From an uncultured Methanosarcinales archaeon (GTDB lineage: Archaea; Nanobdellota; Nanobdellia; Woesearchaeales; UBA12501): a stretch of 64,000 nucleotides of DNA. A program made the position numbers and the translations under genes. This document shows, piece after piece, positions 1 through 64,000 of this stretch. The notes beneath the pieces were generated by a model. The model worked only from the letters and a program-made list of their open reading frames with translations, was not told the DNA's origin and ran no database searches. The stretch lies in NCBI GenBank assembly GCA_964343705.1, contig CAYFJX010000005.1, forward strand, positions 66,791 through 130,790, in the 5' to 3' direction. Position 1 is the first letter of the stretch, and the number at the start of each line of letters is the position of its first letter.

Positions 1-319
1 AAAATACACTCTTAAAGATGGGGATGTTGTAGAAATTCATCTTAGTTAAAAACGCTTTTTAACTAAGTCAAGTACCATATCAATTTCTTCTTGTAAAATG
101 GGTCTATAGACGTCATTTTCTTCCATGTTTAAGAGGTAATTGGCACTCTTATTTATGCCTTTGGTTAGTTCCTATGGAACAGTTACAAAAACTTGATACT
201 ACTTTTGAAATTAAATATTATTATCCTGGAAAACAGAAAGGTATAAATATGACTGGAGCTTTCAGTTTTTTAGCTTTTAAACAAAACAAGAACTCTATGG
301 TAATAGAGGGGGTAATACA

Positions 320-511
320 ATGGGACAACAAGACATCTATGATTATTTGAAAAATAACCAAGCAGGTTGGTACACTTCTAAAGAACTAAGCAAGGCGCTT
401 GGGATTTCAATTGGCTCAGTTACCATGAGCTTAAAGAAACTTCGAGAAAGTCGAAGTGTTAAGTTTCAGACAACAAAGCGAAATATGTTTAAGTATATGT
501 TTAAGAGGTAA
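320..511 (+). CDS. small winged-HTH-like DNA-binding protein (63 aa)
   Basis: ORF track; basic C-terminal segment 'LSKALGISIGSVTMSLKKLRE' resembles an HTH recognition helix. Weak. Confidence 0.35.
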   Translation: MGQQDIYDYLKNNQAGWYTSKELSKALGISIGSVTMSLKKLRESRSVKFQTTKRNMFKYMFKR

Positions 512-894
512 GATTCTAACTTCTTTGTTCTTTTTTTCTTGTTTTTTTCCACTATTTTCTTTGGATTATTGTTTGATTTTCCGAAACTTTTAAATAGTAT
601 TTTACCTTACTTATTTGCATGGTTGCTGAGAAATTCGAAAACAAAATTGTGAAACAAATAGTACTTACAACTACTACTTCTACTGCATAGACTTTTTGCC
701 ATCCAATTTTCTTGTGATTCTTTTTGGGTCTTGACTCAGGTCTGGTAAACCCTATGAGTCATTTCTTGTTTGGAATCATTATTGGAAGGCCAGGAAAATA
801 GCGACAGAAAAAAATTCATGCTAGTCAGCAGACTAGAAAAAACTAGAAAAACAAACAACAAAAAAATGCAGATATATCTGCGGAGAAGATTACA

Positions 895-1233
895 ATGGAA
901 TCGCACTATGCAAATCCTAGAAGTAAAGAAGAGCATGCTTTGCTTGAACACTTGGTGGAACATCAAAGTATCCCTTTGGATTTCCTACCAAGACTTAACA
1001 AGATCTATGGAGTTCCTTGCCATAGGGATGTACCTGAGGACATATTTGATCGTGTTGACGCTGCTTTGCAAGTAGCAGAACAACATGGGTCCCCTCCTCA
1101 AAAAAGGTTTCACCAGTTGAGAAAGGTCCTCTTGAAAGAGTACTACCCTGGTGATAAAGGGTACCAAGCAGTACAAGGATACTGGGCAGAACAACGAGAA
1201 ATTCTTGCTATGTCTGGTGAGGTGCTTGGATAA
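895..1233 (+). CDS. hypothetical protein (112 aa)
   Basis: ORF with non-repetitive, protein-like composition, sitting upstream of thrS. No recognisable motif. Confidence 0.35.
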   Translation: MESHYANPRSKEEHALLEHLVEHQSIPLDFLPRLNKIYGVPCHRDVPEDIFDRVDAALQVAEQHGSPPQKRFHQLRKVLLKEYYPGDKGYQAVQGYWAEQREILAMSGEVLG

Positions 1234-1369
1234 GTGAAAACAAAGCCATAAGGAGGATGCCACAATAAACTTTTTATAGTATCATGGGTGCACAAGAGCT
1301 AAAGAAACAATTTAACTCATTATAGTGCACCTATGATTTTGCATTGTAGGCAAGACAAGGAGGAATAAA

Positions 1370-3295
1370 ATGACTGACCAAAAAATCACTGTAACACTTC
1401 CCGATGGAAGTACAAAAGAGTATTCTAAAGGAACTACTTGTTTAGAAGTTGCACAATCCATTTCTGAAGGACTTGGGCGGGCAGCATTGTTTGCAAAAGT
1501 TGATGGTAAGACTGCACATTTGAACACCAAACTAACTGAAGATTCAAAAGTTGAACTTATTACATTTCATCAAGAAGAAGGCAAAGATGCCTTAAGACAT
1601 TCTTGTGCTCACCTGTTGGCAGCTTCAGTCTTGGAACTCTATCCAGGCGCACAAAACGCTATAGGTCCTTCAATTAAAGATGGTTTTTATCAAGATTTTG
1701 AACTGCCAAAACCCATATCAGAGGAAGATTTTCCCAAAATTGAAGAAAAGATGCATGAGCTTGCTCAGAGATGGAATGATACCAAAGAAAAAGAAGTTAC
1801 CAGAGAAGAAGCACTTGAACAATTCAAATGGAATAAGTATAAAACAGAACTTATACATGAGTTTAGCAAAGGCGGGAAAAAAATAACGTTCCAAATCACC
1901 GGAGATTTTATTGACCTCTGCAAGGGAGGGCATGTAGATAATGCTGCAAAACATCTTAAATACTTCAAACTGCAATCAGTTGCAGGAGCATACTGGCGTG
2001 GAGATGAAAAAAATATCATGCTGACACGGATCTATGGAACAGCATTCCACAATAAAAGTGATCTAAAAAAGCACTTGCATAACTTGGAAGAAGCAAAAAA
2101 GCGAGATCATAGAAAACTTGGCAAGGAACTTGACTTGTTTAGCTTTAATGAGTTGTCTCCTGGGTCACCATTTTTTCATCCAAAAGGAACCATTATTTAC
2201 CTCACCTTACAAAACTTTCTCAGAGAAAAGTATATGGAATGGGGGTACCAGGAAGTAGTCACTCCTCTTATTTATGGAAAAGGATTATGGGAGCAGTCAG
2301 GGCATTGGAAACTCTACAAAGAAAACATGTTTTGTTTACATATGGATCATAAAGAGGCTTCACTTAAACCTATGAATTGTCCAAGCCATATCCTCATTTT
2401 TAAAACAAAATTGCGTAGTTACCGAGACCTGCCAATTCGTATAGCAGACTTTGCACCACTTCACCGAAATGAACTCAAAGGGGTGCTTGGCGGGCTTACA
2501 AGAGTTCGTAAGTTTTCACAAGATGACTGTCATGTCTTTTGTCGGCAAGATCAAATCAAAGAAGAAATTGGAAAACTTATTCAGAATGTTCGTCATGTCT
2601 ATAAAGAAATATTTAACTTTGATTTTTCTGTTGAACTGAGTACCAAACCTGAAAAAGCATTGGGAGATGCAACTGTTTGGGAAATGGCAGAAGGTGCTCT
2701 TAAAGACGCACTTGAAGAAAACAAAGTGAAATACAAACTCAATCCAGGGGATGGTGCATTTTACGGGCCAAAAATTGATTTTCACATCAAAGACTCACTA
2801 GGGAGATCATGGCAATGTGCAACAGAACAACTTGACTTTCAACAACCAGAACGATTCAAAATTCAGTATGAAGGACAAGACGGTAAAAAGCACAATGTGG
2901 TGATGCTCCACAGGACAGTTATTGGTTCTCTCGAGAGATTTATGGGTATTCTCATTGAACACTTTGCAGGAAAGTTTCCTTTATGGCTTAGTCCAATGCA
3001 AATGCGGATTTTGACAGTGGCGGATAGGCATGAAAAGTATGCGCACAGTGTTGAAAAAGAAATGAAAAAAGTAGGCCTTCGTGTTGAAGTAGATGCCCGT
3101 GCAGAAAGCATAAGCAAAAAAGTACGGGAAGCACAGTTACAGCAGATTAATTACATTCTTGTAGTTGGAGACAAAGAACAGGAAGGAAAAACAGTCACGG
3201 TTCGTACCAGGAATAATGAAGTTATTGGTGCAAAACAGGTTGATGCATTTATAACTCAGCTCTTGAAGGAAATCAAAACCAAGGAAATTAAGTAA
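1370..3295 (+). CDS. thrS: threonyl-tRNA synthetase (TGS + editing + class II core + anticodon-binding)
   Basis: N-terminal TGS-like segment 'ITVTLPDGS'. Conserved ThrRS segments 'HRKLGKELDLF' and 'RDHRKLG', class II motifs, 641 aa. Confidence 0.93.
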   Translation: MTDQKITVTLPDGSTKEYSKGTTCLEVAQSISEGLGRAALFAKVDGKTAHLNTKLTEDSKVELITFHQEEGKDALRHSCAHLLAASVLELYPGAQNAIGPSIKDGFYQDFELPKPISEEDFPKIEEKMHELAQRWNDTKEKEVTREEALEQFKWNKYKTELIHEFSKGGKKITFQITGDFIDLCKGGHVDNAAKHLKYFKLQSVAGAYWRGDEKNIMLTRIYGTAFHNKSDLKKHLHNLEEAKKRDHRKLGKELDLFSFNELSPGSPFFHPKGTIIYLTLQNFLREKYMEWGYQEVVTPLIYGKGLWEQSGHWKLYKENMFCLHMDHKEASLKPMNCPSHILIFKTKLRSYRDLPIRIADFAPLHRNELKGVLGGLTRVRKFSQDDCHVFCRQDQIKEEIGKLIQNVRHVYKEIFNFDFSVELSTKPEKALGDATVWEMAEGALKDALEENKVKYKLNPGDGAFYGPKIDFHIKDSLGRSWQCATEQLDFQQPERFKIQYEGQDGKKHNVVMLHRTVIGSLERFMGILIEHFAGKFPLWLSPMQMRILTVADRHEKYAHSVEKEMKKVGLRVEVDARAESISKKVREAQLQQINYILVVGDKEQEGKTVTVRTRNNEVIGAKQVDAFITQLLKEIKTKEIK

Positions 3296-3328
3296 GGCTT
3301 AAATACTACAACTTTATTCTGGCTCTTC

Positions 3329-4303
3329 ATGGCTAGCCAGAGAAAGGTAAAGGTAAAGCATGTGACTTTGCGTGAGGACATGGTTGATTTTGAGGACCGC
3401 TTAGAACATGCTCTTCTTTGTGAAGAAGCTGCTTTTGCAGGATCAGTTGACGTACCTGAAGATCCTAATGTTCTAGAATTTATGGTACAACATGGCTTTG
3501 TTCGATTGCAATACATTGATGAAGGGGATGGTCCTATGGCTAATGGTGTTCGACAGATGATTAATCTTGGAACAGCCCTGAAGGAATATCCTAAGTTTCT
3601 TATGGGTAAACATTATCTCAGTGTTGATCTTTCAGGAGCACCACTCACAAAAATTCTGATGGAAGAGGAAGATGCCTTTACAGCTGTGCGTGAGTTCACT
3701 GGTGCAAGTGATGATGACATAATGTACCTGCATGGGATTGGCATTGTTGACCAAGGCTTTGGGTATGGCCGAGAGCTTCATGAAAAAAGTCTTAAAGCAC
3801 CAAGGTGGTTGAGAGAAAAAGCACTAGTTCGTTTTGTAGCAGCGACAAAACCAAATGGGGTAGGTAGAACACCAGTTATCAATAAACCCTCCTTGAGTTT
3901 AAACCAGGGTGCACCTGGCACGTTTTACATTATTGATATTGTAGAGCCACCTGTGTATGATGATACAACTGCATACTATGTTTGTGTGCGACCACCGCCT
4001 GGTTGTGTTCGGGGATTTAACTCTTCAAGTCCTGAAAAAAAGATTCGGTTACACAAACCTTATGTGGGAGTTACCATCCATGGAAAAAATCCTGATGGCA
4101 GTAAGGCTGCCGAATGTAAAAGAGTAGCAACCTTCGATCGTCTAAAGGAACTATTTAAGGCAGGGTATGTAGGTGTTGGTTTTGATTTTGAAAATGACAC
4201 CATGTACCTCCGTGAAATAGCTGGTTGGCGACAAGCAGCTTCTGCTCCCCAAGCACTTGCTGGCCAAGTAGAACGGTTTATTAACGGATCCCGGAACCTT
4301 TAA
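3329..4303 (+). CDS. conserved hypothetical protein (324 aa)
   Basis: Long ORF between thrS and deoxyhypusine synthase. Complex composition and no known motif. Sits in a translation-gene cluster. Confidence 0.55.
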   Translation: MASQRKVKVKHVTLREDMVDFEDRLEHALLCEEAAFAGSVDVPEDPNVLEFMVQHGFVRLQYIDEGDGPMANGVRQMINLGTALKEYPKFLMGKHYLSVDLSGAPLTKILMEEEDAFTAVREFTGASDDDIMYLHGIGIVDQGFGYGRELHEKSLKAPRWLREKALVRFVAATKPNGVGRTPVINKPSLSLNQGAPGTFYIIDIVEPPVYDDTTAYYVCVRPPPGCVRGFNSSSPEKKIRLHKPYVGVTIHGKNPDGSKAAECKRVATFDRLKELFKAGYVGVGFDFENDTMYLREIAGWRQAASAPQALAGQVERFINGSRNL

Positions 4304-4328
4304 ATAACAGCCGATTTCTCGTTATTAC

Positions 4329-5570
4329 ATGACTGAAAACCATCCTTGTGGAACACCTAAAAAACAACCAGCAACACGCACTGATCACTCAATGCGTGAT
4401 GGTTTTGAAGACGGCTTTGAACCACTGGCTTCTCTTGATCTTGCAGCATGCACTGACTTTGATGAGCTGGCAAAAGCAATGTCAAAAACAGCATTTGGTG
4501 GTCGAACAGTTGGAGAGGCTGTTGATGTTTTCTATGCAATGCTTACTGACCCTGACTGCTTTGTAGTTCTCTCACTTTCAGGAGCAATGACACCTGCAAA
4601 AATGGGGCTTATCATGTGTGACATGATTGACTTAGGAATGGTTAATGCCATTGTTTCTACTGGTGCACTCATGACTCATGGCTTTGTTGAAGCACAAGGT
4701 ATGTCACACTTCAAATACAAATTTGGACAAATGGATGATCACGAATTATACACAAAGGGGTATGATCGAATTTATGATGTGCTTGAACTTGAAAAGAATC
4801 TTGATGACACAGAATTTATCTTCAGGGAAATTATGAAATGTCTGGATCCTAATGTTGTTTTGTCCAGTCAAAAAATTCTGCAAGAATGTGGCAAGTGGCT
4901 GGTAACAAACACGCAAGGCAGGGGAATTCTCAAAAGTGCTTTTGAAAAAAAAGTGCCAGTGTACGTTCCTGCGTTTACTGATTCTGAAATGGGACTTGAC
5001 TTTGGCATACTCAACATTCGACGAAAAAAACATGGTGAAAAACAATTCCAGTTTAATCCATTCCTTGACCTTGACCATTTTGCCCTGTCAACACAACGAC
5101 AAAAAACAATGGGTATCTTTACCATTGGTGGTGGTGTGCCACGAAACTGGTCACAACAAGTTGCACCCTACATTGATATTATGCAAAAGCGTGTCAAAAA
5201 CGAATGTCCTCAATGTCAAGGTAAGGGGTGTGATGCTTGCGGAGGAAAAGGCTTTCTAAAAGATGTTGGTCAAGGAGTCAATCGTTACAAGTATGGTGTA
5301 AGAATTTGTCCTGAGCCAGTACATTGGGGTGGACTTTCAGGATGTACCTATAGTGAGGGTGTTACCTGGGGAAAATTTGTTCCTGCCAGTGAAGGGGGCA
5401 TGTTTTCAGAGGTCCTGTGTGATGCTACCATTGCTTGGCCACTTATTATGAAGGCTGTAATTGATCGTCTGAAAAAGGAAAACAAGCTTGATTTTGTCAA
5501 GGAAAAACAGCAACGCTTACAAACAAGTATTGCTGATATAGTGCCTGGTGTGACCTCTTTTGATTTTTAA
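4329..5570 (+). CDS. dys: deoxyhypusine synthase with an inserted CxxC-x5-CxxC zinc-ribbon segment
   Basis: Segments align to DHS family: 'LSLSGAMTPAKMGL...VSTGALMTHG', 'VPVYVPAFTDSEMGLDFG', 'GIFTIGGGVPRNW', 'VTWGKF'. Insertion 'CPQCQGKGCDACGGKG'. Confidence 0.8.
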   Translation: MTENHPCGTPKKQPATRTDHSMRDGFEDGFEPLASLDLAACTDFDELAKAMSKTAFGGRTVGEAVDVFYAMLTDPDCFVVLSLSGAMTPAKMGLIMCDMIDLGMVNAIVSTGALMTHGFVEAQGMSHFKYKFGQMDDHELYTKGYDRIYDVLELEKNLDDTEFIFREIMKCLDPNVVLSSQKILQECGKWLVTNTQGRGILKSAFEKKVPVYVPAFTDSEMGLDFGILNIRRKKHGEKQFQFNPFLDLDHFALSTQRQKTMGIFTIGGGVPRNWSQQVAPYIDIMQKRVKNECPQCQGKGCDACGGKGFLKDVGQGVNRYKYGVRICPEPVHWGGLSGCTYSEGVTWGKFVPASEGGMFSEVLCDATIAWPLIMKAVIDRLKKENKLDFVKEKQQRLQTSIADIVPGVTSFDF

Positions 5571-5609
5571 GGCATGACAGGGCAAGATTTATAAAGCAAC
5601 TCTAACTCT

Positions 5610-5963
5610 TTGGTTCTAATGAGCAAGAAAAAGAAAGAACAAGAACTGCTTCAAAAGCAACAGGAAGAAATCCGTAGGATAAAACTTCCTCGAGCTCCTG
5701 AGACATTTGGTGTTGTTGAACAGCGCCTTGGTGGAAGCAGAATGTCAATACGATGCCTGGATGGTCACAAGCGAATTTGTCGGATTCCTGGACGCCTTAA
5801 ACGAAGACTGTGGGTTCGAGAAGGGGACATTGTTATTGTAGAACCATGGGAGTATGACGCTGACAAAAAAGGAGACATTCTTTTCAAATACCGGTTTTCT
5901 CAAGTTGACTGGCTTAAACGTCAGGGAAAACTTAAAGGTCTTGAAGACATGGAAGAATTCTAA
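5610..5963 (+). CDS. eif1a: translation initiation factor aIF-1A (eIF-1A homologue)
   Basis: Typical S1-like eIF-1A sequence 'GVVEQRLGGSRMSIRCLDGHKRICRIPGRLKRRLWVREGDIVIV' and basic N-terminus. Confidence 0.88.
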   Translation: MVLMSKKKKEQELLQKQQEEIRRIKLPRAPETFGVVEQRLGGSRMSIRCLDGHKRICRIPGRLKRRLWVREGDIVIVEPWEYDADKKGDILFKYRFSQVDWLKRQGKLKGLEDMEEF

Positions 5964-5982
5964 TTCTTACTCACTTCTATTA

Positions 5983-6426
5983 TCACTCACTTCTTAACAA
6001 CCACACACCAACAATGAGTGTTCCAACAGTGATGCCTGCATCAGCAAGATTGAAAGTAGGCCAACTAAAAAATTGGATGTAGTCAACAACATGGCCAAGC
6101 AGCACTCGATCAATAAGATTGCTGATTGCTCCACCGGTGATGAGTGCAACTGCTGGTAATAATTTTACAGGAATTTTTTTGAAGTAATACACTATTGCAA
6201 CAAGCACACCCATTGAAAATACAATCAAAAATGCTGTCCATCCTTGAAGCATACCAAAGGCTGCTCCGCTATTTTGTGAGAAAGTGAATGCTAGAACTTT
6301 TGAAATGATAACTTGTGACTTACCAGGAATCCAGGCAGCATCAACAAGCCATTTGAAAAACTGGTCAAGAACACAAAGTACACTCGCAATTGCAATAAAT
6401 ATCCAGGTCTGCTTTTGTAATCGCAT
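5983..6426 (-). CDS. lspA: lipoprotein signal peptidase (signal peptidase II)
   Basis: Four TM segments. Conserved LspA motifs 'NSGAAFG' and 'FSWPTFNLADAGITVG', and 'LIDR'. Confidence 0.82.
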   Translation of the reverse strand: MRLQKQTWIFIAIASVLCVLDQFFKWLVDAAWIPGKSQVIISKVLAFTFSQNSGAAFGMLQGWTAFLIVFSMGVLVAIVYYFKKIPVKLLPAVALITGGAISNLIDRVLLGHVVDYIQFFSWPTFNLADAGITVGTLIVGVWLLRSE

Positions 6427-6429
6427 TAC

Positions 6430-6831
6430 TTACCAGCCTTTGCGTTGCATGCGCTTCATGTCTTCTTCCATGTTTTGCATGCGTAGATTTAGTGATTCAA
6501 TTGCTGCTTTAATAGAATCAAGTTTTGCAGACACAACTTCAAGATCTCTATTGCCCTGCACTGGGGTAGCTGGAGAGGGACTTGGTCGTGCATAGCCTTG
6601 GTGTGGCTCGTCAAGATCAGCTGGTTTTAAATCCTTATAGCCAGTTCCTTGGATTGTTGTGCTTGGTTCACTATGGCTACTTGGGCCGCCAGGGAGCGGG
6701 CCAAGATCAGGAGTTCCTCCTAGTCCAGGGGTTGCATCTTTTCCCAAGCCAAAATCTGATCCTCCTTCAAGTTTACTGTAATCAAAAGAATCTTTCTTTT
6801 TCCAAAATGCTAGTTTGTCCAAAAAGCTCAT
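6430..6831 (-). CDS. hypothetical protein with Gly/Pro-rich low-complexity centre and C-terminal coiled coil
   Basis: ORF abutting lspA on the same strand. C-terminus 'LDSIKAAIESLNLRMQNMEEDMKRMQ' is heptad-like. Confidence 0.45.
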   Translation of the reverse strand: MSFLDKLAFWKKKDSFDYSKLEGGSDFGLGKDATPGLGGTPDLGPLPGGPSSHSEPSTTIQGTGYKDLKPADLDEPHQGYARPSPSPATPVQGNRDLEVVSAKLDSIKAAIESLNLRMQNMEEDMKRMQRKGW

Positions 6832-6851
6832 AGTAATTCCTCCTCTTCTCG

Positions 6852-7718
6852 TTAACCAAGTAAATCATCAATAAATGGCACATTAGTTTTTGAAAGCCAT
6901 TTCATAACACTGGTTGGTATAATCTTAATAACTTTAAACATAAATGTTTCTTCATGCACATCCATGTGGCCATTACCATACGCCTCAAGCAGGAATAAAG
7001 GCCCTTTTTCTTTTGTTGCATCTGAAATAAGCACACCAAACAATGATCCTTTTAACTCTCCTGCACCACCAATTTGCTCAGTGATTTCGCCAAGGTATTG
7101 TTCTTTTGCTTTGTCCTTGTACTCAGGTAAGATGTCATTGTTTTTGATACCTGCAGCAACAACACGGTCAGCATAAATACTTATGGGGTCAGCAGAGTTA
7201 ATAATGGGGAACACATCTTCCAGATTTATGTCTTCACCACCAAATTCTATATAACCTAAAAAATCAAATGCTGGTCGTTTTACAATCATAAGTTTGAAAC
7301 TATCCCCTTTTAACTTGTTTAATTCTCCTCGTTGGAAATATTGGTTGTATTCTTCAATTGTTGCTTGGCTTAAAAATTTTGGTGGGCTTTCAGGTTTAAG
7401 CACACCTATAAATCCAGCTGTGATCTTACCATTATCATTAAGAAGGATTGTTTTTTCTGCATCTGCAAAGTTCTCTTGGAAATTAGCAGTGTCAAGCTGT
7501 AACATAAAACCCACCCCAAAAATAAGCACTGAAAACAAGAGCGATGCAACTCCCATGGGAGTAATCCCTTCTTTAAATAATTTGATTGCACCCAGGACAA
7601 TGGGGATAAGCAGTACAAATATGAGAATAGATCCTATTGTAAGTGCCATGGTGATTCCTCTCTTTTCTGTCAATACTAATGCTTTTTTTCTTTTTAAAGG
7701 TATGGGTTTTAAAGGCAA
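6852..7718 (-). CDS. hypothetical membrane-anchored protein (288 aa)
   Basis: N-terminal TM helices 'ALTIGSILIFVLLIPIVLGAI' and 'ASLLFSVLIFGVGFML', then a soluble domain. Same strand as lspA. Confidence 0.5.
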   Translation of the reverse strand: MPLKPIPLKRKKALVLTEKRGITMALTIGSILIFVLLIPIVLGAIKLFKEGITPMGVASLLFSVLIFGVGFMLQLDTANFQENFADAEKTILLNDNGKITAGFIGVLKPESPPKFLSQATIEEYNQYFQRGELNKLKGDSFKLMIVKRPAFDFLGYIEFGGEDINLEDVFPIINSADPISIYADRVVAAGIKNNDILPEYKDKAKEQYLGEITEQIGGAGELKGSLFGVLISDATKEKGPLFLLEAYGNGHMDVHEETFMFKVIKIIPTSVMKWLSKTNVPFIDDLLG

Positions 7719-7751
7719 AGAGATATAAAGCGGCTCTAGTGACCAGTTGTC

Positions 7752-8483
7752 ATGGCACTCACTGATATCATTGACCCATTACGCACCCTGTGGGGCTCGC
7801 TTCGGAACGCACGTACTAACTGGTCTAAGCAGAATCTTACTCCTGATCTGCATGTTACAACCATCAATGAGGTTACACCTGCTCTCCTTTCCGAGTTGGG
7901 GATTGAAGCACTTATTTGGGATGTTGATTCTACTCTGATGCCACATCATGATCAACAGTTACACGCTGACCTTGCAGGAGCCTACAATGATCTTAAAGAT
8001 TACGAGCAAGTAATTCTTTCAAACTCCAGCATGCGTCGATACAGGGAGCTTGGAACTATCTTCCCTGGTAGGCCTGTTTTAAGGATGTACCATAACAAAG
8101 AAGGCAGAGTTATGTATCAAAAACTTCATAAGGGAAGGTCATATATTGGAATTGATAGTGGTGGCCACACAGAGTTTGCTTATGTTGGCAGTATGGTTCA
8201 TGGGGTTTCAGAAGAAGAACACAATTTAGAAGGGTACAAAAAATTACCCAAACCAGATGAACGATTAATCCAGTATGGTATGCGTGTTATGGATGTGCAT
8301 GATACCAGCAAAGTAGCCATGATTGGTGACCGACGAACAACAGACATAAGTGGGGGTAATCAAGCAGGAGTCTTTACTATTCTTGTTGACCCATTCAAAC
8401 CAGAAGTCGAGAGGCAACGTGCACCATTTGCATTACTTGGAAGAATGGCAGAAAAGTTTCTTGTGTGGTATCACGGCTTATGA
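7752..8483 (+). CDS. HAD-superfamily phosphatase (YqeG/GEP4-like, subfamily IIIA)
   Basis: HAD motif I 'LIWDVDSTL' (DxDxT) and motif IV 'IGDRRTTDISGG'. Confidence 0.65.
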   Translation: MALTDIIDPLRTLWGSLRNARTNWSKQNLTPDLHVTTINEVTPALLSELGIEALIWDVDSTLMPHHDQQLHADLAGAYNDLKDYEQVILSNSSMRRYRELGTIFPGRPVLRMYHNKEGRVMYQKLHKGRSYIGIDSGGHTEFAYVGSMVHGVSEEEHNLEGYKKLPKPDERLIQYGMRVMDVHDTSKVAMIGDRRTTDISGGNQAGVFTILVDPFKPEVERQRAPFALLGRMAEKFLVWYHGL

Positions 8484-8532
8484 TGTTTTGAGTCTAACAA
8501 TCTTTAAATAGTTCTCAACCTTAGGAAGGTTT

Positions 8533-9723
8533 ATGGATTCTGAAACAGTTAGTGCAATTGAACAAAGACGATTTGAAATCGGTCTTTCTGTTTTTAATAT
8601 GGGCACACTTGATGAGAAAGTAGAACATTGTCGTCGACTTGCTCAGACAGGCTTTACCGCGATTCACCTTGATGAGCATGGTGATGAAACATATTCTCTT
8701 GATGAAGTTCGCAGGTTCACTATGGGCTTTCCTATTGACATTCATAACCTGGTGCATCCTGATGTGCGGCCAATGCCAACAAAAGAGGAGCTTGCTGTCT
8801 TGAAAGGGCATGATGTTCGAGCGTACATGTTTCATCCAACACTAGTTGACGATTCAAAGGAACCAACCTTGCGTGAGGATTCAAGAGAATTTGCTGACCG
8901 TGTACAATCTGTTGGTATCAAAGCATTTGCAGTAGTAGATCATGAATCACCTCTTGAGCTTTTGTGGGCGGGATCATACTTGTATGATCCTAACATTTTT
9001 GACGGCATTACGGTCATGACAGTAAAGTATGGTCAGTCAGGACAAGGGTATACTCCAGCAGTTGAAGACTTTATTGCTCAAGTCAGAAAGCGTATGCATC
9101 CCCAACAAAAATTATGGGTTGATGGAGGTATCAGAGACACAACTATTCCATTACATCAGGGTATTGATGGTGTTGTTTCTGCGTCATACTTACTTAAAGC
9201 TGAAGATCCTAAACTTGCATCACAACGTTTGCAGCCAGAAATTGTCATTGCATCTGACCATGCTGGGTATGATCTTAAAAATAATCTTGTTGCCTACTTG
9301 CGAGCTGAAGGAGTGCGTGTTTGGGATCTGGGTTGTTATGAAGAAGTATCTGAACCAGCAACTGATTATCCTCACTACGCAGCAGCTGTGGCTGACGCAG
9401 TAAGCAATTCAATTGATTTGGTGGATGCTGAGGGTCTTTCTTCTGATGAGGCACTCAAAGGCATCCTAGTTTGTGGTTCAGGAATTGGCATGAGTATCAC
9501 AGCAAACAAATTTGATGGCATTCGAGCAGCACTTGTTCAGGATGCGAGAACAGCACGACTTGCAAAAGAACATAATGATGCAAATGTGTTGTGCCTTGGT
9601 CAGCGATACATCACTCCTGACCAAGCATACGCAGCTGTAGATGCGTGGCGAGACGCTTCACATGAAGAAGAACGACACCAGCGACGTGTTGGAAAGATCT
9701 CAGAGATTGAAGCTGGGATTTAA
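8533..9723 (+). CDS. fusion protein: N-terminal ribulose-phosphate 3-epimerase-like TIM barrel + C-terminal ribose-5-phosphate isomerase B (RpiB/LacAB)
   Basis: RPE-like 'ITVMTVKYGQSGQGYTPAVEDFIAQVRK...LWVDGGI'. RpiB 'IVIASDHAGYDLK' and 'ILVCGSGIGMSITANKFDGIRAAL'. Confidence 0.75.
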   Translation: MDSETVSAIEQRRFEIGLSVFNMGTLDEKVEHCRRLAQTGFTAIHLDEHGDETYSLDEVRRFTMGFPIDIHNLVHPDVRPMPTKEELAVLKGHDVRAYMFHPTLVDDSKEPTLREDSREFADRVQSVGIKAFAVVDHESPLELLWAGSYLYDPNIFDGITVMTVKYGQSGQGYTPAVEDFIAQVRKRMHPQQKLWVDGGIRDTTIPLHQGIDGVVSASYLLKAEDPKLASQRLQPEIVIASDHAGYDLKNNLVAYLRAEGVRVWDLGCYEEVSEPATDYPHYAAAVADAVSNSIDLVDAEGLSSDEALKGILVCGSGIGMSITANKFDGIRAALVQDARTARLAKEHNDANVLCLGQRYITPDQAYAAVDAWRDASHEEERHQRRVGKISEIEAGI

Positions 9724-10929
9724 TTACCAAAAATACAATAACACTGGTAACAACAAACAAGCCATTGCTTGAATTCTTCTTACTTTAACAATTGCAGGAA
9801 TCACGCCTATTGCAGTGCTTGTGAAAAGAATGAGCAATCCAATCCATTTAGTAAGAATGATTGTCATAACAATAATAAAAAGGATGATGCTCCATACTAA
9901 TGTTGGATAATGTACTTTACTTATTAGTTTTGAGAAACACCTGCCAAAAAATAGTGCGAGAAATACACTTACTCCTCCAGCAATAAGTGTTGTGGAAAGG
10001 AATACCCCTACTTCTCTAATTCCCACTTCAGAAAGTAACTCTTGGATTGCGATAATGCTACCATTTCTCGCTTTGCCCAAGACATACAAGGTTACCATGC
10101 TGAGTACAAAGTTTGCAGTGCTTATTGAACCCATCAAGACCATAAAACCATGATCTCCTAGTTTTCGTGAGCCAGGAAGTTGCATGCTGATAGTTGCAGC
10201 AGTTGCAGCTCCAAGCCCAGGCATGAGTGCAGTGATGAAGCCTGAGAATTGTCCTGAAAGTAAGGCACGTACAGCAACTCTTTTTCGTAATTGAATTAAG
10301 GGGGATTGTTTTTGTTCTGGAATACAGCTGGTAGTTGTAAGACTTACTAGCAAGGTTGCAACACCAAACAAACCAGATAACAAAGGGAACAGGGAGTGCT
10401 TACTGTTTTGCAGGTTAAGAACTAATAACCCAAGACTACCAGCAAGAAAGAATACAAACACTGCCCAACCACGCTTGTTATCAGACCAGATCACAAAGAA
10501 AATAACAGCAAGCAGTAACCAAAACATACTTGTTGAAAGAATAGGATATGCAAGAGTAACAAGGGGAATCAGCAGTGGAAACAAGAGTACACTCAATAGT
10601 ATTGCACCAAAACTTCCAATAATAGTAAGCTTCACAGCCATTAAACCAAATCCCTTGTGCAAATAACGATGGCCTGGCAGTACACCAAGTGCAGTGGCAC
10701 TGTCAGGAGCACCAAGAAAAATAGAGGGAACAGCATCAAGAAATGTGTGTACTACTGACATGCTAATGATACATACGCAAAGAACAAGTGGTGACGTGAA
10801 CCTTAGCAAGGTGGGTGAAATTGATATAAGCATAACAGCAACTAAGTTGATGTGAATACCTGGTGTGAGGCCAGTGATGCAGCCGCAGGCAATGCCCAGG
10901 CTTACTGCAGTAATGAGTTCAATGAACAT
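9724..10929 (-). CDS. TctA-family (DUF112) integral membrane protein
   Basis: About 12 predicted TM helices. Repeated 'GxxPGxG' segments ('TGLTPGIHI', 'ALMPGLGAA') typical of TctA/DUF112. Confidence 0.65.
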   Translation of the reverse strand: MFIELITAVSLGIACGCITGLTPGIHINLVAVMLISISPTLLRFTSPLVLCVCIISMSVVHTFLDAVPSIFLGAPDSATALGVLPGHRYLHKGFGLMAVKLTIIGSFGAILLSVLLFPLLIPLVTLAYPILSTSMFWLLLAVIFFVIWSDNKRGWAVFVFFLAGSLGLLVLNLQNSKHSLFPLLSGLFGVATLLVSLTTTSCIPEQKQSPLIQLRKRVAVRALLSGQFSGFITALMPGLGAATAATISMQLPGSRKLGDHGFMVLMGSISTANFVLSMVTLYVLGKARNGSIIAIQELLSEVGIREVGVFLSTTLIAGGVSVFLALFFGRCFSKLISKVHYPTLVWSIILFIIVMTIILTKWIGLLILFTSTAIGVIPAIVKVRRIQAMACLLLPVLLYFW

Positions 10930-10944
10930 TTTTACCTCATTTTA

Positions 10945-11154
10945 GGGTGTGTCCCAAGAGTCTTTCTGAGGGGTGGCACTGCCGCAAGGTTTTATCAGGA
11001 AATCTCAAGGGGCGAAGCTCCTTGACGCATCTGAGCTTTGCTCAGATTGCGGCCGAATAATGAGGTGATTTCCGTTAACACTACGAATGAATTTGAGTAG
11101 TTAACACCGCAGTGCCACCCCTCCTGCACAAAAAGCAAGATTTGGGACACACCC
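10945..11154 (+). mobile_element. 210-bp MITE-like element, copy 1 (TIRs GGGTGTGTCCCAA / TTGGGACACACCC, subterminal GGGGTGGCACTGC / GCAGTGCCACCCC)
   Basis: The reverse complement of 53706..53915 matches this copy at 209 of 210 positions. Perfect 13-bp terminal inverted repeats. No ORF inside. Confidence 0.8.
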
Positions 11155-11199
11155 CTCATTTTACTAACATTTATATACTACATAAACTTATGTACCCCT

Positions 11200-11466
11200 A
11201 TGGAACTCAAAGCACACATGCACTATCCCACTTTGAAGACAATCCTTATGGTTGAAGCATTTCTCAAAAAGCATGAGGGGGATCTCCTAAGCAGGAATCA
11301 AATACTTCGGGGCTTGCCTAAAAAAATGGATAGGCAAACACTTAATACTATCCTTACTTATCTTGAAGCATCAGGGAAGATACTTGATGGTTCTAAAGGA
11401 ATACATTGGACATACACTCCTAAAGAGGAGATGGAAAGACTACTAAAAGATGCTCTCATCGTCTAG
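11200..11466 (+). CDS. hypothetical small protein (88 aa)
   Basis: ORF convergent with and overlapping the stop of the RelE-like gene. Possible small DNA-binding protein. Confidence 0.3.
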   Translation: MELKAHMHYPTLKTILMVEAFLKKHEGDLLSRNQILRGLPKKMDRQTLNTILTYLEASGKILDGSKGIHWTYTPKEEMERLLKDALIV

Positions 11467-11840
11467 TTTTTCTTATAACCAAATTTTTTGCTATATTTTT
11501 TATGGTCTAATACATCAAGCACAATATTTACAACTTTTATCTCATCACTCTCAATTACATATATCAGCCTCCAATGTTGGATCAGGTTGCATTTCCACAA
11601 GTTTTTAACTCTGTATTTCTGAGTATATTCTCTTGGGATTTTTCTTTTTGAAATGTGAATTCCTGCATGGGGGTTTGTTTTTAAAAGGGCTAATGTCCTG
11701 TTGATTGAACATAATAATTTCTGGGTATCTGTATTTACTTTACCTTTATCTAATTCTTCTTCTACTAAATTCTGTAGAAAGAAGTATTGTGTCTTTGCAT
11801 CATCTTTTAATGCAACTATTATTTTCTTATTCTCAAACAT
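11463..11840 (-). CDS. RelE/ParE-family toxin-like protein
   Basis: C-terminal 'LWKCNLIQHWRLIYVIESDEIKVVNIVLDVLDHKKY' matches the RelE/ParE core pattern. Confidence 0.5.
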   Translation of the reverse strand: MFENKKIIVALKDDAKTQYFFLQNLVEEELDKGKVNTDTQKLLCSINRTLALLKTNPHAGIHISKRKIPREYTQKYRVKNLWKCNLIQHWRLIYVIESDEIKVVNIVLDVLDHKKYSKKFGYKKN

Positions 11841-12040
11841 GAATAATCACCTATTTATTATCTGTCTTTTTCCTTAATAAGCGCTCCTGAACAAAAACCA
11901 AACTATTTTCGTACAACTTGAAACACTTTCGGAGTACATCAGAAGATTTACAGAAAAATCAGGAAAAATTGAATAGTTTTCGCTCCCTCTGAAACTACTT
12001 AAAAACAAACTTTAAAAATAAAACAGTCTTGTAACAGCAT

Positions 12041-12955
12041 ATGGGCATATTTTCCTTTTTTTCCAAAAAAGAAAAGAGAATAGATGAGCGACTAGCAGAA
12101 GCTGTAGATGGCCACGAATTTTCAACTGAGGTAGCACCCCAAGCAAAAAAAACATGGAAAAAACTAGCTCTCATCTTACCGGGTGGTGGTTCGCGAGGAG
12201 CGCTTGAAGTAGGAGGGATTAAAGCCCTATGGAAACATGGTATTATTCCAGATGTTATTCTAGGAAGTAGTGTTGGTTCTATTAATGGGGCAATTATGGC
12301 CTCAGGTCGCTCACCTGAAGAGCTTGAACAAATTTGGCATAAAATGACAGGTAAACTTGTCTTTCCTACTAATTACAAAATAGTTTGGCAAATGTATCGT
12401 GTACGATCAGTTGCTCTTACATCAAACATTAAACGCATTTTGAAATATTCAGTTAAAGGCGATTATTTTGAAGATTGCAAAATTCCATTCTATGCCATCA
12501 CAACAAGACTTGCTGATGGTGAACCAGTCTGGTTTAGTAAAGGACCAATTAGGGATGCGGTCATGGCAAGCTTGTCAATCCCTCCTTATTTTCCACCGCA
12601 ACTCATTGATAATATTAAGTATGTTGATGGCAGTATCAGTGGAGTCAATGGGATTAAGAAAGCTGTTGAGCTTGGATGTGACAAAATTATTGTTCTTAAT
12701 GCATCCAATACCAGTAAGCGATTTGATTTTTCAGGTATTCTTGACGTAACTTCTCACAGTCTTGATCTTATGTTCCATAAAAACATGTTGCGTGAAATGG
12801 ATTTATGTATTAGCCCGTTTAGCAACACAGAAGTTATAACGGTGCGTGTTCCATATATAGATGTGCAGGTTAATGATTTTACTAAAACCTATGAATTAAT
12901 TGAAAAAGGTGAGAGGGAAACATTACGCGTGCTGAAACAGAAAAAGATTCTCTAA
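12041..12955 (+). CDS. patatin-like phospholipase
   Basis: Oxyanion motif 'GGGSRGA'. Nucleophile elbow 'GSSVGS' (GxSxG). Catalytic Asp in 'VDGSISG'. Confidence 0.82.
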   Translation: MGIFSFFSKKEKRIDERLAEAVDGHEFSTEVAPQAKKTWKKLALILPGGGSRGALEVGGIKALWKHGIIPDVILGSSVGSINGAIMASGRSPEELEQIWHKMTGKLVFPTNYKIVWQMYRVRSVALTSNIKRILKYSVKGDYFEDCKIPFYAITTRLADGEPVWFSKGPIRDAVMASLSIPPYFPPQLIDNIKYVDGSISGVNGIKKAVELGCDKIIVLNASNTSKRFDFSGILDVTSHSLDLMFHKNMLREMDLCISPFSNTEVITVRVPYIDVQVNDFTKTYELIEKGERETLRVLKQKKIL

Positions 12956-13482
12956 AACTTATTCTTTTTTATCTTAAGATGATAACCAATCATGTTCACT
13001 ACTGGATGTAAAAGGCCGAAAAGGAGCAGGGCGATAATCAAAGCAGTAAGACTTACTGGTTGGTAGAAATGGAAGAAGAGTAATGATCCAAGTACCCAAT
13101 CAATTTGATCCCAGGGAATCCACTGTTTGCCGGGTTTCACATTTGCACGACGTTTGAAAAAACTTTTTACAGCATCCCCCATTAGAGCGCCAAAGCCAAG
13201 GAGGAAACCTATTAACAAGATATTTGTTCCAGTGTACTGTGCAATGTTAAAATCAAACGATTGTTGGAGTTGTATAGTTATCATTGCAGCAACTGTTCCA
13301 AAAAACAAGCCACGCCAGGTCTTGTGAGCTCCAAAGATTCTTTTTCCCCGCCATGATCTTCCAAAGTCCATGGGTGTGTTTAAGAAGTTAATTTTCTTAA
13401 CTAGAACTGGAGTCATGTTTGCAATGCCTGCAGGTAGCATAAACCAGAAAAGTTTCAAGATTATTTCAATCCAAGGAGTCAT
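12952..13482 (-). CDS. carS: CDP-archaeol synthase (CarS, DUF46)
   Basis: Five TM helices. 'ANMTPVL...GKRIFGAHKTWRGLFFG' matches the CarS signature. Size about 176 aa. Confidence 0.75.
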   Translation of the reverse strand: MTPWIEIILKLFWFMLPAGIANMTPVLVKKINFLNTPMDFGRSWRGKRIFGAHKTWRGLFFGTVAAMITIQLQQSFDFNIAQYTGTNILLIGFLLGFGALMGDAVKSFFKRRANVKPGKQWIPWDQIDWVLGSLLFFHFYQPVSLTALIIALLLFGLLHPVVNMIGYHLKIKKNKF

Positions 13483-13564
13483 ATGTGTGTTTGAGGGAGT
13501 ATTTTTTTATAAATATTGCCTCGTAAGCGTAAAAGTCTTAAATGAAAGCGCTTTTGCTGCGGGT

Positions 13565-14182
13565 ATGGGTGTTGAAGACAATCGTTTCAAAAGTCATGTG
13601 GATCCTGCGATTTATGGTATTTTCAGACGTATTTTTCATTTAGGTAAGAAAAAGAGTTTTCCTATTGTCAAGTCAGGTTTTACTTGTTCAGGGCATGTGT
13701 GGGAAGATGGTTTGCCTAAAGAACAAAAAAAAGAATATACCAGCATGGCAACAGGCAAGCTCGAGAAAATACATCCATTGGCGTATACGTACTTGTTGTT
13801 TCGTACTAAAGGTAAGCAGTTTGAGAATGCACTATTTCTTCATCAACGAATTGTTTCAATTAACAAGGACTTGGCCAATCCACATTATGACATTGTAGTC
13901 GAAAGTTTTAACACTAGTGATGACTTTCCTCCTGAAGAAAAAGATATTGACACGTTTGAACAAGGACATGATCACTTGCTGGTACGGTATGAAATGAAAT
14001 TCTTAAAGCCGCTTGGAAAGATTAGTGCTGATGATGCTCGCGAAGCGTTTCGCCATTTTTGGCAACAGTTCAGTGATCTTATCTGGGGTTATGAATCATG
14101 GAAACTGTTTAAGAAACGAGAAGTGATTGATAAGAACTGGTTTAGTTATCGTGGTCTGGGGAAAGATCTGTTGTTTGAGTGA
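13565..14182 (+). CDS. hypothetical protein (start uncertain; ORF opens at 13370 but overlaps carS)
   Basis: Long ORF. The first ATG that does not overlap carS is 13565 ('MGVEDNRF'). Confidence 0.45.
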   Translation: MGVEDNRFKSHVDPAIYGIFRRIFHLGKKKSFPIVKSGFTCSGHVWEDGLPKEQKKEYTSMATGKLEKIHPLAYTYLLFRTKGKQFENALFLHQRIVSINKDLANPHYDIVVESFNTSDDFPPEEKDIDTFEQGHDHLLVRYEMKFLKPLGKISADDAREAFRHFWQQFSDLIWGYESWKLFKKREVIDKNWFSYRGLGKDLLFE

Positions 14183-15135
14183 TTAGAGTGGATTATAAAA
14201 AGAATGAATTACAAGGGGTTCTGAATGAATTTGATATTTTGGATATACTACAGATTAACAAGTTTAAAAAAGGAGTAATTAATACTAGTTTTAAGGTAAC
14301 AACAAAAGACAAAGAGTATGTACTGCGTATATATTCTCGAAAAGGAAAAAAAGAGCTTGAATATGAAGTTGCGCTTCTTAATCACCTTACTGCTGCTGGT
14401 TTACCCACACCACATCTTGTCAAAAACAAAAAAAATACTTTTTTGACTAAAATAAACAAAAAGTATGCATGTTTGTATAAGTTTATTAAAGGTCAGGAAC
14501 CAAGTTTTTTAAACACTAGCCACCTTGTACAAATCGGGGAATTTTTGGCAAGATTCCATACTATTGGAGAAACATTTACGCCAATTGGTAATCGAGATCA
14601 GGCAAATCTTGGTGATATGCAAGAAGAATTTGAGAAATATTCTTCTTCATTTATGAAAACAAGCATAGCTAATAAAGATCAGTATATTAAAACAATAAAA
14701 GAAGAGCTATTTTCACTTTCACTCCCTGATCTTCCTCAAGGACCCCTTCATTTAGACATCAAAGCAGAAAATACATTATTTGAGAATGACGTACTGACAG
14801 GTATTATTGATTTTGATAATGGTTTTATTGGACCATATATTCTTGATATAGGTAAAACAATGATGTGGTTATGCTGTAAAAACGGTATAAATATTGAAAA
14901 ATGTAAAAGCCTGTTGGATGCCTATACTGAGGTAAGAAACTTATCAAACAATGAAAAAAAACATCTTTTTACTGCGCTACGGTTTGCCTTTATTGGACAT
15001 GTTTGGATTGATTTTTATTTGTTGGGTGAAGATAAACTTCCACTTGACTATGTAGAAACAACCATTCTTGGTTTGTACAATACTTATTTTAAAATTTTAA
15101 AGCAAGAAGATGCATTTAATGCGTTGCTATATTAA
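14179..15135 (+). CDS. phosphotransferase of the APH/choline-kinase/homoserine-kinase-II family
   Basis: Catalytic 'HLDIKAENTLF' (HxDxxxxN) and 'IIDFDN' (DFD metal-binding). Lys-rich N-lobe. Confidence 0.65.
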   Translation: MIRVDYKKNELQGVLNEFDILDILQINKFKKGVINTSFKVTTKDKEYVLRIYSRKGKKELEYEVALLNHLTAAGLPTPHLVKNKKNTFLTKINKKYACLYKFIKGQEPSFLNTSHLVQIGEFLARFHTIGETFTPIGNRDQANLGDMQEEFEKYSSSFMKTSIANKDQYIKTIKEELFSLSLPDLPQGPLHLDIKAENTLFENDVLTGIIDFDNGFIGPYILDIGKTMMWLCCKNGINIEKCKSLLDAYTEVRNLSNNEKKHLFTALRFAFIGHVWIDFYLLGEDKLPLDYVETTILGLYNTYFKILKQEDAFNALLY

Positions 15136-16402
15136 GTTCTTTAAATGCCTCACCAACTAGGTAGATAGAACCAGCAACAACAATCAGGCTATTTGGTCGT
15201 GTGATGGCACGTGCTTTGTCAAGTGCTTCTTTAACATTTTGTGACATAAGAATAACCTTGGTTTCTTCTTCTGGCAGGATCTTGTTGGCATTGTTGTAGG
15301 TGGTGTATATCTTTTCTGGTTCCTCGCTCCTGAAAAATTCAGGTTTTGTGAGGATTATTCTGGTGAAGTGGGGGAATAAGGTAGTTGTCATTTGTTTAAT
15401 GTCTTTGTTGTCCATTGCAGCAAAAACTAAGATGAGTTCATCATACCCAAGTCGCAGTTTAGCAAGTTCCTTGCACAGGGTCTTAACTCCTTGTAGGTTG
15501 TGTGCACAGTCAAATAAGAACTCCTTATTGTCTAGTTGTGCAAATTGCATTCGTCCAGGCCAGTGCACATTCATAAGTCCTTTATGTTGTTGTTCAACAG
15601 TTGTTGACAGTGACTCTATAAGTTGCATTGCACAATTTGCAACTGCAGCGTTTTGTTTTTGGTATTTTCCTTTGAGGTTAGTTTGTGCATAATCAATATC
15701 TTCCTGGTCAATTTTGAGGAGTCGGGCTTTTTTTTCCTGGCATACATTGTGCAACACAGTGAGTACTGTTTCATCGGTGTTGCTGGTAAGTACAGGAACA
15801 CCTTGCTTGATTATTCCTGCTTTTTCAAATGCAATTTTTTCAATGGTATCACCTAAGTGTTCAGTATGTTCAAGTGCAATGTGAGTGATAATGCTGAGCA
15901 AGGTGTTTTCTGCAGGGATAACATTGGTTGCGTCAAAGCGACCGCCTAGGCCTGTTTCAAGTACAACAATGTCAGTGTTGTTTTCTGCAAAGTAATCTAG
16001 TGCCATTACTGTGGTGACTTCAAAGAAGGTTTGATCAGTTCTCAGCTGAAGAAGTTTTTCTGCTCGTTGCTCAAGTTCATGATCTGAGATTGGTGTGTTG
16101 TTTATTTTGATGCGTTCATTGAACTTGATTAAGTGAGGGGAAGTGTAGAGTCCAACTTTTAATCCTGTTTGTTGGAGGATGCTAGCAAGCATTGCACAGG
16201 TTGAACCCTTGCCATTGGTTCCTGCAACGTGGATGACCTTGAGCTTTTTTTCTGGATTGTTAAGCTTGGTAAGGAGTTCAAAGGTAGGGTCAAGTCTCAA
16301 TTGTGACCCAAATCGTTTAAGTGAATATAATTCTTGTATTTTTGACATGTTTTTGGTGGGGTGAATGCAGGGTATATATGTATTGTTGTGTTGGGCTGAC
16401 AT
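15116..16402 (-). CDS. folC: folylpolyglutamate synthase / dihydrofolate synthase (Mur ligase family)
   Basis: P-loop 'VIHVAGTNGKGST', 'YTSPHL'. Mur ligase middle and C-terminal domains. Confidence 0.82.
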   Translation of the reverse strand: MSAQHNNTYIPCIHPTKNMSKIQELYSLKRFGSQLRLDPTFELLTKLNNPEKKLKVIHVAGTNGKGSTCAMLASILQQTGLKVGLYTSPHLIKFNERIKINNTPISDHELEQRAEKLLQLRTDQTFFEVTTVMALDYFAENNTDIVVLETGLGGRFDATNVIPAENTLLSIITHIALEHTEHLGDTIEKIAFEKAGIIKQGVPVLTSNTDETVLTVLHNVCQEKKARLLKIDQEDIDYAQTNLKGKYQKQNAAVANCAMQLIESLSTTVEQQHKGLMNVHWPGRMQFAQLDNKEFLFDCAHNLQGVKTLCKELAKLRLGYDELILVFAAMDNKDIKQMTTTLFPHFTRIILTKPEFFRSEEPEKIYTTYNNANKILPEEETKVILMSQNVKEALDKARAITRPNSLIVVAGSIYLVGEAFKELNIATH

Positions 16403-16553
16403 TTTGTAGGTGGGCTAGGTTCAGCAAATTCTTCAAAATCAAGGAATATTTTCAACTGCACAGATCTAGCATTTTTTAATCCGCCCTGAAGGGCGGTTAA
16501 AACTGTGCAATGTTTGATTGGTTTTTGAAACAGCCCAAGCTGAAACTAATTTT
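16402..16553 (+). repeat. about 152-nt intergenic element, copy A of a 2-member family (candidate structured ncRNA)
   Basis: About 75-80% identical to 42346..42500 in the same orientation. Internal GC hairpin CCGCCC-TGAA-GGGCGG is replaced in copy B by CCAGGCCGG-AAC-CCGGCCTGG (compensatory). Conserved TGGGCT...AGCCCA closing pair. Oligo-T 3' end. Confidence 0.5.
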
Positions 16554-16666
16554 CCCCCTTTACAAACCCATACCTTTATATAGCCCCTATTGCCTCTTTT
16601 CATCATCTGAGTGCCCCAAAGGGGAATTACAGCGCTGGCTGTATGTAAGTCTCGGGAGGACAAAAA

Positions 16667-17245
16667 ATGGCAGAATTAAAACTTGTAATAAATGATCCCA
16701 AAACAGGGAAGGCAGTACAGAAAGAACTTAAGGATGATGCTGTGCAGCCATTCATGGGCCTTAAAATTGGAGACAAGGTCAATGGAGAACTTCTTGACTT
16801 AACTGGTTATGAATTTGAAATTACTGGGGGTAGTGACTTTGCTGGATTCCCAATGCGGAAAGACGTGCCAGGTACTGCTCGTAAACGAATTCTCGCAATT
16901 TCTGGTGTAGGATTAAACAACAAGAAAAAATATCGTAAGAAAAAGAAGAAAGGTTTGCGTACCATGAAAGGTATGCGACAAAGAAAAACTGTTGCAGGAA
17001 ACACAGTCTTTGACAAAACTGCACAACTTAATCTGAAGGTTATCAAAGCTGGAAAAGCAGACTTGTTTGCAGCTCCAGCTCCTGAAGGTGAAGTAGCTCC
17101 TGCTGAAGGCGAAGCTCAATCTGAACAAAGTTCAGATGAGCATTTGAGCTCTGCTCAAATTGCTCCAAAAGAAGAAGCAAAGCAAGCAGAAGCACCAAAA
17201 GAAGCTCCTAAGGAAGAAGCAAAGCCTGAAGAGAAAAAGGAATAA
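16667..17245 (+). CDS. rps6e: 30S ribosomal protein S6e with Ala/Glu/Lys-rich C-terminal extension
   Basis: N-terminal 'LKLVINDPKTGKAVQ...GYEFEITGGSDFAGFPMRKDV' is canonical S6e. TATA-like 'cctttatatag' about 85 nt upstream. Confidence 0.88.
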   Translation: MAELKLVINDPKTGKAVQKELKDDAVQPFMGLKIGDKVNGELLDLTGYEFEITGGSDFAGFPMRKDVPGTARKRILAISGVGLNNKKKYRKKKKKGLRTMKGMRQRKTVAGNTVFDKTAQLNLKVIKAGKADLFAAPAPEGEVAPAEGEAQSEQSSDEHLSSAQIAPKEEAKQAEAPKEAPKEEAKPEEKKE

Positions 17246-17250
17246 CTTTC

Positions 17251-18031
17251 TTATCTTGTTTTTCTTTCTATTATTCTAAACTGCTTTAGGTAATAGTCTC
17301 TTTTTTTCTTTCTTTCAGCACCGCTCTTATGGCGTCCTGTTGCAATCCTAAAATAGTTTGCGCCTGATTCAAAGAAAGAACTTGGCCTACAATAGTTTAT
17401 GCCAGTTCTTCTACTCCTGAAATATCCTCCCTTACACAGTATGGTGTGGGATGTTGTCACGTTTACATGCACATGGGGTTCCTCGCCAGATTCTTTTGCA
17501 TTTCCTGTTTGTCCAACTCTACCAACAATAGTGTCCAAGCCTACATATTGTCCAGGGCGAACAAGCGCTTTGCTCAGGTGTGCATACACAAACTGTAAAC
17601 CACTAGGTGCCTGTATTGTCACAACCTTGCCTCTTTTTGGAAATTCATGATCACGCCCAGCATACACTACTCTGCCTGCAGCAATTGGATAGAGTGGAGT
17701 TCCATTAGGTGCTACAATGTCAACTGCAGGGTGAGGATTAATGCCTCTTTTTGCATTCCAAAATCGTCCACGTCGACCAGCACCCCAATCACCCCATGTT
17801 TTAATACGTTCTTTGGTTGCTTTTTCTCCAATTCGTAACGGGTCTTGGTATTTAGAATATTTCTTAAGGAGTTGCGCATCTGTTAATGGTTTACATCTTT
17901 TCTTTTTCTTCTTTTTTATGTGGTGTGCCTCTGCTTGAGAATATGAAACAGTGTTGTTGTGTAACTCTGTTGGTGCAAGCGTAAGTAATGAAGTCAGGAC
18001 TACTGCAGCGAATACTCTCTTTGCTTTTTTA
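17251..18031 (-). CDS. secreted M23-family (LytM-like) zinc metallopeptidase
   Basis: M23 motifs 'HPAVDIVAP' (HxxxD) and 'PHVHVNV' (HxH). Signal-peptide-like 'KKAKRVFAAVVLTSLLTLAPT'. My translation continues upstream of the Met-defined ORF (17251..17667) to about 18031, with no in-frame ATG/GTG/TTG. Confidence 0.65.
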
Positions 18032-18040
18032 CATATTGTT

Positions 18041-18994
18041 TCAAGCGATATCTTGCATCACCCATGTTCCTATATGATCTAAATCTCCAAAAACTAATCT
18101 TCCCTTTGTTGTCTTTGGCTCAATTTGTACCAATAACATTTTTGACATTGCGATTCGAGGGTCATCATTCCATTCAGCATGGTGGCTAATTGGTCCAATA
18201 CCATATTCAGCTTCTGCTTCACCAGCTCTGTGTAAATCATATAATGCCATGAGTTTGTCAATGGCAGCTTCTCCTTGCGAGGTAAGTTGTTCATGATTGG
18301 CACATTGTTCTCTGTCAGCATATTCTGCCACAACATACTTTTTGAATAAGGGTCTGTTAGTAAGGTCTGAGGTGATGACCACTTTTGCATGCATTAATGG
18401 TTTAGGGGTTATAAGTTCCACCAATCGACCTTTACGATCTTGTCTCACATCAAAGTAATGATGTGGAGGAACTATATCCCCATATCCTATTTTTTCTAAG
18501 AGCGCAGGCATGTTCATAGTGAACGGCATGTAGCCTTTGCGCAAAGGAACAACATAGTGTCCTTGAAACTCTTGTTTTTCTTTGTCTTCTGGAAGCACTA
18601 TTTTAGCAACAGCACCTTTTCCTAATTGTAATACAAGTTGCATACTTCCCTTGCCAATAACTGCAGGTGATTCTTTGCTTATAAGCCTGGTTTCTCTTGC
18701 TCGGTGTTGAATCGCAGCAAGTGCCTCCTCATCTGCTAAATCAGGGTGAGTAATGCTTCTCATTGAAGTATTTACATATGCATCAAGAACAGGACTAGCA
18801 CGTCGTGTTTCTGACTCTATGAGTTTGATAAACCTTTTCTTGGCTTTATCTAGGTTAAAGGTTTGTTGTCCTACACTAGACAAGCCTACAAGATTCCTGA
18901 GTCGGTCGGTTAGTTTCATTTTAGTCTGCAAAGGTGTATAGTTGTTCAAGCTTCTCCCTTGCTTGCTGTATTTCCTTTTTTTTTGTATCATCAC
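18041..18994 (-). CDS. atypical protein-kinase-like protein (probable start at 18919, MKLTDRL)
   Basis: G-loop-like 'IGKGSMQLV' followed by 'AVAKIV' (VAIK-like Lys). 'FGDLDH' DFG-like. Catalytic loop not canonical. Confidence 0.55.
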   Translation of the reverse strand: MMIQKKRKYSKQGRSLNNYTPLQTKMKLTDRLRNLVGLSSVGQQTFNLDKAKKRFIKLIESETRRASPVLDAYVNTSMRSITHPDLADEEALAAIQHRARETRLISKESPAVIGKGSMQLVLQLGKGAVAKIVLPEDKEKQEFQGHYVVPLRKGYMPFTMNMPALLEKIGYGDIVPPHHYFDVRQDRKGRLVELITPKPLMHAKVVITSDLTNRPLFKKYVVAEYADREQCANHEQLTSQGEAAIDKLMALYDLHRAGEAEAEYGIGPISHHAEWNDDPRIAMSKMLLVQIEPKTTKGRLVFGDLDHIGTWVMQDIA

Positions 18995-21185
18995 CCAGTC
19001 TCATTTGCCGCAAAAGACGGGCCCTGAAAATAATTGCACCATCAGCATGCTTCATACCATGTTGGTGGAGTGTATCCATAACAAGCTGTTGCTGACTAAT
19101 ATTATGTTGAGGTACATCAAGCAAGAGACCATGTGCTCCGTTGTAATTATTAGTGTTAGCATAGATGATAGCCAATCTTTCATACGCTGCTTCGTGTTGA
19201 TCGTTGCCTGGTTCATTCTTATTGCGCAGCCGTTGTGTTAGAGATGTTGTGTACTCATCTAGCATCTCCTGCGCGCCAAATGCCCGGACAGCCTTGAAAT
19301 AGCTTTGTACTTCTGCGAGGTCTGCTTCATGTAATCTATCCAAGCATTGTTGAAGTTGATATACTGCGTAGGTGTCTAACTCATCGACGGTATCCTTGTG
19401 CAGTTTTAGAGCATCCCTAATTGCAGTGGCACTATCCCCTGGTTTGCCTTCAAACAAACCACCCCAAGAATACGCAACAGTTCTATTTCTTAGTACTACA
19501 GCCTTGTCCCACTCGCCCTGCATGAGCAGGCCAATCATGGCACTATTGTAGATAGCAGGGTCAAAGTCATGTTCACGAACAATTTTTGCGCAGTCATACA
19601 CTGCTTCAGTGTGTCCTTGTTTTGTTTGTTCAATAACCCAATCATGGATAATTGGATTTGCTATATGGCTGCTTAGTATATTTTTTTGTCTTTGCATGAT
19701 GATTTTTAATCCTTGCTTACTAAAATGTTTATAGTGATGAGAAAGCTCCAGCTTACTCCCCTTTTGGTATTTTCTTATAAAACGTGCTATTTGTTGAAGG
19801 CTATGATACTTTGCGTCTTTATGTCTTAGTTGGATGAAACGCGTGCCAAGATAAGCAACAACAGCACCTGCATAAGCAATAGATGGCTGGCCCATTAGTA
19901 GACCTCCTATGAGAGTAGCGGCTGCTGGAATAAGTCCTGGCCAATTACGTGTTCTTAATTTCAAAGCACTGCTCTGTGCAAAAGAAAGACTCTTGTAACG
20001 CTCAGGCCAATCTTTGACAATGGGAGGAAGTCTATCATGTATTTGTTTATTCCAGAAATCAAAATCATTCTCAGGAACTAAATACCGTTCCTGTTGTAGG
20101 GGAACCTTGCTTTTTGTCTCGCCATCAGCAAGCAAAGCCTTTTGTGTTTCAGACCCTGGAAGTTGTTCGCTTGTACCTTGTAGGAGTTTAGTGGTTAAAC
20201 CAACCATTTCAACTGCAAAAGTTCTCATTGCTTCTTCTGAAGGTGCTACCTCATAGATTCCGGTTGTAGGGTTGTAAAAGCCAAGATTACCACCACTTTG
20301 AATAAAAACTTGTTGTATGTTATCTACTGTTTGTGGTCTGTCATGTTGTTCTTCTTGCAAGCATGCTTCAAGTGTTTTCTTTAATGGCTCTGATATGTTT
20401 GGTGCTCGTCGAACATATTTTATTGGATCATAATCATACTGTCCGGGGATATGAAGTGGTGGTTCTATATGTGTTGCGATTGCTTTTGTTGCCAGGGCAA
20501 GGATGTACCAGTCTGTTGCTGTAGTTGTAGGGATAGTGTGAGTGTCATCATCTCTGTTCATATTTTTTCGCTGCTCTGGTGCAAGGTAGTTTGGTTTACC
20601 AATGATTGTTTCACTTCCTGTGCCATGCTGTTTAAGTCGAGCAATGCCAAAGTCTGTGAGCACAACACGGGTGAAGTCAAAGCGATCATACTGTTCAGTA
20701 ACTTCCAACATGATGTTGTGAGGTGTTGGGTCACGATGGTATATTCCTTGCTTGTGTGCAGCTTGGAGTCCGTGAATTGCAGGGAAAAAAAATCGCTCTA
20801 GTTGCTCTGCGGAGAAGTGACTGCCTTCTTTCATAGCTTGCTGAGCAGATATCCCTCTGATAAGTTCCATGAGAATGTGCATTCCAGGACCATAACCAAC
20901 ATCTTCTTTGAAGCTGTCTACATAGCCAACAACATTAGGGTGGGTTATTGCTTTAAGTGCTTGTGCTTCCCGTTCTATCTCTTGCACTTCAGTTGTTTCC
21001 CAATTTGTAATTTTTGAAAAGTCAACAAGTTTGAGTGCGTACTCTTTTCCTGTTTTTCTATCCATAACTTTGTACACAACACCCATGCCTCCACGTCCAA
21101 GTGGCTTGCCAACTCGTTCAAACTGTTCCCATAGTCCTAGTTCTGGATTTCGGATCGTCATTCTTCTATCCTCTGAATAGTGCAC
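18921..21185 (-). CDS. membrane-spanning eukaryotic-like Ser/Thr protein kinase with large C-terminal repeat-rich domain
   Basis: 'GRGGMGVVYKV', 'YALKL', 'YHRDPTPHNIML' (HRD..N), 'DFGIA', 'APEQ'. Hydrophobic stretch 'GLIPAAATLIGGLLMGQPSIAYAGAVVAYLG', then about 330 aa. A likely ATGA start overlap at 21161. Confidence 0.8.
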   Translation of the reverse strand: MHYSEDRRMTIRNPELGLWEQFERVGKPLGRGGMGVVYKVMDRKTGKEYALKLVDFSKITNWETTEVQEIEREAQALKAITHPNVVGYVDSFKEDVGYGPGMHILMELIRGISAQQAMKEGSHFSAEQLERFFFPAIHGLQAAHKQGIYHRDPTPHNIMLEVTEQYDRFDFTRVVLTDFGIARLKQHGTGSETIIGKPNYLAPEQRKNMNRDDDTHTIPTTTATDWYILALATKAIATHIEPPLHIPGQYDYDPIKYVRRAPNISEPLKKTLEACLQEEQHDRPQTVDNIQQVFIQSGGNLGFYNPTTGIYEVAPSEEAMRTFAVEMVGLTTKLLQGTSEQLPGSETQKALLADGETKSKVPLQQERYLVPENDFDFWNKQIHDRLPPIVKDWPERYKSLSFAQSSALKLRTRNWPGLIPAAATLIGGLLMGQPSIAYAGAVVAYLGTRFIQLRHKDAKYHSLQQIARFIRKYQKGSKLELSHHYKHFSKQGLKIIMQRQKNILSSHIANPIIHDWVIEQTKQGHTEAVYDCAKIVREHDFDPAIYNSAMIGLLMQGEWDKAVVLRNRTVAYSWGGLFEGKPGDSATAIRDALKLHKDTVDELDTYAVYQLQQCLDRLHEADLAEVQSYFKAVRAFGAQEMLDEYTTSLTQRLRNKNEPGNDQHEAAYERLAIIYANTNNYNGAHGLLLDVPQHNISQQQLVMDTLHQHGMKHADGAIIFRARLLRQMRLGDDTKKKEIQQAREKLEQLYTFAD

Positions 21186-24100
21186 AAAGTTTGTGTTTCA
21201 TCATTTATGTGAATTCTATAACCAAAGTTTTCTAGGCGCTTTGTTAATGCATCATATTTTGCTTTATTTGGTAACCAGAAACTTGGAGCTGGCCAGTTCT
21301 CACCAGCAAGCAGCCACCATTCAATAGCGTGTTCTGGACTGTTATGAGGTGGCCTCATGAATTGTTGTTGATATTCATTGCATTGTGTTCGTAATGGTCC
21401 TGGAATTTCCAGTTCAAATACTTTGCATGCGTCGACAAATGAGCGAAGTTGGTGAAGCTCCACATCTTCTCCATTATATGTTTCAAGTGCACTTTCTAAA
21501 CACTCGCGAGCAATCCTGTCAATTCTTGTAGTGTTTACACCCTTATGGACTAAGTAATTCTCTTCTGTGTCTTTTGAAGCAATACCTTCATTTGACCGAC
21601 CAGCATAAAGAGGGGGTACTCCATGTTCTACAACACTTAATCGTACATCAAGTGCGAAGTTCCATGCTCCTGACAGTAGTAGCCCATACATAACTGTTTC
21701 ACTTGTTTCAGGCACAACCATGGCTAGGCCAACTGCAGCAATTTGATCTTCATAGACTCCTTTTACAATTTGAGTGGCTGCATAATGCCGTGCAAAAATA
21801 TTTCTGAGTAATCGTCCATGATTATTTTCAATATCATCTAGTATTGGTATCATCTGACTCATGGCATCTAACTTATCTGCGTTTGCTGTATATTGTCTAA
21901 TGCCACGCATACCATTAGGATGACTAACAAAATCACGTATTTTTTGCTCTCGTAGATTTCCTGTTTTTACTTTTCCATGGTTCCAATCATATCTATCAAG
22001 CCATGCTTCCCATGCTTCGCCTTTTGGTGGGGTTAAATATTGTTCTTGTGGAACTTCATTATTGTCGTTGTTTTCTCGTGGCATCAAATCAGGGAACATT
22101 GCTCCTATAAGTCCTATAAGGTGAAACCTTGGTTGTGTTCCTTCCATGTCTTCTCCCATTGCATTATTTTGTAGAAGGGGTTTTTCCTCATCTGTTAGTT
22201 GGTAGATTCTTTCAGTTGGTATGCGCATTTGTTCTGCCCACTCAAGTGGATCTGCTGAAATTCCATGTGCCCATTGTAAGCCAGTTTCTGGTAGCTGGCC
22301 ATACCCACGTGCAATGTTTCTGCCAGTTGCATATATGCGTCCACTATTTCTTCCGACAAGTAATACATTTCTTTGTTCTGGTTCTGAACTTTCATAGTAC
22401 AACATAGCGAGTCTTTCGGTTGCTATGCTATTTTCTACATCAACGGCAGTTGGTGGTGTAATTCCTCGTCGCCGTTCTGCTGCTTCAAGTGATGCCAATC
22501 CTGCAGGTGAGATTGGTGATCTTTGACGTCTTCTGCCTGTTGCTGATGCAGGAATAAAATCAGAAAACTCTCGCTCAATTATTTCTAGGAGTAGTTGTCT
22601 TCTTGGAGATCCAGGTGCTCGTCCTGCACTGTTAGTCCTTTCTAAAAGAGATATCTCATCTCCTTGTAAGCTGTATAATTGTTCATCAGGTATGTTATTA
22701 TCCCTTGCCCAACGTTCAACATTTCGAATACCTGAATAAGAGTACTGCAATCCAAATTCTTCAATTGTTCCTAATTGTGGTCTGATGCCTCTGTCTACTT
22801 CCTCAATCGCATCACCACTTGGGCTGAGGATGAGTATGTTTCTTTCCATAGGTCTTGGTCCAAGAAAGTACACAGCAGCAACATCAGTTCGTGGTTCTGG
22901 TTGTGTTGTTGGAGTTCTTCCTGCTAGTACATCATCAAGTGCACCACCAATATTGTCAGCGTCAATACTTGTACGTTGTTCTCTTCCTGGTTGCTCCAAA
23001 CCTTGTTGACTAAACATATCATTAATCATTCCTGCAACTTCTGTATGGCTTCTTGTAGGATTTAGCAAATCATCATTTAGCCACCCTCGTGGTGTCACAT
23101 GATAGTTATCATCAGTTACTCCCCATCGTTGTTCAATGTTTGTTCTCTCCCGTGCATGAAGAAGCAGGGTGTCATATGATCCAATTGCTGGGTAGCCGCA
23201 GAAGTTGATGTTTCCAATGTACTCCAGTCCTATTTCTTCAATTACTTCTTGTGTTCCTACAATAAGTATTCGTTCAAGGAGCATGTCTGCAAGGATACCA
23301 TGGATTCTTAGATCTCTTTGTGGTGTTGGTGTTGTTGCAACAGCAGGTGTGCTTTGTTCTGTTATAGGCAGTTGTGGTTGAATAAATCTGACAAGCGCAG
23401 CAATATCAGATGGTTCTGATAATCGCGTTCCCAACATTCCAGGTGGTGCAGCAACTCGTTTATAGTTATCTGTATCTCTAAACATATCTCGTGTGCCATT
23501 GGCAACAACTAATCCTTTATAGGGGCCAATATCACGATTGGTAGTTATAATCCCTGCTGGCCCATAGCGTCTCCTCATATTTCTAATTCCTTCTTCATTG
23601 CTAACAATCATGTTGTAACTGGATGTTGAATCTAATAACATGAGGTACTCAGGAGCTTGCGAGTTTACATCTCGTGCAGTTGGCCAATTATCACCAACTA
23701 AATATCTAAATGCGTCAACACCCATGTGTTCGCCTTCTTGCACAACACCATCAACACGAAGCATTGCATCAAGGTCTGCAGGGTCAAGTCTATGCCATCC
23801 TCGTCGTGTGGCAGCAGCTTGTGCACATAACTTAGCAATTAAGGCAGGATTCTCAGGTACTTTGAATTGGTACGCTTCATACACTGCTTGCCAAGTACTT
23901 TGCAAAAGATCAAGAAATGGTCGAGCATGTGTTGTTCGTAAATTCTGTCTAAACTGTGCTTGTGCAACTTCATCAAGAGTTGGGTTTGCAGCAAGTCCAA
24001 GCACCATACTGTCATGCGCGTGAATATTGCTGTGACCCATACGTGTAATCATTAAATCTGCAATTCTTAATTGTGCATAGTGCCATTGCCATTCTTCTAC

Positions 24101-24397
24101 TTGTCGAGGTAATACTGATTTGTTCAAGCCTGTAGCAACTTGTGTTGCTCCTGCACGCATATCTTGGGGTATAGGAGTGTATGATCGTAAATAGTCTTCA
24201 ATAATTGTTTCTACTACTTGGGCATCTCGCTCACGAACACTACCCATTATGTCGCGCACTGTTGTGCTTGGCCCATGTACTTGTAGTCGTAGTGTTCGGA
24301 TAGTGTCATCTACTTTCTTTGCAAGCCAGTCAACATCATTAAGAAATGATGTAGGATTCAAGCCTTTTGCCCTTTTGAGGAAGTCAGTAATGCTCAT
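21158..24397 (-). CDS. giant hypothetical protein (1079 aa), paralogous to the adjacent 866-aa protein
   Basis: Uninterrupted ORF. No signal peptide or TM. Shares block 'WEAWLDRYDWNHGKVKTGN' and a downstream roughly 200-aa region with the 866-aa neighbour. Arg-rich SP-motif linker. Confidence 0.8.
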   Translation of the reverse strand: MSITDFLKRAKGLNPTSFLNDVDWLAKKVDDTIRTLRLQVHGPSTTVRDIMGSVRERDAQVVETIIEDYLRSYTPIPQDMRAGATQVATGLNKSVLPRQVEEWQWHYAQLRIADLMITRMGHSNIHAHDSMVLGLAANPTLDEVAQAQFRQNLRTTHARPFLDLLQSTWQAVYEAYQFKVPENPALIAKLCAQAAATRRGWHRLDPADLDAMLRVDGVVQEGEHMGVDAFRYLVGDNWPTARDVNSQAPEYLMLLDSTSSYNMIVSNEEGIRNMRRRYGPAGIITTNRDIGPYKGLVVANGTRDMFRDTDNYKRVAAPPGMLGTRLSEPSDIAALVRFIQPQLPITEQSTPAVATTPTPQRDLRIHGILADMLLERILIVGTQEVIEEIGLEYIGNINFCGYPAIGSYDTLLLHARERTNIEQRWGVTDDNYHVTPRGWLNDDLLNPTRSHTEVAGMINDMFSQQGLEQPGREQRTSIDADNIGGALDDVLAGRTPTTQPEPRTDVAAVYFLGPRPMERNILILSPSGDAIEEVDRGIRPQLGTIEEFGLQYSYSGIRNVERWARDNNIPDEQLYSLQGDEISLLERTNSAGRAPGSPRRQLLLEIIEREFSDFIPASATGRRRQRSPISPAGLASLEAAERRRGITPPTAVDVENSIATERLAMLYYESSEPEQRNVLLVGRNSGRIYATGRNIARGYGQLPETGLQWAHGISADPLEWAEQMRIPTERIYQLTDEEKPLLQNNAMGEDMEGTQPRFHLIGLIGAMFPDLMPRENNDNNEVPQEQYLTPPKGEAWEAWLDRYDWNHGKVKTGNLREQKIRDFVSHPNGMRGIRQYTANADKLDAMSQMIPILDDIENNHGRLLRNIFARHYAATQIVKGVYEDQIAAVGLAMVVPETSETVMYGLLLSGAWNFALDVRLSVVEHGVPPLYAGRSNEGIASKDTEENYLVHKGVNTTRIDRIARECLESALETYNGEDVELHQLRSFVDACKVFELEIPGPLRTQCNEYQQQFMRPPHNSPEHAIEWWLLAGENWPAPSFWLPNKAKYDALTKRLENFGYRIHINDETQTLCTIQRIEE

Positions 24398-26994
24398 TGT
24401 TCTGACCTCTCAGCAATTCGTTCTTCAATAAATGCTAGCATGGCTTCTTTGTCAGGTAGTGGGTCCCTGTGGTTTCCTACTAATCCTTCTGGCCCAATAA
24501 TGCGATCGTATTTTCGTTCCTGGCCAAGAGTGTGTGCCATCCCTTCTGATACAATAAGTCCATGGTAATCGCCTACTTCACACTGAGTACTCTGTAGTCT
24601 GTTTCTCTGGTAATGTGCTGATAACTCATCAATGAGTGTTTCATTACCAACAATAAGCGCATGGTTTCCTTCTTTCGGATCTACTATGATGTCATACACA
24701 ACTGCTTTTTGCGGTTTTTCAATATATACTAGGCCACCTCCCATGCAAACTTGTAGGCCCATTGGCTTGAGTCTTTCTCTTAATGATCGTGCTTCGGAAA
24801 GCGGGGGGTTTGATGTAATACTATCTGAACTAATTGATACAGTGTTTCCAATAATTAAATTCTCAGCTTCTCCAGAAAGAATTGTAAACTCTGCTGCTCG
24901 TTCATACTGGTTGTTTTCTCTAGCAATACCGTACCTGATTACTGCTTCAGCAGGTTGGTAGCCAAATGTGCGGCAGGTGTCAACATATTTTTGTAAGTCT
25001 TCAAGAGATGCTTCAGCTCTCCTTTCAAACATGTCTGCAAGCACTTCTTGAGCAAGTTTATCAAGCCTTGCAGTCTTATTTGGTCCAAGTGTTTGTATGC
25101 AATAATTATCTTCGTTGTCTTTAGCTTCAATTGCTTTAGGGATAGTACTTACACTGTCGCGGTAACTTGTTTCACTGTTTTGAAGACGAAGACAGCCAGC
25201 TTTGTCTAAGTGCCTTGCACGAATTAATCCTTCAAGTACTGGTTCAAGCATTTCTGGAACATCTGCTGCAAGCTCCATTGCACGTTGATGGTCTCCATCA
25301 ACAATAAGTTTTGCAGCGTAGTGGTTGGCAAGGAATTTGGTTCGTCTAGTGCCTAATTCATATCTTGGGAAAACATCTTTGACAGATTCAGGATTTGTTA
25401 TTCGTAATCGCTCAACCATGTTAGGCAGCTGATCAGAGAATGCTTCTACATTATGATCACTGAAGTTTCCAGTTTTAACTTTTCCTCGGTTCCAGTCGTA
25501 CTTGTCTCGCCATGCTTCCCATTGTCCAATCCCCCTTAGTCGTTCAACTATATTTCGTGCTCTTTTGTAACTAGGTAGGTTTTGATGGTGATTTAATCCA
25601 GTAAGGGTTTGCAGTTCATCGCTGCTTAACACATGTATTTTTTCAGAGGGAGTGCGAATTGCTTCAAGAAATTGTGAAGAAATTCTATCAAAACTAAGTA
25701 GGTAATATTGATGGTGTCTTTGTAGATTGAAATTTCTGACTTCGAAGCTTTGAGCGTAGCTGTGAGTTCTGGACATTTTTCCCTCTATTTCGGGTTTGCA
25801 GTAAAATGTCAGGTCTCCATCTGTTGCATTTTGTGTCACGAAAAGAACCAAGTCATCAAAGCTTGGTCCAAAGTGTTCTTGTATTTTTTGTTTAAGTATC
25901 TCATGTTGTTCTTCTGAAAAACCAGATAGTGTGTCCAAACTTATATTAACACCAAGATTGTCTGCAGTGAACACACGAGGTAGATCAAGCTCTTCTTGTA
26001 CTTGTCGGATCTGGCCAGGGTCTTCTAAAAAAAATACTTGCCGCTTAGCAACTTGTCCCCAGCTTATGTGTCCATTGGGTGGTCCTGCCTGAAGATTATA
26101 GCCAATAAGGTAGGCTTGATCCTCTGCCTCGTTGACAATTAGTCCTTCATACAATAGTTCTAGTGTTGCTGTTTCTACAGGTGCAGCATCAAAACCAGTA
26201 ATAAGGTTTTCAGCAACAGTTCTCAACTGGCCTGGTGTCATTGTTGTACTTCGTGCGCTAAGTTCTATTTCTAATCTCCTAGCTTCAACATCATTTCTAG
26301 CAAAATCTTCTACAGTTTGTGCAATCAATTGAGGGGTGACTTGTAGGCTAGTGGGTTCAGTCCACCCACCTAATGGTTCTTGTGCTTGGATCCTATCAAG
26401 TTCTTCATCTTCACGAACACGCATAACATGGTAAATATCTTCTGCTGTTCCATCACGGAATGCTGAAAAGTTGTGACGTTGTCTCCATCCAATTCGTTGT
26501 AATGCTTCTTCACTTTTGTCACCTTGCCCATTTGCCATAAGCAAAAGATTGATTCCTTCTGCAAGTTCTGCATCTACACCTACAAAAAAGTCGTTTGCAA
26601 ACTTTGCTGCTGCAGCTTTTCTCTCATAATACACTTCCCATCTTTGGCGTTCGTGTTTGCGGCCTGCTACATTGTTTAGAATTGCAAGTTCATGGGGGTC
26701 ACTGGTGTTCCATGCATTATCATTGCGACGCGGTGCGTCTTCAGCAAGGTCTTGATTAAACACTACTTGGTGTGCCCGCATTGCATCAAGATATCCTCCA
26801 ACTGTTTCTTTAACAAGTCGCACGTCCCCATTGCCCTTAAATAAACCCATAAAGTCAAAGTTTGGTCTATCATGTTGGATCAAGCGAAGTGCTGCAATGA
26901 CTTCTTCTGCCAGACTGGTTGTATAGTCAACTGCGTCCAAGAACGAGAACTTGGTGACATTCTCAAGTGTGAGAGGAAGTTCTGGCTTACTCAT
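24394..26994 (-). CDS. giant hypothetical protein (866 aa), paralogue of the 1079-aa protein, with extra C-terminal domain
   Basis: Uninterrupted ORF. Block 'WEAWRDKYDWNRGKVKTGN'. C-terminal about 170 aa with 'VCMGGGLVYI...LIVGNETLIDEL'. ATGA overlap with downstream gene. Confidence 0.8.
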   Translation of the reverse strand: MSKPELPLTLENVTKFSFLDAVDYTTSLAEEVIAALRLIQHDRPNFDFMGLFKGNGDVRLVKETVGGYLDAMRAHQVVFNQDLAEDAPRRNDNAWNTSDPHELAILNNVAGRKHERQRWEVYYERKAAAAKFANDFFVGVDAELAEGINLLLMANGQGDKSEEALQRIGWRQRHNFSAFRDGTAEDIYHVMRVREDEELDRIQAQEPLGGWTEPTSLQVTPQLIAQTVEDFARNDVEARRLEIELSARSTTMTPGQLRTVAENLITGFDAAPVETATLELLYEGLIVNEAEDQAYLIGYNLQAGPPNGHISWGQVAKRQVFFLEDPGQIRQVQEELDLPRVFTADNLGVNISLDTLSGFSEEQHEILKQKIQEHFGPSFDDLVLFVTQNATDGDLTFYCKPEIEGKMSRTHSYAQSFEVRNFNLQRHHQYYLLSFDRISSQFLEAIRTPSEKIHVLSSDELQTLTGLNHHQNLPSYKRARNIVERLRGIGQWEAWRDKYDWNRGKVKTGNFSDHNVEAFSDQLPNMVERLRITNPESVKDVFPRYELGTRRTKFLANHYAAKLIVDGDHQRAMELAADVPEMLEPVLEGLIRARHLDKAGCLRLQNSETSYRDSVSTIPKAIEAKDNEDNYCIQTLGPNKTARLDKLAQEVLADMFERRAEASLEDLQKYVDTCRTFGYQPAEAVIRYGIARENNQYERAAEFTILSGEAENLIIGNTVSISSDSITSNPPLSEARSLRERLKPMGLQVCMGGGLVYIEKPQKAVVYDIIVDPKEGNHALIVGNETLIDELSAHYQRNRLQSTQCEVGDYHGLIVSEGMAHTLGQERKYDRIIGPEGLVGNHRDPLPDKEAMLAFIEERIAERSEQ

Positions 26995-27172
26995 TCTTAC
27001 CTACCTCATCAAGCATTGTGCGAACATCAACTGTGCGCTTACGCTGGTAGTCTAATCGGTTCTTACATCGTGGGCAAGCCTTAGGGCTAGGAACACGGGG
27101 CTTCCAGTTATACTTACAGAATGTACAGAGTGCTTCCTTCTCAGCCATGCTCGTAGTAGTAAAACAGATCAT
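26987..27172 (-). CDS. small zinc-ribbon protein (C-x2-C...C-x2-C)
   Basis: 'CTFCKYNWKPRVPSPKACPRC'. Overlaps the start of the 866-aa gene by 8 nt. Likely start is the internal 'MAEKEAL'. Confidence 0.45.
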   Translation of the reverse strand: MICFTTTSMAEKEALCTFCKYNWKPRVPSPKACPRCKNRLDYQRKRTVDVRTMLDEVGKNE

Positions 27173-27303
27173 TAATAAGCCTTTCTGAAGGGTTTAAATG
27201 GTGCTTTTTCAGTGTATATTCATTTACTATCATTAATTTCCATATGGAAAATAAAGGAACTAAAGCTAAAAAACCCATAAAAAAACAAGAAAAAAAAGAA
27301 AAC

Positions 27304-27447
27304 CTAAGCTTCTGCTTCAGGTACCTTGAGTCTATCAACGCAAGGGTTACAATAGATTTCAGACGGTTTAGCATTAATCATCTTATCCTTACACCGTCTA
27401 CAATAAGAAATTTTCTTAAATCCACTAATTCTTTGAAATGCAGCCAT
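27304..27447 (-). CDS. small zinc-ribbon protein (47 aa; below ORF-track cutoff)
   Basis: My translation of the minus strand gives 'MAAFQRISGFKKISYCRRCKDKMINAKPSEIYCNPCVDRLKVPEAEA'. It is the first gene of the minus-strand operon. Confidence 0.4.
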   Translation of the reverse strand: MAAFQRISGFKKISYCRRCKDKMINAKPSEIYCNPCVDRLKVPEAEA

Positions 27448-27461
27448 ATTTTCCTACCTCA

Positions 27462-27474
27462 GCAATATTTTTAG
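27462..27474 (-). promoter_or_regulatory. putative archaeal TATA box (aaaaatatt) about 20-28 nt upstream of the first ATG of the operon (leaderless-type)
   Basis: AT-rich box on the minus strand at a suitable distance from ATG 27447. Followed by a 250-bp non-coding region. Confidence 0.3.
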
Positions 27475-27700
27475 TGGGCAAAAGAACACGCCTCTCAGCT
27501 TTTACTCACAGACAATATTAAGCACATTGTTGTCTGTTCGTAATAGTAAAGGTTGTTTGATTTATTTGTCCTTTACTAAAAAGAAACATAAAACCTTTGC
27601 TCCCTAACAAATGAAGTAGGGGGTAGTATATAAACTTTGCGTAGATATTAAGTATTATGAGCTCATTTTTGGCCTAAATAGGCGATTTTGTACATGTTTC

Positions 27701-28054
27701 CTAAACATGCCCTTGCAGCTTATCCTTTAATTGCTCTTTAGGCAGTGCACCCACTATTCTATCTACTTCTTTGCCATCTTTGAAGATGATCAAGCAAGGA
27801 ATGCTCATCACACCGTACTGGCCAGCTGTTTCTTGATTGTTTTGCACATCTAGCTTGTAGAAAGTCATGCCTTCAATCTCCTTTGATAATTCTTCAAATA
27901 CTGGTCCGAGCTGTTTGCAAGGCATACACCATTCTGCCCAGAAGTCCACTACTACAGTGCCTTCACTTACTTTTTGCTGGAACGTTTCTTTTGTCAGTTC
28001 TTGTACCACTTTTTCCACCCCATGCTCTTGTTCGTGTTGGACCTTTGTAACCAA
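27701..28054 (-). CDS. thioredoxin
   Basis: 'VVDFWAEWCMPCKQLGP' (WCxPC active site). About 105-aa Trx fold. Annotated start is TTG and overlaps the upstream gene, so the true start is uncertain. Confidence 0.78.
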   Translation of the reverse strand: MVTKVQHEQEHGVEKVVQELTKETFQQKVSEGTVVVDFWAEWCMPCKQLGPVFEELSKEIEGMTFYKLDVQNNQETAGQYGVMSIPCLIIFKDGKEVDRIVGALPKEQLKDKLQGHV

Positions 28055-28544
28055 TCAGGAACCTGCTTGGCACGCGGTCCATGTCATAAAAGTAATGCGC
28101 TGTTTCCTTGAGTTTTGAACTTGCTGTCTTACCAAAAGCAATAACTTCTGTTCTACAACCAAGGCTTTCAACGTGTTCTAATAAATCTTGAAAGTCTCCA
28201 TCACCAGAGACAAGGACAATTACATCAAGTTTGCTTGCCATTCGCATAATGTCCATTGCAATGCCAATGTCCCAATCACCTTTTTTTGCGCCGCCATAGA
28301 ATACCTGGAGGTCTTTGGCTCGTACTTCATAACCCATTTTTTCCAGTGCATTATGGAAGTCTTCCTCGCCGCGAATGTCAGCATTAATTACATACGTAAT
28401 GGCTCGAATTAGTTTTCGTCCATCAACTGCTGTTTTCAAAATATTGCCAAAATGTACCTTAAGGTTATACAAATTCTTTGCTGAGTAATACAGGTTCTGT
28501 ACATCTATAAAGATGCCGACCCGTTGGTCTTTATGGGTACTCAT
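27963..28544 (-). CDS. NYN/LabA-like (DUF88) nuclease-fold protein
   Basis: 'VGIFIDVQNLYY', 'VLVSGDGDF'. The C-terminal 40 aa are low-complexity and overlap the thioredoxin gene. Confidence 0.65.
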   Translation of the reverse strand: MSTHKDQRVGIFIDVQNLYYSAKNLYNLKVHFGNILKTAVDGRKLIRAITYVINADIRGEEDFHNALEKMGYEVRAKDLQVFYGGAKKGDWDIGIAMDIMRMASKLDVIVLVSGDGDFQDLLEHVESLGCRTEVIAFGKTASSKLKETAHYFYDMDRVPSRFLIGYKGPTRTRAWGGKSGTRTDKRNVPAKSK

Positions 28545-28677
28545 TTTCTCACCCTCTGTTAGTTTTCATATAATTTATTGTAGTTTACGTATTCTCGTTT
28601 GATTTGCTCAATTATTTATATAGTTTGTGACTTAAAACAAAAGATTTAAATATATACTATATTTTATATTCTATATT

Positions 28678-28878
28678 ATGGCAACAACGACTATAGCTGT
28701 GAAGGATACAACAAGGGATATGCTTAGTCATGCAAAGGAGCAACTTCATGCAGAGACACTTGATGAAACCATCCACAAGCTAGTCTTACTCCTGAAGAAG
28801 CCAAAGAAATCAATGTGTGGAATAGCTAAAGGAGTAAAAAACACTTTTAAGAGGGAAAAGCTTGACCGTTTTACTTGA
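28678..28878 (+). CDS. VapB-like antitoxin (small DNA-binding protein)
   Basis: 66-aa ORF overlapping the start of the PIN gene by 17 nt. This is a typical toxin-antitoxin arrangement. Confidence 0.45.
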   Translation: MATTTIAVKDTTRDMLSHAKEQLHAETLDETIHKLVLLLKKPKKSMCGIAKGVKNTFKREKLDRFT

Positions 28879-29239
28879 TTCTTGGGCATGGATAGAATAT
28901 TTTATCAGCTCTCCTGTTGGTATCAAGCTTGGGAAAAAATATATTGAAACAAATGAAGAGGTATTAGTTACACCCATTAACATTAGTGAAATTTATTATT
29001 TTTTTCTCAAAGAAAAACCAAAGCATGTAGATGCAATGATTGATTTCATTCTCCGCAAATCATTTCTTACTGAATTAAGTGCTGACATTGCAAAAAAAGC
29101 AGCAAAACTTAAACATGAACAGAGGTTTGCTCTTGCAGATGCAATTGTTTTGGCAAGTGCGCGCGAATTCTTTGCAGAGGTTGTCACAGGAGATAGTGAT
29201 TTTAAAGGAGAAAAAGATGTTATTTATTTAGGTAAGTGA
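28862..29239 (+). CDS. vapC: PIN-domain ribonuclease (VapC toxin)
   Basis: 'LLDSWAWIEYF' (N-terminal Asp), 'LADAIVLASA', 'VVTGDSDF': conserved PIN acidic residues. Confidence 0.72.
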   Translation: MTVLLDSWAWIEYFISSPVGIKLGKKYIETNEEVLVTPINISEIYYFFLKEKPKHVDAMIDFILRKSFLTELSADIAKKAAKLKHEQRFALADAIVLASAREFFAEVVTGDSDFKGEKDVIYLGK

Positions 29240-29245
29240 GTTAGG

Positions 29246-29446
29246 TTACCTTTCCCGCCTAATAATACCGTTCCGAGCATCAACTTCAATTATTTCTCCA
29301 TTCATTAATGCTCGTGTTGCGATTTTGGTTCCAATACTGCAGGGTTTTTTCATTTCTCTGCTAACCACTGCCTTCTCGAACAGTATGTGATAAATAGAAT
29401 TTAATTGCTTTTCCTTTTTTTCTTTTTTCAATAAACCTTTCTTCAA
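29246..29446 (-). CDS. hypothetical small protein (66 aa)
   Basis: ORF only. Lies downstream of the truncated helicase fragment. Possibly a remnant. Confidence 0.25.
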   Translation of the reverse strand: MKKGLLKKEKKEKQLNSIYHILFEKAVVSREMKKPCSIGTKIATRALMNGEIIEVDARNGIIRRER

Positions 29447-29503
29447 GGAGGTGACTACAGTATATAAAACTTTCTGCTTATTTTTCTATTCAGAAAATTG
29501 TGG

Positions 29504-30193
29504 TCACCCCTTTATGTGGGGTGGTTTATCAAATTCTACTTCACCTTCTAACAAGATGCCTTTTTTCAATTCACAGGGCCGCCAGGTGTCAATAACTAAT
29601 TCTGCATCAAGCCAGTCAGACAACTCTTTTGGATTACCTATTGTAGCACTTAATCCAAGAATCTGTACTTTGGGTAACAACTTCTTAAGCAAGGTCATAA
29701 GAATTTCAAGTGTTGGCCCTCGTCGTGGATCATTAAGCATGTGGATCTCATCAACAACTACAAGCCCAATGTCTTTTACCCATGGTGCACCATGACGAAT
29801 CACGCTGTCGAGCTTTTCACTTGTTGCGATAATAAGATCGTACTTTGCCAAGTGAGGATCACCACTATCTAAATCACCAATAGACAATGCAATGCTAAAC
29901 AATTCACCATAGCGTTGTTTGAATTGCTTGCGTTTTTCACTTGCCAATGCCTTTAAGGGTGCCAAGTAAATTGCCTTGCCTCTTTTCTGTGTGAGGATTG
30001 TGTTGATAATGGCGAGCTCGGCAACAAATGTTTTTCCAGAACCAGTTGGTGTACACACAATCATACTCTTGCCTTCAAACAATCCTTGGTCTATTGCCTT
30101 GCCTTGTGCAGGCCTGAGTTTATCAAGTCCTGCTTCTTCGTATCGTTCATAGATTACTTCTGGAATTTTACCTTTAAGATCTTTGAGTTGCAT
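29504..30193 (-). pseudogene. Ski2/Hel308-like superfamily-2 helicase, N-terminal RecA1 domain only (truncated gene remnant)
   Basis: Walker A 'CTPTGSGKTFVA', DEIH box 'VVVDEIHML', motif III 'GLSATI'. The ORF ends after about 229 aa, with no RecA2 or C-terminal domains. Confidence 0.55.
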
Positions 30194-30240
30194 GGTGTTG
30201 GTGTAATGGGGCTGTATAAAAAGATTAAGGTAAAAGAGGC

Positions 30241-30359
30241 GCCCTGGCTGGGATTTTCACCCGTACACTTTCTCTGTTGCACGAGATTTGAACCCAGATA
30301 ACGGCAAAGCCGTAACTAGATGCTCAATCTAGCGCAATACCAGATTATGCGACCAGGGC
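30241..30359 (-). tRNA. type-II tRNA (anticodon GAG, Leu; discriminator G) with a ~33-nt intron in the T-loop region
   Basis: Minus-strand fold: acceptor GCCCTGG/CCAGGGC, anticodon stem CTAGA/TCTAG, loop TTGAGCA. Long variable arm ACGGC-TTT-GCCGT. T stem CTGGG/CCCAG encloses TTCAAAT plus 33 extra nt. Confidence 0.6.
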
Positions 30360-30597
30360 ATATGGAAAATTATTTATACTTGGTCTACCTATCTATGTTT
30401 GATGCTCAATCTTCGCACATGATTATGCGACTTTTTTTCTTTATTTTTATCTTGCGTTTATCCTTAATAAGCGTTGCTCAGAGAAAATCGACGTCATTTC
30501 AGAGAGTCCAAAAACTTTTCAACTAACACTGAAACATTTACAAAATAAAAAAGAAGTCTCGGAATATTTCCGAGATAACCGAAAAAGAAAAAAAGAA

Positions 30598-31542
30598 TTA
30601 CTCAACAAAACGCTCTTCATACTTTGGTCTGAGAACCTTGTCAAGAAGCCACTTGTCTTGTACGAGTTCTGGAACAACAGGTAGTAATGCACTTTCAAGA
30701 TTTCTATGGCATGCACAACTTTCATCATAAAAATCACTTTGTGCAACTGCTTGTGCAATCCCTACATTTTGGCTTGATCGTTTCATTGCTTCTCCAACAA
30801 TCTCATCATTTACAGCGTCAAAGTTTTTGTCAGTAACTAAGACCATTCCTGCCCAACACATTTCAAGTTCCCCAGCAAGTTTTGCTTCAGGATAGTAGGT
30901 CATGCCAATAACATCATATCTTGGATCTCTTGATGCAGTTTCAACAGCAGCATCATTACGGAACTCAGGTCCCTGAATACAGTAATACGTACCTACTTTT
31001 AACACATCTTCTCCAAGTGCAACCTGAGCTGCGCCCTGGAAAACACCCTGTAATCGATGGCAAGGATCATAATGTCTGTGTACAACTGCACCTACACCAT
31101 AAAATGAGGTGTCTCTTCCTTGTGTATGATCCTCGATACTTGTTGGGATGTAAAACATACCCACTTGTACTTCGTCAGACAATGAACCAACAAGACTAAA
31201 TGAGATCATATCAGTCACACCTGCCTGTTTCATTGCCATAACCAATGCACGATAGTTTGTGTTTGCAGGATCTGTACCATGTTTGAAGAACTTCTTTGCT
31301 GCTGGACCTAAGCTTGTGCCATCATCGTCTCTTGAAATAAGAACTTGATGCCTGTTCGCAAACACTACTGGTACGCCATTAAGTTCACCTTTCATAACAC
31401 GAACAATGCCGTGGTCAACACTTCTATCAGTCCGCGTCATGGTATAGCCAGTTTCAATATCCACTGCTTCCCCTTCAAAACCTTCAAGGCCCTTGTCAAA
31501 ACCAGAGCCACCCATAATTCCCAGTACTCCCTTGTTAGTCAT
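30598..31542 (-). CDS. purine nucleoside / 5'-methylthioadenosine phosphorylase (PNP/MTAP family)
   Basis: 'GIMGGSG' and 'FANRHQ' (MTAP-like), plus a C-terminal Cys pair. 314 aa. Confidence 0.72.
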   Translation of the reverse strand: MTNKGVLGIMGGSGFDKGLEGFEGEAVDIETGYTMTRTDRSVDHGIVRVMKGELNGVPVVFANRHQVLISRDDDGTSLGPAAKKFFKHGTDPANTNYRALVMAMKQAGVTDMISFSLVGSLSDEVQVGMFYIPTSIEDHTQGRDTSFYGVGAVVHRHYDPCHRLQGVFQGAAQVALGEDVLKVGTYYCIQGPEFRNDAAVETASRDPRYDVIGMTYYPEAKLAGELEMCWAGMVLVTDKNFDAVNDEIVGEAMKRSSQNVGIAQAVAQSDFYDESCACHRNLESALLPVVPELVQDKWLLDKVLRPKYEERFVE

Positions 31543-31598
31543 ATAATCACCATTTGAGTTAATTCTCTCAGAATTCGTTTTGAACCTTATAACTATTG

Positions 31599-32276
31599 TT
31601 ATGCTGTGATGGTATAATGGAAAAATGTGTCATGAGGATTTTCCAGTTTCAACATTTGTTTAACACTCAACTTCTCGAAATATTTTCTAAATGGCCGCAT
31701 TGAATTACCATGCGCAGAAATGGCTACATTACATTTTTCCTTTTTCATTTTTTTAAGAAGATCTTTGATAAAATTATTCACGCGCTTTTCAACCATTTGT
31801 ATGCTCTCGCCGCCAGGTGGGGGTATGTCATATGATCGATGGTAAATGTCATAGATTGTTTTTGCAACTGTTTCACCAAATTCGTGTCTGTGATTTCCTT
31901 TCATCTTACCATACTTTTTTTCAACAACTTTAACAACTGTTTTTTGAACATCTTTCATAAACGCTTTGTGACTGTGCTTTTGTAGTTTTCCATAACATCG
32001 TTCAATCATGCGATCATCTTTAATAACTTGTTTACACTCAGGATGAAATTTGAGTACTTCTTTGAGTGTTTCTTTAGAACGTGACAGTCGAGAATGATAG
32101 GCAACATCAATTTTTTTGCTCTTTAATCTCCTAGCTACCTTACGTGCGTTTCTGTAGCCTGCAGCTGTCATCTTAGAATTAATCCACCCGGTAAACCAAT
32201 GGTGGGTGTTGTACTGTGTAAGTCCATGTCGGAATAAGTAGATATGTAACCTCTTTTTTGCCATGTTACGCACCAT
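31599..32276 (-). CDS. histidine-phosphatase (phosphoglycerate-mutase-like) family protein
   Basis: 'LHIYLFRHGLTQYN' (RHG catalytic motif). Start chosen at the ATG with minimal overlap of eno. The ORF opens at 32345. Confidence 0.65.
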   Translation of the reverse strand: MVRNMAKKRLHIYLFRHGLTQYNTHHWFTGWINSKMTAAGYRNARKVARRLKSKKIDVAYHSRLSRSKETLKEVLKFHPECKQVIKDDRMIERCYGKLQKHSHKAFMKDVQKTVVKVVEKKYGKMKGNHRHEFGETVAKTIYDIYHRSYDIPPPGGESIQMVEKRVNNFIKDLLKKMKKEKCNVAISAHGNSMRPFRKYFEKLSVKQMLKLENPHDTFFHYTITA

Positions 32277-33540
32277 ACTTAGCTTTTTTCCCAAGCGCTT
32301 CTTCAATTCGTAACAACTGATTATACTTGGCAGTTCGCTCACCACGACAAGGAGCTCCTAATTTAATTTGTCCACAACCAAGGCCTACGGCAAGGTCAGA
32401 AATAAATGAGTCAGTGGTTTCACCAGAGCGGTGACTAACCATCACTTTCCACCCATGATGCTGCGCGAGTTTTGCAGCAGAGAGTGCTTCAGTAATTGTT
32501 CCAATTTGATTAACTTTGAGCAGCAGCGCATTACACAAGTTTGCATCAAACCCAAACTCTATCCGTTTCATGTTGGTAACAAGAAGGTCATCACCAACAA
32601 TTTGAGCTTTTTTCATTCTTCCTTTTTTCATTTGCTGCATAAGGTCATGCCATGCTTGAAAATCATCTTCTGCAAACGGATCTTCTAAGGATATGATTGG
32701 GTAGTCTCCAAGGAGGTTCCAATAATAATCCAAGAGCTTATTTGCACTCATAACTCGCTTAAGTTGGTATGTTTGCTTTTTTGGATTGTAAAATTCAGAG
32801 GCTGCTGCATCCATTGCAATCTTAATCTTTTTACTATATCCTGCTTGCGCAACTGCTTTTTCTATTATGTTTAGTGCGTCAAAGGCATTGTCCACAGGGG
32901 GAGCATAGCCACCTTCATCACCAACATGTGTGCTGCTTTTTCCACACTTTTTTGCAAGCAAGTCTCCCAGAATGTGATACACTTCTGAAACCATTTGTGT
33001 TGCTTGGGTGGTATTCTTTGCTTTTACTGGTGCAATCATGAATTCTTGTATTGCAAGTTTTCCTGCAGCATGTTTGCCGCCATTAATAATATTGGCAAAG
33101 GGTACTGGCATGCACACTTTTTTATTGTGAGCAAGGTCTGCAATATACTTGTATAATGGTTTTTTGTGTGCTTGTGCAGCACATCGTGCAGCTGCAAGAC
33201 TTACTCCTAGAATTGCATTGGCACCAATCCACCCTTTATTAGCTTGATGCACTGCGCCTAACATAATAGTATCAACATTAGTTTGTGTTAATTCTTTTCC
33301 TTTGAGTTTCTTTGCAAGAAAATTGTTAACCTGCTGTACTGCTTTGGTAACTCCTTTACCCCTCCACGCTTTTTTGTTATCACGTAATTCGGCTGCTTCA
33401 TGTTTTCCTGTTGATGCACCTGAGGGAACACTTGCTCGCGCAGTTGCATTTTTTGTAGCTAGTTCTACTTCTACAGTGGGGTTTCCTCGTGAGTCTAGAA
33501 TTTGTCGTCCGTGAATAGATTGTATCTTCATTTGAATCAC
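32266..33540 (-). CDS. eno: enolase
   Basis: 'ILDSRGNPTVEVEL', 'SVPSGASTGKHEA', 'SHRSGETTD'. 424 aa. Confidence 0.95.
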   Translation of the reverse strand: MIQMKIQSIHGRQILDSRGNPTVEVELATKNATARASVPSGASTGKHEAAELRDNKKAWRGKGVTKAVQQVNNFLAKKLKGKELTQTNVDTIMLGAVHQANKGWIGANAILGVSLAAARCAAQAHKKPLYKYIADLAHNKKVCMPVPFANIINGGKHAAGKLAIQEFMIAPVKAKNTTQATQMVSEVYHILGDLLAKKCGKSSTHVGDEGGYAPPVDNAFDALNIIEKAVAQAGYSKKIKIAMDAAASEFYNPKKQTYQLKRVMSANKLLDYYWNLLGDYPIISLEDPFAEDDFQAWHDLMQQMKKGRMKKAQIVGDDLLVTNMKRIEFGFDANLCNALLLKVNQIGTITEALSAAKLAQHHGWKVMVSHRSGETTDSFISDLAVGLGCGQIKLGAPCRGERTAKYNQLLRIEEALGKKAKYGA

Positions 33541-33745
33541 TCTTTTTCATTGTTTATGCTGTGTGGTAATTTAAAGTTTATCTTTCTAGTTGAGATACTA
33601 TTTTTGAGTACTCAATTGTCATTTTGATCGTATTCTGGAAAGCATTTGGAAAACCACAATCTTTTTAAAGAAATAATCCTGTATACGCAATAACCTTGTA
33701 ACTAATCATAAAAACACATTTTTTTGTTGCATAGGAGGTGTATAG

Positions 33746-34438
33746 ATGCCAAAAAAGAAGAAAAAATCAAGGAAGGCAGCTAAGCCTAAAAAAAAGGCTA
33801 GTTCCGCAGCTCCTAGAGCTCCTGCTCCACGGTCTTCATCAAATACCAAGTGGATAGTTGGTGCAATAGTTGCTGCTGTGATCTTATTTCTGCTTTTCTC
33901 TGGTAAACAAGCTCCAGAAGCTCCAATGGATGACGCCCCTGAGGCTCCATCAGACGGTGCTGCTGAGGCTGAAGAGGACTATGGTGATGAAGAAGGACGA
34001 CTTATACCTTCAGAAGTTACACTAGTTGCTGAAAGAACAGGCGTGCGAGTTGGCGCTTATGGTAAAACCACATGGGAAGAAGGTTCATTCTTCGGTGGAA
34101 TTAAATGCCTAAAGTCAACTGGTTACCGATGGGATGTGGTAGAATTCCAACTAACAAATAAGGAAGCATACCCGATCCAATTGAGTTACGCAACACTTGT
34201 TGGTCGAGAACAAAAAGCAACCCCTACAAGTTTCACCATTAACGGTCGAACACTTCGAAAGGGTGTTGAAGAAGCATGCGGAGGCGATGTTGTTGAAGCA
34301 GGAAAGACTGTAACATGTAAGTTTGAGGAACCTCTCAGACACTACGGTCCAACTGGTAAACAAAGCGCAAACGAACTTCAAATTAAGATTCGACACGACA
34401 CCAAGAAAACAACCTCGCAGATTCAATTCTTCTGTTAG
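33746..34438 (+). CDS. hypothetical membrane-anchored protein with Lys-rich N-terminus
   Basis: 'MPKKKKKSRKAAKPKKK', then TM 'WIVGAIVAAVILFLLF' and an acidic linker. Confidence 0.45.
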   Translation: MPKKKKKSRKAAKPKKKASSAAPRAPAPRSSSNTKWIVGAIVAAVILFLLFSGKQAPEAPMDDAPEAPSDGAAEAEEDYGDEEGRLIPSEVTLVAERTGVRVGAYGKTTWEEGSFFGGIKCLKSTGYRWDVVEFQLTNKEAYPIQLSYATLVGREQKATPTSFTINGRTLRKGVEEACGGDVVEAGKTVTCKFEEPLRHYGPTGKQSANELQIKIRHDTKKTTSQIQFFC

Positions 34439-34567
34439 GAATATTTTTATTTTTTTATTTCTTTTTTTTCTTTAGAAAAACTTTCTACTTACACTTATAT
34501 GGTGAAAGGCAAAATAGTAGATCGCTTTTACCATAACGAACAAACAACAATTTGATTATTATTATTA

Positions 34568-35695
34568 TTATTTGTGAGTATACATAAACTGATCAATCTT
34601 GTTCCTTGCTTTTTCACGGGCAGCCTGGTGCTTTTTCAAGAAACCATTGATCTTCTCAATAAGAATTGCTTTAAGCTCACCAGAGAGCAATGCTCCTGAT
34701 TTATAATCATCATAAATCTTCTTCAACTTTTTATCATCTTCTTCTAAAAAGGTAAGCCAGTGGTAACTTGTGTCAATATCTGGATTTCCTCCTTTTTTCC
34801 GATGCTCTTCAACTGTTGGCTGGCCACCACTAAAAGCATACTTGTTAATCTTCTTCTTAACTTCTTTTGGTGTGTCTGTCAGAAAAACAGCATTGCTTTT
34901 TTGTGAAGAAGACATTTTCCCATGTGGGCTTTCAAGTCCAGGAAGGAATTTACAAAATAACAATGATGGCTTTGGGTAGCCGAGCTTTGGCATGACATCT
35001 CTGCATACGCGAAAGTGCGCATCTTGGTCAATAGCCATTGGAATTAAACAAGGCATGTTCTTTCCTTTTATTACACTGGGTAGAAATGCTGGCACAGATT
35101 GCATTGCTGTGTAAAATATTTGGCCAAGGTTGTTTTCATTAGTAAATCCAAATACTGCTCGTGCAGTTGAAAACGTGATCTTTCGTGCCACCCTACATGC
35201 TTGTTTATACATGAGATTTGCATGTTCAGTGTCAACAAGAAAATGTGTTCGTTTAGGATCAAAGCCTAATGCAATGATATCACACATGTTTTCTTCCATC
35301 CATTTCTTGCTCTCCTCAAAATCTTTGATTTTATTGAACAAGAATTTTTCCTCATCAGGAAATTGAAACCACAAGTCAACCTTGTAGGTATCTTGCAACC
35401 ACTTGGTTATCACCCAGGGGATACTGTGGCCCAGTGTGACAGGACCAGATGGGGCTCGCCCGGTGTACAGAAAAAAAGGGTTTCCTTTATCATACTCTTT
35501 AAGTACCCAATCTAAATCTCTATGGGAAAAAAAGAGCTTACGCCTCATTAAATAATGCAGATTTCCTGTCTTTTTCTTCATGTGTTGAAGATGTTTTGGT
35601 GTGATAAGTTCAGTCCCAAACTCTTTACACAGTCGATCGTAATCAACAGATCCGGTCACTTCCCAAGGTGTGACCTTTTGTTCTTTCTTTGCCAT
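34568..35695 (-). CDS. trpS: tryptophanyl-tRNA synthetase (archaeal/eukaryotic type)
   Basis: Class I motifs: 'GRAPSGPVTLGH' (HIGH-like TLGH) and 'KMSSSQ' (KMSKS). 375 aa. Confidence 0.82.
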   Translation of the reverse strand: MAKKEQKVTPWEVTGSVDYDRLCKEFGTELITPKHLQHMKKKTGNLHYLMRRKLFFSHRDLDWVLKEYDKGNPFFLYTGRAPSGPVTLGHSIPWVITKWLQDTYKVDLWFQFPDEEKFLFNKIKDFEESKKWMEENMCDIIALGFDPKRTHFLVDTEHANLMYKQACRVARKITFSTARAVFGFTNENNLGQIFYTAMQSVPAFLPSVIKGKNMPCLIPMAIDQDAHFRVCRDVMPKLGYPKPSLLFCKFLPGLESPHGKMSSSQKSNAVFLTDTPKEVKKKINKYAFSGGQPTVEEHRKKGGNPDIDTSYHWLTFLEEDDKKLKKIYDDYKSGALLSGELKAILIEKINGFLKKHQAAREKARNKIDQFMYTHK

Positions 35696-35729
35696 GAGTG
35701 TGCTGGGGGTGTTTGTGTTTATAAAGTTT

Positions 35730-37037
35730 TTACTTTGTTACTTTATTTTTCTTCATCCATGCTTTGATTATCTTCGCAGTGAAGTTTGTTGAGTCCTTGG
35801 ACCAGTGGCCTCCTGGCTGGTACCATTCCAGTGGATGTTTCTTAGTGTATTTTTTCCAGTAAAGGGTGAGGTCAATGTAATTAATATCATGTTTTTTCAC
35901 ACATTGCTTAAGGTGGTTTCTAACAAGGGTATTATCAAAATCTTGGGGTTGCGTGTTGTTGTATTTTCTTGCAAGTTTGTCTAACTCAGGTGCATGCATC
36001 TCTTGTTTGCTGGGGATGTACACTACAATGAATGTTGCATTGTTTGCTTCAACTGAGTCTTTGAATGGTGCCAAGACTTTGTCACAGTTGAACTTAAATG
36101 ATTTCTCAATTTCTGTTTTAGGATTTTTTTCAAATAGTCTGATAAGGGTGATATTATTTGCTGGTTTTTTGTCTTTGAAAAATTCTCTTCCTTCTTTGAG
36201 AAGTGCCCCCAGGTGTAGTTTGTGTTGGAGCCAGCTTCCACTCTCTTCTGTTGTTGGTGTTTTTCTATCGGTAAATCGTATTGTTTCATTACGGGGAACA
36301 TACACTGGTCGTTCGTAAAATGTTTTTTGTAGATTGCCATTAAGGTCATTGGAGAAATGCATGAACACGATAAGGTCTGGTTCAAGTTCTGAACGTACCT
36401 CTTTATACAATATGTGGCTTTGTAAACTTGACAAACCACTCATGCCAGTGTTGAGAACTTCAAAATCTTCATCAAGCCTTTTATCAAGGTAGTAACTCAG
36501 CGTCTCGTTCTGGTCAAGCCCTGCACCAAATGCAAACGAGTCCCCCATAACCAACACTCTTTTAGTTCCAGGTTCTTTTTTTTGCTTTGTTGGTCTATTC
36601 TCCCTCAACCCTATGTTGTTTATTTTGTAATAGGCAAGATTGGGAGGTGTCTCACTTATAGTTGTTTTTTCACAATGGGGGAATGGTGTTGCCCCAATGC
36701 TCTTCAATGATTTCTGAGCAAACTCTGGCAGCATTTTTGTGGGTATAGGTTGTTTAACTCCATCTCGTTCAATAAGTAATGGTCCTCCAACCATGAAATC
36801 ATGTGTCCTAATAACTTGCATAACCTTTCTTCCAAGTGAGTCAACAAATTCCAGTTTCAAAGCACACCCGTTCTCCTTGGTCAGTGCCTTAATTTCTGTA
36901 GGGCTCATCTCCTTCATTGGATAGAACACACTTAGGCTTAGCTCAGCTAGAATAAAACAAAGAACGAGTGTTGCACACACTAACAGGATATTGCTTGCAA
37001 TCTTTTTTACACGCTCTTTTTTCATGACAGAAATCAT
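35730..37037 (-). CDS. membrane-anchored SGNH/GDSL-family hydrolase
   Basis: N-terminal TM. 'RVLVMGDSFAFGAGL' (GDS(L) block I). 'FMHFSNDL' (block III-like). Confidence 0.55.
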   Translation of the reverse strand: MISVMKKERVKKIASNILLVCATLVLCFILAELSLSVFYPMKEMSPTEIKALTKENGCALKLEFVDSLGRKVMQVIRTHDFMVGGPLLIERDGVKQPIPTKMLPEFAQKSLKSIGATPFPHCEKTTISETPPNLAYYKINNIGLRENRPTKQKKEPGTKRVLVMGDSFAFGAGLDQNETLSYYLDKRLDEDFEVLNTGMSGLSSLQSHILYKEVRSELEPDLIVFMHFSNDLNGNLQKTFYERPVYVPRNETIRFTDRKTPTTEESGSWLQHKLHLGALLKEGREFFKDKKPANNITLIRLFEKNPKTEIEKSFKFNCDKVLAPFKDSVEANNATFIVVYIPSKQEMHAPELDKLARKYNNTQPQDFDNTLVRNHLKQCVKKHDINYIDLTLYWKKYTKKHPLEWYQPGGHWSKDSTNFTAKIIKAWMKKNKVTK

Positions 37038-37165
37038 CTCATTGGTATTTTAAACTATTTCTGTGCTCTGTTGGTCATGTCAAAGTGGCTTTAAAACCTT
37101 CTTAAATGAATTCCACTTTGTAGTAGTACACCACAATAATCTTTATAAATAATCATCAGTTTCTG

Positions 37166-38017
37166 TTGTATACTTCACAGGGGGTATTATGCATGATTAC
37201 AAAAAACTACATTCGGTTTAGTATTATCTGCCTGGTTATATTCTCACTTGTTTCTGTTTTTGCAACTGCAACATCCTATGTTGTACCGCATGATTCAGAT
37301 GACAGCGAGGTAATTTACCAGCTACAACAACACCGCACCTCTCAGGGAGTAGAGGCGTTATCAGGACAACTACAAGATTTACAAGATGACATGTTTTTTT
37401 ATCAAGTTAATGAATACAATAGAGACAAAAGCCTACGTGACGAACTACGCAAACAGTTCAAAGATGGAGCATGGCATGTAAAAGGCAAAAAGCGTTATAG
37501 GGACCATTGTTGGGGATATGATGCTGCCTACGCTAAAGTGGGAGCAGACCATGAATTTTTTAGATTCTTTAAGAATTGTGATAGGTCACCACAACACAAT
37601 CGGTTTGATGCTCGGTTTGAACATAACTTCTTGTTTTACAATAAGTTCTACCACCACCGCAGACCAGTATGGTGGCAGCATAATGACTTCAAAAAATGTT
37701 GGAAGTCTTCAAACTACCAAGAATACCTTGACTGTAGAAAAGCACACTTGCCAAGCTACAATCCACACTGGCCACGAGCAGACTTGAAACACACCGGTGT
37801 AACAGACTATGGACGAAATGCATATGTTTCATGGTCAAACAAGTGTGGCAAAGTGATCCAGCGACAAGGACCACGGCAAGGAAACTTAGAAAGCAATGCT
37901 GACCGAGCACGTCAAGGAACACTCCAAGACCAAGCAGCAGAACGCCTAAAGCGATTCCAAGGAGCAAACACTTGGTGCAAGGCACGAAGCTGGTGGATGG
38001 CTGGACAGGCATCGTAA
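37166..38017 (+). CDS. secreted hypothetical protein, His/Trp/Tyr/Arg/Cys-rich
   Basis: Signal peptide 'FSIICLVIFSLVSVFATA'. Unusual composition with 7 Cys. No known motif. Confidence 0.45.
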   Translation: MYTSQGVLCMITKNYIRFSIICLVIFSLVSVFATATSYVVPHDSDDSEVIYQLQQHRTSQGVEALSGQLQDLQDDMFFYQVNEYNRDKSLRDELRKQFKDGAWHVKGKKRYRDHCWGYDAAYAKVGADHEFFRFFKNCDRSPQHNRFDARFEHNFLFYNKFYHHRRPVWWQHNDFKKCWKSSNYQEYLDCRKAHLPSYNPHWPRADLKHTGVTDYGRNAYVSWSNKCGKVIQRQGPRQGNLESNADRARQGTLQDQAAERLKRFQGANTWCKARSWWMAGQAS

Positions 38018-38109
38018 TTTTTTTATACTTTCTTCTTTATCTCATCTAAGAATTCATTGCAAGTACTTGTGATAAAAATTTTTCAATTTCACTTATTTTA
38101 TCTTGTATT

Positions 38110-38610
38110 CTATCGTTCATATAGTATCCTTCCTTTTTCTTTAATCTCTTTTGTTATTTTATCTGGCAATACGTTATACACTTGTACATCAATTGTATCA
38201 GATGCCTTTGCTGCTATGCTCACTCTAAAGTCAAAAGCATCTTCTTTTGTTATTTCATCAAACTCAACAGCAATATCAATATCTGATCTGAATGTACGTG
38301 TGTTGTCAATAGTAGAACCATATAGGGTAATTCTTTTTATTTTCTTTCTCAAGCGATGATTCAGGATGATTTCTTTTGCATTTTCTATAAGCTCTTTGAC
38401 TTTCCCTCCTTTCTTGAGTTTAAAATCAAAGTCATGTCTTGTTATTTCCTGCATGAATTGAAACTTTGGCCGTATATCTCGTGATAGTCTATTTTTTTCT
38501 GATTGGGTGAGTGGAATACCCCAGCGTTGTTTTTCAATAATCTTGAGCTCCCGCTGCCCAAATATTTTGCGTGTATTCGTATTCTGTTTCAAAAAGTGGA
38601 TGAGGTTCAT
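38110..38610 (-). CDS. minimal nucleotidyltransferase (MNT/KNTase fold, Pol-beta superfamily)
   Basis: 'TLYGSTIDNTRTFRSDIDIAVEF' (GS...D.D nucleotidyltransferase motif). Confidence 0.6.
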   Translation of the reverse strand: MNLIHFLKQNTNTRKIFGQRELKIIEKQRWGIPLTQSEKNRLSRDIRPKFQFMQEITRHDFDFKLKKGGKVKELIENAKEIILNHRLRKKIKRITLYGSTIDNTRTFRSDIDIAVEFDEITKEDAFDFRVSIAAKASDTIDVQVYNVLPDKITKEIKEKGRILYER

Positions 38611-38720
38611 ATTGAATAACCTTTATTGTGGTTATAATAACCTTTATTTAGGTTATATTTAAATGTTTCGATTTTTTTTCATAGGGTTTTTTATACTATT
38701 TCTTTTTTTATTCTTCTATT

Positions 38721-39878
38721 ATGGCTGAGAAAATTTTGTTAGAACCTCTAAGATCACTTATTGAAGAAGCACATGGGGATATTCATAAAAATCACTTTAC
38801 ACAACCATCTCCTGTCTTAGCAACTCCAAGTCAGATGTCTTTTTCTGATTATGTTATACACAGTCTTTTAGGGGGAATTCTTGGTATTTCAGACCTTAGA
38901 GTGCTTCAATCTCGTGGCAAGATAGATCAAGGCTTTCTTGCTTATGTATGCTCAGGTAAAGATAATGCCTTGCCTCCAAGTCCTTTGCGTGATACAGCAA
39001 TAAAACTTTTGATGTCACACACATCAAGGGAAGCAAAGCTTTTTCGTGGTAATAGTGCCTTTTCTTGGAGTGCACATGAGATTGGATTACAACAGAAACT
39101 TGCACAAGGTAAACTTTTTCCTCTTGAGGATGTACCGTACCTCTTACCCACAAAACATACTGGAGGGGACATAAGTACTGCAGGTGATACATGGTTTGCC
39201 ATGATTTTTGCATACCCCTTAGGTATTGATCTCTATGACTTTTTCAGGCTTTCTCAATTTGATAGTCAAGATGAAAAACTCGAAGTGGTATGTTCTAATT
39301 TGGGTGGTGCAGCAGGGAAACTTGCAAAGATTCATACTAAAGGAATTCATGGGGATGTAAAACCTGAGAACTTTGTTGTAATGCCTGAAGGAGGTGTTTT
39401 TGCCATTGACATTGGAACCTACGTCGAGTTAGGCAGCTTTAGTAGTCCTCTTGCAACAGCTAAGTACATGACGCCAGAGATGCTAATGAAAACAGAATGT
39501 GTTTATGGAGACCCTTCACGAGACATGTTTGCTTTTGGAACCATGCTGTATGAAAAATTGTTTGGTACTGCACCCTTTGTGAGAACACATTATGATGCTC
39601 TCAAAAAGCTTCCTGCAAGTAATGCTGTTATCTCACGTCCTCATTGTTTAAGCAAGCGTGTATACGCAAGTATGCTTGAGAATAAGGAGCCTGTCTTACC
39701 TGCAAGCCCTGAACTTGTTGATGCAACACTTGCATGTCTGGCACTGAATCCTTGTGATCGCCCCCGAGCAGATGAAATGCAAGCAGTGCTACAAAGAGAA
39801 GTAGGACGTTTTGACTTATCAGGATTTCTTCTTGGACATTTGCTTGACTATGGTGAGGTTCTTTACAGATCTACATAA
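38721..39878 (+). CDS. divergent eukaryotic-like protein kinase
   Basis: Catalytic loop 'IHGDVKPENFVV', 'IDIGTY' (DFG-like), 'KYMTPEML' (APE-like). No canonical Gly-rich loop. Confidence 0.55.
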   Translation: MAEKILLEPLRSLIEEAHGDIHKNHFTQPSPVLATPSQMSFSDYVIHSLLGGILGISDLRVLQSRGKIDQGFLAYVCSGKDNALPPSPLRDTAIKLLMSHTSREAKLFRGNSAFSWSAHEIGLQQKLAQGKLFPLEDVPYLLPTKHTGGDISTAGDTWFAMIFAYPLGIDLYDFFRLSQFDSQDEKLEVVCSNLGGAAGKLAKIHTKGIHGDVKPENFVVMPEGGVFAIDIGTYVELGSFSSPLATAKYMTPEMLMKTECVYGDPSRDMFAFGTMLYEKLFGTAPFVRTHYDALKKLPASNAVISRPHCLSKRVYASMLENKEPVLPASPELVDATLACLALNPCDRPRADEMQAVLQREVGRFDLSGFLLGHLLDYGEVLYRST

Positions 39879-40206
39879 TCTGCTTTCCATTCTCATCCTC
39901 AATATGGATGATCATCACTGGGCAGACTTGTGCAGCTTCCTTGTTCTTGGGCAGTTCTTCTTCAGAAATAGTGTCTTTTTTGAATTCAGCAAGTTCTCCT
40001 TTCATTTTCCAGTTTTCAGGACACGCACTTTCGCACGCTCCGCACCCAATACAGCCCTGATCTAGCTTTATCTTAAATACGCCCATTGTTTTTAAACAAC
40101 GTTTTTCATTTATAAACCTTCCTAAAGGCTTATAAGTAACCCGCAGTTTTTCCTTTATAAGAGGAGTTCTAGACACGATTAACATACCGCATATGCGAGG
40201 TAACAA
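39871..40206 (-). CDS. 4Fe-4S ferredoxin-domain protein
   Basis: 'CIGCGACESACP' (CxxCxxCxxxCP) plus a downstream 'CPV'. Confidence 0.6.
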   Translation of the reverse strand: MLPRICGMLIVSRTPLIKEKLRVTYKPLGRFINEKRCLKTMGVFKIKLDQGCIGCGACESACPENWKMKGELAEFKKDTISEEELPKNKEAAQVCPVMIIHIEDENGKQIM

Positions 40207-40208
40207 AC

Positions 40209-40556
40209 ATGAAAAAAGTATTAGCTATCTTAATACTGATCGCAGTTGTTGCTGGAATCCTTGTTAGTCAAGGAAACCAACTTGTTGAACCTGTTCACCA
40301 AGTAAAGCAAACTATATCAGTAGGAAAGAGTCCTGTACCTCAAGAAACAGACTTTGCAAGCATTCACTATGATTATGCTGGTGAAGTTATTGGTGTTTTA
40401 CCAATGAAGTACGGTAGCGTTGTGCAAGTCTCAAAATATGAGAACACTGCAAAGCGAGACGTATTTGAGTACAAGACTTCAGAAACCTTCCAAAAGGGAC
40501 AACCTGTAACAATCAGCCTGAATCTTCAGGATGAAGTTGTTGGTTTAACTGCTTAA
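40209..40556 (+). CDS. hypothetical secreted protein (115 aa)
   Basis: Signal peptide 'KKVLAILILIAVVAGILV'. Confidence 0.4.
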   Translation: MKKVLAILILIAVVAGILVSQGNQLVEPVHQVKQTISVGKSPVPQETDFASIHYDYAGEVIGVLPMKYGSVVQVSKYENTAKRDVFEYKTSETFQKGQPVTISLNLQDEVVGLTA

Positions 40557-40610
40557 GTGGAGAACAAGGTTTTGTTTTTTTCTTTTTTTCTTTTTATTTT
40601 TTTTAGAATT

Positions 40611-41252
40611 CTACTCGAAATGTTGAGGATATCGTTCTTGTACCTTATCTAATGTTGCATTCATGCAGTCTACATATTTTTTGTTGGCAGCTGGGATATC
40701 TGTTACTTCATTTAATCGGGCATCACAAGCATCAATACCATCAGCGCCAAGGTCAATAACATTACATCTCCATATAACTGTTCTTTCAATACCATTTGGT
40801 TGTACTTCAGCCATGTTAAATGTGAACACATCAGAATCTGAATTATACAGAAACGGGGCAACTGTTTCCCCCGGTAGAACCCCGTAAACATTTCCCTTGC
40901 CAACCAGTCTTGGATCGCCTAAGTTTGCAGCTTTAATTTGACTAAGTGCAGTGTCATCAAAATGAATAAAAATGCCACTTTCAGGTGCCCTTTTCCAGCC
41001 TTGTGCTTCTTTCCATCTGTTATCAAACGCAATTATTTTTTGTACCCTCTCTTCTGCAGGATCATAGCCAGGACAGTTTGTTGGTTGCTCTTTGAGAATT
41101 GTTAGATCATATACAGTACGTTTAAATATATCACCCTCAGTGAGAGAAAGTCTTTTCATAAACACAGTTTCCTTAACTGCAAAATAAAGCAATGTTGATG
41201 AGTGTAGATCAGCTGAGTCCATGCTATGTCTTATTGTCTTCCCTAACTTCAA
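40611..41252 (-). CDS. hypothetical protein (213 aa)
   Basis: ORF with complex composition. Part of a cluster of exported proteins. Confidence 0.45.
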   Translation of the reverse strand: MKLGKTIRHSMDSADLHSSTLLYFAVKETVFMKRLSLTEGDIFKRTVYDLTILKEQPTNCPGYDPAEERVQKIIAFDNRWKEAQGWKRAPESGIFIHFDDTALSQIKAANLGDPRLVGKGNVYGVLPGETVAPFLYNSDSDVFTFNMAEVQPNGIERTVIWRCNVIDLGADGIDACDARLNEVTDIPAANKKYVDCMNATLDKVQERYPQHFE

Positions 41253-41259
41253 TGCTTGT

Positions 41260-41460
41260 TCATATTCTGTGGCAAATTTCTGAAGGTTTTTTTCCCTTAA
41301 GTGAGGTATCTAAAGCATTGTAACGTGCCTCAATTCTTGCAGCTAGGTCGTCTGGTGTTCTAATAACTCTTTCTTCTGGTTTTCCTGTATCTTCTTGACT
41401 ACTTAGACATCCTTGTCCTGCTAAGAACAATGCAAGTACTATTCCTCTTAATCGTTTCAT
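41260..41460 (-). CDS. small putative lipoprotein (66 aa)
   Basis: Signal peptide 'RLRGIVLALFLAGQGC' with a lipobox-like Cys. Confidence 0.3.
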   Translation of the reverse strand: MKRLRGIVLALFLAGQGCLSSQEDTGKPEERVIRTPDDLAARIEARYNALDTSLKGKKPSEICHRI

Positions 41461-41502
41461 TCACTGCTTTTAGAAATTCCACTTTAAATGTTTTTATACT
41501 CT

Positions 41503-42285
41503 CTACTCAATAAACTCATCTAACAATGCATCATCTGCAAACTCATCAAAGCTTTGATCTCCTGGCCCAGGTGGTTCTGGAATTTCCAAGCCAAATCCTT
41601 CTGGTTTTGCATCTTCAATTTCAATACCGCGCAGTTTTGATTCTGCCTCGAGCGCTTTCTCAATTTCTGCTTGTCTCAAACTTGGCACTGCCTGCCACTT
41701 ATGCAAGATACCTGCACTGATACACTCGTATGGTGGCGCTGAAATATTTCGCCAGCTAAATAATCGCCAGCCTTGCCATTCTTTTTTATCAACACCTTTT
41801 TTCTTATCCATTATTTTCTCAGCCATGGTCCTTGCCTGCCAGCCATGACCTGCAATTGGTCGTTCGTACACAATGTCATAAATATTCTCATGCTTAATCA
41901 GTTTTTGCTCATCCATAAATATGTAACAATATCCTACTTTACGTAAGGCTCTAAACTTGCTGTGGTAATTCATAACCCACACTCTGCCTTCTTCAGTGTT
42001 TACTTTATAGATTGATCCAGTAAAACAGTCATTAAACAAGCAATCAGGGCAGCCATTATGTAAGCCACAGTTCTTTTCTTCCTTCTTGCCATTAATGGCG
42101 TAGTTTATCAAACGAATATCTTTGTTGCTAACAAAATTACCCTCAATGTCAATTTTACCAATGTTTTCAGTTGTTCGTAAGAATGAAAGCTCGCCAGTAA
42201 TGTGGTTGCCTTCTTGCGCTGGAAGCAGTGCAAACACTAATCCAATAAATCCAACAGCAAGCAAGAGTAATAATCGTTCACGCAT
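41503..42285 (-). CDS. hypothetical secreted protein (260 aa)
   Basis: Signal peptide 'LLLLLAVGFIGLVFALL'. Cys-containing and acidic C-terminus. Confidence 0.45.
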   Translation of the reverse strand: MRERLLLLLAVGFIGLVFALLPAQEGNHITGELSFLRTTENIGKIDIEGNFVSNKDIRLINYAINGKKEEKNCGLHNGCPDCLFNDCFTGSIYKVNTEEGRVWVMNYHSKFRALRKVGYCYIFMDEQKLIKHENIYDIVYERPIAGHGWQARTMAEKIMDKKKGVDKKEWQGWRLFSWRNISAPPYECISAGILHKWQAVPSLRQAEIEKALEAESKLRGIEIEDAKPEGFGLEIPEPPGPGDQSFDEFADDALLDEFIE

Positions 42286-42345
42286 ACATGATTTTGTGTG
42301 TTAAGCGTTTTTATAGTTTTAGTTTTTAAGGGTTAAAGGCTAAGG

Positions 42346-42500
42346 TTTTGTAGGTGGGCTAGGTTCAGCAAATTCTTAAAAATCAAAGAAGATTTTAATC
42401 ACACAGATTTAAAATTTATAATCCAGGCCGGAACCCGGCCTGGTTAAAACTGTGTAATATCAGATTGGTTTTTGAAACAGCCCAGACTGAAACTAATTTT
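42346..42500 (+). repeat. about 155-nt intergenic element, copy B of the 16402..16553 family (candidate structured ncRNA)
   Basis: Same orientation as copy A. Conserved flanks. Variant but still self-complementary internal hairpin. Oligo-T end. Confidence 0.5.
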
Positions 42501-42519
42501 GCCTTGCCTTTGTTAACTC

Positions 42520-42744
42520 TTAGTTTATCGCTCTCATAATAAACCAAAACACTGCCAATGCAGCAAGAACACCAATTAGTGGATAGAACAATCGCTTATC
42601 ATTTGCCCAGCCAAAAGGAATAGGTCCAATAAAGCCACCAAAAGCAATCTTGGTATTTTCGCTTGTACCTTGCATGAGTGATCCAATAATAACTATTGCA
42701 AACCCAAGAAGGATAAGTATCACACCAAGATTGACGATTTTCAT
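42520..42744 (-). CDS. small two-TM membrane protein (74 aa)
   Basis: Two hydrophobic helices. 'GGFIGPIPFGW'. Confidence 0.4.
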   Translation of the reverse strand: MKIVNLGVILILLGFAIVIIGSLMQGTSENTKIAFGGFIGPIPFGWANDKRLFYPLIGVLAALAVFWFIMRAIN

Positions 42745-42765
42745 GGTAAAAAAAGAAATAAAAAA

Positions 42766-42993
42766 TTAAATAATTCGTGCTGTGTTCATGTGGGGCCTAT
42801 TCTTATCTTGTTTTGCACCACCTTTTACCCATTCGAACTTAACAGCATCGCCTCGTTTGAAGGTTTTTGTTTTCCCTCTAGCAATAGCATGTTTTGCAAC
42901 ATTTCTGCCAACATGTGAAACTTTCACACCTCGACCTCTGTATTTAATTTTATTTGCACCGTCCCATCGTCCAGTCATTGCCATGTCATTCAC
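42766..42993 (-). CDS. small basic hypothetical protein (75 aa)
   Basis: Lys/Arg-rich. 'KFEWVKGG'. Possibly nucleic-acid binding. Confidence 0.35.
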   Translation of the reverse strand: MNDMAMTGRWDGANKIKYRGRGVKVSHVGRNVAKHAIARGKTKTFKRGDAVKFEWVKGGAKQDKNRPHMNTARII

Positions 42994-43062
42994 CTCAGTG
43001 TTTTCTTATTGTGTACTCGAAGTACAAAGAATTCTTGTTTACTCTTGTTTATTAATTTTCTG

Positions 43063-43254
43063 TTATGGGGGGCCTTGGATCTCTTGAAGACCATCAAACT
43101 CAGAACCACAATTATGACAAAAATTATCATCCTCATGTACGATCACACCACAATCACAACTGTGCTGGTCTTGTTCAGGATGTTCAGTACCACACTGCCT
43201 ACAAAAACTATCTCCTACTGTTCCAGTAAATTCACACTTAGTACAGTCTGTCAT
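43063..43254 (-). CDS. double zinc-ribbon protein
   Basis: 'CTKC...CRQCG' and 'CDCG...CHNCG': two C4 knuckle pairs. Confidence 0.45.
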   Translation of the reverse strand: MTDCTKCEFTGTVGDSFCRQCGTEHPEQDQHSCDCGVIVHEDDNFCHNCGSEFDGLQEIQGPP

Positions 43255-43558
43255 AGGGTAGATTGTGCTTCAAATGTTATTAAAGTTTTTGGTTTACTAT
43301 TTGTCTTGGACTATATGGTATATAAATGTAAACTTTATATATCGAAAAGTCTTTGTATTTTTTATGGAGGTATTCAATTTTTTATACAACATTTTTTTGT
43401 TATCTTTAGGTGGTAGTAGTTTAATTTTCTTTTTTCAGAAATTGTTTCTTTTTGCACTGATTTTTTTTACTCTCTTTGCTTTCTTGGAGTATATTAGATT
43501 GATAAAAGAGGCGAGAAATGAAAAGAAGCTTAGTGAGTTTACTGAATAAAGTGGATTT

Positions 43559-44218
43559 ATGATCGTCTCGAATATCGTGGGAATAGTATTATTTTTTGCA
43601 ATATTTTTTTCTTTGTTTACACTTTTACCTAGATTTATCATGACTTTTTTACATCAATTACTCAGTTTTGAGAAAAAGAATTTTTGGAAAAATCTATTTG
43701 CTATTTCAAAGACTCATCTTTTTTTAGGAATTCCTCTAACAATCATCTTGTATCAAGCTTCATCTTTTGGTAAAGGAATATTTATGAGTGAAGGTGTTAA
43801 AAATAATGTAGGTGTACTCTGTTTTATTACAGTTTTTGTATTGCTTTTGACTATAAGGTTATCTCTATTGTTGAAAAAAAGACCTTATGTTAAGAAGATG
43901 CCTTTTCTGAAAAAATTGGCAAGTTTCATACCTGACACTCCAAGCAAAGACAAGTTGAAACAAGGCTATGAATCTTATTTGTTCGGTGTATTTTTTACTG
44001 CTCTCTTCTTATCTGTTTTAATTTTATCATTTAAAATTTTATTCATCCCTTCTGATCAACTGATTAATTTTCCTGCAGTCCAAAAAAGCTCAGAGGAAGT
44101 TAGTACATTAATTGGTTCTTGGTTTATTAATTTATCCAAATACGGATTGGTTTTTTTATTTATCAATTTCTTGGCAGAAAGTGCATTATGGGTGTTTGGG
44201 GCATATTATGAATCATAG
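43559..44218 (+). CDS. hypothetical polytopic membrane protein in AT-rich segment
   Basis: Phe/Leu/Ile-rich ORF. Local GC is clearly below the window average. Confidence 0.3.
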   Translation: MIVSNIVGIVLFFAIFFSLFTLLPRFIMTFLHQLLSFEKKNFWKNLFAISKTHLFLGIPLTIILYQASSFGKGIFMSEGVKNNVGVLCFITVFVLLLTIRLSLLLKKRPYVKKMPFLKKLASFIPDTPSKDKLKQGYESYLFGVFFTALFLSVLILSFKILFIPSDQLINFPAVQKSSEEVSTLIGSWFINLSKYGLVFLFINFLAESALWVFGAYYES

Positions 44219-44276
44219 TTCCTATGGGAAACTTTATAAACCCTCTTTTCTTAGTGGTACTAAAAAGAGGTATGCA

Positions 44277-44672
44277 ATGAGACGTATTTTCACAGAAATG
44301 GTTGACAAGTTTATTCGACGTAGTGGTGGTAAGTACAAACAAGTTATTATTGTACGTTCTGATCTTAAACTACCTGCTGGTAAGCTTGCAGCTCAAGTTG
44401 CTCACGCAAGTGTAGGCGCTGTTATGGAGTCTGACAAAAAGGTAGTGAGCACCTGGCACAGAGAAGGTATGAAAAAAATTGTGGTCAAAGTCAAGAACAA
44501 AAGCCAACTGATGAAATACGCACAGCTAGCCCATAACGCAAACCTCATCACTTGTGTTGTCAAAGACGCAGGTCACACTGTAGTAGAACCTGGTACAGTT
44601 ACTTGCTGTGGCATTGGTCCTGATGTTGAAACTGACATTGACGCAGTAACAGGCAAGCTGCAGATATTGTGA
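44277..44672 (+). CDS. pth2: peptidyl-tRNA hydrolase, archaeal type (Pth2)
   Basis: 'KQVIIVRSDLKLPAGKLAAQVAHASV' and a C-terminal 'GPD' region. In-frame ATG at 44277 within the longer ORF 44112..44672. Confidence 0.8.
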   Translation: MRRIFTEMVDKFIRRSGGKYKQVIIVRSDLKLPAGKLAAQVAHASVGAVMESDKKVVSTWHREGMKKIVVKVKNKSQLMKYAQLAHNANLITCVVKDAGHTVVEPGTVTCCGIGPDVETDIDAVTGKLQIL

Positions 44673-44700
44673 GAAAATAAAAAAAGAAAAAAATATTGGA

Positions 44701-45754
44701 TCAAACAAAGAAGTAAGGCAGATCCTTCTCAGTGATTAAATGATGAAGAAAGCGTGTATTTGTACCTATTTTGGAAAGTGTACCCATGCCTTCTGTATGT
44801 TCATTGCCTGATTTGCTAGAACCACCAGTTTCCTGCAAGGAATAGTTAGGAATAAATACTGTTTCTATTCCTTCGCCATCTAACTGCAGATCCCTTTGTT
44901 TGAGAAGCCCTCCTAGACGGTGCGTAAAGCGTGTCATACCAGGATAGTGTGACGCAAAGTCACCCAGTGCAACAAGACTTATTCCTGTTTTGTGAGCATA
45001 GTCTCTTGCATCATCTTTTATGCTTCCTGCAATAAAAAGTTGTGCAATGCCATCTACTTGCTCAAGAAAGTCTTTCCTAATTGCTGGTCCTGTGGCAATA
45101 ACTGCTTTTTCATGTCCTTTTCCAGGAGTGTTGTTCATTATCTCAAAATCTTTTGCTGGAAGTTTTCGACGATATTTTTGAACAAACTTCAAGGCTACTT
45201 CTTCAGGCGTTGGTGATCTCATTGCAGGAATGCCATACCCATAGGTCATGCCAGTGAAGACACTAATGTTAGCACAAACAGCTCCTTTTGCTACAGTCAC
45301 TCCTTTATAAGTGAGATCTACCGGTTGGTGCTGTGCTTCTTCTACTGCAGTCATGCCTTTATAGGACTCACGAATGACTTTTCCTCCTCGAGCATCCATT
45401 TCAGGGGCGTATCTTCTGAATTCACCACTAAACACATGCGCAAAGGAATCAATTAATCCACCTTCCATTGTGTCCAGTGCAAGATGCAACCCGTATGCAC
45501 CTACTTCAAGATGCTTAACATTTCTCCTAACTTCCTTGCCACCGACCATGATGTATAATAAGGAAGTCATAATTATTTTTCCTTACTTCTTCCATGACAT
45601 GATCTGTGAGGTCAACACAAATACCAACTTTCTTAATGTCTCTTGTTGGTTTTTGGATCATACCAATCCTATCAAAGTCTAATTCCTCTGATTCTGGTAC
45701 TACTGTATGTAACACTTCTAATGTTTGTTCTAGTTTCATTTCAATCATCTCCAC
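44701..45754 (-). pseudogene. Nif3-family (DUF34/YbgI-like) gene interrupted by a +/-1 frameshift near 45527..45570
   Basis: N-terminal 75-aa ORF ends 'DFLIIHHGRWQGS*'. The overlapping ORF continues the family alignment ('NVKHLEVGAYGLHLALDTMEGG' ~ YbgI 'NLYGWHLPLDAH'; 'LVALGDFASHYPGM' ~ 'AAGHHATE'). Confidence 0.55.
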
Positions 45755-46117
45755 GTTTACAGCCCGCCGGCTATAGTAAAAGACAAATTATTTGGATGCC
45801 TTTTACTATTACGAACAGACAACAATTCCATTGTTATTGTCTGTGAGTATAGTTTATTCTTGGTTTGTTTTGAATTTTTTTTGAGAAGACAGCTAGCACT
45901 AGTCAAAACCCGTCTTCAAGACTGTTATAGAAACCTAGCTACCGCCAGAAACCATTGGAGATTTTGAATAAAGTTGTAACTAAGAAAATGATATTAATTT
46001 TGCCACACATACTGATATTTTTGTGTCATAGTAGTGAATAAAGTGACACTTATATTTAAACCTTTGGTGTAGTAAAATATAAATACTCCCTCATAACTCT
46101 TTGTTTTAGGTGAGCTT

Positions 46118-47014
46118 ATGAAACTTAACTGGGGACAATTTGATCTTGCATTGTATAATGGCGACTTTGATGATCGACCAGATGTATTGTCCTTCTATGA
46201 TAGGATTGTGATACGAGGAGTTGCAACGCAAGGTCATGGGATACGACCAAGTGGTATTGTCATTGACATTCCTCGTAACATTCCTGTGCCAGAGGGCCTT
46301 GAGCAATTTCTGGGAACTACACGGAAACCAAGACCTCGTAAGAAAAAAATTTCAAGTCCATTGTATCTTCCTAAACAATTGCGAAATGATCTTACTGGTC
46401 TCCAAAAACGACTTGGTCTTCCAAAATCAGATTTGGAACTGGCGGTTAAAGGAACACGCGCATTACAAAAACAGGTGGAACCCCATGTTATGCCTAGCGA
46501 AGATAAAAGTTTACACACAACCTATGCAGCGCTTTGCATGGCAGTGCGGATTCTTGAGGAGGGATTGTACAAAGACCGTCGCGTTGTTATTAATGGTTTT
46601 CATGCTGATCAAGGCGCTGATGTTCTATCACGGCAAGTTGTTCATGTTCTTCCGCATGTTAAAGTTGCCAAGCAAATTAAGCGATACATTGGACGTGACG
46701 GCTATCTCATCCGAAGAGGAAGGGGTAATGGATCAGTAGACAGGCTAAGTGCATTATATCTTGCAGTGCTTGGTCCAGTTATTGGTGGTGCATCAATTGT
46801 GCCAGAAGGAGTTGCAGAAACACTCAGCACATCATTTGACTATGCTGAACGTCTTATTGACTTGCAAAAAGTGCAACGTTTTGACAGTGGAGACTTACAC
46901 TGGGATATGACACGAATTTCTATTCTTAATCCTGCCTATGAACGAGCAGTTAAAATGCTTGGCATGTCAGACGAGTACAGGCAGGCAACAAGAAGCCAAC
47001 CTGATCAGGTCTAA
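46118..47014 (+). CDS. hypothetical protein (298 aa)
   Basis: Long ORF with complex composition and no known motif. Confidence 0.5.
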   Translation: MKLNWGQFDLALYNGDFDDRPDVLSFYDRIVIRGVATQGHGIRPSGIVIDIPRNIPVPEGLEQFLGTTRKPRPRKKKISSPLYLPKQLRNDLTGLQKRLGLPKSDLELAVKGTRALQKQVEPHVMPSEDKSLHTTYAALCMAVRILEEGLYKDRRVVINGFHADQGADVLSRQVVHVLPHVKVAKQIKRYIGRDGYLIRRGRGNGSVDRLSALYLAVLGPVIGGASIVPEGVAETLSTSFDYAERLIDLQKVQRFDSGDLHWDMTRISILNPAYERAVKMLGMSDEYRQATRSQPDQV

Positions 47015-47054
47015 AACCCCAAACTATAAAAACTTCAAACCCTAAATTCTACCT

Positions 47055-47708
47055 ATGTCTAACCAAGAAGACCTAGAAAATGTTGTAAAAAGGAAAATAG
47101 AGCCTAAACTCGAAGAAAGCCTCCATAAAATACTCGGAGTAAGTATTGGTGAAATCAGCAGAGACATAACAGGTAAACTTGGAAAAAACCCCCTGCTTGA
47201 CTTCCACATTGATACAAAGATGGGTTTTAAAAAAGCAAAAAAACTCTTTAAAGAAGCGTATCTCAAGAAACTCCTACTTATTCATTATGGTAATGTGTCT
47301 GAAGTTGCCCGTGTTGCTGATGTTGACAGAAGATCAGTGCATCGACTTGTCAAAAAAGCAAACATTAATGTAGGGAAAATCCGTACTGACATGGAGAAAG
47401 CATACGAAGTCAAGCAAACTGCTGTTAACTCAATTATTGAAGATGTGCTCCAACATTACAAAGGTGTGCTTCACCCAACAAAACTTGAAAAAGCCTACAA
47501 AAGTGTGTCTGGATTATCAAAAGAAATTGTTGATGCATTGCCTGATGAAACACTGACACTCAAAGAAGCAGAAGAAGTGTTTGAAAAAGAATTCATCCGG
47601 CGAGCACTGCGAGAAAACGAGCAGAACGTGACTGAAACAGCAAAGCAAATAGGCTTGCGATATGAAACACTCCACAGAAAATGCAAAAAACTAGCACTTA
47701 TAGCGTGA
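47055..47708 (+). CDS. DNA-binding protein with two Fis-type (HTH_8) helix-turn-helix motifs
   Basis: 'GNVSEVARVADVDRRSVHRLVKK' and 'NVTETAKQIGLRYETLHRKCKKL' resemble NtrC/Fis C-terminal HTH. Confidence 0.55.
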   Translation: MSNQEDLENVVKRKIEPKLEESLHKILGVSIGEISRDITGKLGKNPLLDFHIDTKMGFKKAKKLFKEAYLKKLLLIHYGNVSEVARVADVDRRSVHRLVKKANINVGKIRTDMEKAYEVKQTAVNSIIEDVLQHYKGVLHPTKLEKAYKSVSGLSKEIVDALPDETLTLKEAEEVFEKEFIRRALRENEQNVTETAKQIGLRYETLHRKCKKLALIA

Positions 47709-47712
47709 TACC

Positions 47713-48879
47713 ATGAAAAGACTACTACTCTTAACATTTGTTTTATTGCTTATACCATTGGTTACTGCAGATTCAGTTGATACATACTGTGAACAAGCAC
47801 CCACTGGAAAAGATAATTGTATTAAAGAGATTGCAGTTGATCGTAATGATGTTCAAATCTGTCAACGTATAGAAGCTGATAGTGTGCGTGGCAGTTGTTA
47901 CGAAGCCTTTGCAAATACTATGCAAGACATTGATTTATGTCGGCGTATTCCTAAAGGAGCTCGAGGTTATGATAAGCGTAATAAGTGTTACATGCGATTT
48001 GTAAAAACTAAAGATGATCTTCACATTTGTACTGACCTGGTGAAAACAGAGCGAGGCCAAGATGAGTGTTATGATGAAATTCTTGATAATAATCGTGAGG
48101 ATGTTGGTGTGTGTTCCTTGTTCATCAGTCAAAAGAAACGTTTAAGCTGTTATGTTAAAGTTGCAAAGCGAACCAAGAATGAAGACCTGTGTCAACTGGT
48201 ACTTGATGAAAAAGATCAAGGAAGAAAATCACAATGTAGGTATTGTGAAGTAAAGGGTATTGACTTTAATGAACGATATGATCAATGTAAAAAATACTTT
48301 TTTATGAAAAAAGTCACAGAAGTGTGTAGAGATTACACTAAAGAAGTAAATGAGAAAATGACACGAAGTGAGAAAAAACAATTTACTTTTAATGGTGAAA
48401 ATCCTACTCGTGATCGATTTTGGGTGACACTAAAACAAGCAGATTTTCAAGGTGGTATTGAAAACTATCAGGCTGTCATATTTTATTCAGACGGTGTGCA
48501 GAACGAACAGTTTGCACTAAAAATAGGACAGCACATTACTTCTTCAAAAGCTGATATTGGCGTGCAACTACTTGACTTGTATGAACAAGAAGAAGGGGAT
48601 GACATGGTTTCCTATGGGCGTATCTGTATTTTCAGGCCAAGCAGTAAACAAGGTCAAGAACCAGAGCCAGAACCTGAAGAAGAAAAAGAAGAAGAACCAA
48701 CTGAAGAAGAACCAGAGCCTGAAGTCAAGGAAGAAGAACCAAAAGAAGAGTCAGTAAATGAAATAAAAGAAGAACCTGTTGAAGAAAAAACTGAAGAACC
48801 CAAAAAAGAGCTTGTAAAAATAAAAGAAGGTGGCTTTTTCTATAAGCTGGCAATGGTCTTTAAACGATTGTTTGGTTGA
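47713..48879 (+). CDS. secreted cysteine-rich protein with acidic Glu/Pro/Lys low-complexity tail
   Basis: Signal peptide 'LLLLTFVLLLIPLVTA'. About 20 Cys in the first 200 aa. Tail 'EPEPEPEEEKEEEPTEEEPEPEVKEEEPKEE'. Confidence 0.55.
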   Translation: MKRLLLLTFVLLLIPLVTADSVDTYCEQAPTGKDNCIKEIAVDRNDVQICQRIEADSVRGSCYEAFANTMQDIDLCRRIPKGARGYDKRNKCYMRFVKTKDDLHICTDLVKTERGQDECYDEILDNNREDVGVCSLFISQKKRLSCYVKVAKRTKNEDLCQLVLDEKDQGRKSQCRYCEVKGIDFNERYDQCKKYFFMKKVTEVCRDYTKEVNEKMTRSEKKQFTFNGENPTRDRFWVTLKQADFQGGIENYQAVIFYSDGVQNEQFALKIGQHITSSKADIGVQLLDLYEQEEGDDMVSYGRICIFRPSSKQGQEPEPEPEEEKEEEPTEEEPEPEVKEEEPKEESVNEIKEEPVEEKTEEPKKELVKIKEGGFFYKLAMVFKRLFG

Positions 48880-49007
48880 AAATACGTAAGTCTTTCGTTC
48901 AGATTGCTATGATGATACAGTACCTGCTGCCAAAGAGTATCTCCCCTTAGATAAGTTGGGTACTGTATATACAAAAAAAATTTAAATAAGAAAAGTATAG
49001 GTAAAGT

Positions 49008-49514
49008 ATGATTTGGAAAAAACCCTTACACTATCTTGGAATCATTACAGGTTTATTTCTAGCCCCTGGTTGTGGGGATAGCGTGTCAGATCCACACGTT
49101 GGAAGAATTATCCCTTGGGAAAGTATTGATGGCATAGAAATTGAAGATACTCCAGATACAGTCCTGAGTGCAGTTGGCAGAGCTGAAAAAAGAGGTGATT
49201 GGGATGGAGAACATGGCGGAGGGCTTGTCTACATATATACAAAAGGAACACATGCAGGGTTAGAAGTCTTGTTCACAGAAAGAGATAGCGTGGTTTCCCT
49301 AAGAGCTAAAGATACGTACTCTGGAAAAACAGTGGAAGGTATTGGTATTGGTACACCACTTGATTTATTACATCAAATTCATGGCGTGCCTGATACATCA
49401 ACCCGTAACTACCAGCAATACTTCAAAGAAGATCGAAGTTTTGGTGTTACTCATACTGATGGAAAGATAGATGCAATCTACATTGACAACACGCACTATT
49501 TTAAAGCTCCTTAA
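49008..49514 (+). CDS. hypothetical exported (lipo)protein
   Basis: Signal peptide with 'LFLAPGCGDS'. Confidence 0.45.
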   Translation: MIWKKPLHYLGIITGLFLAPGCGDSVSDPHVGRIIPWESIDGIEIEDTPDTVLSAVGRAEKRGDWDGEHGGGLVYIYTKGTHAGLEVLFTERDSVVSLRAKDTYSGKTVEGIGIGTPLDLLHQIHGVPDTSTRNYQQYFKEDRSFGVTHTDGKIDAIYIDNTHYFKAP

Positions 49515-49613
49515 CACTTTATGGCAACAGACTTTAAATTTATTCAATACCTGGCTGGAATGAAATCATCATTTTTCAAACCACGGGAAGCATATCATCA
49601 AAGAGTTGAGTAA

Positions 49614-51107
49614 TTACTCAATAACAACAGTATCAACATGCTTGTGTAAATCCCTAGCGTACTTTAATCGTTCAGTACTATCTGCATATACTGTGTACAA
49701 TGGTTCTCCTTTTTGCACCTTCTCCCCAACGTGCTTGTAAAGATACAATCCTGCTTCTTTATCTTTTGGGCAGCCAGCAAGTCGAGCAACCTTAGAAATT
49801 AAGTGATTATCTATCCTTGTGATTTTTCCTCTTCGTGGAGCCTTGAATGTCCATGTATACTTGCCAAGTGTAATGTCTTCAACTTTTTTTACTCTTGCAC
49901 CTTGGCGTTTGATGATCTCCCACATTTTCATGTTTGCAGCGCCAGTATTCAGGAGGTCACTTGCCATTTTCTTTCCTTGGCCTTTCTTTGCCTTGCCAGT
50001 TAACTCTAAAACATAGCCTGCCATTGCAATACACTTTTTACGCAAGTCCTTTGGTTGTTGGGGGTGGTTAGCAAGCATCCACAACACGTCACGAGCTTCA
50101 AGTGCAGGACCAATACCATTTCCTATTGGTTGCCTACCATCAGTCAATACAACAAAGACTTTCATGCCAATTTTCTTACCAATAACTTCAAATAACCTCT
50201 TTAAGCGCAATGCTTTTTTCTTAGAAGGTATTTTGGAACCTACACCTATTGGGATGTCAATAAGAACATGTGTACTTCCAACAGAACCTTTCTTTGCTAA
50301 AATAGATGCAGTAAGTTGTCCTTCAGCATCAATACTCAAAGGGTGTTCTACATTGATGATGAGATCATCAGCTGGTGCAAGGTTAATCGCACCACCCCAT
50401 ACCATGCATGCACCATGTTTGTTCACAATGTTTTTTAGTTGGTGGGTGTCAAACTTTACTCCTGTTAGAACTTCCATGCTGTCAGCAGTTCCTGCAGGAG
50501 AAGTGATTGCTCGTGATGATGTTTTTGGCACTGTTAAACCAGCAGCAGCAAGAATAGGGACTACTCCCATGGTTGTTCTGTTTCCTGCAACTCCTCCTAT
50601 GCAGTGCTTGTCTACTACAATTTTCTTTCTGAAGCGTAGTCGATCACCTGTGTTTATCATTGCATTAGTTAAATCAACTATTTCTTTTAATGACATGCCA
50701 TGAATATAATTTGCAGCAACATAATAGGTTAGTTCAACAGGGATAAGTTTTCCCTCCACAACATCATCAATAATCTCTCGGGTTTCTTGTTGTGCAAGTG
50801 CCTTACCATCTAGTTTCTTTTTTATATGCCTTATTGAATTTGGCTTGTTTGCAATAGCAACATGCACATCTGACTTCTCACGAGCACCCAATGCTTTTAG
50901 AGTTTCTTCAAAAAGACCAATTGTTCCCCGAGAAACAGTCTTACCATTTTCAGAAAGATCAACTATTGCTATTGTTTTTTTACTTCCTAGCGTGATCTTA
51001 ACACGGTCTGCTGCGTGCAGGTCATACTTACGAGCATCATGCTCATTAAGAATTACTATTCGTGGACCACCTGTTGCAATGTCCATATCTTTAACTCGTA
51101 GTTTCAT
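49614..51107 (-). CDS. AMP phosphorylase (thymidine-phosphorylase family, archaeal type)
   Basis: About 500 aa. N-terminal extension 'MKLRVKDMDIATGGPRIVILNE' typical of the archaeal AMPpase. Glycosyl-transferase family 3 core 'GGVAGNRTTM'. Confidence 0.82.
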   Translation of the reverse strand: MKLRVKDMDIATGGPRIVILNEHDARKYDLHAADRVKITLGSKKTIAIVDLSENGKTVSRGTIGLFEETLKALGAREKSDVHVAIANKPNSIRHIKKKLDGKALAQQETREIIDDVVEGKLIPVELTYYVAANYIHGMSLKEIVDLTNAMINTGDRLRFRKKIVVDKHCIGGVAGNRTTMGVVPILAAAGLTVPKTSSRAITSPAGTADSMEVLTGVKFDTHQLKNIVNKHGACMVWGGAINLAPADDLIINVEHPLSIDAEGQLTASILAKKGSVGSTHVLIDIPIGVGSKIPSKKKALRLKRLFEVIGKKIGMKVFVVLTDGRQPIGNGIGPALEARDVLWMLANHPQQPKDLRKKCIAMAGYVLELTGKAKKGQGKKMASDLLNTGAANMKMWEIIKRQGARVKKVEDITLGKYTWTFKAPRRGKITRIDNHLISKVARLAGCPKDKEAGLYLYKHVGEKVQKGEPLYTVYADSTERLKYARDLHKHVDTVVIE

Positions 51108-51137
51108 GACATACCTCTTTTTTTTCTTTTTAGGGAA

Positions 51138-52202
51138 CTAACTCAATATATGTTTTTTGTCTTTTTCATATACTCTAATAAATGAAACAAGCATTGCAAG
51201 TACAAGAGGACCTACAACAAGACCAATGGGTCCCATGCTTATTAGACCTCCAAAAAGGCCAACCAGGATCACTGCAGGGTGTACTTTGCTTCGTTCACCA
51301 ATAATCTTAGGTTTTAACAAATTATCAATTGTTGATATGATGAAAATACCATACAGCAATAAGCCAATTCCTTTCCAGGTGAGTAATGTATTTCCAGCAT
51401 CCATTCCTTTGACAATGAGAAAAACTGCAGCAGGGAACCATATCATAGGTGGCCCGACAAAGGGCATTATTGCTGCGAGTGTAGTAATTGCACCCCACAT
51501 GATGGGTGATTTTAAACCAAATATGAAATAACCAATAGTTGCAATACAACCTTGAATCAAACCAACAATTAAGATACCATACACTGTTGCGTAAATAACA
51601 TCGCTTGTTTGTTGCTTAAGATGTTTCTTAAATGCTTCTTTGAGAGGGATGAGGTTGTATACTTTTCCAATCATCACCTGTCCATCTCTAAAGCCGTAAA
51701 ACATGACAAAAATAAGAATGAACAATTCAAGTATTCTTTGAGGGATTGACAAGACAAAACTTGAACTGTATTGCACAAACCATTGGCTGATCTTGCCTAA
51801 TGATTCTTCAATACTTTTAACCATGTCTGGCCCGGTGACCAGTGTATCAATTCTTTCTTTTGCATCACAAAATGAGCCAGTACATTCTTCTTGGAAAAAG
51901 GTATTTGTTGGCTTTGCTAACTTTGCCTCTGTGTATGCTTCTGAGATATCTGCGGTGATTGCTCCCAGTAAGACCACAAAAGGCACTGTGACTACAACAA
52001 GAATGAGCACGGTTGATGTGCACGCTGCGACATTTTTGTTTTTGATCTTTGATTTTACATATTTGTGAAATGGAAAAAAAATATAGGCAATAAGTACACC
52101 AGCGATGATGGCAGTAAATAAAGGCCATATAATAAACAGTGATAATAGCGCGATCAAGGTAAAGAAGATAATAAATGTGTACTTGGAGACTGATTGTTTC
52201 AT
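51138..52202 (-). CDS. AI-2E family (UPF0118/PerM-like) membrane transporter
   Basis: Eight TM segments. Family-typical topology and length. Confidence 0.7.
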   Translation of the reverse strand: MKQSVSKYTFIIFFTLIALLSLFIIWPLFTAIIAGVLIAYIFFPFHKYVKSKIKNKNVAACTSTVLILVVVTVPFVVLLGAITADISEAYTEAKLAKPTNTFFQEECTGSFCDAKERIDTLVTGPDMVKSIEESLGKISQWFVQYSSSFVLSIPQRILELFILIFVMFYGFRDGQVMIGKVYNLIPLKEAFKKHLKQQTSDVIYATVYGILIVGLIQGCIATIGYFIFGLKSPIMWGAITTLAAIMPFVGPPMIWFPAAVFLIVKGMDAGNTLLTWKGIGLLLYGIFIISTIDNLLKPKIIGERSKVHPAVILVGLFGGLISMGPIGLVVGPLVLAMLVSFIRVYEKDKKHILS

Positions 52203-52256
52203 AAGGATAGTATTCTTACTGGTATTTATAAATTTTTTTGACTTGCAGAACTCTTT

Positions 52257-52835
52257 CTAGCACATAAATTTTCTCAGAGCCCGCTGGTATAATTTCAGTT
52301 TGTTTAACTTCTTTACATAGGGGCAGACGATTTTAATAGGTGCAATAACTTTGTGTTTAGGCGCGTATTCAAATGCTTTTATCTTGATCTTGTACTTTTT
52401 TCCTATGGTACCAGAAATACTAAGGTCATCGTTCCACTGCCACTTTTGAAACTTAGTTGTCTTTCGAACACTAATAAGCATAGTGAGTTCCCCACCAATT
52501 TCTTTGATATCAATGGCATCAGTACTGCTTAACCTATCAGGTCCTTCAGGGTGAGAGTGGTAATCACCAATAACCTGGTGTGTTGTAAGGTACTGTAAAG
52601 CGTGATTCATTTTATTACAACGATTTGCAGCTAAGGTGACAGACTCGTAGTCACGATCAGCACTTTGGTAAGGCAAGGCATCATACGCATAATAATACGT
52701 TTTATGTTTGCTGCCAATAATCAATCCAAAACACTCTTTTTTGTATACTTCAATAGAACTCGTGATCATACCAATAAAGGCTTGTTGGCTTAGTTTAACA
52801 TGACGTAATTTTAACCTCTTTTTCATACAGAACAT
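52257..52835 (-). CDS. JAB/MPN-domain metalloprotease (JAMM)
   Basis: 'DYHSHPEGPDRLSSTD' (HxHx7Sx2D JAMM motif) and an upstream Glu. Confidence 0.62.
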   Translation of the reverse strand: MFCMKKRLKLRHVKLSQQAFIGMITSSIEVYKKECFGLIIGSKHKTYYYAYDALPYQSADRDYESVTLAANRCNKMNHALQYLTTHQVIGDYHSHPEGPDRLSSTDAIDIKEIGGELTMLISVRKTTKFQKWQWNDDLSISGTIGKKYKIKIKAFEYAPKHKVIAPIKIVCPYVKKLNKLKLYQRALRKFMC

Positions 52836-52862
52836 GTAGTGTCTACACTATATAAAGTTTTA

Positions 52863-53408
52863 CTACTTTTTTAGTGAGGTAATTTTGAAACTCAAATAAA
52901 TAAGCAAGCCAACCAACACAATAGCCAAGCTGATGATGCTGCCAATTTTTGGTGAAACACGCATGTCTTTCATACTACTGCTTTCTACTCTGAGTGTAGC
53001 TTCTTTAGTGTTTCTTCTTTTTTCTAATTCTAATTGTCTGCGTGCTTCTTCTGCTTTTTTTGCAAATGCAGATGCTTGTGCTTCACGAGCTTCTTGTGCT
53101 CTTTCTTCAGCACGTGCTGCGTCTTCTTCTGCTTTTTTAGCAGCTGCTTTTGCTGCAGCCTCTCGCCGCATTTGTTCTTCAAAACTCACTGTCGCAATGC
53201 CAGGGAGTGGAATAATAACTGGCTTAATGATTGTTATGTTAGTGATAAACCGTGGTTGTTTAGGAGCAAACTCCCCTGCTGAAATCCCCACACGGGTGAC
53301 TTTATTTTCGTTTTCTTTTTTTTCAAAATCAGCGCTCTTAGTGTAAGCAGTCACAGAGCTTGCTAAAAGGATCAGTAGAATTGTGAAAATAAGAGCTTTT
53401 TTTGTCAT
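52863..53408 (-). CDS. hypothetical membrane-anchored protein with Ala/Glu/Arg-rich coiled coil
   Basis: Signal peptide/TM at the N-terminus. 'EEQMRREAAAKAAAKKAEEDAARAEERAQEARE'. C-terminal TM. Confidence 0.4.
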   Translation of the reverse strand: MTKKALIFTILLILLASSVTAYTKSADFEKKENENKVTRVGISAGEFAPKQPRFITNITIIKPVIIPLPGIATVSFEEQMRREAAAKAAAKKAEEDAARAEERAQEAREAQASAFAKKAEEARRQLELEKRRNTKEATLRVESSSMKDMRVSPKIGSIISLAIVLVGLLIYLSFKITSLKK

Positions 53409-53598
53409 TGTTTTCCCCAGTGAGTAGGAATCTGAGCGAATTTAAAAAGATTTATGGTGTGCAGGAGAATCGTTTAAATAGGGCTCTTTTCAGCAAATTT
53501 TAAAAAGAGGTTATTAAACCAAGCTAGTAATCATTCGCCCTTGTAGCATCCGCAAAAATCTTTTTGATTTTTGGGCGCTCCAAGAGCTCATTACATTC

Positions 53599-53691
53599 GC
53601 CCTTGTAGCATAGTGGTAGTGCACTGCCTTGGTATGGTCAGTAATGACAACAAAGAGGCAGAGGTCCCGAGTTCAAATCTCGGCAAGGGCT
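53599..53691 (+). tRNA. tRNA-Thr (anticodon GGT) with 21-nt intron at canonical 37/38
   Basis: Acceptor GCCCTTG/CAAGGGC, D stem GCAT/GTGC, anticodon stem CTGCC/GGCAG, loop TTGGTA[intron]A, T arm CCGAG-TTCAAAT-CTCGG. Confidence 0.75.
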
Positions 53692-53705
53692 TTTTAATTC
53701 TTTAC

Positions 53706-53915
53706 GGGTGTGTCCCAAATCTTGCTTTTTGTGCAGGAGGGGTGGCACTGCGGTGTTAACTACTCAAATCCATTCGTAGTGTTAACGGAAATCACCTCAT
53801 TATTCGGCCGCAATCTGAGCAAAGCTCAGATGCGTCAAGGAGCTTCGCCCCTTGAGATTTCCTGATAAAACCTTGCGGCAGTGCCACCCCTCAGAAAGAC
53901 TCTTGGGACACACCC
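53706..53915 (-). mobile_element. 210-bp MITE-like element, copy 2 (inverted relative to copy 1)
   Basis: Reverse complement matches 10945..11154 at 209 of 210 positions. Immediately 3' of tRNA-Thr. Confidence 0.8.
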
Positions 53916-53960
53916 ATTCTTTACAGTAGGCTTATATACAGCTAGTTTTTCCAAGGATGT

Positions 53961-54830
53961 ATGGCTAGGATATTAGATTTCCAATGGAGAAAAGCAAAAA
54001 AAACATTAGAAGAGTTATCTAAAACTCTTGTGGACTTGGAGAGTAAAGCACAGGCTCTCCAAGAGAAATCAAATGTTGTTGATCTTTCTGATAAGTTGCA
54101 GATTAAGAAATTGCATGATCTTCCTAAAAAAACTTTAGCCTACATAGTGGTTGCTCATCATGAAGGGTTGGATGCTTTTGAGAATCATGATTTTGAAAAA
54201 GCAGCTGAAATCTTTGGCGCGTTAGTTGGATCTAACTATTTAATTCCAGGGTGTGCGGAATATTTTGAACTTGCATATTCATTATACAAAACAGGAAGAG
54301 CTGAAGATGCAATCTCAGCGTGTCATGAGGGGATCTCAGAAGGTGTTTCAGAAAAATCAAAGCTTTACTTGGTTCTTGCAGATTGCTATGCTGATCAAGA
54401 AACCTTGGAAGGGTTAGATAATGCAAGGTATTGTATTGCTAAAGCACAAGAACTCATAAATGAGAAAGGGAAGTTTCTAGACCTGCTTAAAGTATTACAT
54501 TCTAATCTTGGGATTAAGCAACATGCGTGTGCAATTGTTGGGCTAGAGCATAAGTTTGATGACATTAATGAGCAACTTAATTATACCTTGACCTTGCAGG
54601 CTGAGGGAAAGTCATACAATGTTTTACTGCCAATCACAATCGTTGACGAAGATGGAAATGAATTTTTCCCTAGATCCTTGCCAGAAGATATGCTTCCACA
54701 GGCATTTAAAGTTATGAGAGAGGCTTGTACACAGGCAATTGGAAAATCAGTTTACTTTTCTGATGAGATCTTGGAACGAGAAGGTGTTCAACAAGAAGAT
54801 ATCTCATACAGGACATTCGAGCGGGATTAG
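53961..54830 (+). CDS. hypothetical protein (289 aa)
   Basis: ORF with complex composition. Confidence 0.45.
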   Translation: MARILDFQWRKAKKTLEELSKTLVDLESKAQALQEKSNVVDLSDKLQIKKLHDLPKKTLAYIVVAHHEGLDAFENHDFEKAAEIFGALVGSNYLIPGCAEYFELAYSLYKTGRAEDAISACHEGISEGVSEKSKLYLVLADCYADQETLEGLDNARYCIAKAQELINEKGKFLDLLKVLHSNLGIKQHACAIVGLEHKFDDINEQLNYTLTLQAEGKSYNVLLPITIVDEDGNEFFPRSLPEDMLPQAFKVMREACTQAIGKSVYFSDEILEREGVQQEDISYRTFERD

Positions 54831-54838
54831 CTTAAGTC

Positions 54839-55213
54839 TCAAATTTCATCTCGGGGGATCTCTAAGTCATTAAAATCTTTGTCATAGGTTACAATTGAGG
54901 AACAATTCATTAACAGAGCAATGGTATAATGTATAAGGTCAATGAATCTTAACCTTTTATACTTCTGTCCTCTTTTCATTGCTTCGAATACAATTTTTCC
55001 GTCAACTGGGATAACTTGGAGATGGGATCGCAATACTGCCCTAATAGATTTGATTGCTGTTTCTCTATTTGTTACATTTTCAATAACATTAAATGCTTCA
55101 ATTAAATTGATTGAATCAGTGATGCCTTCTCCTTCAAGAACTTTTTGTGACTCTATCTGGTGAGGATTTTGATAAAAAGCATACGAGAGTATTGTACTAT
55201 CAATAAACCTCAT
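54839..55213 (-). CDS. vapC: PIN-domain protein (VapC toxin)
   Basis: 'FIDSTIL' (N-terminal Asp) and 'IVTYDKDF'. Confidence 0.65.
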   Translation of the reverse strand: MRFIDSTILSYAFYQNPHQIESQKVLEGEGITDSINLIEAFNVIENVTNRETAIKSIRAVLRSHLQVIPVDGKIVFEAMKRGQKYKRLRFIDLIHYTIALLMNCSSIVTYDKDFNDLEIPRDEI

Positions 55214-55449
55214 CTGAACATCCTCGCATTTAATTCTTTCATTTGTTTTGGTGTTAAGTTGTGTTTTGGCTTAATTTTTCTTGCATCTGCGAAAACTTTC
55301 TTAAGGTCTTCTCCAATGGGGGTCATGATTATTTTACCTTTTTTCACTTCCATATCAAGAGGGCTCCCTATATGTAAACTAAGTTCTTCTCTAATGTGTG
55401 CAGGAACTGTTACTTGTTGTCCTTTTGTTAATCGTACTAACATTTTCAT
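55210..55449 (-). CDS. vapB: AbrB/MazE-like (SpoVT/AbrB) antitoxin, VapB
   Basis: 'LTKGQQVTVPAHIREEL' swapped-hairpin motif. Overlaps the PIN gene by 4 nt. Confidence 0.6.
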   Translation of the reverse strand: MKMLVRLTKGQQVTVPAHIREELSLHIGSPLDMEVKKGKIIMTPIGEDLKKVFADARKIKPKHNLTPKQMKELNARMFR

Positions 55450-55582
55450 TCACCATGTATCATGAAGCATGGATCATATATAAATCTTTTGATTTTCCGC
55501 TAAAAATTTATAAACACCTACTTTAATCTCCTTCATATGGGCCCGTGGTCTAGTCTGGTATGACGCAATAAAATGAAAAAGT

Positions 55583-55655
55583 GGGTCTGTGGTCTAGTGG
55601 CTATGACATCGCCTCGACACGGCGGGGATCCCCGGTTCGAGTCCGGGCAGACCCA
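55583..55655 (+). tRNA. tRNA-Val (anticodon GAC)
   Basis: Acceptor GGGTCTG/CAGACCC, anticodon stem TCGCC/GGCGG, loop TCGACAC (C at position 33 is unusual), T arm CCCGG-TTCGAGT-CCGGG. Confidence 0.75.
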
Positions 55656-55928
55656 TTTTCATTTTACGTGCATAAAATCTTTGATTTTATTGCGTCGCAT
55701 CGACACGGCGGGATTTTGTTTTTTATGAGTCGTTCCGCAGGGTCGAACATAGTGAGATCCTGCATTGCACTATTGGGTTGATAAGGGGCGTAGCATCCCT
55801 TATCCCTGTAGTTCAAATATTGGCGCCCGAAGGGAGACAATACCTTCGAACGTCAGTGAGAAAGTCCGGGCGGGCCCATGTTTTCTTTTCAACAAACTTT
55901 ATTAATGCTAAAGCCTATTTTGTGACTA

Positions 55929-58361
55929 ATGGAAAAAAAAGTGAAGATTATTGCTGTACTTGCAGTTTTACTTGTAAGTTTATTCTATTTTGGAGATAAA
56001 TTCACTGGCCTTGCGGTGAATGATGGTTCTCGGGCTCAACAGTTACAAGATTGTGTTGCAGGTGGTACTTCTCTATTACAATGTCGGCTTAATGCTGGTA
56101 TTCTTACTCAAGCAGAGTTTGAAGCTGCAGGTGGTAACGCTATTGCAGGAGCAGCAGTTGCAGGTTTGCCTTCACAAGCAGAGTATAAAAAAATGATTCA
56201 CACTGTTTGGCGAAATTACAAACCATTTATCCATAGCTGGATTTCTTTTTCTTTTTCTGATGACTCTACTTCAGGTAAGCGAACTCGTGCACTATACGAT
56301 CTCCAAGGGTGGACAAACAATCTTTTGTTGTACGCGTCTGCAAACAATGATATTGCATTGTTAGATGATCTTGCTGAGACCTATCTTATGCCCCTGCAGT
56401 ATCTTGAAACAAAAAATGTGTATCGTTATGCCTATCTCCCTGAAAAATTACCACCTCAAAATCTACCTGCAGGTGAAGAAAAACAGCGTTTGTGGAAGCA
56501 GTTTTATCGTACAGATCTCCAACTTGAAAAACCAATTCTTATGTGGTCACGAAGCCGAGATAAGTCAATGGAGTTGAGATTAGATGTTGGCCAATTTTTA
56601 TATCTTGCCTCTGATGCTCTTAATGCGTTTCTTGCGGTTCCTCAGGATCAAAGAACTCCAAATATGCAACGCTTTATACGAGAATACCCCCCTGTTATTA
56701 AGGCTCATTACCAACGCTGGGTCATAGATGACCATCGGATGTTTGGTTTACAGGGGTGGGGTTGTAATGAGTATGGGTCAGATAGATATAATCATCTTAA
56801 CTACTTAAAATCTCTACGGGACGAAACTTGGACGCCACGAAACAAGGACAAGCCAAATACTTTATGTAATTCAATGACAGATATTGACACTTGGATGGTT
56901 GTAGGGGTTGTCAAAATGCTTGCAGCCAACCACAAAGATCCTTCCGCAATGCCACTCACCCAGGAACAAAAAACCAAGTTTATGGAATATGTTGGTGTTG
57001 GCACACAAGCTATAGAAAGAAGAATGAATCCAAATCAGCTTACTGACTTTGCAGGTAAACAAGTGGTTGGATTTAACTTTGAACAGAACCGAGGGGATAC
57101 TCACCCTGATAATGTATGGTCAGGCTATGAAGGGGCAAGCTATCCTACAGAAAATGATAAATCTTCACGAAAGACAGGATGGGATTTTAGCCACGCTACG
57201 AGACTTCCTTATGTCTTTGACACATTATACAAACATAAAGATATAACAGGGCAATCCTTCCCCACGCAAGATACCATGAAAAAAGTAGCTAACCAATATG
57301 TGTATGGGGTATTCAACAAAGACCTTGAACTTCCTCTTTTTAGTAACTTTTTTAGTGGGGATAATGGTTGGTTCAGGGTGAACTATGGTTGGAGTCCAAA
57401 AAGTGGAAAGCCTGCTCCAGGAACTGGCACACCTCCTTATGGCCAGAACTACGCAGGTCCATCGTATTTCATGTCCTTGGCAAAGTATACTCCTGATAAA
57501 AACAAACTATTGCCAGCAATATGGAATATATTAACTACGAACATGGTAAAAGACAAATCACACAATGGTAATCTAGCAACAGGATGGAAGGTTACAAGTA
57601 ATCCTGAAGGCAAGTTTGGAGGCAGTTTAGTTTTTGATCATCCAGAAAGATACAAAGAGTATCTTTGGTGCGGGAAACACACAGATTGGATACAGTCTAA
57701 GGGAACGTTTGCATTCTGGGTGAAAACAGCTGAACAAAATGTTGATATGGATGTCCTTGATCTGTGGGAAGTGCCTTACACTGATATCTTTATTGTGATG
57801 GTAAATAAACAAAATAAAGTTTGGTTCACCGTCAAAGAGGCGAACAACAAACTTATCAGTCTTACTTCGAAAAAAGCCATGGATGCTCCAGGATGGCATC
57901 ATGTTGTGATAACACAAGATGGGAGTGGAGCAAAAATATACATTGATGGTGAGCTTAGCGAGACAAGCGGAAAAAATAGTGCTGAATGGACAAATACTCT
58001 CAATATGCATCACTTTCCGAAATTTAATGATGCGTACAACAGTGCAGGTTGTTACTTGGGCAATTCTCACTGGACAAAATTTAGAGGGGAACTTGACGAA
58101 GTGTATTTCTTGAATCGTGCATTGTCTGCAGAGGAAGTACAGCAATTACACCAAAATACTCTAAAAAACAAAGAAGGATTACTTATTCACTGGAGTTTTG
58201 ATGACCTTCTTGATGTGAAAAAGATGGAACACAAAGATCTCTATTATGGTCCAAGAGATTATTATAACAAAAATCCTCCGAAGCTTGTTGAACAGTATTT
58301 TCCTGATAAATCAAAAACTATGCTTATTGCTTTACCTGTATTTGCCTTGGGAAGTTCTTAG
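55929..58361 (+). CDS. large secreted protein with C-terminal concanavalin-A-like/LamG domain
   Basis: Signal peptide 'KIIAVLAVLLVSLFYF'. C-terminal 'GTFAFWVKT...DGSGAKIYIDGEL' is a LamG/pentraxin-like jelly-roll pattern. Confidence 0.65.
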   Translation: MEKKVKIIAVLAVLLVSLFYFGDKFTGLAVNDGSRAQQLQDCVAGGTSLLQCRLNAGILTQAEFEAAGGNAIAGAAVAGLPSQAEYKKMIHTVWRNYKPFIHSWISFSFSDDSTSGKRTRALYDLQGWTNNLLLYASANNDIALLDDLAETYLMPLQYLETKNVYRYAYLPEKLPPQNLPAGEEKQRLWKQFYRTDLQLEKPILMWSRSRDKSMELRLDVGQFLYLASDALNAFLAVPQDQRTPNMQRFIREYPPVIKAHYQRWVIDDHRMFGLQGWGCNEYGSDRYNHLNYLKSLRDETWTPRNKDKPNTLCNSMTDIDTWMVVGVVKMLAANHKDPSAMPLTQEQKTKFMEYVGVGTQAIERRMNPNQLTDFAGKQVVGFNFEQNRGDTHPDNVWSGYEGASYPTENDKSSRKTGWDFSHATRLPYVFDTLYKHKDITGQSFPTQDTMKKVANQYVYGVFNKDLELPLFSNFFSGDNGWFRVNYGWSPKSGKPAPGTGTPPYGQNYAGPSYFMSLAKYTPDKNKLLPAIWNILTTNMVKDKSHNGNLATGWKVTSNPEGKFGGSLVFDHPERYKEYLWCGKHTDWIQSKGTFAFWVKTAEQNVDMDVLDLWEVPYTDIFIVMVNKQNKVWFTVKEANNKLISLTSKKAMDAPGWHHVVITQDGSGAKIYIDGELSETSGKNSAEWTNTLNMHHFPKFNDAYNSAGCYLGNSHWTKFRGELDEVYFLNRALSAEEVQQLHQNTLKNKEGLLIHWSFDDLLDVKKMEHKDLYYGPRDYYNKNPPKLVEQYFPDKSKTMLIALPVFALGSS

Positions 58362-58427
58362 CTTATTCTCCACTTTTTTTCCACTCAACCACTACAAAAC
58401 TTTTTATAATCAGAAATTCTTTTTTCC

Positions 58428-59498
58428 TTGGCTAGTTTTACATTAGTACTTGGAGGTATAATTATGGCAACACTAGCAGATGCAGAAGAATTTCTAAAAA
58501 GCATAAGGAAAAACCATGTAAGTACCTTGCCTTTTTCCATTGAACGAAAACTTACCTTACTCACCCACGAATTTGAAAAAAAGAGCAGAACATGGACAAC
58601 AGATGATAGGCACCGAGCACACAGTATTGCAAGTTTGTGTAACGAAAAACTAGCGCATATACGTCAATGGCGGGTCTTTGAAAAACTTGAAGATAAAACA
58701 GATCCCACCTATCATGATCTTGCCAATTTATACTACGCGTTGCGTGAAGGTCAGAGCACCCTTGGTTATTATGATGCAGAAAACAGTGGTTATGCTGAAG
58801 CAGTACAAGCTTTAGCAAAACGCAGACTAAAACGTCCACGTGTACTCTTGCTTGGCTTCTCAACTGTATACTCTCTTGAAAACATTGCAGCAATGATGCA
58901 TCTTGAAGAAATGGAGGGTGCTGAGATTGTTGCTTTTGATCTTGAAACACAACCGTTGGAAGAAGCTCAAGAATATTGTGGTGGTGAACTGTATGGTATA
59001 AAAGTCACCTACATGCAAGGAGATGCAACACAAAACGTGTTAAAGCCAAACAGCTTTGATCTTGCTGTAACACACTTATTTTTTACTCACATCCCTCATG
59101 ATCAAAAACCTGCTGTGATACGTGAGACAAAAAAACTACTGAAAAAACGTGGCATGTTTGTTGATAACGAGCTTATGATTCCTGGCACTATGCCAAAAGA
59201 TAGCTTTGTTGCTTTTTTTAGGACACTTGCTGAACAATATGTTCATGACGGGACTTGGTCTACACGTCAACGTCTTGGTGACTTAATGGTGCAGTTTGCG
59301 AAACACGATCATTTTTTCCCCTATGAAGATATTGGTCAGCTTCGTCGTGACTTTGCTGCTGAAGGCTTTGCTCTTGATGACAGGGCAATTCATGCTCAGC
59401 CAGTGTATGCACGTGGTGAAACAATTGTGTACTCCACTATGTACGCGCTCCAAGCAAGCAAAGAAACAGCACAGGCTACTGAATTAGACGCAGCCTAA
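58428..59498 (+). CDS. putative SAM-dependent methyltransferase-like protein
   Basis: Rossmann-like 'VLLLGFSTVYS' and 'FDLAVTHLFFTHIP'. Weak. Confidence 0.4.
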   Translation: MASFTLVLGGIIMATLADAEEFLKSIRKNHVSTLPFSIERKLTLLTHEFEKKSRTWTTDDRHRAHSIASLCNEKLAHIRQWRVFEKLEDKTDPTYHDLANLYYALREGQSTLGYYDAENSGYAEAVQALAKRRLKRPRVLLLGFSTVYSLENIAAMMHLEEMEGAEIVAFDLETQPLEEAQEYCGGELYGIKVTYMQGDATQNVLKPNSFDLAVTHLFFTHIPHDQKPAVIRETKKLLKKRGMFVDNELMIPGTMPKDSFVAFFRTLAEQYVHDGTWSTRQRLGDLMVQFAKHDHFFPYEDIGQLRRDFAAEGFALDDRAIHAQPVYARGETIVYSTMYALQASKETAQATELDAA

Positions 59499-59550
59499 TA
59501 TATACTCATCTACAACAATTAATATAAACTAATTACCCGGAGGTATCTTT

Positions 59551-61485
59551 ATGCAAATTCCAGAAAAAAGCAACTTTTTCACTTCTCACGACGATCGTCG
59601 TTTTTTATTTGATACTATTGATTGGGAAGCTCTTGGTGATGATGTTGATCTTGAAACATATGAATCTATTCTTGAAACCATTGGCCAAGTGACTGGTGAG
59701 CGTATTGCACAGAACGCACCAAAGGCAGATCATGGTGGTACTGAGCCAGGGGCTGAATGGCATCATAAAGATGGTGTCTTATTATGGCCCACTGCAATAC
59801 ATGACTCATATAATGCTCTTGGTGCTGCAGGACTCCATGGATTTTTTGTTCCTGAAGAATACGACGGTCTTGGACTACCAACAACACTCCATGCGTTCTA
59901 TAGGGAAATGCTTGCGCAAGCAGACGCAGGATTTTTTACCATCCCAGGTTTACGAGACGGTGTTGCTGATGTACTTGTTGAATTTGCAAGTGACGAACTT
60001 AAGGAAAAATACCTTCCGAAACTAGCAGGCGGTTGGACTGGTTCAATGGATCTTACTGAAGCAGAAGCAGGCAGTGACCTTGGCAATGTGACTACGCGCG
60101 CTGTTCCACTTGAGGGCAAAGAAGGCGAAGTGTACATTACAGGGGTAAAACGTTTTATTACTAATGGTGGTGCTGATGTGCACCTTGTTCTTGCACGTGA
60201 CGATGATGGTGAAGACAGTTACAGTTCAACACTGGGTGAAACAGCGGGGATTAGCATGTATCTTGTTCCAAATGATTTTGACATGGGTAGGCAACTCCAA
60301 AAAGGAATGTCTCATCACGTACGCGTTATAGGCCTTGAAAAAAAACTCGGCATCCACTCATCACCAACCTGCGAAGTTGAATTTGCAGAAACAGACGAAC
60401 AACCAGGAGCAATTGGCTACCTTGTTGGAAGAAAAGGCAGGGGCATGGTGCAGATGTTTCGTCTTATGAATAATGCGCGCCTGGGTGTTGCTGGACAAGC
60501 ACTTGGTATTCTTGAAGCTTCAATTCGTGATGCAACAGGTTATGCAACTGAACGAAAACAATTCAAACAGCCAATAAGTGATTTTGGATTGGTTAAAGAC
60601 ATGTTAAAAGACATGCAACTCTACGCTCAAATGACTCGCGCAGTAATTTTTGATGCAGCATTTGCACTTGACATGCAACGAAATTTAGAAGCACAAGAAA
60701 AAAAAGAAGAAGCAAAAGTGTATGCAAACAAAGCAGCAGTGCTCACACCACTTATCAAATACGTTGCTTCAGAAAAAGCAATTGAGCTTACACGAACAGG
60801 AGTGCAAGTGCATGGTGGAGTTGGTTACACAACTGACTTTAATGCTGAACGTCATCTGCGTGACTCAGTCATTACTGCGATCTATGAAGGTACCAGTGAA
60901 ATTCAAGTAAGTTTGTTTATGAAGGATGCGCTCAACAGTGTTAAGAGCCGCTTAGCGCGCGGTGCTGTCAGTAGGTACATACCTCGTAGTATACTTCCTG
61001 CTCCAATAACTGATTTTATCAGCAATGCTGCGAAAATGATTGATAAAAGCTTGTTAGGATCAGCAAAATCACGTGCAGATCCAATATCTCTCTTTGATGG
61101 TATGTACAGTCAACTAGGGGAGATGGAAGATAAGCATCTTGCAGATGATGTGCGGCAAGCAGGCCAGCATTTTGAAGCAGCCTTGTACACAATCGGCGCT
61201 AAGATGATTAGTGCCATCAAACAGTATGGAAAAGTTGAAGCTTTCAATCGCTTTTCTCCTGCTGCAAAGCCACTTGCAAGCCTAGCTTGCGAGACCTATG
61301 GTGCATTCCTGCTTCTCAAACAAGCTGAACAGGCAGAGGGTGAACAGGCTGAGTATAAACGCGCTGTTGCAGCTGTTTTTATCAAGGAAAAACTCCTGCC
61401 AAACATGCAGCGTTACAGACATCAGATCAATGAGGTTGACGAACACGGCCTGGGCAGGTATGATGCAATACTTAGACTGGAGTAA
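59551..61485 (+). CDS. acyl-CoA dehydrogenase (long form)
   Basis: 'YEGTSEIQ' ACAD signature. 'HGGVGYT'. FAD-binding middle domain. Confidence 0.82.
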   Translation: MQIPEKSNFFTSHDDRRFLFDTIDWEALGDDVDLETYESILETIGQVTGERIAQNAPKADHGGTEPGAEWHHKDGVLLWPTAIHDSYNALGAAGLHGFFVPEEYDGLGLPTTLHAFYREMLAQADAGFFTIPGLRDGVADVLVEFASDELKEKYLPKLAGGWTGSMDLTEAEAGSDLGNVTTRAVPLEGKEGEVYITGVKRFITNGGADVHLVLARDDDGEDSYSSTLGETAGISMYLVPNDFDMGRQLQKGMSHHVRVIGLEKKLGIHSSPTCEVEFAETDEQPGAIGYLVGRKGRGMVQMFRLMNNARLGVAGQALGILEASIRDATGYATERKQFKQPISDFGLVKDMLKDMQLYAQMTRAVIFDAAFALDMQRNLEAQEKKEEAKVYANKAAVLTPLIKYVASEKAIELTRTGVQVHGGVGYTTDFNAERHLRDSVITAIYEGTSEIQVSLFMKDALNSVKSRLARGAVSRYIPRSILPAPITDFISNAAKMIDKSLLGSAKSRADPISLFDGMYSQLGEMEDKHLADDVRQAGQHFEAALYTIGAKMISAIKQYGKVEAFNRFSPAAKPLASLACETYGAFLLLKQAEQAEGEQAEYKRAVAAVFIKEKLLPNMQRYRHQINEVDEHGLGRYDAILRLE

Positions 61486-61569
61486 ATTTGAGTAAAGTAC
61501 TGAGAATTTTTCTTATTCAAGCATTTTTATTGTTTTTTTAATGGTAGATTGAGGAAGGTTTAAATACAA

Positions 61570-62136
61570 GTGTTACTTTACCTTGTCATTAAAGAACATA
61601 CTTTTAGTAATGCTGTGATACTTATGACAACAAAAGAACTTAAACAAGCCCCTGTCCTCAAAGGTTTTCTAACTAAAGACCAAGCGCAGACAGCAAGAGA
61701 TAATAATGAACTTCCTTTTGGTGTTGTTTTTTCCTATGCAGATTGTAACAACCGATGTGATAGTTGTTGTTACCTTAGTGATGTGATCGCACCACGTAAT
61801 CCAAAAAAAGAGTTCACACTTGCTGAATACAAAGCTTTAATTGCAGAAATTGGAGCACTGGGGGAAACAAAAACCGTTTTTGTTCCAGGAAGAGGAGAGC
61901 CCCTTCTTAGAAAGCGAGGCCGAGTATTTTTGGAGTTTGCTCAAGCTGTTCAGGATCAAGGCATGCATACTGTTGTTATTTCTAGTATGCCTCCAAGTCT
62001 TGATGAGGGGATACTTAGAGAACTTTTAGGAATGGATGTTTCAATAATCGCAAAATTGGAGAGTCATAAACCAGACTTGTTTAATTATCTAGTGAAGCCC
62101 TTGCAAACATATGAATTTGTTGAAGTTGAACCATGA
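61570..62136 (+). CDS. radical-SAM-like protein (possibly N-terminal half)
   Basis: 'CNNRCDSCC' (Cx3Cx2C) and 'GRGEPLL' glycine-rich motif. Only 188 aa. Confidence 0.45.
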   Translation: MLLYLVIKEHTFSNAVILMTTKELKQAPVLKGFLTKDQAQTARDNNELPFGVVFSYADCNNRCDSCCYLSDVIAPRNPKKEFTLAEYKALIAEIGALGETKTVFVPGRGEPLLRKRGRVFLEFAQAVQDQGMHTVVISSMPPSLDEGILRELLGMDVSIIAKLESHKPDLFNYLVKPLQTYEFVEVEP

Positions 62137-62166
62137 TTTTTTATACCAAAAGGACTTGAGATACTT

Positions 62167-62724
62167 ATGGAAATGGGTTGGGCTGAGGATAATCGTCTTT
62201 CGTCCGGTACTGTTGTAAATAACTTAAACAAGGGTGAAGTTGCCCGTATTCATCGTTTCTACAGGAAAAATGGTATTTTTCCTTATATCCAAAAAATGGT
62301 TGAATATGATGGTGCAGCAAGACCTGAAATAAAAGAAGAATTTTCTTTACCAGCAGATGAATGGCCTGCTATTGCGCAGAACCTTGTTGATATAGATAGT
62401 GAAGAATTTGGTTTGACTACTGAGGCTGACGCACCTTGGCTTTTTTATTTTAACTTTCCTTTGTTCATGGTTGATTTTGATGGAGAAATAAAATACAATC
62501 CGCGCTATGATGCGGAAAACAGGGAAGAAGATAAACCCACTCATAAAGTTGTGTGGGATGGACATAAAGAAAGTCTCCTTCTAAACGGTGAGATGGAAGG
62601 CGAGTATTTTCCTTTTGTAAAAAGAGATGGTATTTTTCGCCCAGGCTTGTTAACTGCATTTATACGTGATTCTAAACAATTGCCTCGATTTGTTGGCACT
62701 GAAGACAGGTATGAAGGGCTTTGA
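62167..62724 (+). CDS. hypothetical protein (possibly partner or continuation of the radical-SAM-like gene)
   Basis: ORF immediately downstream on the same strand. Confidence 0.35.
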   Translation: MEMGWAEDNRLSSGTVVNNLNKGEVARIHRFYRKNGIFPYIQKMVEYDGAARPEIKEEFSLPADEWPAIAQNLVDIDSEEFGLTTEADAPWLFYFNFPLFMVDFDGEIKYNPRYDAENREEDKPTHKVVWDGHKESLLLNGEMEGEYFPFVKRDGIFRPGLLTAFIRDSKQLPRFVGTEDRYEGL

Positions 62725-63048
62725 TAAAGCTTCCTAAAATCTTCTACTGGTTCTGTAAAGCTTTACCTAAAGCTTTAGTAAGTGTCTTTAAAAACAATAA
62801 ACTCCACTATATTCTACAAGAAAACCTGCCCTGATACGGTACTGGTTAATGAGGTGTCAACATGAGATTTACCACACTGGTCTTTTTGGGCCTGCTTATC
62901 ATGGTCTTTATGGCTGTGCCTGGCATGACCTTTGAAGACAAAGCAGATCGAGTAAAAAAAGTGTCCAAACATCATTTGGGGGTTACCAAGCTCCCACATT
63001 ATTTTATTTCTGGTTTAGAAACAATTCACCATGGAGGTGAGGTCATTA

Positions 63049-63987
63049 TCACAAAACTAAAAGTACTACATTCCCGATCCATAAGGTAATCAAGAAACCA
63101 ATAAGAAAACTGGGAACAAATGGAATGCCCTCTTTGATCAATACAGTGCTGATTTTCTTTTTCTTTTTCAAACGAATAAGCTCATCAATTTGTTCTCGTT
63201 GTAGTCCAAGATCTTTTGGTCCTGCAATGCGTTTGCCTCCAACTTTGATTTCATCAACAACCCAATCACCTTCAGTAAGTTTCTCAGGCGCAACTCGTTT
63301 GTGCATACTTGATAACTCCACTGCTTTGGTAAACAGCCAAAAGTAATACAAGAGTGTGGCACTGACAAAAATAACAATAAGCAATAATTTCTCAATAGGG
63401 TTGCTAAGCACAAACATGCCTCCAACAGTCAGAAGTAATAAGCCAACAAGCCCATTACGAACCATCAACACTTTCTTTGTTCGTAGCTTTCGTAACTCCT
63501 TTGCAAAAGCTTTTCTATTTTTTATGGCAAGCATTCCTGCCCAAAAAAGACCATACACTGCACCAGCAATAAGGGTGTTAACAAGGAATGCAATAGGAAA
63601 CGCTTTCAGGAAAATAATAATGTCAAGTGACATCAGTGTGGAAATTTCAAGTCCAAACAAGGCACCCAGTCCCATAAGGAGTTTACTATCTCCTCCACCC
63701 CACTGGCCAGAATAAAACATCAGGCATGCTATTGCAAAAAAGAATCCAAAGCCAATTAGTCCGTCAAGAAGAATCATCCAGTCATAGGTTGTTGCAAACA
63801 ATACTAGTCTTACTGCACACGCTGTAATGAGCAAGCCATAACTTAACCAGTCAGGAACTTCTCTTGTTTTCAGGTCTGATACAGAAGCAGCCACCAGTGC
63901 TAGTAAGGAGAGTACTATAATAATGATAAAAAGTGTGCTCATGCCATTCTCTTGGTTGAGGATGTTTATATGTTTAACTGTACGCAA
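63049..63987 (-). CDS. A24-family prepilin/preflagellin peptidase (PibD/FlaK-like) with C-terminal extension
   Basis: Polytopic. Catalytic Asp motifs 'SDLKTREVPD' and 'GGGDSKLL'. Confidence 0.68.
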   Translation of the reverse strand: MRTVKHINILNQENGMSTLFIIIIVLSLLALVAASVSDLKTREVPDWLSYGLLITACAVRLVLFATTYDWMILLDGLIGFGFFFAIACLMFYSGQWGGGDSKLLMGLGALFGLEISTLMSLDIIIFLKAFPIAFLVNTLIAGAVYGLFWAGMLAIKNRKAFAKELRKLRTKKVLMVRNGLVGLLLLTVGGMFVLSNPIEKLLLIVIFVSATLLYYFWLFTKAVELSSMHKRVAPEKLTEGDWVVDEIKVGGKRIAGPKDLGLQREQIDELIRLKKKKKISTVLIKEGIPFVPSFLIGFLITLWIGNVVLLVL

Positions 63988-64000
63988 TCAATCATAACAT

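Follow-up and report, generated by a model that had tools for sequence, protein, structure and literature searches.

Two almost identical sequences of 210 bp lie in opposite orientation, 42.5 kb apart, in the stretch of 64,000 nucleotides analysed here (hereafter the window), which belongs to a metagenome-derived contig. This locus raises the question of what kind of unit the two sequences represent, how they reached their present positions and what their arrival meant for the adjacent genes. The unit is best understood as a MITE, that is, a non-coding and non-autonomous DNA transposon moved in trans by a DDE transposase with a 9-bp stagger, a reading to which a probability of about 0.87 can be given. 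The same interpretation had been proposed in an earlier reading of the sequence alone; it is supported here, and further strengthened by target-site duplications (TSDs) of 9 bp at both copies.

Architecture of the repeat unit

Copy 1 (10945–11154, plus strand, taken as the reference orientation) matches the reverse complement of copy 2 (53706–53915, minus strand) at 209 of 210 positions (blastn E ~1e-106), and its length is as short as expected for a MITE. Identity between the copies breaks off precisely at terminal inverted repeats (TIRs) of 13 bp (GGGTGTGTCCCAA), as it should at the ends of such an element, and the flanks of the two copies are unrelated past the duplications. Motif searches place the TIRs of copy 1 at 10945–10957 (left, plus strand) and 11142–11154 (right, minus strand). 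The repeat is perfect (13/13, 0 mismatches) at all four element ends and is restricted to them, no other site being detected in the window with up to two mismatches allowed. Nested within the TIRs is a second inverted repeat, likewise limited to its four sites. Its left member (10968–10982, plus strand) lies 11 nt inside the TIR, while its right member (11109–11123, minus strand) lies 19 nt inside; it is possibly a second transposase-binding site. The GC content of the element reaches 50.5%, compared with 39.3% for the window.

The sequence-only reading had described the near-identical inverted pair, the perfect TIRs, the nested repeat and a single A/G difference between the copies. The first two are borne out as they stood. 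The nested repeat is real but longer than described, extending beyond GGGGTGGCACTGC to 15 bp (GAGGGGTGGCACTGC). The single difference is also confirmed, its coordinates needing correction: it had been placed at 11089 and 53772, off by 1 and 2, and is found at element position 146, with A at 11090 and C on the plus strand (G in element orientation) at 53770. The site at 11090 falls within a hairpin loop of the core. An additional A-to-T change, in the spacer between TIR and subterminal repeat, is seen in a contig of the copy-2 junction from ENA run ERR2281801, which extends 149 nt into the element; the change marks a variant in the population or else another copy.

The strongest evidence for transposition comes from the TSDs, which were absent from the earlier reading. 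Each of the two copies is flanked by its own perfect 9-bp direct repeat, and the repeated sequence differs between the sites: CTCATTTTA at copy 1, where the left repeat (10936–10944) is identical to the right one (11155–11163), and ATTCTTTAC at copy 2, on the tRNA side (53697–53705) and the gene side (53916–53924). A 9-bp match is expected by chance with a probability of ~4e-6 per copy, and two independent ones with ~1e-11, so that these two different and perfect 9-mers are the TSDs of two separate insertion events. The bases outside the element ends are A/C at copy 1 and T/G at copy 2; because they differ between the copies, a reading of the TSDs as 8 bp is impossible with consistent ends.

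Internal hairpins, also proposed from the sequence, are borne out by folding. The whole element reaches -106.9 kcal/mol (z = -9.6) when folded as RNA, z = -8.9 being obtained for DNA, and the core alone (122 nt, 10985–11106) reaches -46.7 kcal/mol with z = -6.0, its minimum-energy structure accounting for 16% of the ensemble. Since the core without the inverted repeats still gives z = -6.0, the strong folding is not due to these repeats only. The hairpin core (10983–11108) has GGAAATC...GATTTCC as its closing stem and contains the local hairpins CAAGGGGC-GAA-GCTCCTTG, GCATCTGAGC-TTT-GCTCAGATTGC and GTTAACACTAC...GTAGTTAAC. A palindromic core hairpin of 22 nt also finds a 20/22 match at 17117–17138, within the part of the gene for ribosomal protein S6e that encodes its C-terminal extension (blastn E = 0.003). 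The two mismatches at the S6e site are mutually compensatory, and the match is probably due to chance.

The element lacks coding capacity, as had been stated. Six-frame translation gives short frames only, the longest being an ORF of 51–54 aa whose database relatives are nothing other than further copies of the element, and Pfam returned no significant match for any of these frames. Searches against Rfam gave no match either, whether at gathering thresholds or with E values up to 10.

Assembly support, further copies and content of the window

Independent assemblies of runs ERR2281800-804 (ENA PRJEB17505, a project of which no mention was found in the literature searched), together with Logan, were reached through the proteins encoded beside the copies. 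The junction between flank and element is recovered in four contigs from three runs for site 1 and in five contigs from four runs for site 2, and all recovered contigs of a given site carry the identical junction. The MEGAHIT k127 contigs mostly break off after 126 nt of element sequence (95 and 149 nt in two of them), and the Logan contigs do so after 29 nt. It is well known that a de Bruijn assembler halts k-1 nt into a repeat having more than one flank. Such a stop, k-1 nt in, is the behaviour expected of a true genomic repeat with more than one flank. An assembly artefact, named at the outset as the outcome that would undo the MITE interpretation, is excluded by the recurrence of both junctions across the independent assemblies of the PRJEB17505 runs.

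At least two more copies exist beyond the window. They were detected by using the spurious internal ORF of 51–54 aa as a bait in a collection of 5.8 billion proteins and are located on NCBI contigs of 31,007 bp (P0001) and 228,344 bp (P0002), which, together with the two copies of the window, gives several copies at unrelated loci, as expected for a MITE. An intact TIR is implied for P0002. In the case of P0001, the TIR is mutated (GGGTATGTTCCAA, inferred by back-translation) and the core is unchanged: its three inferred substitutions all fall within the terminal 30 nt, with 44 core codons unaltered. A concatenate of all remaining reading frames retrieved no more copies from the protein collection, which indicates a small number of sampled copies (four or more).

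Homologues of the TctA protein encoded next to copy 1 place the window in the Woesearchaeota (DPANN). TctA identity to the best-matching species representatives of GTDB is only 44–65%, and the element, sought in these closest GTDB relatives, is present in none of their corresponding loci. In the protein collection, no relative reaches 90% protein identity.

In agreement with the earlier reading, no transposase domain was detected in the window by Pfam scans of 30 ORFs combined with precomputed Pfam annotation of the two flanks, a coverage that extends to all but some 15 mid-window ORFs. The ORFs scanned correspond to ordinary archaeal genes, and one protein has Fis-type HTH motifs and no DDE domain. 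Among the genes of the window, an ORF of 396 aa (8533–9723) encodes a fusion of ribulose-phosphate 3-epimerase and RpiB-type ribose-5-phosphate isomerase according to Pfam. Three large consecutive ORFs occupy the minus strand between 18921 and 26994. The first encodes a Ser/Thr protein kinase of 754 aa, while for those that follow (1079 and 866 aa) Pfam gave no match, and they have an internal repeat in common (21942–22013 and 25451–25522).

Other repeated sequences occur in the window. A second intergenic family, of ~165 nt, is represented by two direct copies (16394–16556 and 42338–42503) that are ~88–90% identical, each just upstream of a minus-strand gene and without Rfam match. The stem of their central hairpin differs wholly in sequence while its pairing is kept (TCCGCCC-TGAA-GGGCGG versus CCAGGCCGG-AACC-CGGCCTGG), which gives the family the appearance of a structured RNA or of a leader that has been conserved. 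Another pair, inverted and 79% alike (27503–27578 and 45774–45849), displays two conserved hairpins with variable loops in each member. A compensatory change affects the second stem, AGTAAAGG/CCTTTACT in one and AGTAAAAG/CTTTTACT in the other; no Rfam match was obtained, and the two are candidate paralogous small non-coding RNAs.

Insertion sites and neighbouring promoters

Excision of the element together with one copy of the TSD restores two short AT-rich spacers, of 51 nt at site 1 and 50 nt at site 2. Before the insertion, site 1 consisted of 51 nt of divergent spacer with a single TATA-like box at its centre, located between a gene for a TctA-family membrane protein (9724–10929, minus strand; PF01970) and an ORF of 88 aa (11200–11466). 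Copy 1 has its left end 15 nt from the ATG of the TctA gene and its right end 15 nt from the TATA-like box shared by the two genes of the spacer (TTTATATA, 11170–11177), and it now stands between the TctA gene and this box. Seven orthologous loci of Woesearchaeota have a TATA-like box 20–27 nt upstream of the TctA ATG, whereas the equivalent position in the window is occupied by the GC-rich TIR. A spacing of 20–27 nt between TATA box and ATG is that expected for leaderless or short-leader archaeal transcripts. As copy 1 now intervenes between the TctA gene and the TATA box ancestral to it, transcription of this gene would either traverse the whole element or begin inside it: in the first case the transcript would have the structured element as a leader of ~220 nt, in the second it would arise from a promoter inside the element.

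Site 2 was originally a 50-nt spacer between an intron-containing tRNA gene (53599–53691, plus strand) and a gene for a TPR-like protein of 289 aa (53961–54830). The TATA-like box of the latter (TTATATA, 53932–53938, plus strand) is found 16 nt from copy 2. The tRNA was identified by ARAGORN and by direct reading of the sequence. With its intron of 21 nt at the canonical 37/38 position the anticodon is GGT (Thr), while ARAGORN places the intron non-canonically at 32/33 and returns '???' or Phe(AAA); tRNA-Thr(GGU) is the most likely identity. The earlier description of copy 2 as lying directly 3′ of tRNA-Thr is accurate as to the position, the 3′ end of the tRNA being 14 nt from copy 2 with a T-rich terminator in between, and holds for the threonine identity only if the canonical intron position is adopted, the ARAGORN calls being ambiguous.

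At both sites, the distance between element end and TATA-like box is thus 15–16 nt. The boxes would act as promoters, to judge from their sequence and placement, and an insertion at this distance may mean that promoter DNA is a preferred target, as seen in two cases (n = 2). No empty-site allele or polymorphic insertion was found among the recovered contigs with the neighbouring genes, all of which carry the junction. A protein match considered as an empty-site candidate (P0004) was rejected, as it concerned the wrong end of the gene.

Mechanism of transposition and its alternatives

Transposition of the element can be envisaged as follows. A DDE-type transposase, encoded elsewhere in the present genome or formerly there, would recognize the 13-bp TIRs and probably also the 15-bp subterminal repeats. 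The ends of the element are joined to target DNA whose strands have been cut 9 bp apart, and the 9-bp duplications result when the gaps are repaired. Two independent simple insertions of this kind took place in AT-rich, promoter-bearing intergenic spacers of ~50 nt, and the one at copy 1 has, as a side effect, moved the ancestral TATA box away from the TctA gene. The divergence of 0.5%, the perfect TIRs and the intact TSDs suggest that insertion was recent and that the element may be active, as the earlier reading had it. Gene conversion could also keep the copies alike, and only two copies are available as DNA.

The family of the partner transposase can be approached from the ends of the element. 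Their signature, GG-nn-nTGT-nn-CAA(A), and the 9-bp TSD would point to a partner of the IS6/IS26 type (archaeal clade) or of the IS1 family. These two are about equally likely, and it is fairly probable that the partner belongs to one or the other, the remainder of the probability going to an undescribed family. Members of the IS6 family have GG tips followed by cTGTt and caaa motifs, and ISfinder holds two IS6-derived MITEs, of 227 and 336 bp (PMC7986276). Archaeal IS6-like elements often start with GG, with G7, no G10 and TIRs of 12–18 bp, and the TSD of the family is normally 8 bp, 9 bp being recorded only for ISH15 and ISPfu5 (PMC6807381). The present element resembles the archaeal clade (ISH14, ISH15, ISH29 and ISPfu types) by its GG tips, G7, TGT at 6–8, CAA(A) at 11–14 and lack of G10, its end GGGTGTGTCCCAA(G/A) following the consensus GG..cTGTt..caaa. 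The TIR of 13 bp falls within the 12–18-bp range, the size is close to that of the two IS6-derived MITEs, and the family is widespread in archaea. The element differs from IS6/IS26, however, by a TSD of 9 bp instead of 8 bp at both copies and by the usual cointegrate route of that family, which would require a resolution step to yield the simple insertions present here; in addition, no IS6-type transposase was found.

TSDs of the IS1 family range from 8 to 9 bp, with 9 bp being typical, including for E. coli IS1, and the 9-bp TSD found here agrees with this range. The ends of the element (GGGTGTG) conform to the GGnnnTG pattern of IS1, the TIR of an ISAba3-like member of the family (GGTGGTGTTTCAA) matches at 9/13 positions, and the ends of E. 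coli IS1 (GGTRATG..CCAAC) have the GG..TG..CCAA pattern in common with it; an IS1-family example with an 8-bp TSD is on record. Conversely, alignment to the E. coli ends needs gaps, the ISAba3-like TIR is mismatched at 4/13 positions and IS1 is less common in archaea. InsA- or InsB-like sequences are lacking, tblastn with E. coli IS1 InsA/InsB having returned nothing from the window or any of the fetched loci.

Searches for an autonomous partner with matching ends were negative in the window, GTDB representatives, JGI metagenomes, IMG/VR, plasmids and phages. The exact end pattern (TIR, N8-20 and subterminal repeat) had 0 matches in 185,579 GTDB species genomes, the JGI metagenomes and IMG/VR. 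The relaxed pattern GGGTNTGTNCCAA-N5-25-GGGGTGGCAC had 0 matches in IMG/VR; its nine matches in JGI metagenomes were dismissed as chance, being on unrelated, mostly high-GC contigs devoid of further similarity. The TIR pair at the spacing of the MITE and the central hairpin each gave 0 matches in IMG/VR, and blastn of the element gave nothing in plasmids and only chance-level matches in phages (E = 0.7). No archaeal IS6 element, sought for comparison of ends, was found in the first 50 kb of pNRC200.

The element shares the main traits of prokaryotic MITEs such as MITEAba12, QMITE2 and those of Sulfolobus and haloarchaea, which are small, non-coding, provided with TIRs and 7–9-bp TSDs, inserted in AT-rich intergenic targets, strongly folded and dependent on transposase supplied in trans. 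Among them, MITEAba12 from Acinetobacter measures 113 bp and has 9-bp TSDs, and QMITE2 of Coxiella has a comparably strong fold (dG -113); the MITEs of Sulfolobus and haloarchaea have been catalogued (PMC10969869). What sets the present element apart from the known ones is the absence of sequence similarity to anything searchable, the DPANN host, the extra subterminal repeat of 15 bp with unequal spacing (11/19 nt) and a core built from several local hairpins in place of a single long palindrome. In 2024, a survey covering 8,220 archaeal genomes ranked a Woesearchaeal genome among the most MITE-dense of archaea, with 105 MITEs per Mb (PMC11602168). The element agrees with this population in host group and kind, and differs from it in copy number, only four or more copies being evident here. 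Since Woesearchaeal MITEs are on record (PMC11602168), both the kind of element and the host group are known. The element has all the structural features that define a MITE and is thus ordinary in kind, MITEs being already documented, including Woesearchaeal ones, and its sequence family matches nothing searchable. Mildly unusual points are the GC excess, the hairpin core, the bipartite and unequally spaced ends, the insertion next to TATA boxes and the separation of one gene from its promoter.

These unusual points bear on another explanation, in which the unit would be a mobile regulatory or structured-RNA cassette, spread in the manner of a MITE and retaining its hairpin core for a function as promoter, leader, processing site or small RNA. 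The core is indeed far more structured than shuffled sequences, with a well-defined minimum-energy structure. It belongs to an element of 50.5% GC in a genome of 39%, and in both copies the same element end faces the start of a gene, 15–16 nt from a TATA-like box. Furthermore, copy 1 displaces the TATA box of an intact TctA gene and is present in all site-1 contigs, and in P0001 the inferred substitutions have spared the core. Yet strong folding is common in ordinary MITEs, QMITE2 being an example, the element contains only a weak TATA-like motif (GATAAAAC), and Rfam provides no match. Moreover, the two DNA copies are too few for covariation, and the regularities in orientation and TATA distance rest on n = 2. 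A retained function of this kind is unlikely. Similarly doubtful is a more specific version, according to which a GC-rich structured cassette, acquired horizontally, would insert ~15–16 nt from TATA boxes and rewire the adjacent leaderless genes; if true, a structured leader, promoter or small RNA would alter the expression of neighbouring genes in a reduced DPANN genome. The GC excess itself could, with a similarly low probability, mean that the element originates from the host organism of the symbiont.

Explanations that dispense with independent transposition fare far worse. Strong folding and an intergenic location would equally be found if a structured RNA gene that does not move, or some other host repeat, existed in two paralogous copies, without any transposon. 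Such copies would not be expected to have perfect TIRs and different perfect 9-bp TSDs at their exact ends, nor to lie in unrelated contexts, one of them splitting a 51-nt promoter spacer, and the lack of an Rfam match also argues against them; this origin is very improbable. Lower still is the probability of an assembly artefact, or of the copies being the two ends of a single rearrangement (composite transposon or intramolecular replicative inversion), which the inverted arrangement on a metagenome-derived contig might evoke. Both junctions recur in independent assemblies. An inversion would have split the TSDs between the copies and a composite transposon would have a single TSD, at its outer ends only, whereas here each copy has its own matched TSD; the pair is therefore neither a composite transposon nor the outcome of one intramolecular replicative inversion. 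Since their insertion, the inverted copies have not recombined with each other.

Read as a MITE, the element reveals no new mechanism. It represents a clean and well-delimited case of recent transposition in a DPANN archaeon. Genomes of DPANN lineages are very small, and mobile DNA is usually scarce in them. The element provides a handle for tracing its partner transposase and, through its insertion sites, for tracking strains. It also opens the question of how a gene responds when its TATA box has been moved 219 bp away.

Follow-up and report, generated by a model that had tools for sequence, protein, structure and literature searches.

The window, that is, the whole 64,000-nt stretch of archaeal DNA analyzed here, is AT-rich (GC, 39%), and its genes are mostly leaderless, with a TTTAWATA box that starts ~30-35 nt before the start codon. 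Two of its intergenic regions carry copies of one element, termed A and B (Table 1), and a third copy, C, lies to the left of the window. All three copies are intergenic, and the functions of the genes beside them have nothing in common. An initial annotation of the sequence had reported two intergenic elements at the sites of A and B on the same strand; both were recovered there on the + strand, and alignment of the two copies showed the similarity to be somewhat longer, with the ends given in Table 1. The two proteins encoded beside copy B are a secreted one (260 aa) and a membrane one (74 aa). Named matches to the FolC protein encoded beside copy A carry Woesearchaeota or Nanoarchaeota annotations, among others. 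Identity to the closest other FolC sequences is only 58-60%, so sampling of the lineage is sparse. Several assemblies of project PRJEB17505 in ENA and Logan contain the same DNA.

Table 1. Positions of copies A and B, the associated TATA boxes, and the parts of the predicted fold (window coordinates)
Feature	Position	Strand	Description
TATA box TATATATG	16373..16380		Near-symmetric; candidate shared bidirectional promoter; 33 nt from FolC start codon (minus, from 16381)
Copy A, whole element	16393..16561	+	169 nt, ends from A/B alignment; between divergent FolC gene (start codon 16348, minus strand) and S6e promoter
P1 closing helix, 5' strand, A	16407..16430	+	UAG-G-UGGGCU-A-G..UCAG-C-AAAUU; pairs with 16520-16542
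UUCAGCAAA, A	16420..16428	+	Invariant in 3/3 copies
P2 small hairpin, A	16435..16452	+	AAAAU/AUUUU with purine-rich loop; CAAGGAAU
P3 arm, A	16458..16508	+
P3a, A	16458-63 with 16503-08	+	GCACAG/CUGUGC
P3b, A	16475-79 with 16497-501	+	UUUAA/UUAAA
P3c tip, A	16481-16496	+	CCGCCC-UGAA-GGGCGG
P1 closing helix, 3' strand, A	16520..16542	+	GGUUU-UUGA-AA-C-AGCCCA-AG-CUG
3' tail, A	16550..16561	+	UUUUCCCCCUUU; weak oligo-U terminator candidate
TATA box TTTTTATA	42308..42315		30 nt upstream of G42338 (sense); ~30 nt from start codon 42285 (other direction)
Copy B, whole element	42337..42511	+	175 nt, ends from A/B alignment; between start of 260-aa gene (codon 42285, minus) and stop of 74-aa gene (42520, minus)
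P1 closing helix, B	42351-42374 with 42467-42489	+
UUCAGCAAA, B	42364-42372	+	Invariant in 3/3 copies
P2 small hairpin, B	42379-42396	+
P3 arm, B	42401..42455	+	P3a ACACAG/CUGUGU (G-C to A-U)
P3c tip, B	42423-42443	+	CCAGGCCGG-AAC-CCGGCCUGG
3' tail, B	42497-42511	+	UUUUGCCUUGCCUUU; weak oligo-U terminator candidate

Copies A and B were each recovered by nhmmer with an E value of ~1e-53. Within the window, GGTGGGCTAGGTTCAGC (17-mer) and GATTGGTTTTTGAAACAGCCCA (22-mer) are confined to these two copies, and none of 100 shuffles contained two matches to either. The flanks had been described as conserved, and the outer blocks of A and B proved identical over 32/32 and 22/22 nt, although the middle of the element is divergent; the 5' block differs at 0/32 positions, the middle at 24/67, and the 3' block at 6/56 (Fisher p = 8e-6).

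The contig was followed past the window for 1.3 kb to the left and 10 kb to the right. The left extension held copy C (L032:93-215, minus strand), which is more divergent than A and B, lies ~1.1 kb left of window position 1, and adjoins a DRG-type GTPase gene. It was recovered with an nhmmer E value of 1e-25 and a covariance-model score of 127 bits. No further copies were detected in the window or in the 10 kb to its right, which gives three copies in the ~75 kb of DNA examined. The outer blocks of A and B are missing from copy C, the ends of which are closed by a perfect 10-bp helix of its own, CUAAUCUGAC/GUCAGAUUGG, unlike the closing helix of A and B. An additional hairpin, AUUGAACAGC-AAA-GCUGUUUAAU, is intact in copy C; in A and B it is degenerate or has been deleted. 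The three-copy alignment delimits a common core of ~117 nt that includes the conserved 3' segment AAUGUCAGAUUGG. A, B, and C are paralogues with a common folded core and make up a small family specific to this lineage. No reading frame is common to the copies; a coding hypothesis was rejected, as an indel shifts the frames in B and stop codons block them in C. The peptide of a spurious open reading frame overlapping copy C gave no match when searched.

In the predicted fold, a helix (P1) would close the ends of the element, with its sequence free to differ between copies. It would be followed by a conserved, largely unpaired 5' segment, UUCAGCAAAKUCWUMAAAAUCA, and then by P2 and P3. The conserved TGGGCT/AGCCCA closing helix of the initial annotation was predicted as UGGGCU/AGCCCA in both A and B, where P1 contains four G.U pairs and zero A.C mismatches. 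P2 comprises 5 pairs, each of them paired in 3/3 copies, and P3b (UUUAA/UUAAA) of the shared core carries a bulged U. The central hairpin had been said to differ between A and B while staying self-complementary in both, and this was borne out for the P3c tips (Table 1); the tip stem of C equals that of B, with loop AUC in C and AAC in B, and the stem of A is different and shorter. The claim of an oligo-T tail resembling a terminator fared less well. A tail is present in A and B, but it reaches only T4, and longer T runs are internal to the elements, A having T6 and T5 and B having T5. In copy C, T runs do not exceed 4.

Conservation of pairing was evaluated in the three-copy core. Across 25 proposed pairs, 98.6% of cells were paired, compared with 27-51% when the partners were slid by 1-3 columns. 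Both-sided changes were found at 4 of the 25 pairs, one in GCACAG/CUGUGC (G-C to A-U) and three in the GC tip, and the observed value was reached by 10 of 500 shuffles of what are three sequences only. With this number of sequences, the compensatory evidence is supportive but not conclusive. The initial annotation had argued from covariation to a functional RNA. That argument holds insofar as pairing is kept through double changes and the third copy keeps the core while building its own closing helix; it is weakened because the tip represents a wholesale swap between two stem types (alike in B and C), the statistics are modest, and a modular selfish repeat would account for conserved ends and a variable interior about equally well. 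Similarity among the copies is mosaic (A and B alike at 13 sites, A and C at 10, and B and C at 17), a pattern that resembles recombining repeats.

Fold z-scores were -2.4 for A, -3.4 for B, and -6.4 for C. Copy C folds at -59.8 kcal/mol in the sense orientation versus -49.7 kcal/mol in antisense, and minimum free energy revealed no strand preference in A and B. By inspection, the shared and closing helices together hold six G.U pairs and zero A.C mismatches, an asymmetry that favors the + strand on which the elements had originally been read. Target prediction, whether by exact complementarity or by duplex energy, performed no better than shuffled seeds.

The elements were compared with known RNA classes, as the initial annotation had proposed, with Rfam membership defined as a covariance-model score at or above the gathering threshold of the family. 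Searches of the window and the three copies against Rfam 15 at gathering and permissive thresholds returned no match to the elements, in agreement with the earlier view that they belong to no known RNA family; tRNA, SRP, RNase P, 5S, riboswitches, HEARO, and ribozymes were all included. The only gathering-level matches were two tRNAs elsewhere in the window, and the best scores on the elements were 11-21 bits (E of 0.17-10) to unrelated families. ARAGORN placed tRNA/tmRNA only at 53599-53691 and 55582-55656, and none in the elements. C/D sRNAs are ~50-70 nt long and carry a terminal C box (RUGAUGA) and D box (CUGA) in a K-turn, internal C'/D' boxes, and guides of 10-12 nt. The elements, at 125-175 nt, have no UGAUGA on the sense strand, and CUGA-UUU-UGAUGA is present on the antisense strand of C only, being degenerate in A and B. 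In H/ACA sRNAs, a hairpin contains a pseudouridylation pocket, its upper stem forms a K-turn or K-loop, and its lower stem is followed immediately on the 3' side by an ACA box; read from the sequence, AAU follows the lower stem of P3, and the internal loop lacks tandem G.A pairs. The statement that the elements are neither canonical C/D nor H/ACA RNAs is thus upheld. SRP-like and K-turn motifs were looked for by eye and set aside, with no model in support.

Two classes of DNA element were considered and rejected on similar grounds. Integron attC sites consist of R'' (RYYYAAC) and R' (GTTRRRY) cores around an imperfect palindrome and occur in an array beside intI. In the elements, GGTTAAAAC fails at the final Y, there is neither an inverse core nor an array, and no integrase was found among annotated neighbors. 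Ends derived from IS200/IS605 elements (PATE or omega-RNA) have conserved subterminal hairpins at both ends that TnpA recognizes, with TnpA or TnpB in the genome; the elements have one central GC hairpin that differs in sequence by copy, and the Pfam lists examined contain no transposase family. The best score to a CRISPR direct-repeat family of Rfam was 17.6 bits, against a threshold of 36 bits. The elements are a real, structured, three-member repeat family that is absent from all libraries searched.

Each copy is oriented with its 5' end facing a divergent, apparently leaderless gene. Measured from the divergent start codon, the conserved or structured part starts at 46, 53, and 58 nt in the three copies, and the distance from UUCAGCAAA to that codon is 72 nt in A, 79 nt in B, and 76 nt in C. 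In 3/3 copies, the structured part is preceded at 27-33 nt by a TATA-like box that is shared with, or adjacent to, the promoter of the neighbor. The box at 16373..16380 starts about 28-30 nt before the beginning of copy A, and in copy C a second TATA-like box, placed back to back, precedes the closing helix by 30 nt. In archaea, TATA boxes are documented to fire bidirectionally, with divergent start sites around one box 49-52 bp apart (PMC6640164; bioRxiv 10.1101/2020.01.31.928960), and many of the divergent transcripts have been argued to be non-functional (PMC6640164). By this spacing, the placement at 46-58 nt puts the start of the elements close to the expected start of the opposite-strand transcript from the neighboring promoter. 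The majority of the divergent promoters in the window have no such element.

Relatives of the element were sought by several routes. In 35 kb of the nearest relatives (the 58-60% FolC matches), no element was detected by nhmmer or by an unfiltered covariance model, the latter a type of search that the initial annotation had proposed. The start codons of FolC and S6e are 318 nt apart here, with copy A between them; in a relative with FolC-S6e synteny, only 147 nt separate them, the TATA boxes stand back to back, and the element is absent. This shorter spacer indicates that copy A is either a lineage-specific gain or was lost elsewhere. In L010, the syntenic region upstream of the GTPase gene contains GC hairpins, the similarity of which to the element was not significant. 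A 12-mer, GTTTTTGAAACA, is common to the 3' block and the region upstream of S6e in the relative (p ~0.003 before correction for 18 comparisons), and the link that it might suggest is unproven.

Large collections were scanned by exact 17-22-mers only, which limits sensitivity. Among viral contigs, the split pattern GTGGGCTAGG..AACAGCCCA gave 5 unrelated matches (four GC-rich and one AT-rich and coding-like), and two core patterns gave chance matches only. The 18-mer GTGGGCTAGGTTCAGCAA had 3 chance matches, all bacterial, in 185,579 genomes. For GGTGGGCTAGGTTCAGCA, 13 matches were found in JGI metagenomes, none of them extending past the pattern; three were inspected, and these were coding and encode GGLGS. 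By blastn, copy A had no match among phages and copy C none among plasmids. As no homologue was found in the closest relatives or the searched collections, conservation across species, by which functional RNAs are usually proved, is lacking. A search of the literature on Woesearchaeota noncoding RNAs returned nothing useful. In protein-level searches, an 866-aa protein matched only itself, and two kinases of the window were unrelated to each other.

Other repeats are present in the window. A MITE of 210 nt occurs at 10945-11154 and 53706-53915. Its terminal inverted repeats are perfect over 13 bp, its target duplications measure 9 bp, and its copies are nearly identical, with one base different in the printed sequences. 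Another hairpin repeat family, the third in the window, is found at 27503-27578 and 45774-45849; a link to A, B, and C was rejected, as the covariance model scored 9-11 bits on both strands and the alignment was unconvincing. By the features that define MITEs, A, B, and C are small, non-coding, and multicopy, but terminal inverted repeats are not found at their very ends, the UGGGCU/AGCCCA segments being located 10-20 nt inside and absent from C. There is no target-site duplication at copy A (GTGTT / ACAAA) or copy C. Copy B is flanked by GTTAA on both sides (42332-36 and 42512-16), an outcome with a chance of ~0.06 at random given the uncertain ends; its terminal inverted repeats, AGGCTAAGG/CCTTGCCT, are imperfect. 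The Pfam-annotated genes, which cover most of the ~75 kb (all but 27.2-31.5 and 52.3-56.2 kb of the window), include no transposase, integrase, or reverse transcriptase.

We tentatively favor, at somewhat below an even chance, a lineage-specific family of independently transcribed, structured, putative small RNAs; in broader terms, the elements are probably an orphan small RNA family for which mobility is possible. The conserved core, the double changes, the closing helix particular to C, the G.U asymmetry, and the fixed promoter-side placement together argue for an RNA family. Several observations count against it: no homologue was found, copy A looks like an insertion, T runs are internal in elements whose tail is T4, A and B show no strand preference, the hairpin intact in C is dispensable in A and B, similarity is mosaic, no target rose above shuffled controls, and divergent transcripts can be noise. 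Many of the same observations would fit a modular selfish intergenic repeat, MITE-like or BOX/ERIC/Correia-like, that would use transposition or recombination to colonize AT-rich promoter regions, with the hairpins a property of palindromic DNA and any RNA incidental. We regard this main rival as less likely than not, though a serious possibility. Restriction to one lineage, the insertion-like position of A between back-to-back promoters relative to the syntenic locus, and the mosaic pattern, with modules gained or lost and the tip swapped wholesale, are all consistent with it, as are the conserved ends and variable interior of A and B and the inverted repeats and GTTAA sequences of B. The genome moreover harbors a clearly active MITE and the third hairpin repeat family, and some low-coverage ENA/Logan contigs stop in or beside the copies. 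A transposase-dependent element should, however, show the opposite of what is seen in C, where the termini are unrelated to those of A and B and the core is conserved. The lack of target-site duplications at A and C, the position of the best inverted-repeat segment inside the ends, copies that are not near-identical, and the absence of mobility genes from the annotated set also speak against a selfish repeat. Both the occurrence of G.U pairs without A.C mismatches and the separate closing helix of C suggest selection on one folded strand instead, and the elements keep the same placement and orientation relative to the divergent start codon in 3/3 copies.

That constant placement, together with documented bidirectional firing in archaea, could also suit a cis-acting insulator or terminator cassette, in which hairpins and U runs halt the divergent transcript of a symmetric TATA box before it arrives at the neighboring promoter or enters the neighboring gene in antisense. 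Strong hairpins and U runs do lie inside A and B, and the downstream neighbor to be protected would not be the same in each copy: the S6e promoter in one, the antisense strand of the 74-aa gene in another, and a GC-rich segment in the third. We consider such a cassette quite improbable: archaeal termination needs oligo-T alone, which leaves the perfect identity of 32 + 22 nt and an invariant core of >100 nt unexplained, copy C has no long T run, and most divergent promoters of the window do without the element. Neutral leftovers of old intergenic segmental duplications, functionless as RNA or DNA, would be in keeping with only three copies in one lineage and with a hairpin that has decayed in A and B. 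The strongly non-uniform divergence (p = 8e-6), the double changes that keep pairing, the new closing helix of C, and the consistent position relative to neighboring start codons make this the least credible of the explanations, and a very unlikely one.

Under the preferred reading of a small RNA family, A, B, and C would be stand-alone, highly structured sRNA genes of ~125-175 nt, read from what the initial annotation took as the + strand and transcribed divergently from the TATA region of the neighboring leaderless gene. The promoter of A and B would be the neighbor's own near-symmetric TATA box, and that of C the second, back-to-back box. Within the predicted P3 arm, a conserved base would bear an exchangeable GC-rich tip that acts only as a stabilizing clamp, and the unpaired 5' segment and the base of P3 would be the likely working surfaces, through target base pairing or protein binding. 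A more specific proposal, which we hold to be unlikely, is that these RNAs form an undescribed structured sRNA class of a Woesearchaeota-like (DPANN) lineage, born from bidirectional TATA boxes, represented by several paralogues, and supplying, through the invariant single-stranded 5' segment and the conserved arm base, the binding surface of a putative ribonucleoprotein or antisense regulator. If so, divergent promoter noise would have been domesticated into a functional RNA family.

To our knowledge, the DPANN archaea are uncultivated and have almost no characterized regulatory RNAs. If the RNA family is genuine, it would be a tangible example of how pervasive divergent transcription can give rise to a stable product, and its covariance model would offer a handle for mining DPANN genomes. 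If the elements are instead selfish repeats, they would show, with the MITE of the window, that several active or recent structured-repeat families can populate such a genome, which is relevant to assembly and annotation. In either case, confinement to a single lineage of which few genomes have been sampled limits the general impact of the family.

Among known systems, MITEs share with A, B, and C a small, non-coding, intergenic nature and the capacity to fold into a long hairpin, and conserved ends with a variable interior are seen between A and B. Compared with the MITE of the window, however, the elements have no consistent duplication, their inverted repeats are subterminal and imperfect, the copies diverge, and the termini of C are unrelated. 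As in attC sites and CRISPR repeats, stem sequence varies as self-complementarity and flanks (AAUCC...GGUUAAAAC) are kept, but the elements lack RYYYAAC / GTTRRRY cores, an array, and annotated intI or cas neighbors. BOX, ERIC, and Correia/NEMIS are bacterial modular intergenic repeats, with internal modules that can be exchanged or missing, stable RNA structure, and positions beside promoters, all of which recall A, B, and C; they are bacterial, however, and have no sequence relationship to the elements. Lineage-specific paralogous sRNA families exist in archaea, for example the multi-copy sRNAs reported for Sulfolobus and Methanosarcina. A, B, and C resemble these in being intergenic, 100-200 nt long, present as several paralogues per genome within a narrow lineage, and composed of a conserved unpaired segment and stable hairpins, but they differ in having no clear oligo-T terminator and in being placed at the divergent side of the neighbors' promoters. 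With the divergent transcripts of bidirectional TATA boxes, they share a predicted start ~50 nt from the start site of the neighbor, on the opposite strand and from one near-symmetric box. Whereas such transcripts are generally unconserved and deemed noise (PMC6640164; bioRxiv 10.1101/2020.01.31.928960), A, B, and C are conserved, structured, and repeated. By analogy, the closest functional counterparts would be the lineage-specific archaeal sRNA paralogues together with the modular intergenic repeats of bacteria.

In addition to the structured intergenic repeats A, B and C, the window carries a second repeat family, a textbook MITE of 210 nt, with one copy situated 15 nt downstream of a tRNA gene. 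Its ends are perfect 13-bp terminal inverted repeats (GGGTGTGTCCCAA), and each copy is bordered by a 9-bp target-site duplication, which is ATTCTTTAC for the copy near the tRNA gene and TAAAATGAG for the other. Whereas the repeat search reported the two copies as 100% complementary, a single base differs in the printed sequences. The predicted fold is extremely stable (−99 kcal/mol, z = −10), and the element had no match in Rfam. At least two ENA contigs start or stop within the MITE. Copies A and B both lie in the 42.5-kb segment between the two MITE arms and, because these arms are inverted, the orientation of this segment may be ambiguous in the assemblies.

Features in and near the window (coordinates without prefix count along the window; L032 and L035 are contigs reaching left and right of it)
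Feature	Position	Remarks
MITE copies	10945-11154; 53706-53915	mutually inverted
S6e 5′ leader region	16575-16666	TATA box at 16575-16582
Two giant genes, 1079 and 866 aa	21158-24397; 24394-26994	minus strand
Third repeat family	27503-27578; 45774-45849	+; −
Degenerate tandem repeat	48644-48834	inside 388-aa gene
tRNA gene, 93 nt	53599-53691	Rfam 60.6 bits
GC-rich stretch and palindrome	L032:1-75	~1.25-1.32 kb left of window start
LAGLIDADG homing-endonuclease-like gene, 397 aa	L035:3257-4450	~5.5-6.7 kb right of window end

The third repeat family is about 85 nt long, with 79% identity between its two copies. Both are intergenic, the left one within a 968-nt gap without genes, and both retain two hairpin stems, ACAGACAAU/AUUGUUGUCUGU and UAGUAAAGG/CCUUUACUA, with loops that vary from copy to copy. 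A weak collinear resemblance to the core common to A, B and C was seen; because the covariance model of that family reached only 9-11 bits, on both strands, any kinship is unproven.

Directly 3′ of copy C come about 45 nt of GC-rich sequence terminating in CCCACAUUUU, and then GTCTTTTGT-TAC-ACAAAAGAC, a perfect 9-bp palindrome; this region had no match in Rfam. The three ENA contigs shown here (L032-L034) all begin at one and the same position at this end, which hints that a repeat or a gene for a structural RNA lies further out.

Among the genes, the 93-nt tRNA gene probably contains an intron, and ARAGORN assigned it no anticodon. The two giant genes adjoin each other and are partly paralogous, with an overlapping 746-aa Ser/Thr kinase gene downstream on the same strand. 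No Pfam domain was listed for either giant protein, and the 866-aa protein matched only itself among 5.8 billion proteins. GAA and CCA codons abound in the tandem repeat, an acidic E/P/K-rich low-complexity stretch. The homing-endonuclease-like gene is free-standing, flanked by NDK and EF-2 genes.

In contrast to most genes in the window, S6e has a 5′ leader, which extends for about 60 nt after the TATA box and contains a GGGAGGA ribosome-binding site as well as two small hairpins. Upstream of S6e in a relative, the same layout recurs (TATA, CCCCT, two hairpins and UAAGUYUCGGGAGGA), and this arrangement may represent a conserved ribosomal-protein leader.

Follow-up and report, generated by a model that had tools for sequence, protein, structure and literature searches.

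A fast-evolving archaeal island encoding a predicted secreted M23 endopeptidase, a Ser/Thr kinase, and orphan modular proteins

Gene content and layout of the locus

The locus is part of a 64,000-nucleotide stretch of archaeal DNA (the window) and lies between thioredoxin/NYN genes and the S6e gene. All seven minus-strand open reading frames named in a preliminary description of this DNA are present (Table 1). Two of them encode small proteins in which the CxxC...CxxC pattern of Zn-ribbons is found, as had been stated; the others encode two large proteins (G866 and G1079), a Hanks-type Ser/Thr kinase, an orphan protein (P292), and an M23 endopeptidase. The DPANN-type archaeal host proposed earlier is borne out by S6e, deoxyhypusine synthase, and other housekeeping genes in the window, and by one family member annotated as Candidatus Woesearchaeota. 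The host is a Woesearchaeota-like DPANN archaeon. A mobile-element origin of the island was ruled out: an integrase and tandem repeats are absent and the GC content equals that of the surroundings.

Table 1. Positions of the genes, protein regions, and junctions of the island in the window
Feature	Position (window)	Strand	Residues	Remarks
Island, seven ORFs	17251-27447	-
Zn-ribbon protein 1, 47 aa	27304..27447	-		CRRC...CNPC; sequence, weak Zn-ribbon Pfam matches
T8/T7/T6 runs directly after Zn-ribbon 1	27268..27300 (runs at 27297-27268)	-		sequence
Zn-ribbon protein 2	26987..27148	-		CTFC...CPRC; opens the packed row
Zn-ribbon 2/G866 junction	26994/26987	-		ATGAGTAA, overlap 8 nt
G866, 866 aa	24394..26994	-		no signal peptide or membrane segment; no database family
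G866 C-module	25521-24868	-	492-709
G866 ~100-aa module	24708-24415	-	763-860
G866/G1079 junction	24397/24394	-		ATGA
G1079, 1079 aa	21158..24397	-		S/T/P-rich linkers
G1079 N-domain	24397-23663	-	1-245
G1079 ~100-aa module			247-343
G1079 internal repeat			507-586 and 664-743
G1079 C-module	22012-21299	-	796-1033
G1079/kinase junction	21161/21158	-		ATGA
Hanks-type Ser/Thr kinase, 746 aa	18921..21161	-		Pkinase 4.8e-35
Kinase domain	21113-20307	-	17-285
Kinase hydrophobic anchor	19937-19842	-	409-440	hydropathy
Kinase C-module-like segment	19559-19275	-	~535-629	in helical C-terminal domain
Kinase/P292 junction	18921/18919	-		TAA-A-ATG
P292, 292-aa orphan cytoplasmic protein	18041..18919	-		directly upstream of the M23 gene
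M23/LytM metallo-endopeptidase, 266 aa	17251..18051	-		counted from ATA at 18051
M23 predicted signal peptide	about 18051-17932	-		followed by Lys-rich stretch
M23 domain	17736-17452	-		followed by basic tail

The genes from Zn-ribbon 2 to M23 probably form a co-transcribed unit of six genes. The single packed row described earlier applies to these six and not to Zn-ribbon 1, which is conserved and probably has its own transcription unit. The gap behind it measures about 130-155 nt and holds T8, T7, and T6 runs, which look like an archaeal oligo-T terminator and would act as one. Its copy in the syntenic relative L001 (7388-7528) is 64% identical, and a VapBC pair lies there between it and the remaining island genes. 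Zn-ribbon 2 is preceded by a TTTAAA box and has 53 aa with the ATG at 27148 as its start, or 61 aa with a start at 27172. Its homologue in L001 (9106-9237, 57% identical) also overlaps the next gene. A 77-aa ORF at 27141-27374 was discarded, as it is mostly T-rich spacer and is not conserved.

The four junctions in Table 1 agree with those reported before, and a fifth, given as 18031/18041, is wrong as written with respect to the M23 start. Overlaps between neighboring genes are common elsewhere in the same genome, such as enolase/His_Phos (11 nt), VapB/VapC (17 nt), and APH with its next gene (4 nt); overlapping junctions are therefore, on their own, weak evidence of a functional unit.

The endopeptidase, the modular proteins, and the kinase

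The M23 protein matches Pfam Peptidase_M23 (1e-19, 70.9 bits, cutoff 28.7) and has both zinc ligand motifs, HPAVD (HxxxD) and HVH (HxH), intact. This bears out its earlier identification as an M23 endopeptidase, and the predicted signal peptide agrees with the secretion proposed for it. The protein is very basic (52 K + R vs 19 D + E) and has no wall-binding domain. The predicted signal peptide is kept in all three orthologues, being of the Sec type in the window and L004 (55% identical) and of the Tat type in L001 (38% identical); the mature enzyme of the window would comprise residues 41-266 or so.

The start of the M23 gene is unusual. The N-terminus reads KKAKR, then VFAAVVLTSLLTLA, and then a segment that ends in SQA; it is kept in L004, and the sole upstream in-frame start is an ATA codon. 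The frame is open from 18057 to 17251 and its first ATG, GTG, or TTG is a GTG at 17667, inside the M23 domain region; an ATG in another frame, at 18034, is directly followed by TAA. The ATG of the L004 orthologue aligns exactly with the ATA at 18051-18049, the overlap of the P292 and M23 genes is 11 nt in both loci, and a Shine-Dalgarno-like GGTGAT is located 5 nt upstream of the ATA. In this region, two independent Logan assemblies agree at 100% identity, so the missing canonical start is not an assembly error. With its non-canonical start, the gene may be weakly expressed or in decay.

Each of the three loci with P292 or M23 (window, L001, and L004) has the two side by side. The only homologues of P292 are P0005 (57%) and a 267-aa protein of L001 (about 32-34%). 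H246 and GDLDH (278-282) of P292 are invariant and are candidates for an enzymatic site. No Pfam match was obtained even at E = 10, nor any match in the PDB, and an AlphaFold2 model built with its sole usable homologue reached a pLDDT of 36 and was unusable. P292 had been called pseudokinase-like, which was not upheld by hhalign against the kinase domain (0.3%) or the APH protein of the window (0.2%).

G866 and G1079 are paralogues, as previously proposed, and are mosaic, with a helical N-domain of ~240 aa, a ~100-aa module, and a C-module of ~240 aa in common. The sizes reported for them are correct and the label "giant" is overstated. The statement that they have no recognizable domain also holds, since neither they nor P292 matched anything in Pfam, NCBIfam, PADLOC, PHROGs, or PDB sequences. 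PDB sequence searches with G866 and G1079 and with P292, N-domain, C-module, and P0006-type C-terminal profiles likewise returned nothing significant, and profile, PDB, and model searches left P292, the N-domain, and the C-module without an assigned fold or function. The N-terminus of G866 is a divergent N-domain (E = 5e-8 against that of P0007), and a word-indexed search with G866 found only itself. Residues 1-350 of G1079 were modelled using AlphaFold2 with seven aligned rows, which gave an all-helical N-domain (pLDDT about 66); the remainder is unmodelled. A designer-PPR match of the C-module (E = 2.7e-14) is an artefact, because ten identical repeats each add 4-7 bits, and the module appears to contain at most one PPR/TPR-like hairpin.

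The kinase domain scores 121.7 bits against PF00069 (cutoff 31.7, residues 17-285), and the motifs GRGGMG, YALK, YHRDPTPHN, TDFG, and LAPE can be read from the translation. In the catalytic loop HRDPTPHN, the usual Lys of HRDLKPxN is replaced by Thr. The Pfam match, the catalytic motifs, and hydropathy confirm a Ser/Thr kinase with a hydrophobic anchor. The C-terminus resembles the C-module (BLASTP 3e-4; hhalign probability 68%, 4.8e-5) and probably carries this module of G866 and G1079, a link of moderate strength. Pfam TPR matches in the tail are all sub-threshold. The protein had been regarded as a receptor with an ectodomain. This is doubtful because the anchor, 32 hydrophobic residues, has QPS in its center and positive charges flanking both ends; moreover, the domain behind it is probably a module of two large proteins without signal peptides. 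PASTA or other wall-sensing domains were not found using Pfam, and NCBIfam PknB_PASTA (NF033483) matches the kinase domain only, at 110 bits with a cutoff of 450. The suggested analogy with PknB-type wall-sensing kinases is therefore architectural only (kinase, anchor, nearby hydrolase).

Conservation of the locus in relatives

The seven genes do not recur as a linked set in the relatives. In L001, both Zn-ribbon genes, a single N-domain protein, P292, and M23 are retained. That locus lacks the kinase gene and the 866-aa gene and instead holds peptide-arginase-like genes (PF12640) and, on the opposite strand, a Fic gene. PF12640 includes the peptide arginases FlmR/OhkR (PMC12703449). L004 (2 kb) retains only P292 and M23, with a different gene upstream of the pair. 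Among the loci compared, the kinase gene is known in the window genome only. Because the row is conserved only in part, a seven-gene system is not proven, and the window and its syntenic relative L001 may share their linkage through common descent and not through selection. Identity to L001 is 32-57% for island proteins and 50-81% for flanking housekeeping genes; thus, the island proteins diverge faster.

The N-domain family is rare, with six clusters among 1.84 billion representatives. Each cluster has a different C-terminus, and this combination of a conserved N-terminal region with variable C-terminal regions is the one expected of polymorphic toxins. In P0006, the N-domain is followed by a short conserved motif, NADDIGAAVDAAERGETVR, and then an unrelated C-terminus. 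In a Candidatus Woesearchaeota MAG (locus L005), the P0006 gene is followed, after about 230 nt, by a gene for an SLT lytic transglycosylase with a Tat signal. No hydrolase was seen adjoining P0007 or P0008. Every N-domain protein checked is without a signal peptide. S/T/P-rich linkers occur in all members of the family, including those from loci without the kinase, and are thus not specific evidence for a kinase substrate. A D-Ala-D-Ala-ligase-like gene was observed in a related MAG locus.

Two scans each of genome and metagenome contigs with P292 and N-domain alignments gave no further relatives, and viral contigs and phage records contained no relatives of either. The only viral and phage matches, at about 34% identity, were those of the generic M23 domain to lysin or tape-measure proteins. 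Three orphan families confined to a narrow archaeal lineage are represented in the island: P292, the N-domain, and the C-module.

Interpretation and comparison with known systems

We tentatively favor a lineage-specific, fast-evolving island that would be used to attack bacterial walls or to attach to them, with interchangeable protein-modifying enzymes. Its conserved core is the overlapping pair of P292 and the predicted secreted M23 endopeptidase, accompanied by a Zn-ribbon protein and the rare modular family with the helical N-domain. To our knowledge, this archaeal group has no murein, and the enzyme is intact, very basic, and predicted to bear a signal peptide; it would therefore most likely cut bacterial peptidoglycan, which could be that of competitors, prey, or the surface of a bacterial host. 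The cytoplasmic N-domain proteins would be scaffolds, regulators, or possibly cargo, with C-terminal modules exchanged among relatives. The membrane-anchored kinase may dock to them via the shared C-module and phosphorylate them, and in relatives Fic AMPylase or peptide-arginase-like enzymes would fill its place. That the cytoplasmic proteins are coupled to the peptidase is something we only infer. Killing of bacteria by archaeal peptidoglycan hydrolases, M23 enzymes among them, has been demonstrated (PMC12352652), and secreted Woesearchaeota murein hydrolases have been proposed as anti-bacterial tools (PMC8204110, PMC9723730).

A somewhat less favored possibility is that there is no system. 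The site would then be a variable hotspot between conserved housekeeping genes, in which unrelated, lineage-specific dark-matter genes have gathered along with toxin-antitoxin modules and an M23 gene gained by horizontal transfer, and the packing would only reflect a compact genome. The differing composition of the window, L001, and L004, the VapBC, PIN, and Fic genes located in the same interval, the frequent overlaps between other neighboring genes, and the abundance of islands of uncharacterized genes in DPANN genomes (PMC6393860) all fit this explanation. It does not account for one module probably common to three adjacent genes, for a P292/M23 overlap kept across sequence divergence (55-57%), or for an unrelated locus in which a secreted wall hydrolase adjoins an N-domain protein. 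A polymorphic effector or toxin system is rather unlikely. Here the N-domain would traffic or load the swapped C-termini as payloads for a neighboring cell, M23 or SLT enzymes would breach the wall, and P292 and Zn-ribbon 2 would be adaptors or chaperones. The conserved N-domain and short motif with unrelated C-termini, the fast evolution, the adjoining wall hydrolases, and the conflict-type genes nearby agree with this, but toxin and immunity families were not found in Pfam, PDB, or PADLOC searches, no secretion genes were found in the loci, and the N-domain proteins all lack signal peptides.

An island for antiviral defence or abortive infection, with the kinase and the large proteins as sensors of infection, is improbable. 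PADLOC matches of the kinase domain to mad6 (4e-38) and PD-T4-6 (3e-37), the variable locus beside toxin-antitoxin genes, and the Fic gene in a relative point to it; however, only the generic kinase domain matches, the six other proteins have no PADLOC match, and NCBIfam MAD6 reaches 93.8 bits against a cutoff of 460. In addition, it is hard to see how an archaeon without murein would use a secreted peptidoglycan peptidase in its defence, and relatives are absent from viral and phage collections. It is highly improbable that, as the analogy in the preliminary description implied, a PknB-like wall-sensing kinase governs an autolysin directed at the wall of the organism itself. A membrane-anchored Hanks kinase does adjoin an M23 hydrolase and the D-Ala-D-Ala-ligase-like gene is in keeping with this, but no PASTA or other sensor is present, the PknB_PASTA score is far below its cutoff, the C-terminal domain looks like modules found in cytoplasmic proteins, the kinase is missing from relatives that keep M23, and the group has no known murein.

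The anti-bacterial island can also be taken further. The N-domain proteins, P292, and Zn-ribbon 2 might constitute a new DPANN apparatus that loads, regulates, or delivers wall-degrading enzymes and modular effectors against bacteria, under interchangeable protein-modifying enzymes (kinase, Fic, or peptide arginase). This extension is unlikely; if true, archaeal anti-bacterial weaponry, or episymbiosis on bacteria, would have its first described system of regulation or delivery. Evidence of archaeal attack on bacteria is recent and thin, and contact between DPANN archaea and their partners is little understood. In this locus, a predicted secreted murein peptidase is linked to a signalling kinase and to cytoplasmic partners that are conserved. 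Should this link prove functional, they would be testable candidates for the control or delivery of such enzymes; if not, the locus still defines the N-domain, C-module, and P292 families.

The view that no described system has this composition holds, and several known systems share parts of it. The bacterial PASTA Ser/Thr kinases PknB, StkP, and IreK regulate wall hydrolases. Like them, the island kinase has a Hanks domain followed by a membrane anchor, with a wall hydrolase nearby; unlike them, it has no PASTA domain, shares a helical C-terminal domain with signal-less proteins, belongs to an archaeon, and is not conserved in its linkage. Polymorphic toxins, such as the LXG proteins of type VII secretion, have a helical N-terminal trafficking domain. 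The N-domain family resembles these in its helical N-domain of about 240 aa, its linker, and its unrelated C-termini across genomes, and differs in that the N-domain has no sequence or significant fold match and that toxin, immunity, and secretion genes were not found. With the anti-phage systems PD-T4-6 and MADS (Mad6), a Hanks-type kinase domain is shared; the match is limited to this domain and the partner genes are unrelated.

Two further counterparts are archaeal. Secreted M23 hydrolases homologous to zoocin A, such as Woldo of Halogranum salarium, have been described, and M23 proteins also occur in Nanoarchaeia (PMC12352652). The island enzyme shares with these hydrolases an M23 domain with a secretion signal, which in the island enzyme is a predicted one, a murein-less archaeal host, and a patchy, fast-evolving distribution. 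It differs from them by the missing peptidoglycan-binding domain, the ATA start, the P292 gene that always lies ahead, and the setting among a kinase and N-domain proteins. Large extracellular lytic-transglycosylase proteins have been reported in Woesearchaeota and Pacearchaeota (fam00969; "vampiristic" Woesearchaeota) (PMC8204110, PMC9723730). Those are single SLT proteins of up to 3,000 aa, whereas in the island the M23 enzyme is small and its cytoplasmic partners are proteins of their own. Both belong to the same archaeal group and involve a murein-degrading enzyme, in the island a predicted secreted one, proposed to act against bacteria, and the N-domain relative in L005 itself adjoins an SLT protein.

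Gene layout and the start of the peptidase gene

Seven minus-strand open reading frames extend from 27447 to 17251 (table below). The preliminary description was largely correct: its reading frames stand, and four of its five junctions are exact (ATGAGTAA, ATGA, ATGA, and TAA-A-ATG), whereas the fifth, between P292 (the 292-aa protein) and the M23 peptidase (a LytM-type metallo-endopeptidase), was misplaced, as was the start of the peptidase gene, and the packed row was counted one gene too long. Runs of T8, T7, and T6 directly follow Zn-ribbon 1, and a VapBC pair separates this gene from the remaining ones in L001, a contig of a relative; it therefore stands apart, and the packed row comprises six genes. 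Overlapping junctions are common at other places in the same genome, so packing alone is weak proof. The longest thioredoxin and NYN reading frames overlap by 92 nt (27963-28054), and since thioredoxin starts later in the gene call of the source (105 aa), their real overlap is shorter.

Positions of the genes and other features in the window
Feature	Position	Strand	Length
Zn-ribbon 1	27447-27304	minus	47 aa
Zn-ribbon 2	27148 (or 27172)-26987	minus	53 (or 61) aa
G866	26994-24394	minus	866 aa
G1079	24397-21158	minus	1079 aa
Kinase	21161-18921	minus	746 aa
P292	18919-18041	minus	292 aa
M23 peptidase	end 17251	minus	266 aa, counted from ATA 18051
Epimerase/RpiB ORF	8533-9723	plus	396 aa
tRNA gene	53599-53691	plus	93 nt
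Lectin-domain protein	55929-58361	plus	810 aa

The peptidase (Peptidase_M23, 1e-19) contains the HPAVD and HVH motifs and a predicted signal peptide; it also has a stretch rich in Lys and a tail that is basic (K+R 52 vs D+E 19 in the protein). Its frame is open from 18057, and the first ATG, GTG, or TTG occurs at 17667, within the catalytic-domain region. When the orthologous junction of L004, a 2-kb contig, is aligned, its ATG falls exactly on ATA 18051-18049 (minus). The 11-nt overlap onto the upstream gene is the same in both, an SD-like motif, GGTGAT, precedes the ATA by 5 nt, and the start region is identical in two independent assemblies from separate runs. These observations suggest either rare, probably weak, ATA initiation or a recently lost start codon.

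Elsewhere in the window, the tRNA gene probably contains an intron, as its anticodon could not be named by ARAGORN despite an Rfam score of 60.6 bits; introns are present in some archaeal tRNAs. The 810-aa protein, whose exact sequence is absent from a 15-billion-protein collection, carries a C-terminal Laminin_G_3/ConA-like lectin domain (1.1e-19) and possibly has a surface or adhesion role. In the 396-aa ORF, a ribulose-phosphate 3-epimerase region is joined to an RpiB domain, so that two enzymes of pentose-phosphate metabolism appear to be fused.

Protein modules and the kinase

Both Zn-ribbon proteins contain CxxC...CxxC. G866, G1079, and P292 gave zero matches in Pfam, NCBIfam, PADLOC, PHROGs, and PDB sequences. 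G866 is a mosaic paralogue of G1079: the two have in common an N-terminal domain (the N-domain; G866 vs the database homologue P0007, E = 5e-8), a ~100-aa module at differing positions (E = 6e-8), and a ~240-aa C-module (31% identity, E = 1e-20). Within G1079, a segment of ~80 aa is repeated (E = 1e-11). A model of the N-domain is an all-helical bundle (pLDDT about 66), for which no specific structural neighbour was found. A match of the C-module to designer PPR proteins was rejected, as it sums ten weak identical repeats; the module would hold one PPR/TPR-like hairpin at most. The model of P292 failed (pLDDT 36), and profile comparison with kinases gave no support to its earlier designation as "pseudokinase-like".

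The kinase (Pkinase, 4.8e-35) retains the Gly-loop, beta3 Lys, HRD, DFG, and APE motifs, with an unusual catalytic loop, HRDPTPHN (20700-20677, minus; residues ~155-162), in which Thr replaces the Lys of the usual HRDLKPxN. A domain profile search found no PASTA domain, and the NCBIfam PknB model scored far below its cutoff. Residues 409-440 form a 32-residue hydrophobic stretch with a central QPS and positive charge on both flanks. The domain beyond this anchor is similar to the C-module (BLASTP 3e-4; hhalign probability 68%, E = 4.8e-5), which otherwise occurs in proteins without a signal peptide. This likeness makes an ectodomain less likely and the receptor topology proposed earlier doubtful. 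The module is firmly common to both large proteins, and probably to the kinase.

Relatives and their gene contexts

Exhaustive HMMER searching of 1.84 billion representatives recovered six proteins: G1079 itself, G866, P0002 (827 aa), P0006 (543 aa, annotated Candidatus Woesearchaeota), P0007 (546 aa), and P0008 (410 aa). The ~240-aa N-domain is common to all six; after it come a linker and then a short motif that is conserved (e.g. NADDIGAAVDAAERGETVR in P0006), and their C-terminal parts differ. Homologues of P292 are limited to P0005 and a 267-aa protein of L001. Species-representative genomes, JGI metagenomes, viral contigs, and phages yielded zero further relatives.

Synteny between L001 and the window extends from enolase, DEAD, NYN, and thioredoxin through to S6e. 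The interval of L001 holds Zn-ribbon 1, VapBC, split and intact PF12640 genes, Zn-ribbon 2, the N-domain protein of 827 aa, an opposite-strand Fic gene, a homologue of P292, an M23 with a Tat signal, and a repeat protein. Both the kinase and G866 are absent from it, so the seven genes are not a conserved system. The PF12640 copies (one intact, one split into 178 + 82 aa; L001 8287-10004) occupy the place of G866, and the homologue of Zn-ribbon 2 overlaps the one that is intact. Between window and L001, identity is 50-81% for the flanking housekeeping proteins, 52% for the N-domain, 38% for M23, and about 32% for P292; the large protein is unalignable beyond the N-domain. In L004, a different upstream gene precedes P294 and an M23 gene with an ATG start. 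In L005, the gene after P0006 encodes an SLT lytic transglycosylase with a Tat signal. Immediately beyond this SLT gene, on its downstream side in the Woesearchaeota MAG, lie three successive ~200-aa multi-pass membrane proteins (12896-14825, minus), which may be paralogues. The P0008 gene comes after the RNA polymerase/S12/S7 operon and that of P0007 lies among toxin-antitoxin genes; neither locus has an adjoining hydrolase.

Interpretation of the island

P292 and the M23 peptidase, which is probably secreted, firmly constitute a conserved pair, and the N-domain family is, equally firmly, very rare and modular, with swapped C-termini. The genes varying beside N-domain proteins are a kinase in the window and Fic and arginase-like genes in L001; as PF12640 includes peptide arginases (PMC12703449), the variable neighbours in both syntenic genomes are enzymes that modify proteins. 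Killing of bacteria has been shown for archaeal M23 and related hydrolases (PMC12352652), and a use against bacteria has been suggested for murein hydrolases of Woesearchaeota (PMC8204110, PMC9723730). The reading with most support, which is tentative, is that the island would attack, or attach to, bacterial walls, and that its cytoplasmic modular partners would be under post-translational control.

The main rival, a variable hotspot of unrelated genes, is somewhat less likely. In its favour, the synteny between window and L001 is perhaps just inherited, and a hydrolase is missing at two N-domain loci; against it, the pairing of P292 with M23 is conserved. That the swapped C-termini belong to polymorphic effectors is improbable, a role in antiviral defence is more improbable still, and an autolysin acting on the cell's own wall is very improbable. 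The earlier interpretation is accordingly supported in part. The locus represents a known kind, the archaeal secreted peptidoglycan hydrolases, in varied form, together with three orphan families.

Follow-up and report, generated by a model that had tools for sequence, protein, structure and literature searches.

Two paralogous giant proteins encoded beside a Hanks-type kinase in a variable island of a Woesearchaeota chromosome

Archaea of the DPANN group live as obligate symbionts, and their genomes are rich in large lineage-specific proteins without an assigned role. One described system that invites comparison with the locus presented here is PknG of mycobacteria, a Hanks-type Ser/Thr kinase whose C-terminal domain is of the helical-repeat (TPR-like) kind; Hanks kinases often carry helical-repeat sensor domains at this end. 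Another is kinesin light chain, whose TPR domain binds Trp-acidic (W-D/E) cargo motifs. A third is represented by the polymorphic toxin systems, which combine a constant N-terminal region with replaceable C-terminal regions (Zhang et al., 2012, PMC3482391).

The locus belongs to a Woesearchaeota chromosome and was analysed within a stretch of 64,000 nucleotides (the window), in which the following genes are considered:

27304..27447, minus strand: 47-aa zinc-ribbon ORF upstream of the operon (CxxC..CxxC; Zn_ribbon Pfam E=4.5e-4, sub-threshold)
26987..27172, minus strand: 61-aa zinc-ribbon ORF, opening the operon and overlapping the g866 start by 8 nt
24394..26994, minus strand: g866, the 866-aa giant paralogue, from the ORF list
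21158..24397, minus strand: g1079, the 1079-aa giant paralogue, an ORF whose start overlaps the g866 stop (ATGA)
18921..21185, minus strand: k754, Hanks-type Ser/Thr kinase (Pkinase E=4.9e-35)
18041..18994, minus strand: p317, uncharacterised, last gene of the operon; true start probably Met26, nt 18919
17251..17667, minus strand: short M23 peptidase gene flanking the island (Peptidase_M23 E=8.6e-12; orthologue in the sister genome L001)

Like PknG, k754 and a second kinase, P0011 (locus L002), join a Pkinase domain with a solenoid-looking C-terminal helical domain. Unlike in PknG, the helical domain of k754 falls below the TPR and PPR thresholds and follows a putative membrane hairpin, and the same domain recurs in the products of the two genes directly upstream, the large non-kinase giants g866 and g1079. 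Our literature search found no description of these giants, nor of a kinase sharing such a domain with large proteins encoded next to it upstream. We show below that the giants are full-length paralogues that arose within a single lineage of Woesearchaeota (DPANN), through duplication in tandem and rearrangement of domains. Beyond this, the presence of the helical module both in the giants and in the kinase encoded next to them suggests, tentatively, that the three proteins form one kinase-centred complex, and this is the reading that we prefer.

Two full-length paralogues with three parts in common

Both giants contain an all-alpha N-family domain, an X domain of about 100 residues and a C-terminal module, the latter made of a Trp/acidic block and then an alpha-helical core:

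26401..26964, minus strand: N-family domain of g866, aa 11-198, divergent and C-terminally truncated (profile built without g866)
23687..24397, minus strand: N-family domain of g1079, aa 1-237 (52% identity to P0002 1-238; HMMER)
24415..24708, minus strand: X domain of g866, aa 763-860, C-terminal (BLASTP E=6e-8 against g1079 247-343)
23369..23659, minus strand: X domain of g1079, aa 247-343, directly after the N-domain (BLASTP)
24715..25521, minus strand: shared module of g866, aa 492-760 (BLASTP E=1e-20)
21161..22012, minus strand: shared module of g1079, aa 796-1079 (BLASTP, MAFFT, profiles)
25453..25521, minus strand: WEAW..GKVKTGN block of g866, aa 492-514 (BLASTP, codon comparison)
21944..22012, minus strand: WEAW..GKVKTGN block of g1079, aa 796-818 (BLASTP, codon comparison)
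22622..22885, minus strand: internal repeat R1 of g1079, aa 505-592 (Smith-Waterman against R2)
22154..22414, minus strand: internal repeat R2 of g1079, aa 662-748 (Smith-Waterman against R1)

An earlier note on this DNA had proposed that the two giants are paralogues with a common block and downstream region, and this is borne out by a collinear BLASTP alignment of some 246 residues (g1079 796-1033 with g866 492-709; 31% identity, 246 columns, E=1e-20), which MAFFT extends to the C-terminus of g1079 and to residue ~760 of g866. The pairwise check gave collinear similarity and not a low-complexity patch, and thus not the outcome that the note itself had named as fatal to its proposal. The alignment is opened by the block W-E-A-W-x-D-x-Y-D-W-N-x-G-K-V-K-T-G-N, identical between the giants at 16 of its 19 residues and situated within about 12 nt of the positions previously given for it. 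As 6 of the 13 identical non-Trp residues are specified by different codons in g1079 and g866, conservation is at the protein level, not that of a recent gene-conversion patch, and, judging from these codons, the block is maintained by purifying selection. In g866 the block is followed by the helical core (about 550-680), and the module closes with a terminal helix and a beta-hairpin.

The same note was right in taking the source to be archaeal, but it had considered the N-terminal halves unrelated, and this proved wrong. We define the N-family here as an uncharacterised family of DPANN metagenomic proteins with an all-alpha N-terminal domain of ~230 residues. While g1079 1-237 is a strong member (279 bits; AF2 model all-alpha, pLDDT 79, pTM 0.77), g866 11-198 matches the family profile made without g866 at 46 bits (E=5e-13), the best of 2000 shuffles scoring 9 bits, and the invariant columns (F18, V22, L36, R37, Y69, L70, W103, Y107, Y173, and E182 in g1079 numbering) include g866, so that by profile score and invariant residues both giants belong to the family. 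A relationship between this domain and the module found no support (hhalign probability 0.4%). The X domain occupies a permuted position (g1079 247-343 versus g866 763-860, BLASTP E=6e-8). The architecture proposed in the note, in which one C-terminal module is joined to N-terminal modules of different kinds, is therefore contradicted, by the common N-domain, by the permuted X domain and by the C-terminal swaps seen across the family (below).

One further duplication is internal to g1079, in which a unit of ~88 residues is present twice (R1 against R2, Smith-Waterman score 111, z=16.5 over 300 shuffles). The tail of R2 weakly resembles g866 at about 440-470 (z about 4), and a motif before R1, 'NADDIG..AAERGET', gives a hint of a match between g1079 and P0005 (E=0.014 only). 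An extended R profile produced no match above decoys, and kinship of the X and R domains was not supported (hhalign E=0.46 over 19 columns). The composite alignment used consisted of full-length g1079 and the pieces of its relatives, with the X-domain piece and the N-family rows left out. No hydrophobic segment was found in either giant (KD19 at most 1.38), and in a search of 5.8e9 proteins the sole match of g866 was itself. The giants are a lineage-specific orphan family.

A variable island and a family with exchanged C-terminal regions

The operon runs in the order zinc ribbon, g866, g1079, kinase, p317. Stops overlap starts throughout, with ATGA overlaps at 24394-24397 and 21158-21161, and from these overlaps the five genes are almost certainly co-transcribed and translationally coupled. 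Both flanks of the island are syntenic with L001; the content between them differs. The 47-aa zinc-ribbon ORF has a counterpart in the syntenic L001 position (64% identity), the 61-aa one resembles an ORF that directly precedes the UPF0489/P0002 genes of L001 (57% identity), and p317 aligns with a 267-aa protein at the syntenic L001 place (32% identity over 282 aa, E=4e-30). No Pfam or PDB match was found for p317; its 'GKGS..AVAKI' pattern had raised the candidate of an atypical kinase, rejected for want of Pfam or PDB support and because the conserved 'GDLDH' is situated at the extreme C-terminus. In tetranucleotide composition, the 18-27 kb region correlates at 0.86 with the remainder of the window, compared to 0.96-0.98 for every one of the 9-kb windows not overlapping the island. 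The operon is thus placed in a compositionally atypical variable island of the Woesearchaeota chromosome. A viral or mobile origin was considered and rejected (no PHROG match, IMG/VR relative or BFVD structural match), and neither tRNA nor integrase was found beside the island.

The wider N-family comprises about 9 sequence clusters among 1.84 billion representatives (full HMMER search). Across it the N-domain is constant, being kept in several genomes, and the C-terminal parts are exchanged. One example is P0009 and P0012, with 70% identity over 1-240 and unrelated thereafter; another is g1079 and P0002, with 52% identity over 1-238 and likewise unrelated thereafter. At least five unrelated C-terminal types are found among the approximately 9 representatives. 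In the sister genome L001 the corresponding place holds an N-family protein but neither kinase nor module, which makes the N-family independent of the kinase. The GTDB genomes scanned with the N-family alignment gave no match, and 0 of 80 related Woesearchaeota loci, reached via the NYN neighbour, carry any of the four domains.

These features suggest an alternative, in which the N-family is a polymorphic conflict or effector family, the N-domain handling or targeting and the swapped C-termini being active, the giants representing an expanded design and the kinase an unrelated neighbour that has exchanged a domain with them. The wholesale replacement of C-termini between close relatives, with its sharp cliff of identity after the N-domain, is indeed the pattern of the polymorphic toxins; the number of unrelated C-terminal types and the variable, atypical island would agree with the alternative, and members of the family neighbour toxin-antitoxin, Fic, RelA/SpoT, reverse-transcriptase, NTP-transferase, and SLT genes. 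However, several members are situated among ribosomal, RNA polymerase, and tRNA-synthetase genes, and no secretion or trafficking domain was found in the family: no Pfam domain, signal peptide or TM segment was seen, and the giants and P0002 lack hydrophobic segments. The C-terminal regions have no toxin or enzyme match in Pfam, PADLOC or PHROGs (for the giants, 0 PADLOC-DB families at E<=1; k754 matches there only through its generic kinase domain, to the PD-T4-6, mad6, and MkoA models), and comparison of the N-domain fold with PDB and BFVD gave no match. No small conserved immunity-type gene follows the N-family genes, the downstream position being taken by the kinase in the window, by an opposite-strand Fic gene in L001 and by ribosomal or other genes elsewhere. 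Unlike in the polymorphic toxin systems, moreover, the hosts are archaeal DPANN, and the two giants have the same C-terminal module as each other. We consider this alternative rather unlikely.

The kinase and the helical module

Three parts of k754 are relevant here:

20307..21113, minus strand: catalytic domain, aa 25-293 (Pfam; G-loop, ALK Lys, HRD..N, DFG, APE readable)
19830..19937, minus strand: Gly/Ala-rich hydrophobic stretch, aa 417-452, putative membrane hairpin (hydropathy)
19269..19691, minus strand: copy of the helical core, aa 499-639, after the putative hairpin (BLASTP, profile)

The likely start is the ATG at 21161, which gives a protein of 746 aa, the length at which it is also called as P0004, and makes the start overlap the stop of g1079 (ATGA). 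It is an apparently active Hanks-type kinase (PF00069 121.6 bits, cut-off 31.7) with readable motifs (GRGGMGVV, YALK, HRD..N, DFG, APE); the Lys of HRDLK is replaced (HRDPTPHN). The hydrophobic stretch reaches a maximum KD19 of 1.44, below the strict TM cut-off, making membrane anchoring uncertain; its equivalent in P0011 is stronger (KD19 1.94). As Lys/Arg-rich segments flank the stretch on both sides, the kinase domain and the module should both face the cytoplasm.

The core of k754 aligns with those of the two giants in the same register (BLASTP E=4e-4 and 8e-4). A profile built from the giants only recovers P0011 at 33.9 bits and k754 at 24 bits (E=3e-6; best decoy 6.7 bits), and a profile built from the kinases only recovers g866 at 40 bits (579-680) and g1079 at 32 bits (best decoy 9.7 bits). 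Homology of the kinase C-terminus with the giants' module is, at the level of sequence, confirmed by these reciprocal profiles, and the module is therefore not exclusive to the two giants; the WEAW block is found only in the latter, the kinase copy of the core lacking it. P0011 contains two tandem copies of the core, suggesting that the core pairs with itself; this second kinase is probably from the same genome as the giants, and an M23 gene adjoins it too. Among 1.84e9 representatives, only the giants, k754, and P0011 carry the module, which is thus limited to one genome, two at most, and JGI metagenome contigs gave no match to the module or to the P0011 tail. The earlier remark that the module is not recognisable still holds (no Pfam, PADLOC, PHROGs or structural match), the profile search adding only P0011.

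As to the fold, AF2 (single chain) models the helical core of the g866 module as stacked helices (pLDDT 70-86); beyond the core the prediction is poor (mean pLDDT 53), with the WEAW block at pLDDT <50. Foldseek gives no significant match (best E 0.16), in a list dominated by TPR-like proteins. In its predicted stacked helices the module is like the PPR/TPR alpha-solenoids, as it is in one helix-turn-helix segment of 35 residues ('..llGLllkGaldkAldvR..') resembling the PPR consensus, below threshold; it is unlike them in having no tandem array, no passing family model and no significant structural match. PPR proteins are recognised by a tandem array of 35-residue motifs matching PPR profile models, and TPR proteins by at least one TPR model above the Pfam gathering score, usually with three or more tandem repeats. 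Pfam PPR models gave no match at E<=10 on the module pieces and none at E<=1 on the whole proteins. A PDB profile match to designer PPRs (75 bits, E=6e-20) was rejected as an artefact of repeat summation, since it sums ten near-identical designer repeats, one module segment being matched ten times at 6-8 bits each (individual E 12-55). The giants have no TPR matches, and the kinase tail only single sub-threshold ones (TPR_10 E=0.073, TPR_2 E=0.17, TPR_19 E=0.96), all far below the cut-off.

It might still be argued that the module is a PPR/TPR-type solenoid binding a ligand or RNA, and that the kinase and the giants use it independently for the same molecule, without binding each other. The PPR-like segment, the zinc-ribbon genes heading the operon and the frequency of helical-repeat sensors in Hanks kinases would fit such a role. 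However, the PPR score dissolves into its ten designer repeats, neither a natural PPR protein nor a Pfam PPR or TPR model is found in the giants at E<=10, and each module has a single recognisable hairpin and no array; we judge this role unlikely.

A possible kinase-centred complex and its meaning

We return to the preferred reading, of one complex centred on the kinase. The helical core would be a cytoplasmic TPR/PPR-like solenoid mediating protein-protein association, and would tether the two soluble giants to a membrane-anchored kinase, for which they could be substrates, scaffold partners or both. The WEAW..GKVKTGN block may then be a giant-specific contact or docking element; by analogy only, the Trp/acidic peptide QWEAWRDKYDWN of the giants adjoins a TPR-like predicted solenoid, as the cargo motifs meet the TPR of kinesin light chain, whose entries in the Foldseek list are non-significant (E>=1.7). 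The block may also be simply part of the fold, and the domains that the neighbouring genes share could be the product of nothing more than local recombination between functionally uncoupled genes; that the N-family does without the kinase in L001 likewise speaks against the complex. Location in a variable island, together with the family's replaceable C-termini, suggests a role that evolves fast, for instance in interaction with a host, a virus or the envelope, rather than housekeeping.

A reading of the giants as lineage-specific ORFs in decay or rapid drift within a junk-like island, their similarity real but without function and their shared pieces mere leftovers of local duplication, is highly improbable: they are near-orphans of atypical composition with no relatives in GTDB genomes, JGI metagenome contigs or IMG/VR, and the module is seen only in themselves and P0011 among the 1.84e9 representatives, but 866 and 1079 uninterrupted codons are unexpected of non-coding sequence in 40% G+C DNA, the WEAW block has kept its residues despite synonymous changes, several genomes retain the N-domain, and the ATGA coupling is intact.

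The kinase-centred complex can be extended to a far more speculative proposal, which we consider very unlikely as a whole: an undescribed DPANN assembly of a membrane-anchored Hanks kinase and two soluble giants, recognising one another through a private lineage-specific solenoid, with the WEAW block as a docking peptide, and the giants belonging to a DPANN-wide polymorphic family of constant N-domain and swappable C-terminal cargo, for conflict between symbiont and host or with viruses.

In conclusion, the analysis reveals a small family with a constant N-terminal domain and C-terminal regions exchanged between close relatives. Should the link between kinase and giants be false, the locus would present ordinary tandem paralogy in a variable island; should it be true, the locus would exemplify how domain duplication and shuffling inside a single operon provide a reduced archaeon with a new module for signalling or conflict. 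With three adjacent genes joined by one private domain, the locus offers a concrete, testable handle on the large proteins of DPANN archaea.

Genomic setting of the giant genes

The window is a stretch of archaeal chromosome, encoding deoxyhypusine synthase, AMP phosphorylase, enolase and ribosomal protein S6e, and the neighbouring NYN protein is 66-73% identical to proteins from Woesearchaeota MAGs. A run of minus-strand genes occupies 17.2-27.5 kb.

Genes of the minus-strand run in the window
27304-27447, minus strand, Zn-ribbon ORF of 47 aa
26987-27172, minus strand, Zn-ribbon ORF of 61 aa
24394-26994, minus strand, g866, first of the two adjacent giant genes
21158-24397, minus strand, g1079, the second giant gene
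18921-21185, minus strand, k754, Hanks-type Ser/Thr kinase gene, 754/746 aa, likely ATG at 21161 (compare P0004, the same kinase called at 746 aa)
18041-18994, minus strand, p317, last gene of the operon, probable start 18919
17251-17667, minus strand, short M23 peptidase

g866 ends and g1079 begins in a common ATGA (24394-24397), g1079 ends and k754 begins, at its likely ATG, in another (21158-21161), and the 61-aa Zn-ribbon gene runs 8 nt into the start of g866; with these overlaps, the coordinates suggest that the genes form a translationally coupled operon.

The giants and the kinase lie in a variable island. The locus in the sister genome GCA_053533855.1 (L001) is syntenic with the window on both flanks of the island: one flank has the genes for enolase, His-phosphatase, DEAD, NYN and thioredoxin, and the opposite flank those for M23 and S6e. 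L001 likewise retains both Zn-ribbon ORFs, which head the island in both genomes (57% for the 61-aa and 64% for the 47-aa ORF; L001 8941-9243 and 7298-7537), P0002, a gene of the N-family defined by the N-terminal domain of g1079 (52% identity to g1079, over this domain only), and a p317 homologue (13597-14400; E=4e-30, 32% identity). Where the window encodes g866, the kinase and the part of g1079 beyond the N-terminal domain, L001 has UPF0489 genes, Fic and toxin-antitoxin pairs. The p317 proteins form a conserved uncharacterised pair carrying a 'GS.Q.VL.LG.GA.AK' pattern and a C-terminal 'GDLDH' motif, and p317 has no match in Pfam or PDB. The segment 18001-27000 is the window's only tetranucleotide outlier (r=0.86 versus the rest, G+C slightly higher at 0.416), with r=0.96-0.98 for every 9-kb window off the island and 0.91 and 0.93 for those overlapping it; this may reflect either foreign origin or an unusual amino-acid composition.

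Several further features of these loci may be recorded. The two Zn-ribbon ORFs are without gene calls in L001 and in L089, a copy of the window locus. The window M23 peptidase, of only 138 aa, is equivalent to the C-terminal third of a 398-aa L001 protein and is either minimal or the product of truncation; hydrolases of the peptidoglycan type such as this one, and the SLT encoded beside the N-family gene P0005 in locus L003, are notable in archaea. A 229-aa stand-alone protein (window 29504-30193; L001 5050-5739), 70% conserved between the two, comprises only the N-terminal DEAD/ResIII helicase lobe, with no adjacent Helicase_C part. The ribosomal protein S6e-like ORF (16667-17245) has a long Ala/Glu/Lys/Pro-rich C-terminal tail. 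A single 396-aa ORF (8533-9723) joins a ribulose-phosphate 3-epimerase-like N-terminal half to a ribose-5-phosphate isomerase B C-terminal half. At 53599-53691 ARAGORN reports a 93-nt tRNA whose four-base anticodon (ggta) it leaves undetermined; this may be an archaeal tRNA with an intron.

Paralogy of g866 and g1079

The earlier note had reported collinear similarity between the giants beyond a conserved block, interpreting it as a common C-terminal module joined to different, unrelated N-terminal halves. The observation is confirmed: BLASTP joins g1079 796-1033 and g866 492-709 in a single collinear alignment (31% identity over 246 columns, E=1e-20), and MAFFT prolongs it as far as the C-terminus of g1079 and roughly residue 760 of g866, taking in a terminal helix and beta-hairpin ('LTKRLENFGYRIHI' versus 'LRERLKPMGLQVCM'), so that the similarity extends collinearly well past any short low-complexity patch. 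The W-E-A-W-x-D-x-Y-D-W-N-x-G-K-V-K-T-G-N block itself (nt 21944-22012 in g1079, 25453-25521 in g866) is identical at 16 of 19 residues. Because the codons differ at six of the 13 identical residues other than Trp, the block is, on codon evidence, kept by selection on the protein and not by recent gene conversion.

The interpretation fared less well in its second part. An N-family profile built without g866 matches g866 11-198 (46 bits, E=5e-13; best of 2000 shuffled g866 sequences, 9 bits), so the N-terminal halves are related. A second BLASTP segment (E=6e-8) aligns g1079 247-343 with g866 763-860, and this X domain is permuted, following the N-terminal domain in g1079 and forming the C-terminal domain in g866. 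With N-termini, X domain and module all related, the giants are, as judged from alignments, paralogues over most of their length, one domain having been repositioned. An internal duplication is also present in g1079 (R1 505-592 versus R2 662-748; Smith-Waterman score 111, z=16.5), the tail of this repeat weakly matching g866 at about 440-470 (z about 4).

The helical core in giants and kinases

An AF2 model of g866 430-866 from a 6-row alignment has a mean pLDDT of 53, values of 70-86 being reached only in the helical core (about 549-679); the WEAW block falls below 50-55, as does the X domain. Foldseek against PDB gave no significant match for it (best E=0.16), the list being mostly TPR-like solenoids. 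A five-copy module profile retrieved designer PPR proteins from PDB sequences at E=6e-20, a value that comes from one 35-residue segment ('..llGLllkGaldkAldvR..') aligned with ten near-identical repeats, each scoring 6-8 bits, and TPR matches in the kinase tail are sub-threshold. On these tests the module qualifies for neither the PPR nor the TPR family, and it is better called an unclassified helical domain with at least one PPR/TPR-like hairpin.

In k754 a Pkinase domain (E=4.9e-35; G-loop, ALK, HRD..N, DFG and APE motifs readable) is followed by a hydrophobic stretch rich in Gly and Ala (aa 417-452). The C-terminal half of the protein is helical and aligns, in one and the same register, with the helical part of each giant's module (E=4e-4 and 8e-4). 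A giants-only profile matches k754 at 24 bits (E=3e-6) and P0011, a second module-bearing kinase, at 33.9 bits (E=3e-9; best of 3000 decoys, 6.7 bits), and a profile of the kinase copies only matches g866 at 40 and g1079 at 32 bits (best decoy 9.7 bits). These reciprocal profiles settle, at the level of sequence, the homology of the helical core between the giants and the two kinases; the WEAW block is absent from the kinases. P0011 (L002, ENA ERZ930068 k127_55788, 9516-12889) is a 962-aa kinase with two tandem core copies and a hydrophobic region stronger than that of k754, to which it is only about 25% identical. Since its contig and that of the window come from the same ENA sample, and L002 correlates with the window backbone in tetranucleotide usage at r=0.98 (13 other loci, at most 0.90), the two kinases are probably encoded by one genome. 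P0011 is preceded by an M23 peptidase gene that overlaps it, so kinase/M23 adjacency recurs; Fic and HD genes lie nearby.

We tentatively read the module as a cytoplasmic protein-protein interaction solenoid that would bring the giants to the kinase, with the WEAW block as a putative contact specific to the giants, a reading that is possible rather than probable. A cytoplasmic location is suggested because the giants are without a hydrophobic segment and the hydrophobic stretch of the kinase is Lys/Arg-rich on both flanks.

The N-family, rarity and alternative readings

When 1.84 billion representative proteins were searched in full by HMMER with a composite profile, a small family emerged whose members (P0002, P0005-P0010 and P0012) have g1079 residues 1 to about 230 in common, with 10 invariant columns across all ten sequences, g866 among them. 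The domain is confidently predicted to be all-alpha (pLDDT 79, pTM 0.77, 10-row alignment), and neither PDB (best E=2) nor BFVD (best E=1) contains a match to its model. Its segment 'ENPALIAKLCAQAAATRRGWHRL' (g1079 aa 182-205) resembles the PPR-like hairpin 'PAIYNSAMIGLLMQGEWDKAV' of the module; hhalign aligns the two without significance (probability 0.4%, E=0.15). Outside the window these are single genes, some lying among housekeeping genes and others near TA, RT, NTP-transferase, RelA/SpoT or SLT genes, and their C-terminal regions are of at least five unrelated types. One example is P0009 and P0012, encoded in different genomic neighbourhoods (L087 8001-9434 and L090 4541-5983), which are 70% identical to about residue 240, with long 100%-identical runs, and unrelated beyond, a pattern that reads as C-terminal replacement. 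The main rival explanation, to our minds somewhat unlikely, treats the giants as expanded members of such a polymorphic, conflict-type family and the domain sharing with the kinase as a by-product of local recombination. A solenoid binding a ligand or RNA is a weaker, rather doubtful alternative.

A short motif, '[ND]A[DE][ND][IL]G.A.D.AERG.T', precedes the C-terminal regions of several N-family proteins, at aa 469-500 of g1079 (nt about 22898-22993), 263-292 of P0005 and about 680-700 of P0002, and a degenerate form lies ahead of both g1079 R repeats; the g1079-P0005 match reaches only E=0.014, and a profile test was not significant.

The domains of the giants are extremely rare. Word-indexed searches of 5.8 billion proteins returned only g1079 itself and P0002 for g1079, and only itself for g866, and the exhaustive HMMER search (1.84 billion representatives) found the module part of the profile in the three window proteins and P0011 only. 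JGI metagenome contigs and IMG/VR yielded no relative in pattern scans with tblastn confirmation, 80 Woesearchaeota loci obtained via the neighbouring NYN gene contain none of the four domains, and the giants match nothing in Pfam, PADLOC or PHROGs. That they are a functionless relic is improbable, and weaker than the main rival.

In conclusion, the giants are neither an artefact nor a known system; they form a genuine protein family, uncharacterised and specific to its lineage, whose link to the neighbouring kinase is unusual but which, on present evidence, may be no more than another of the numerous private families that DPANN archaea possess.
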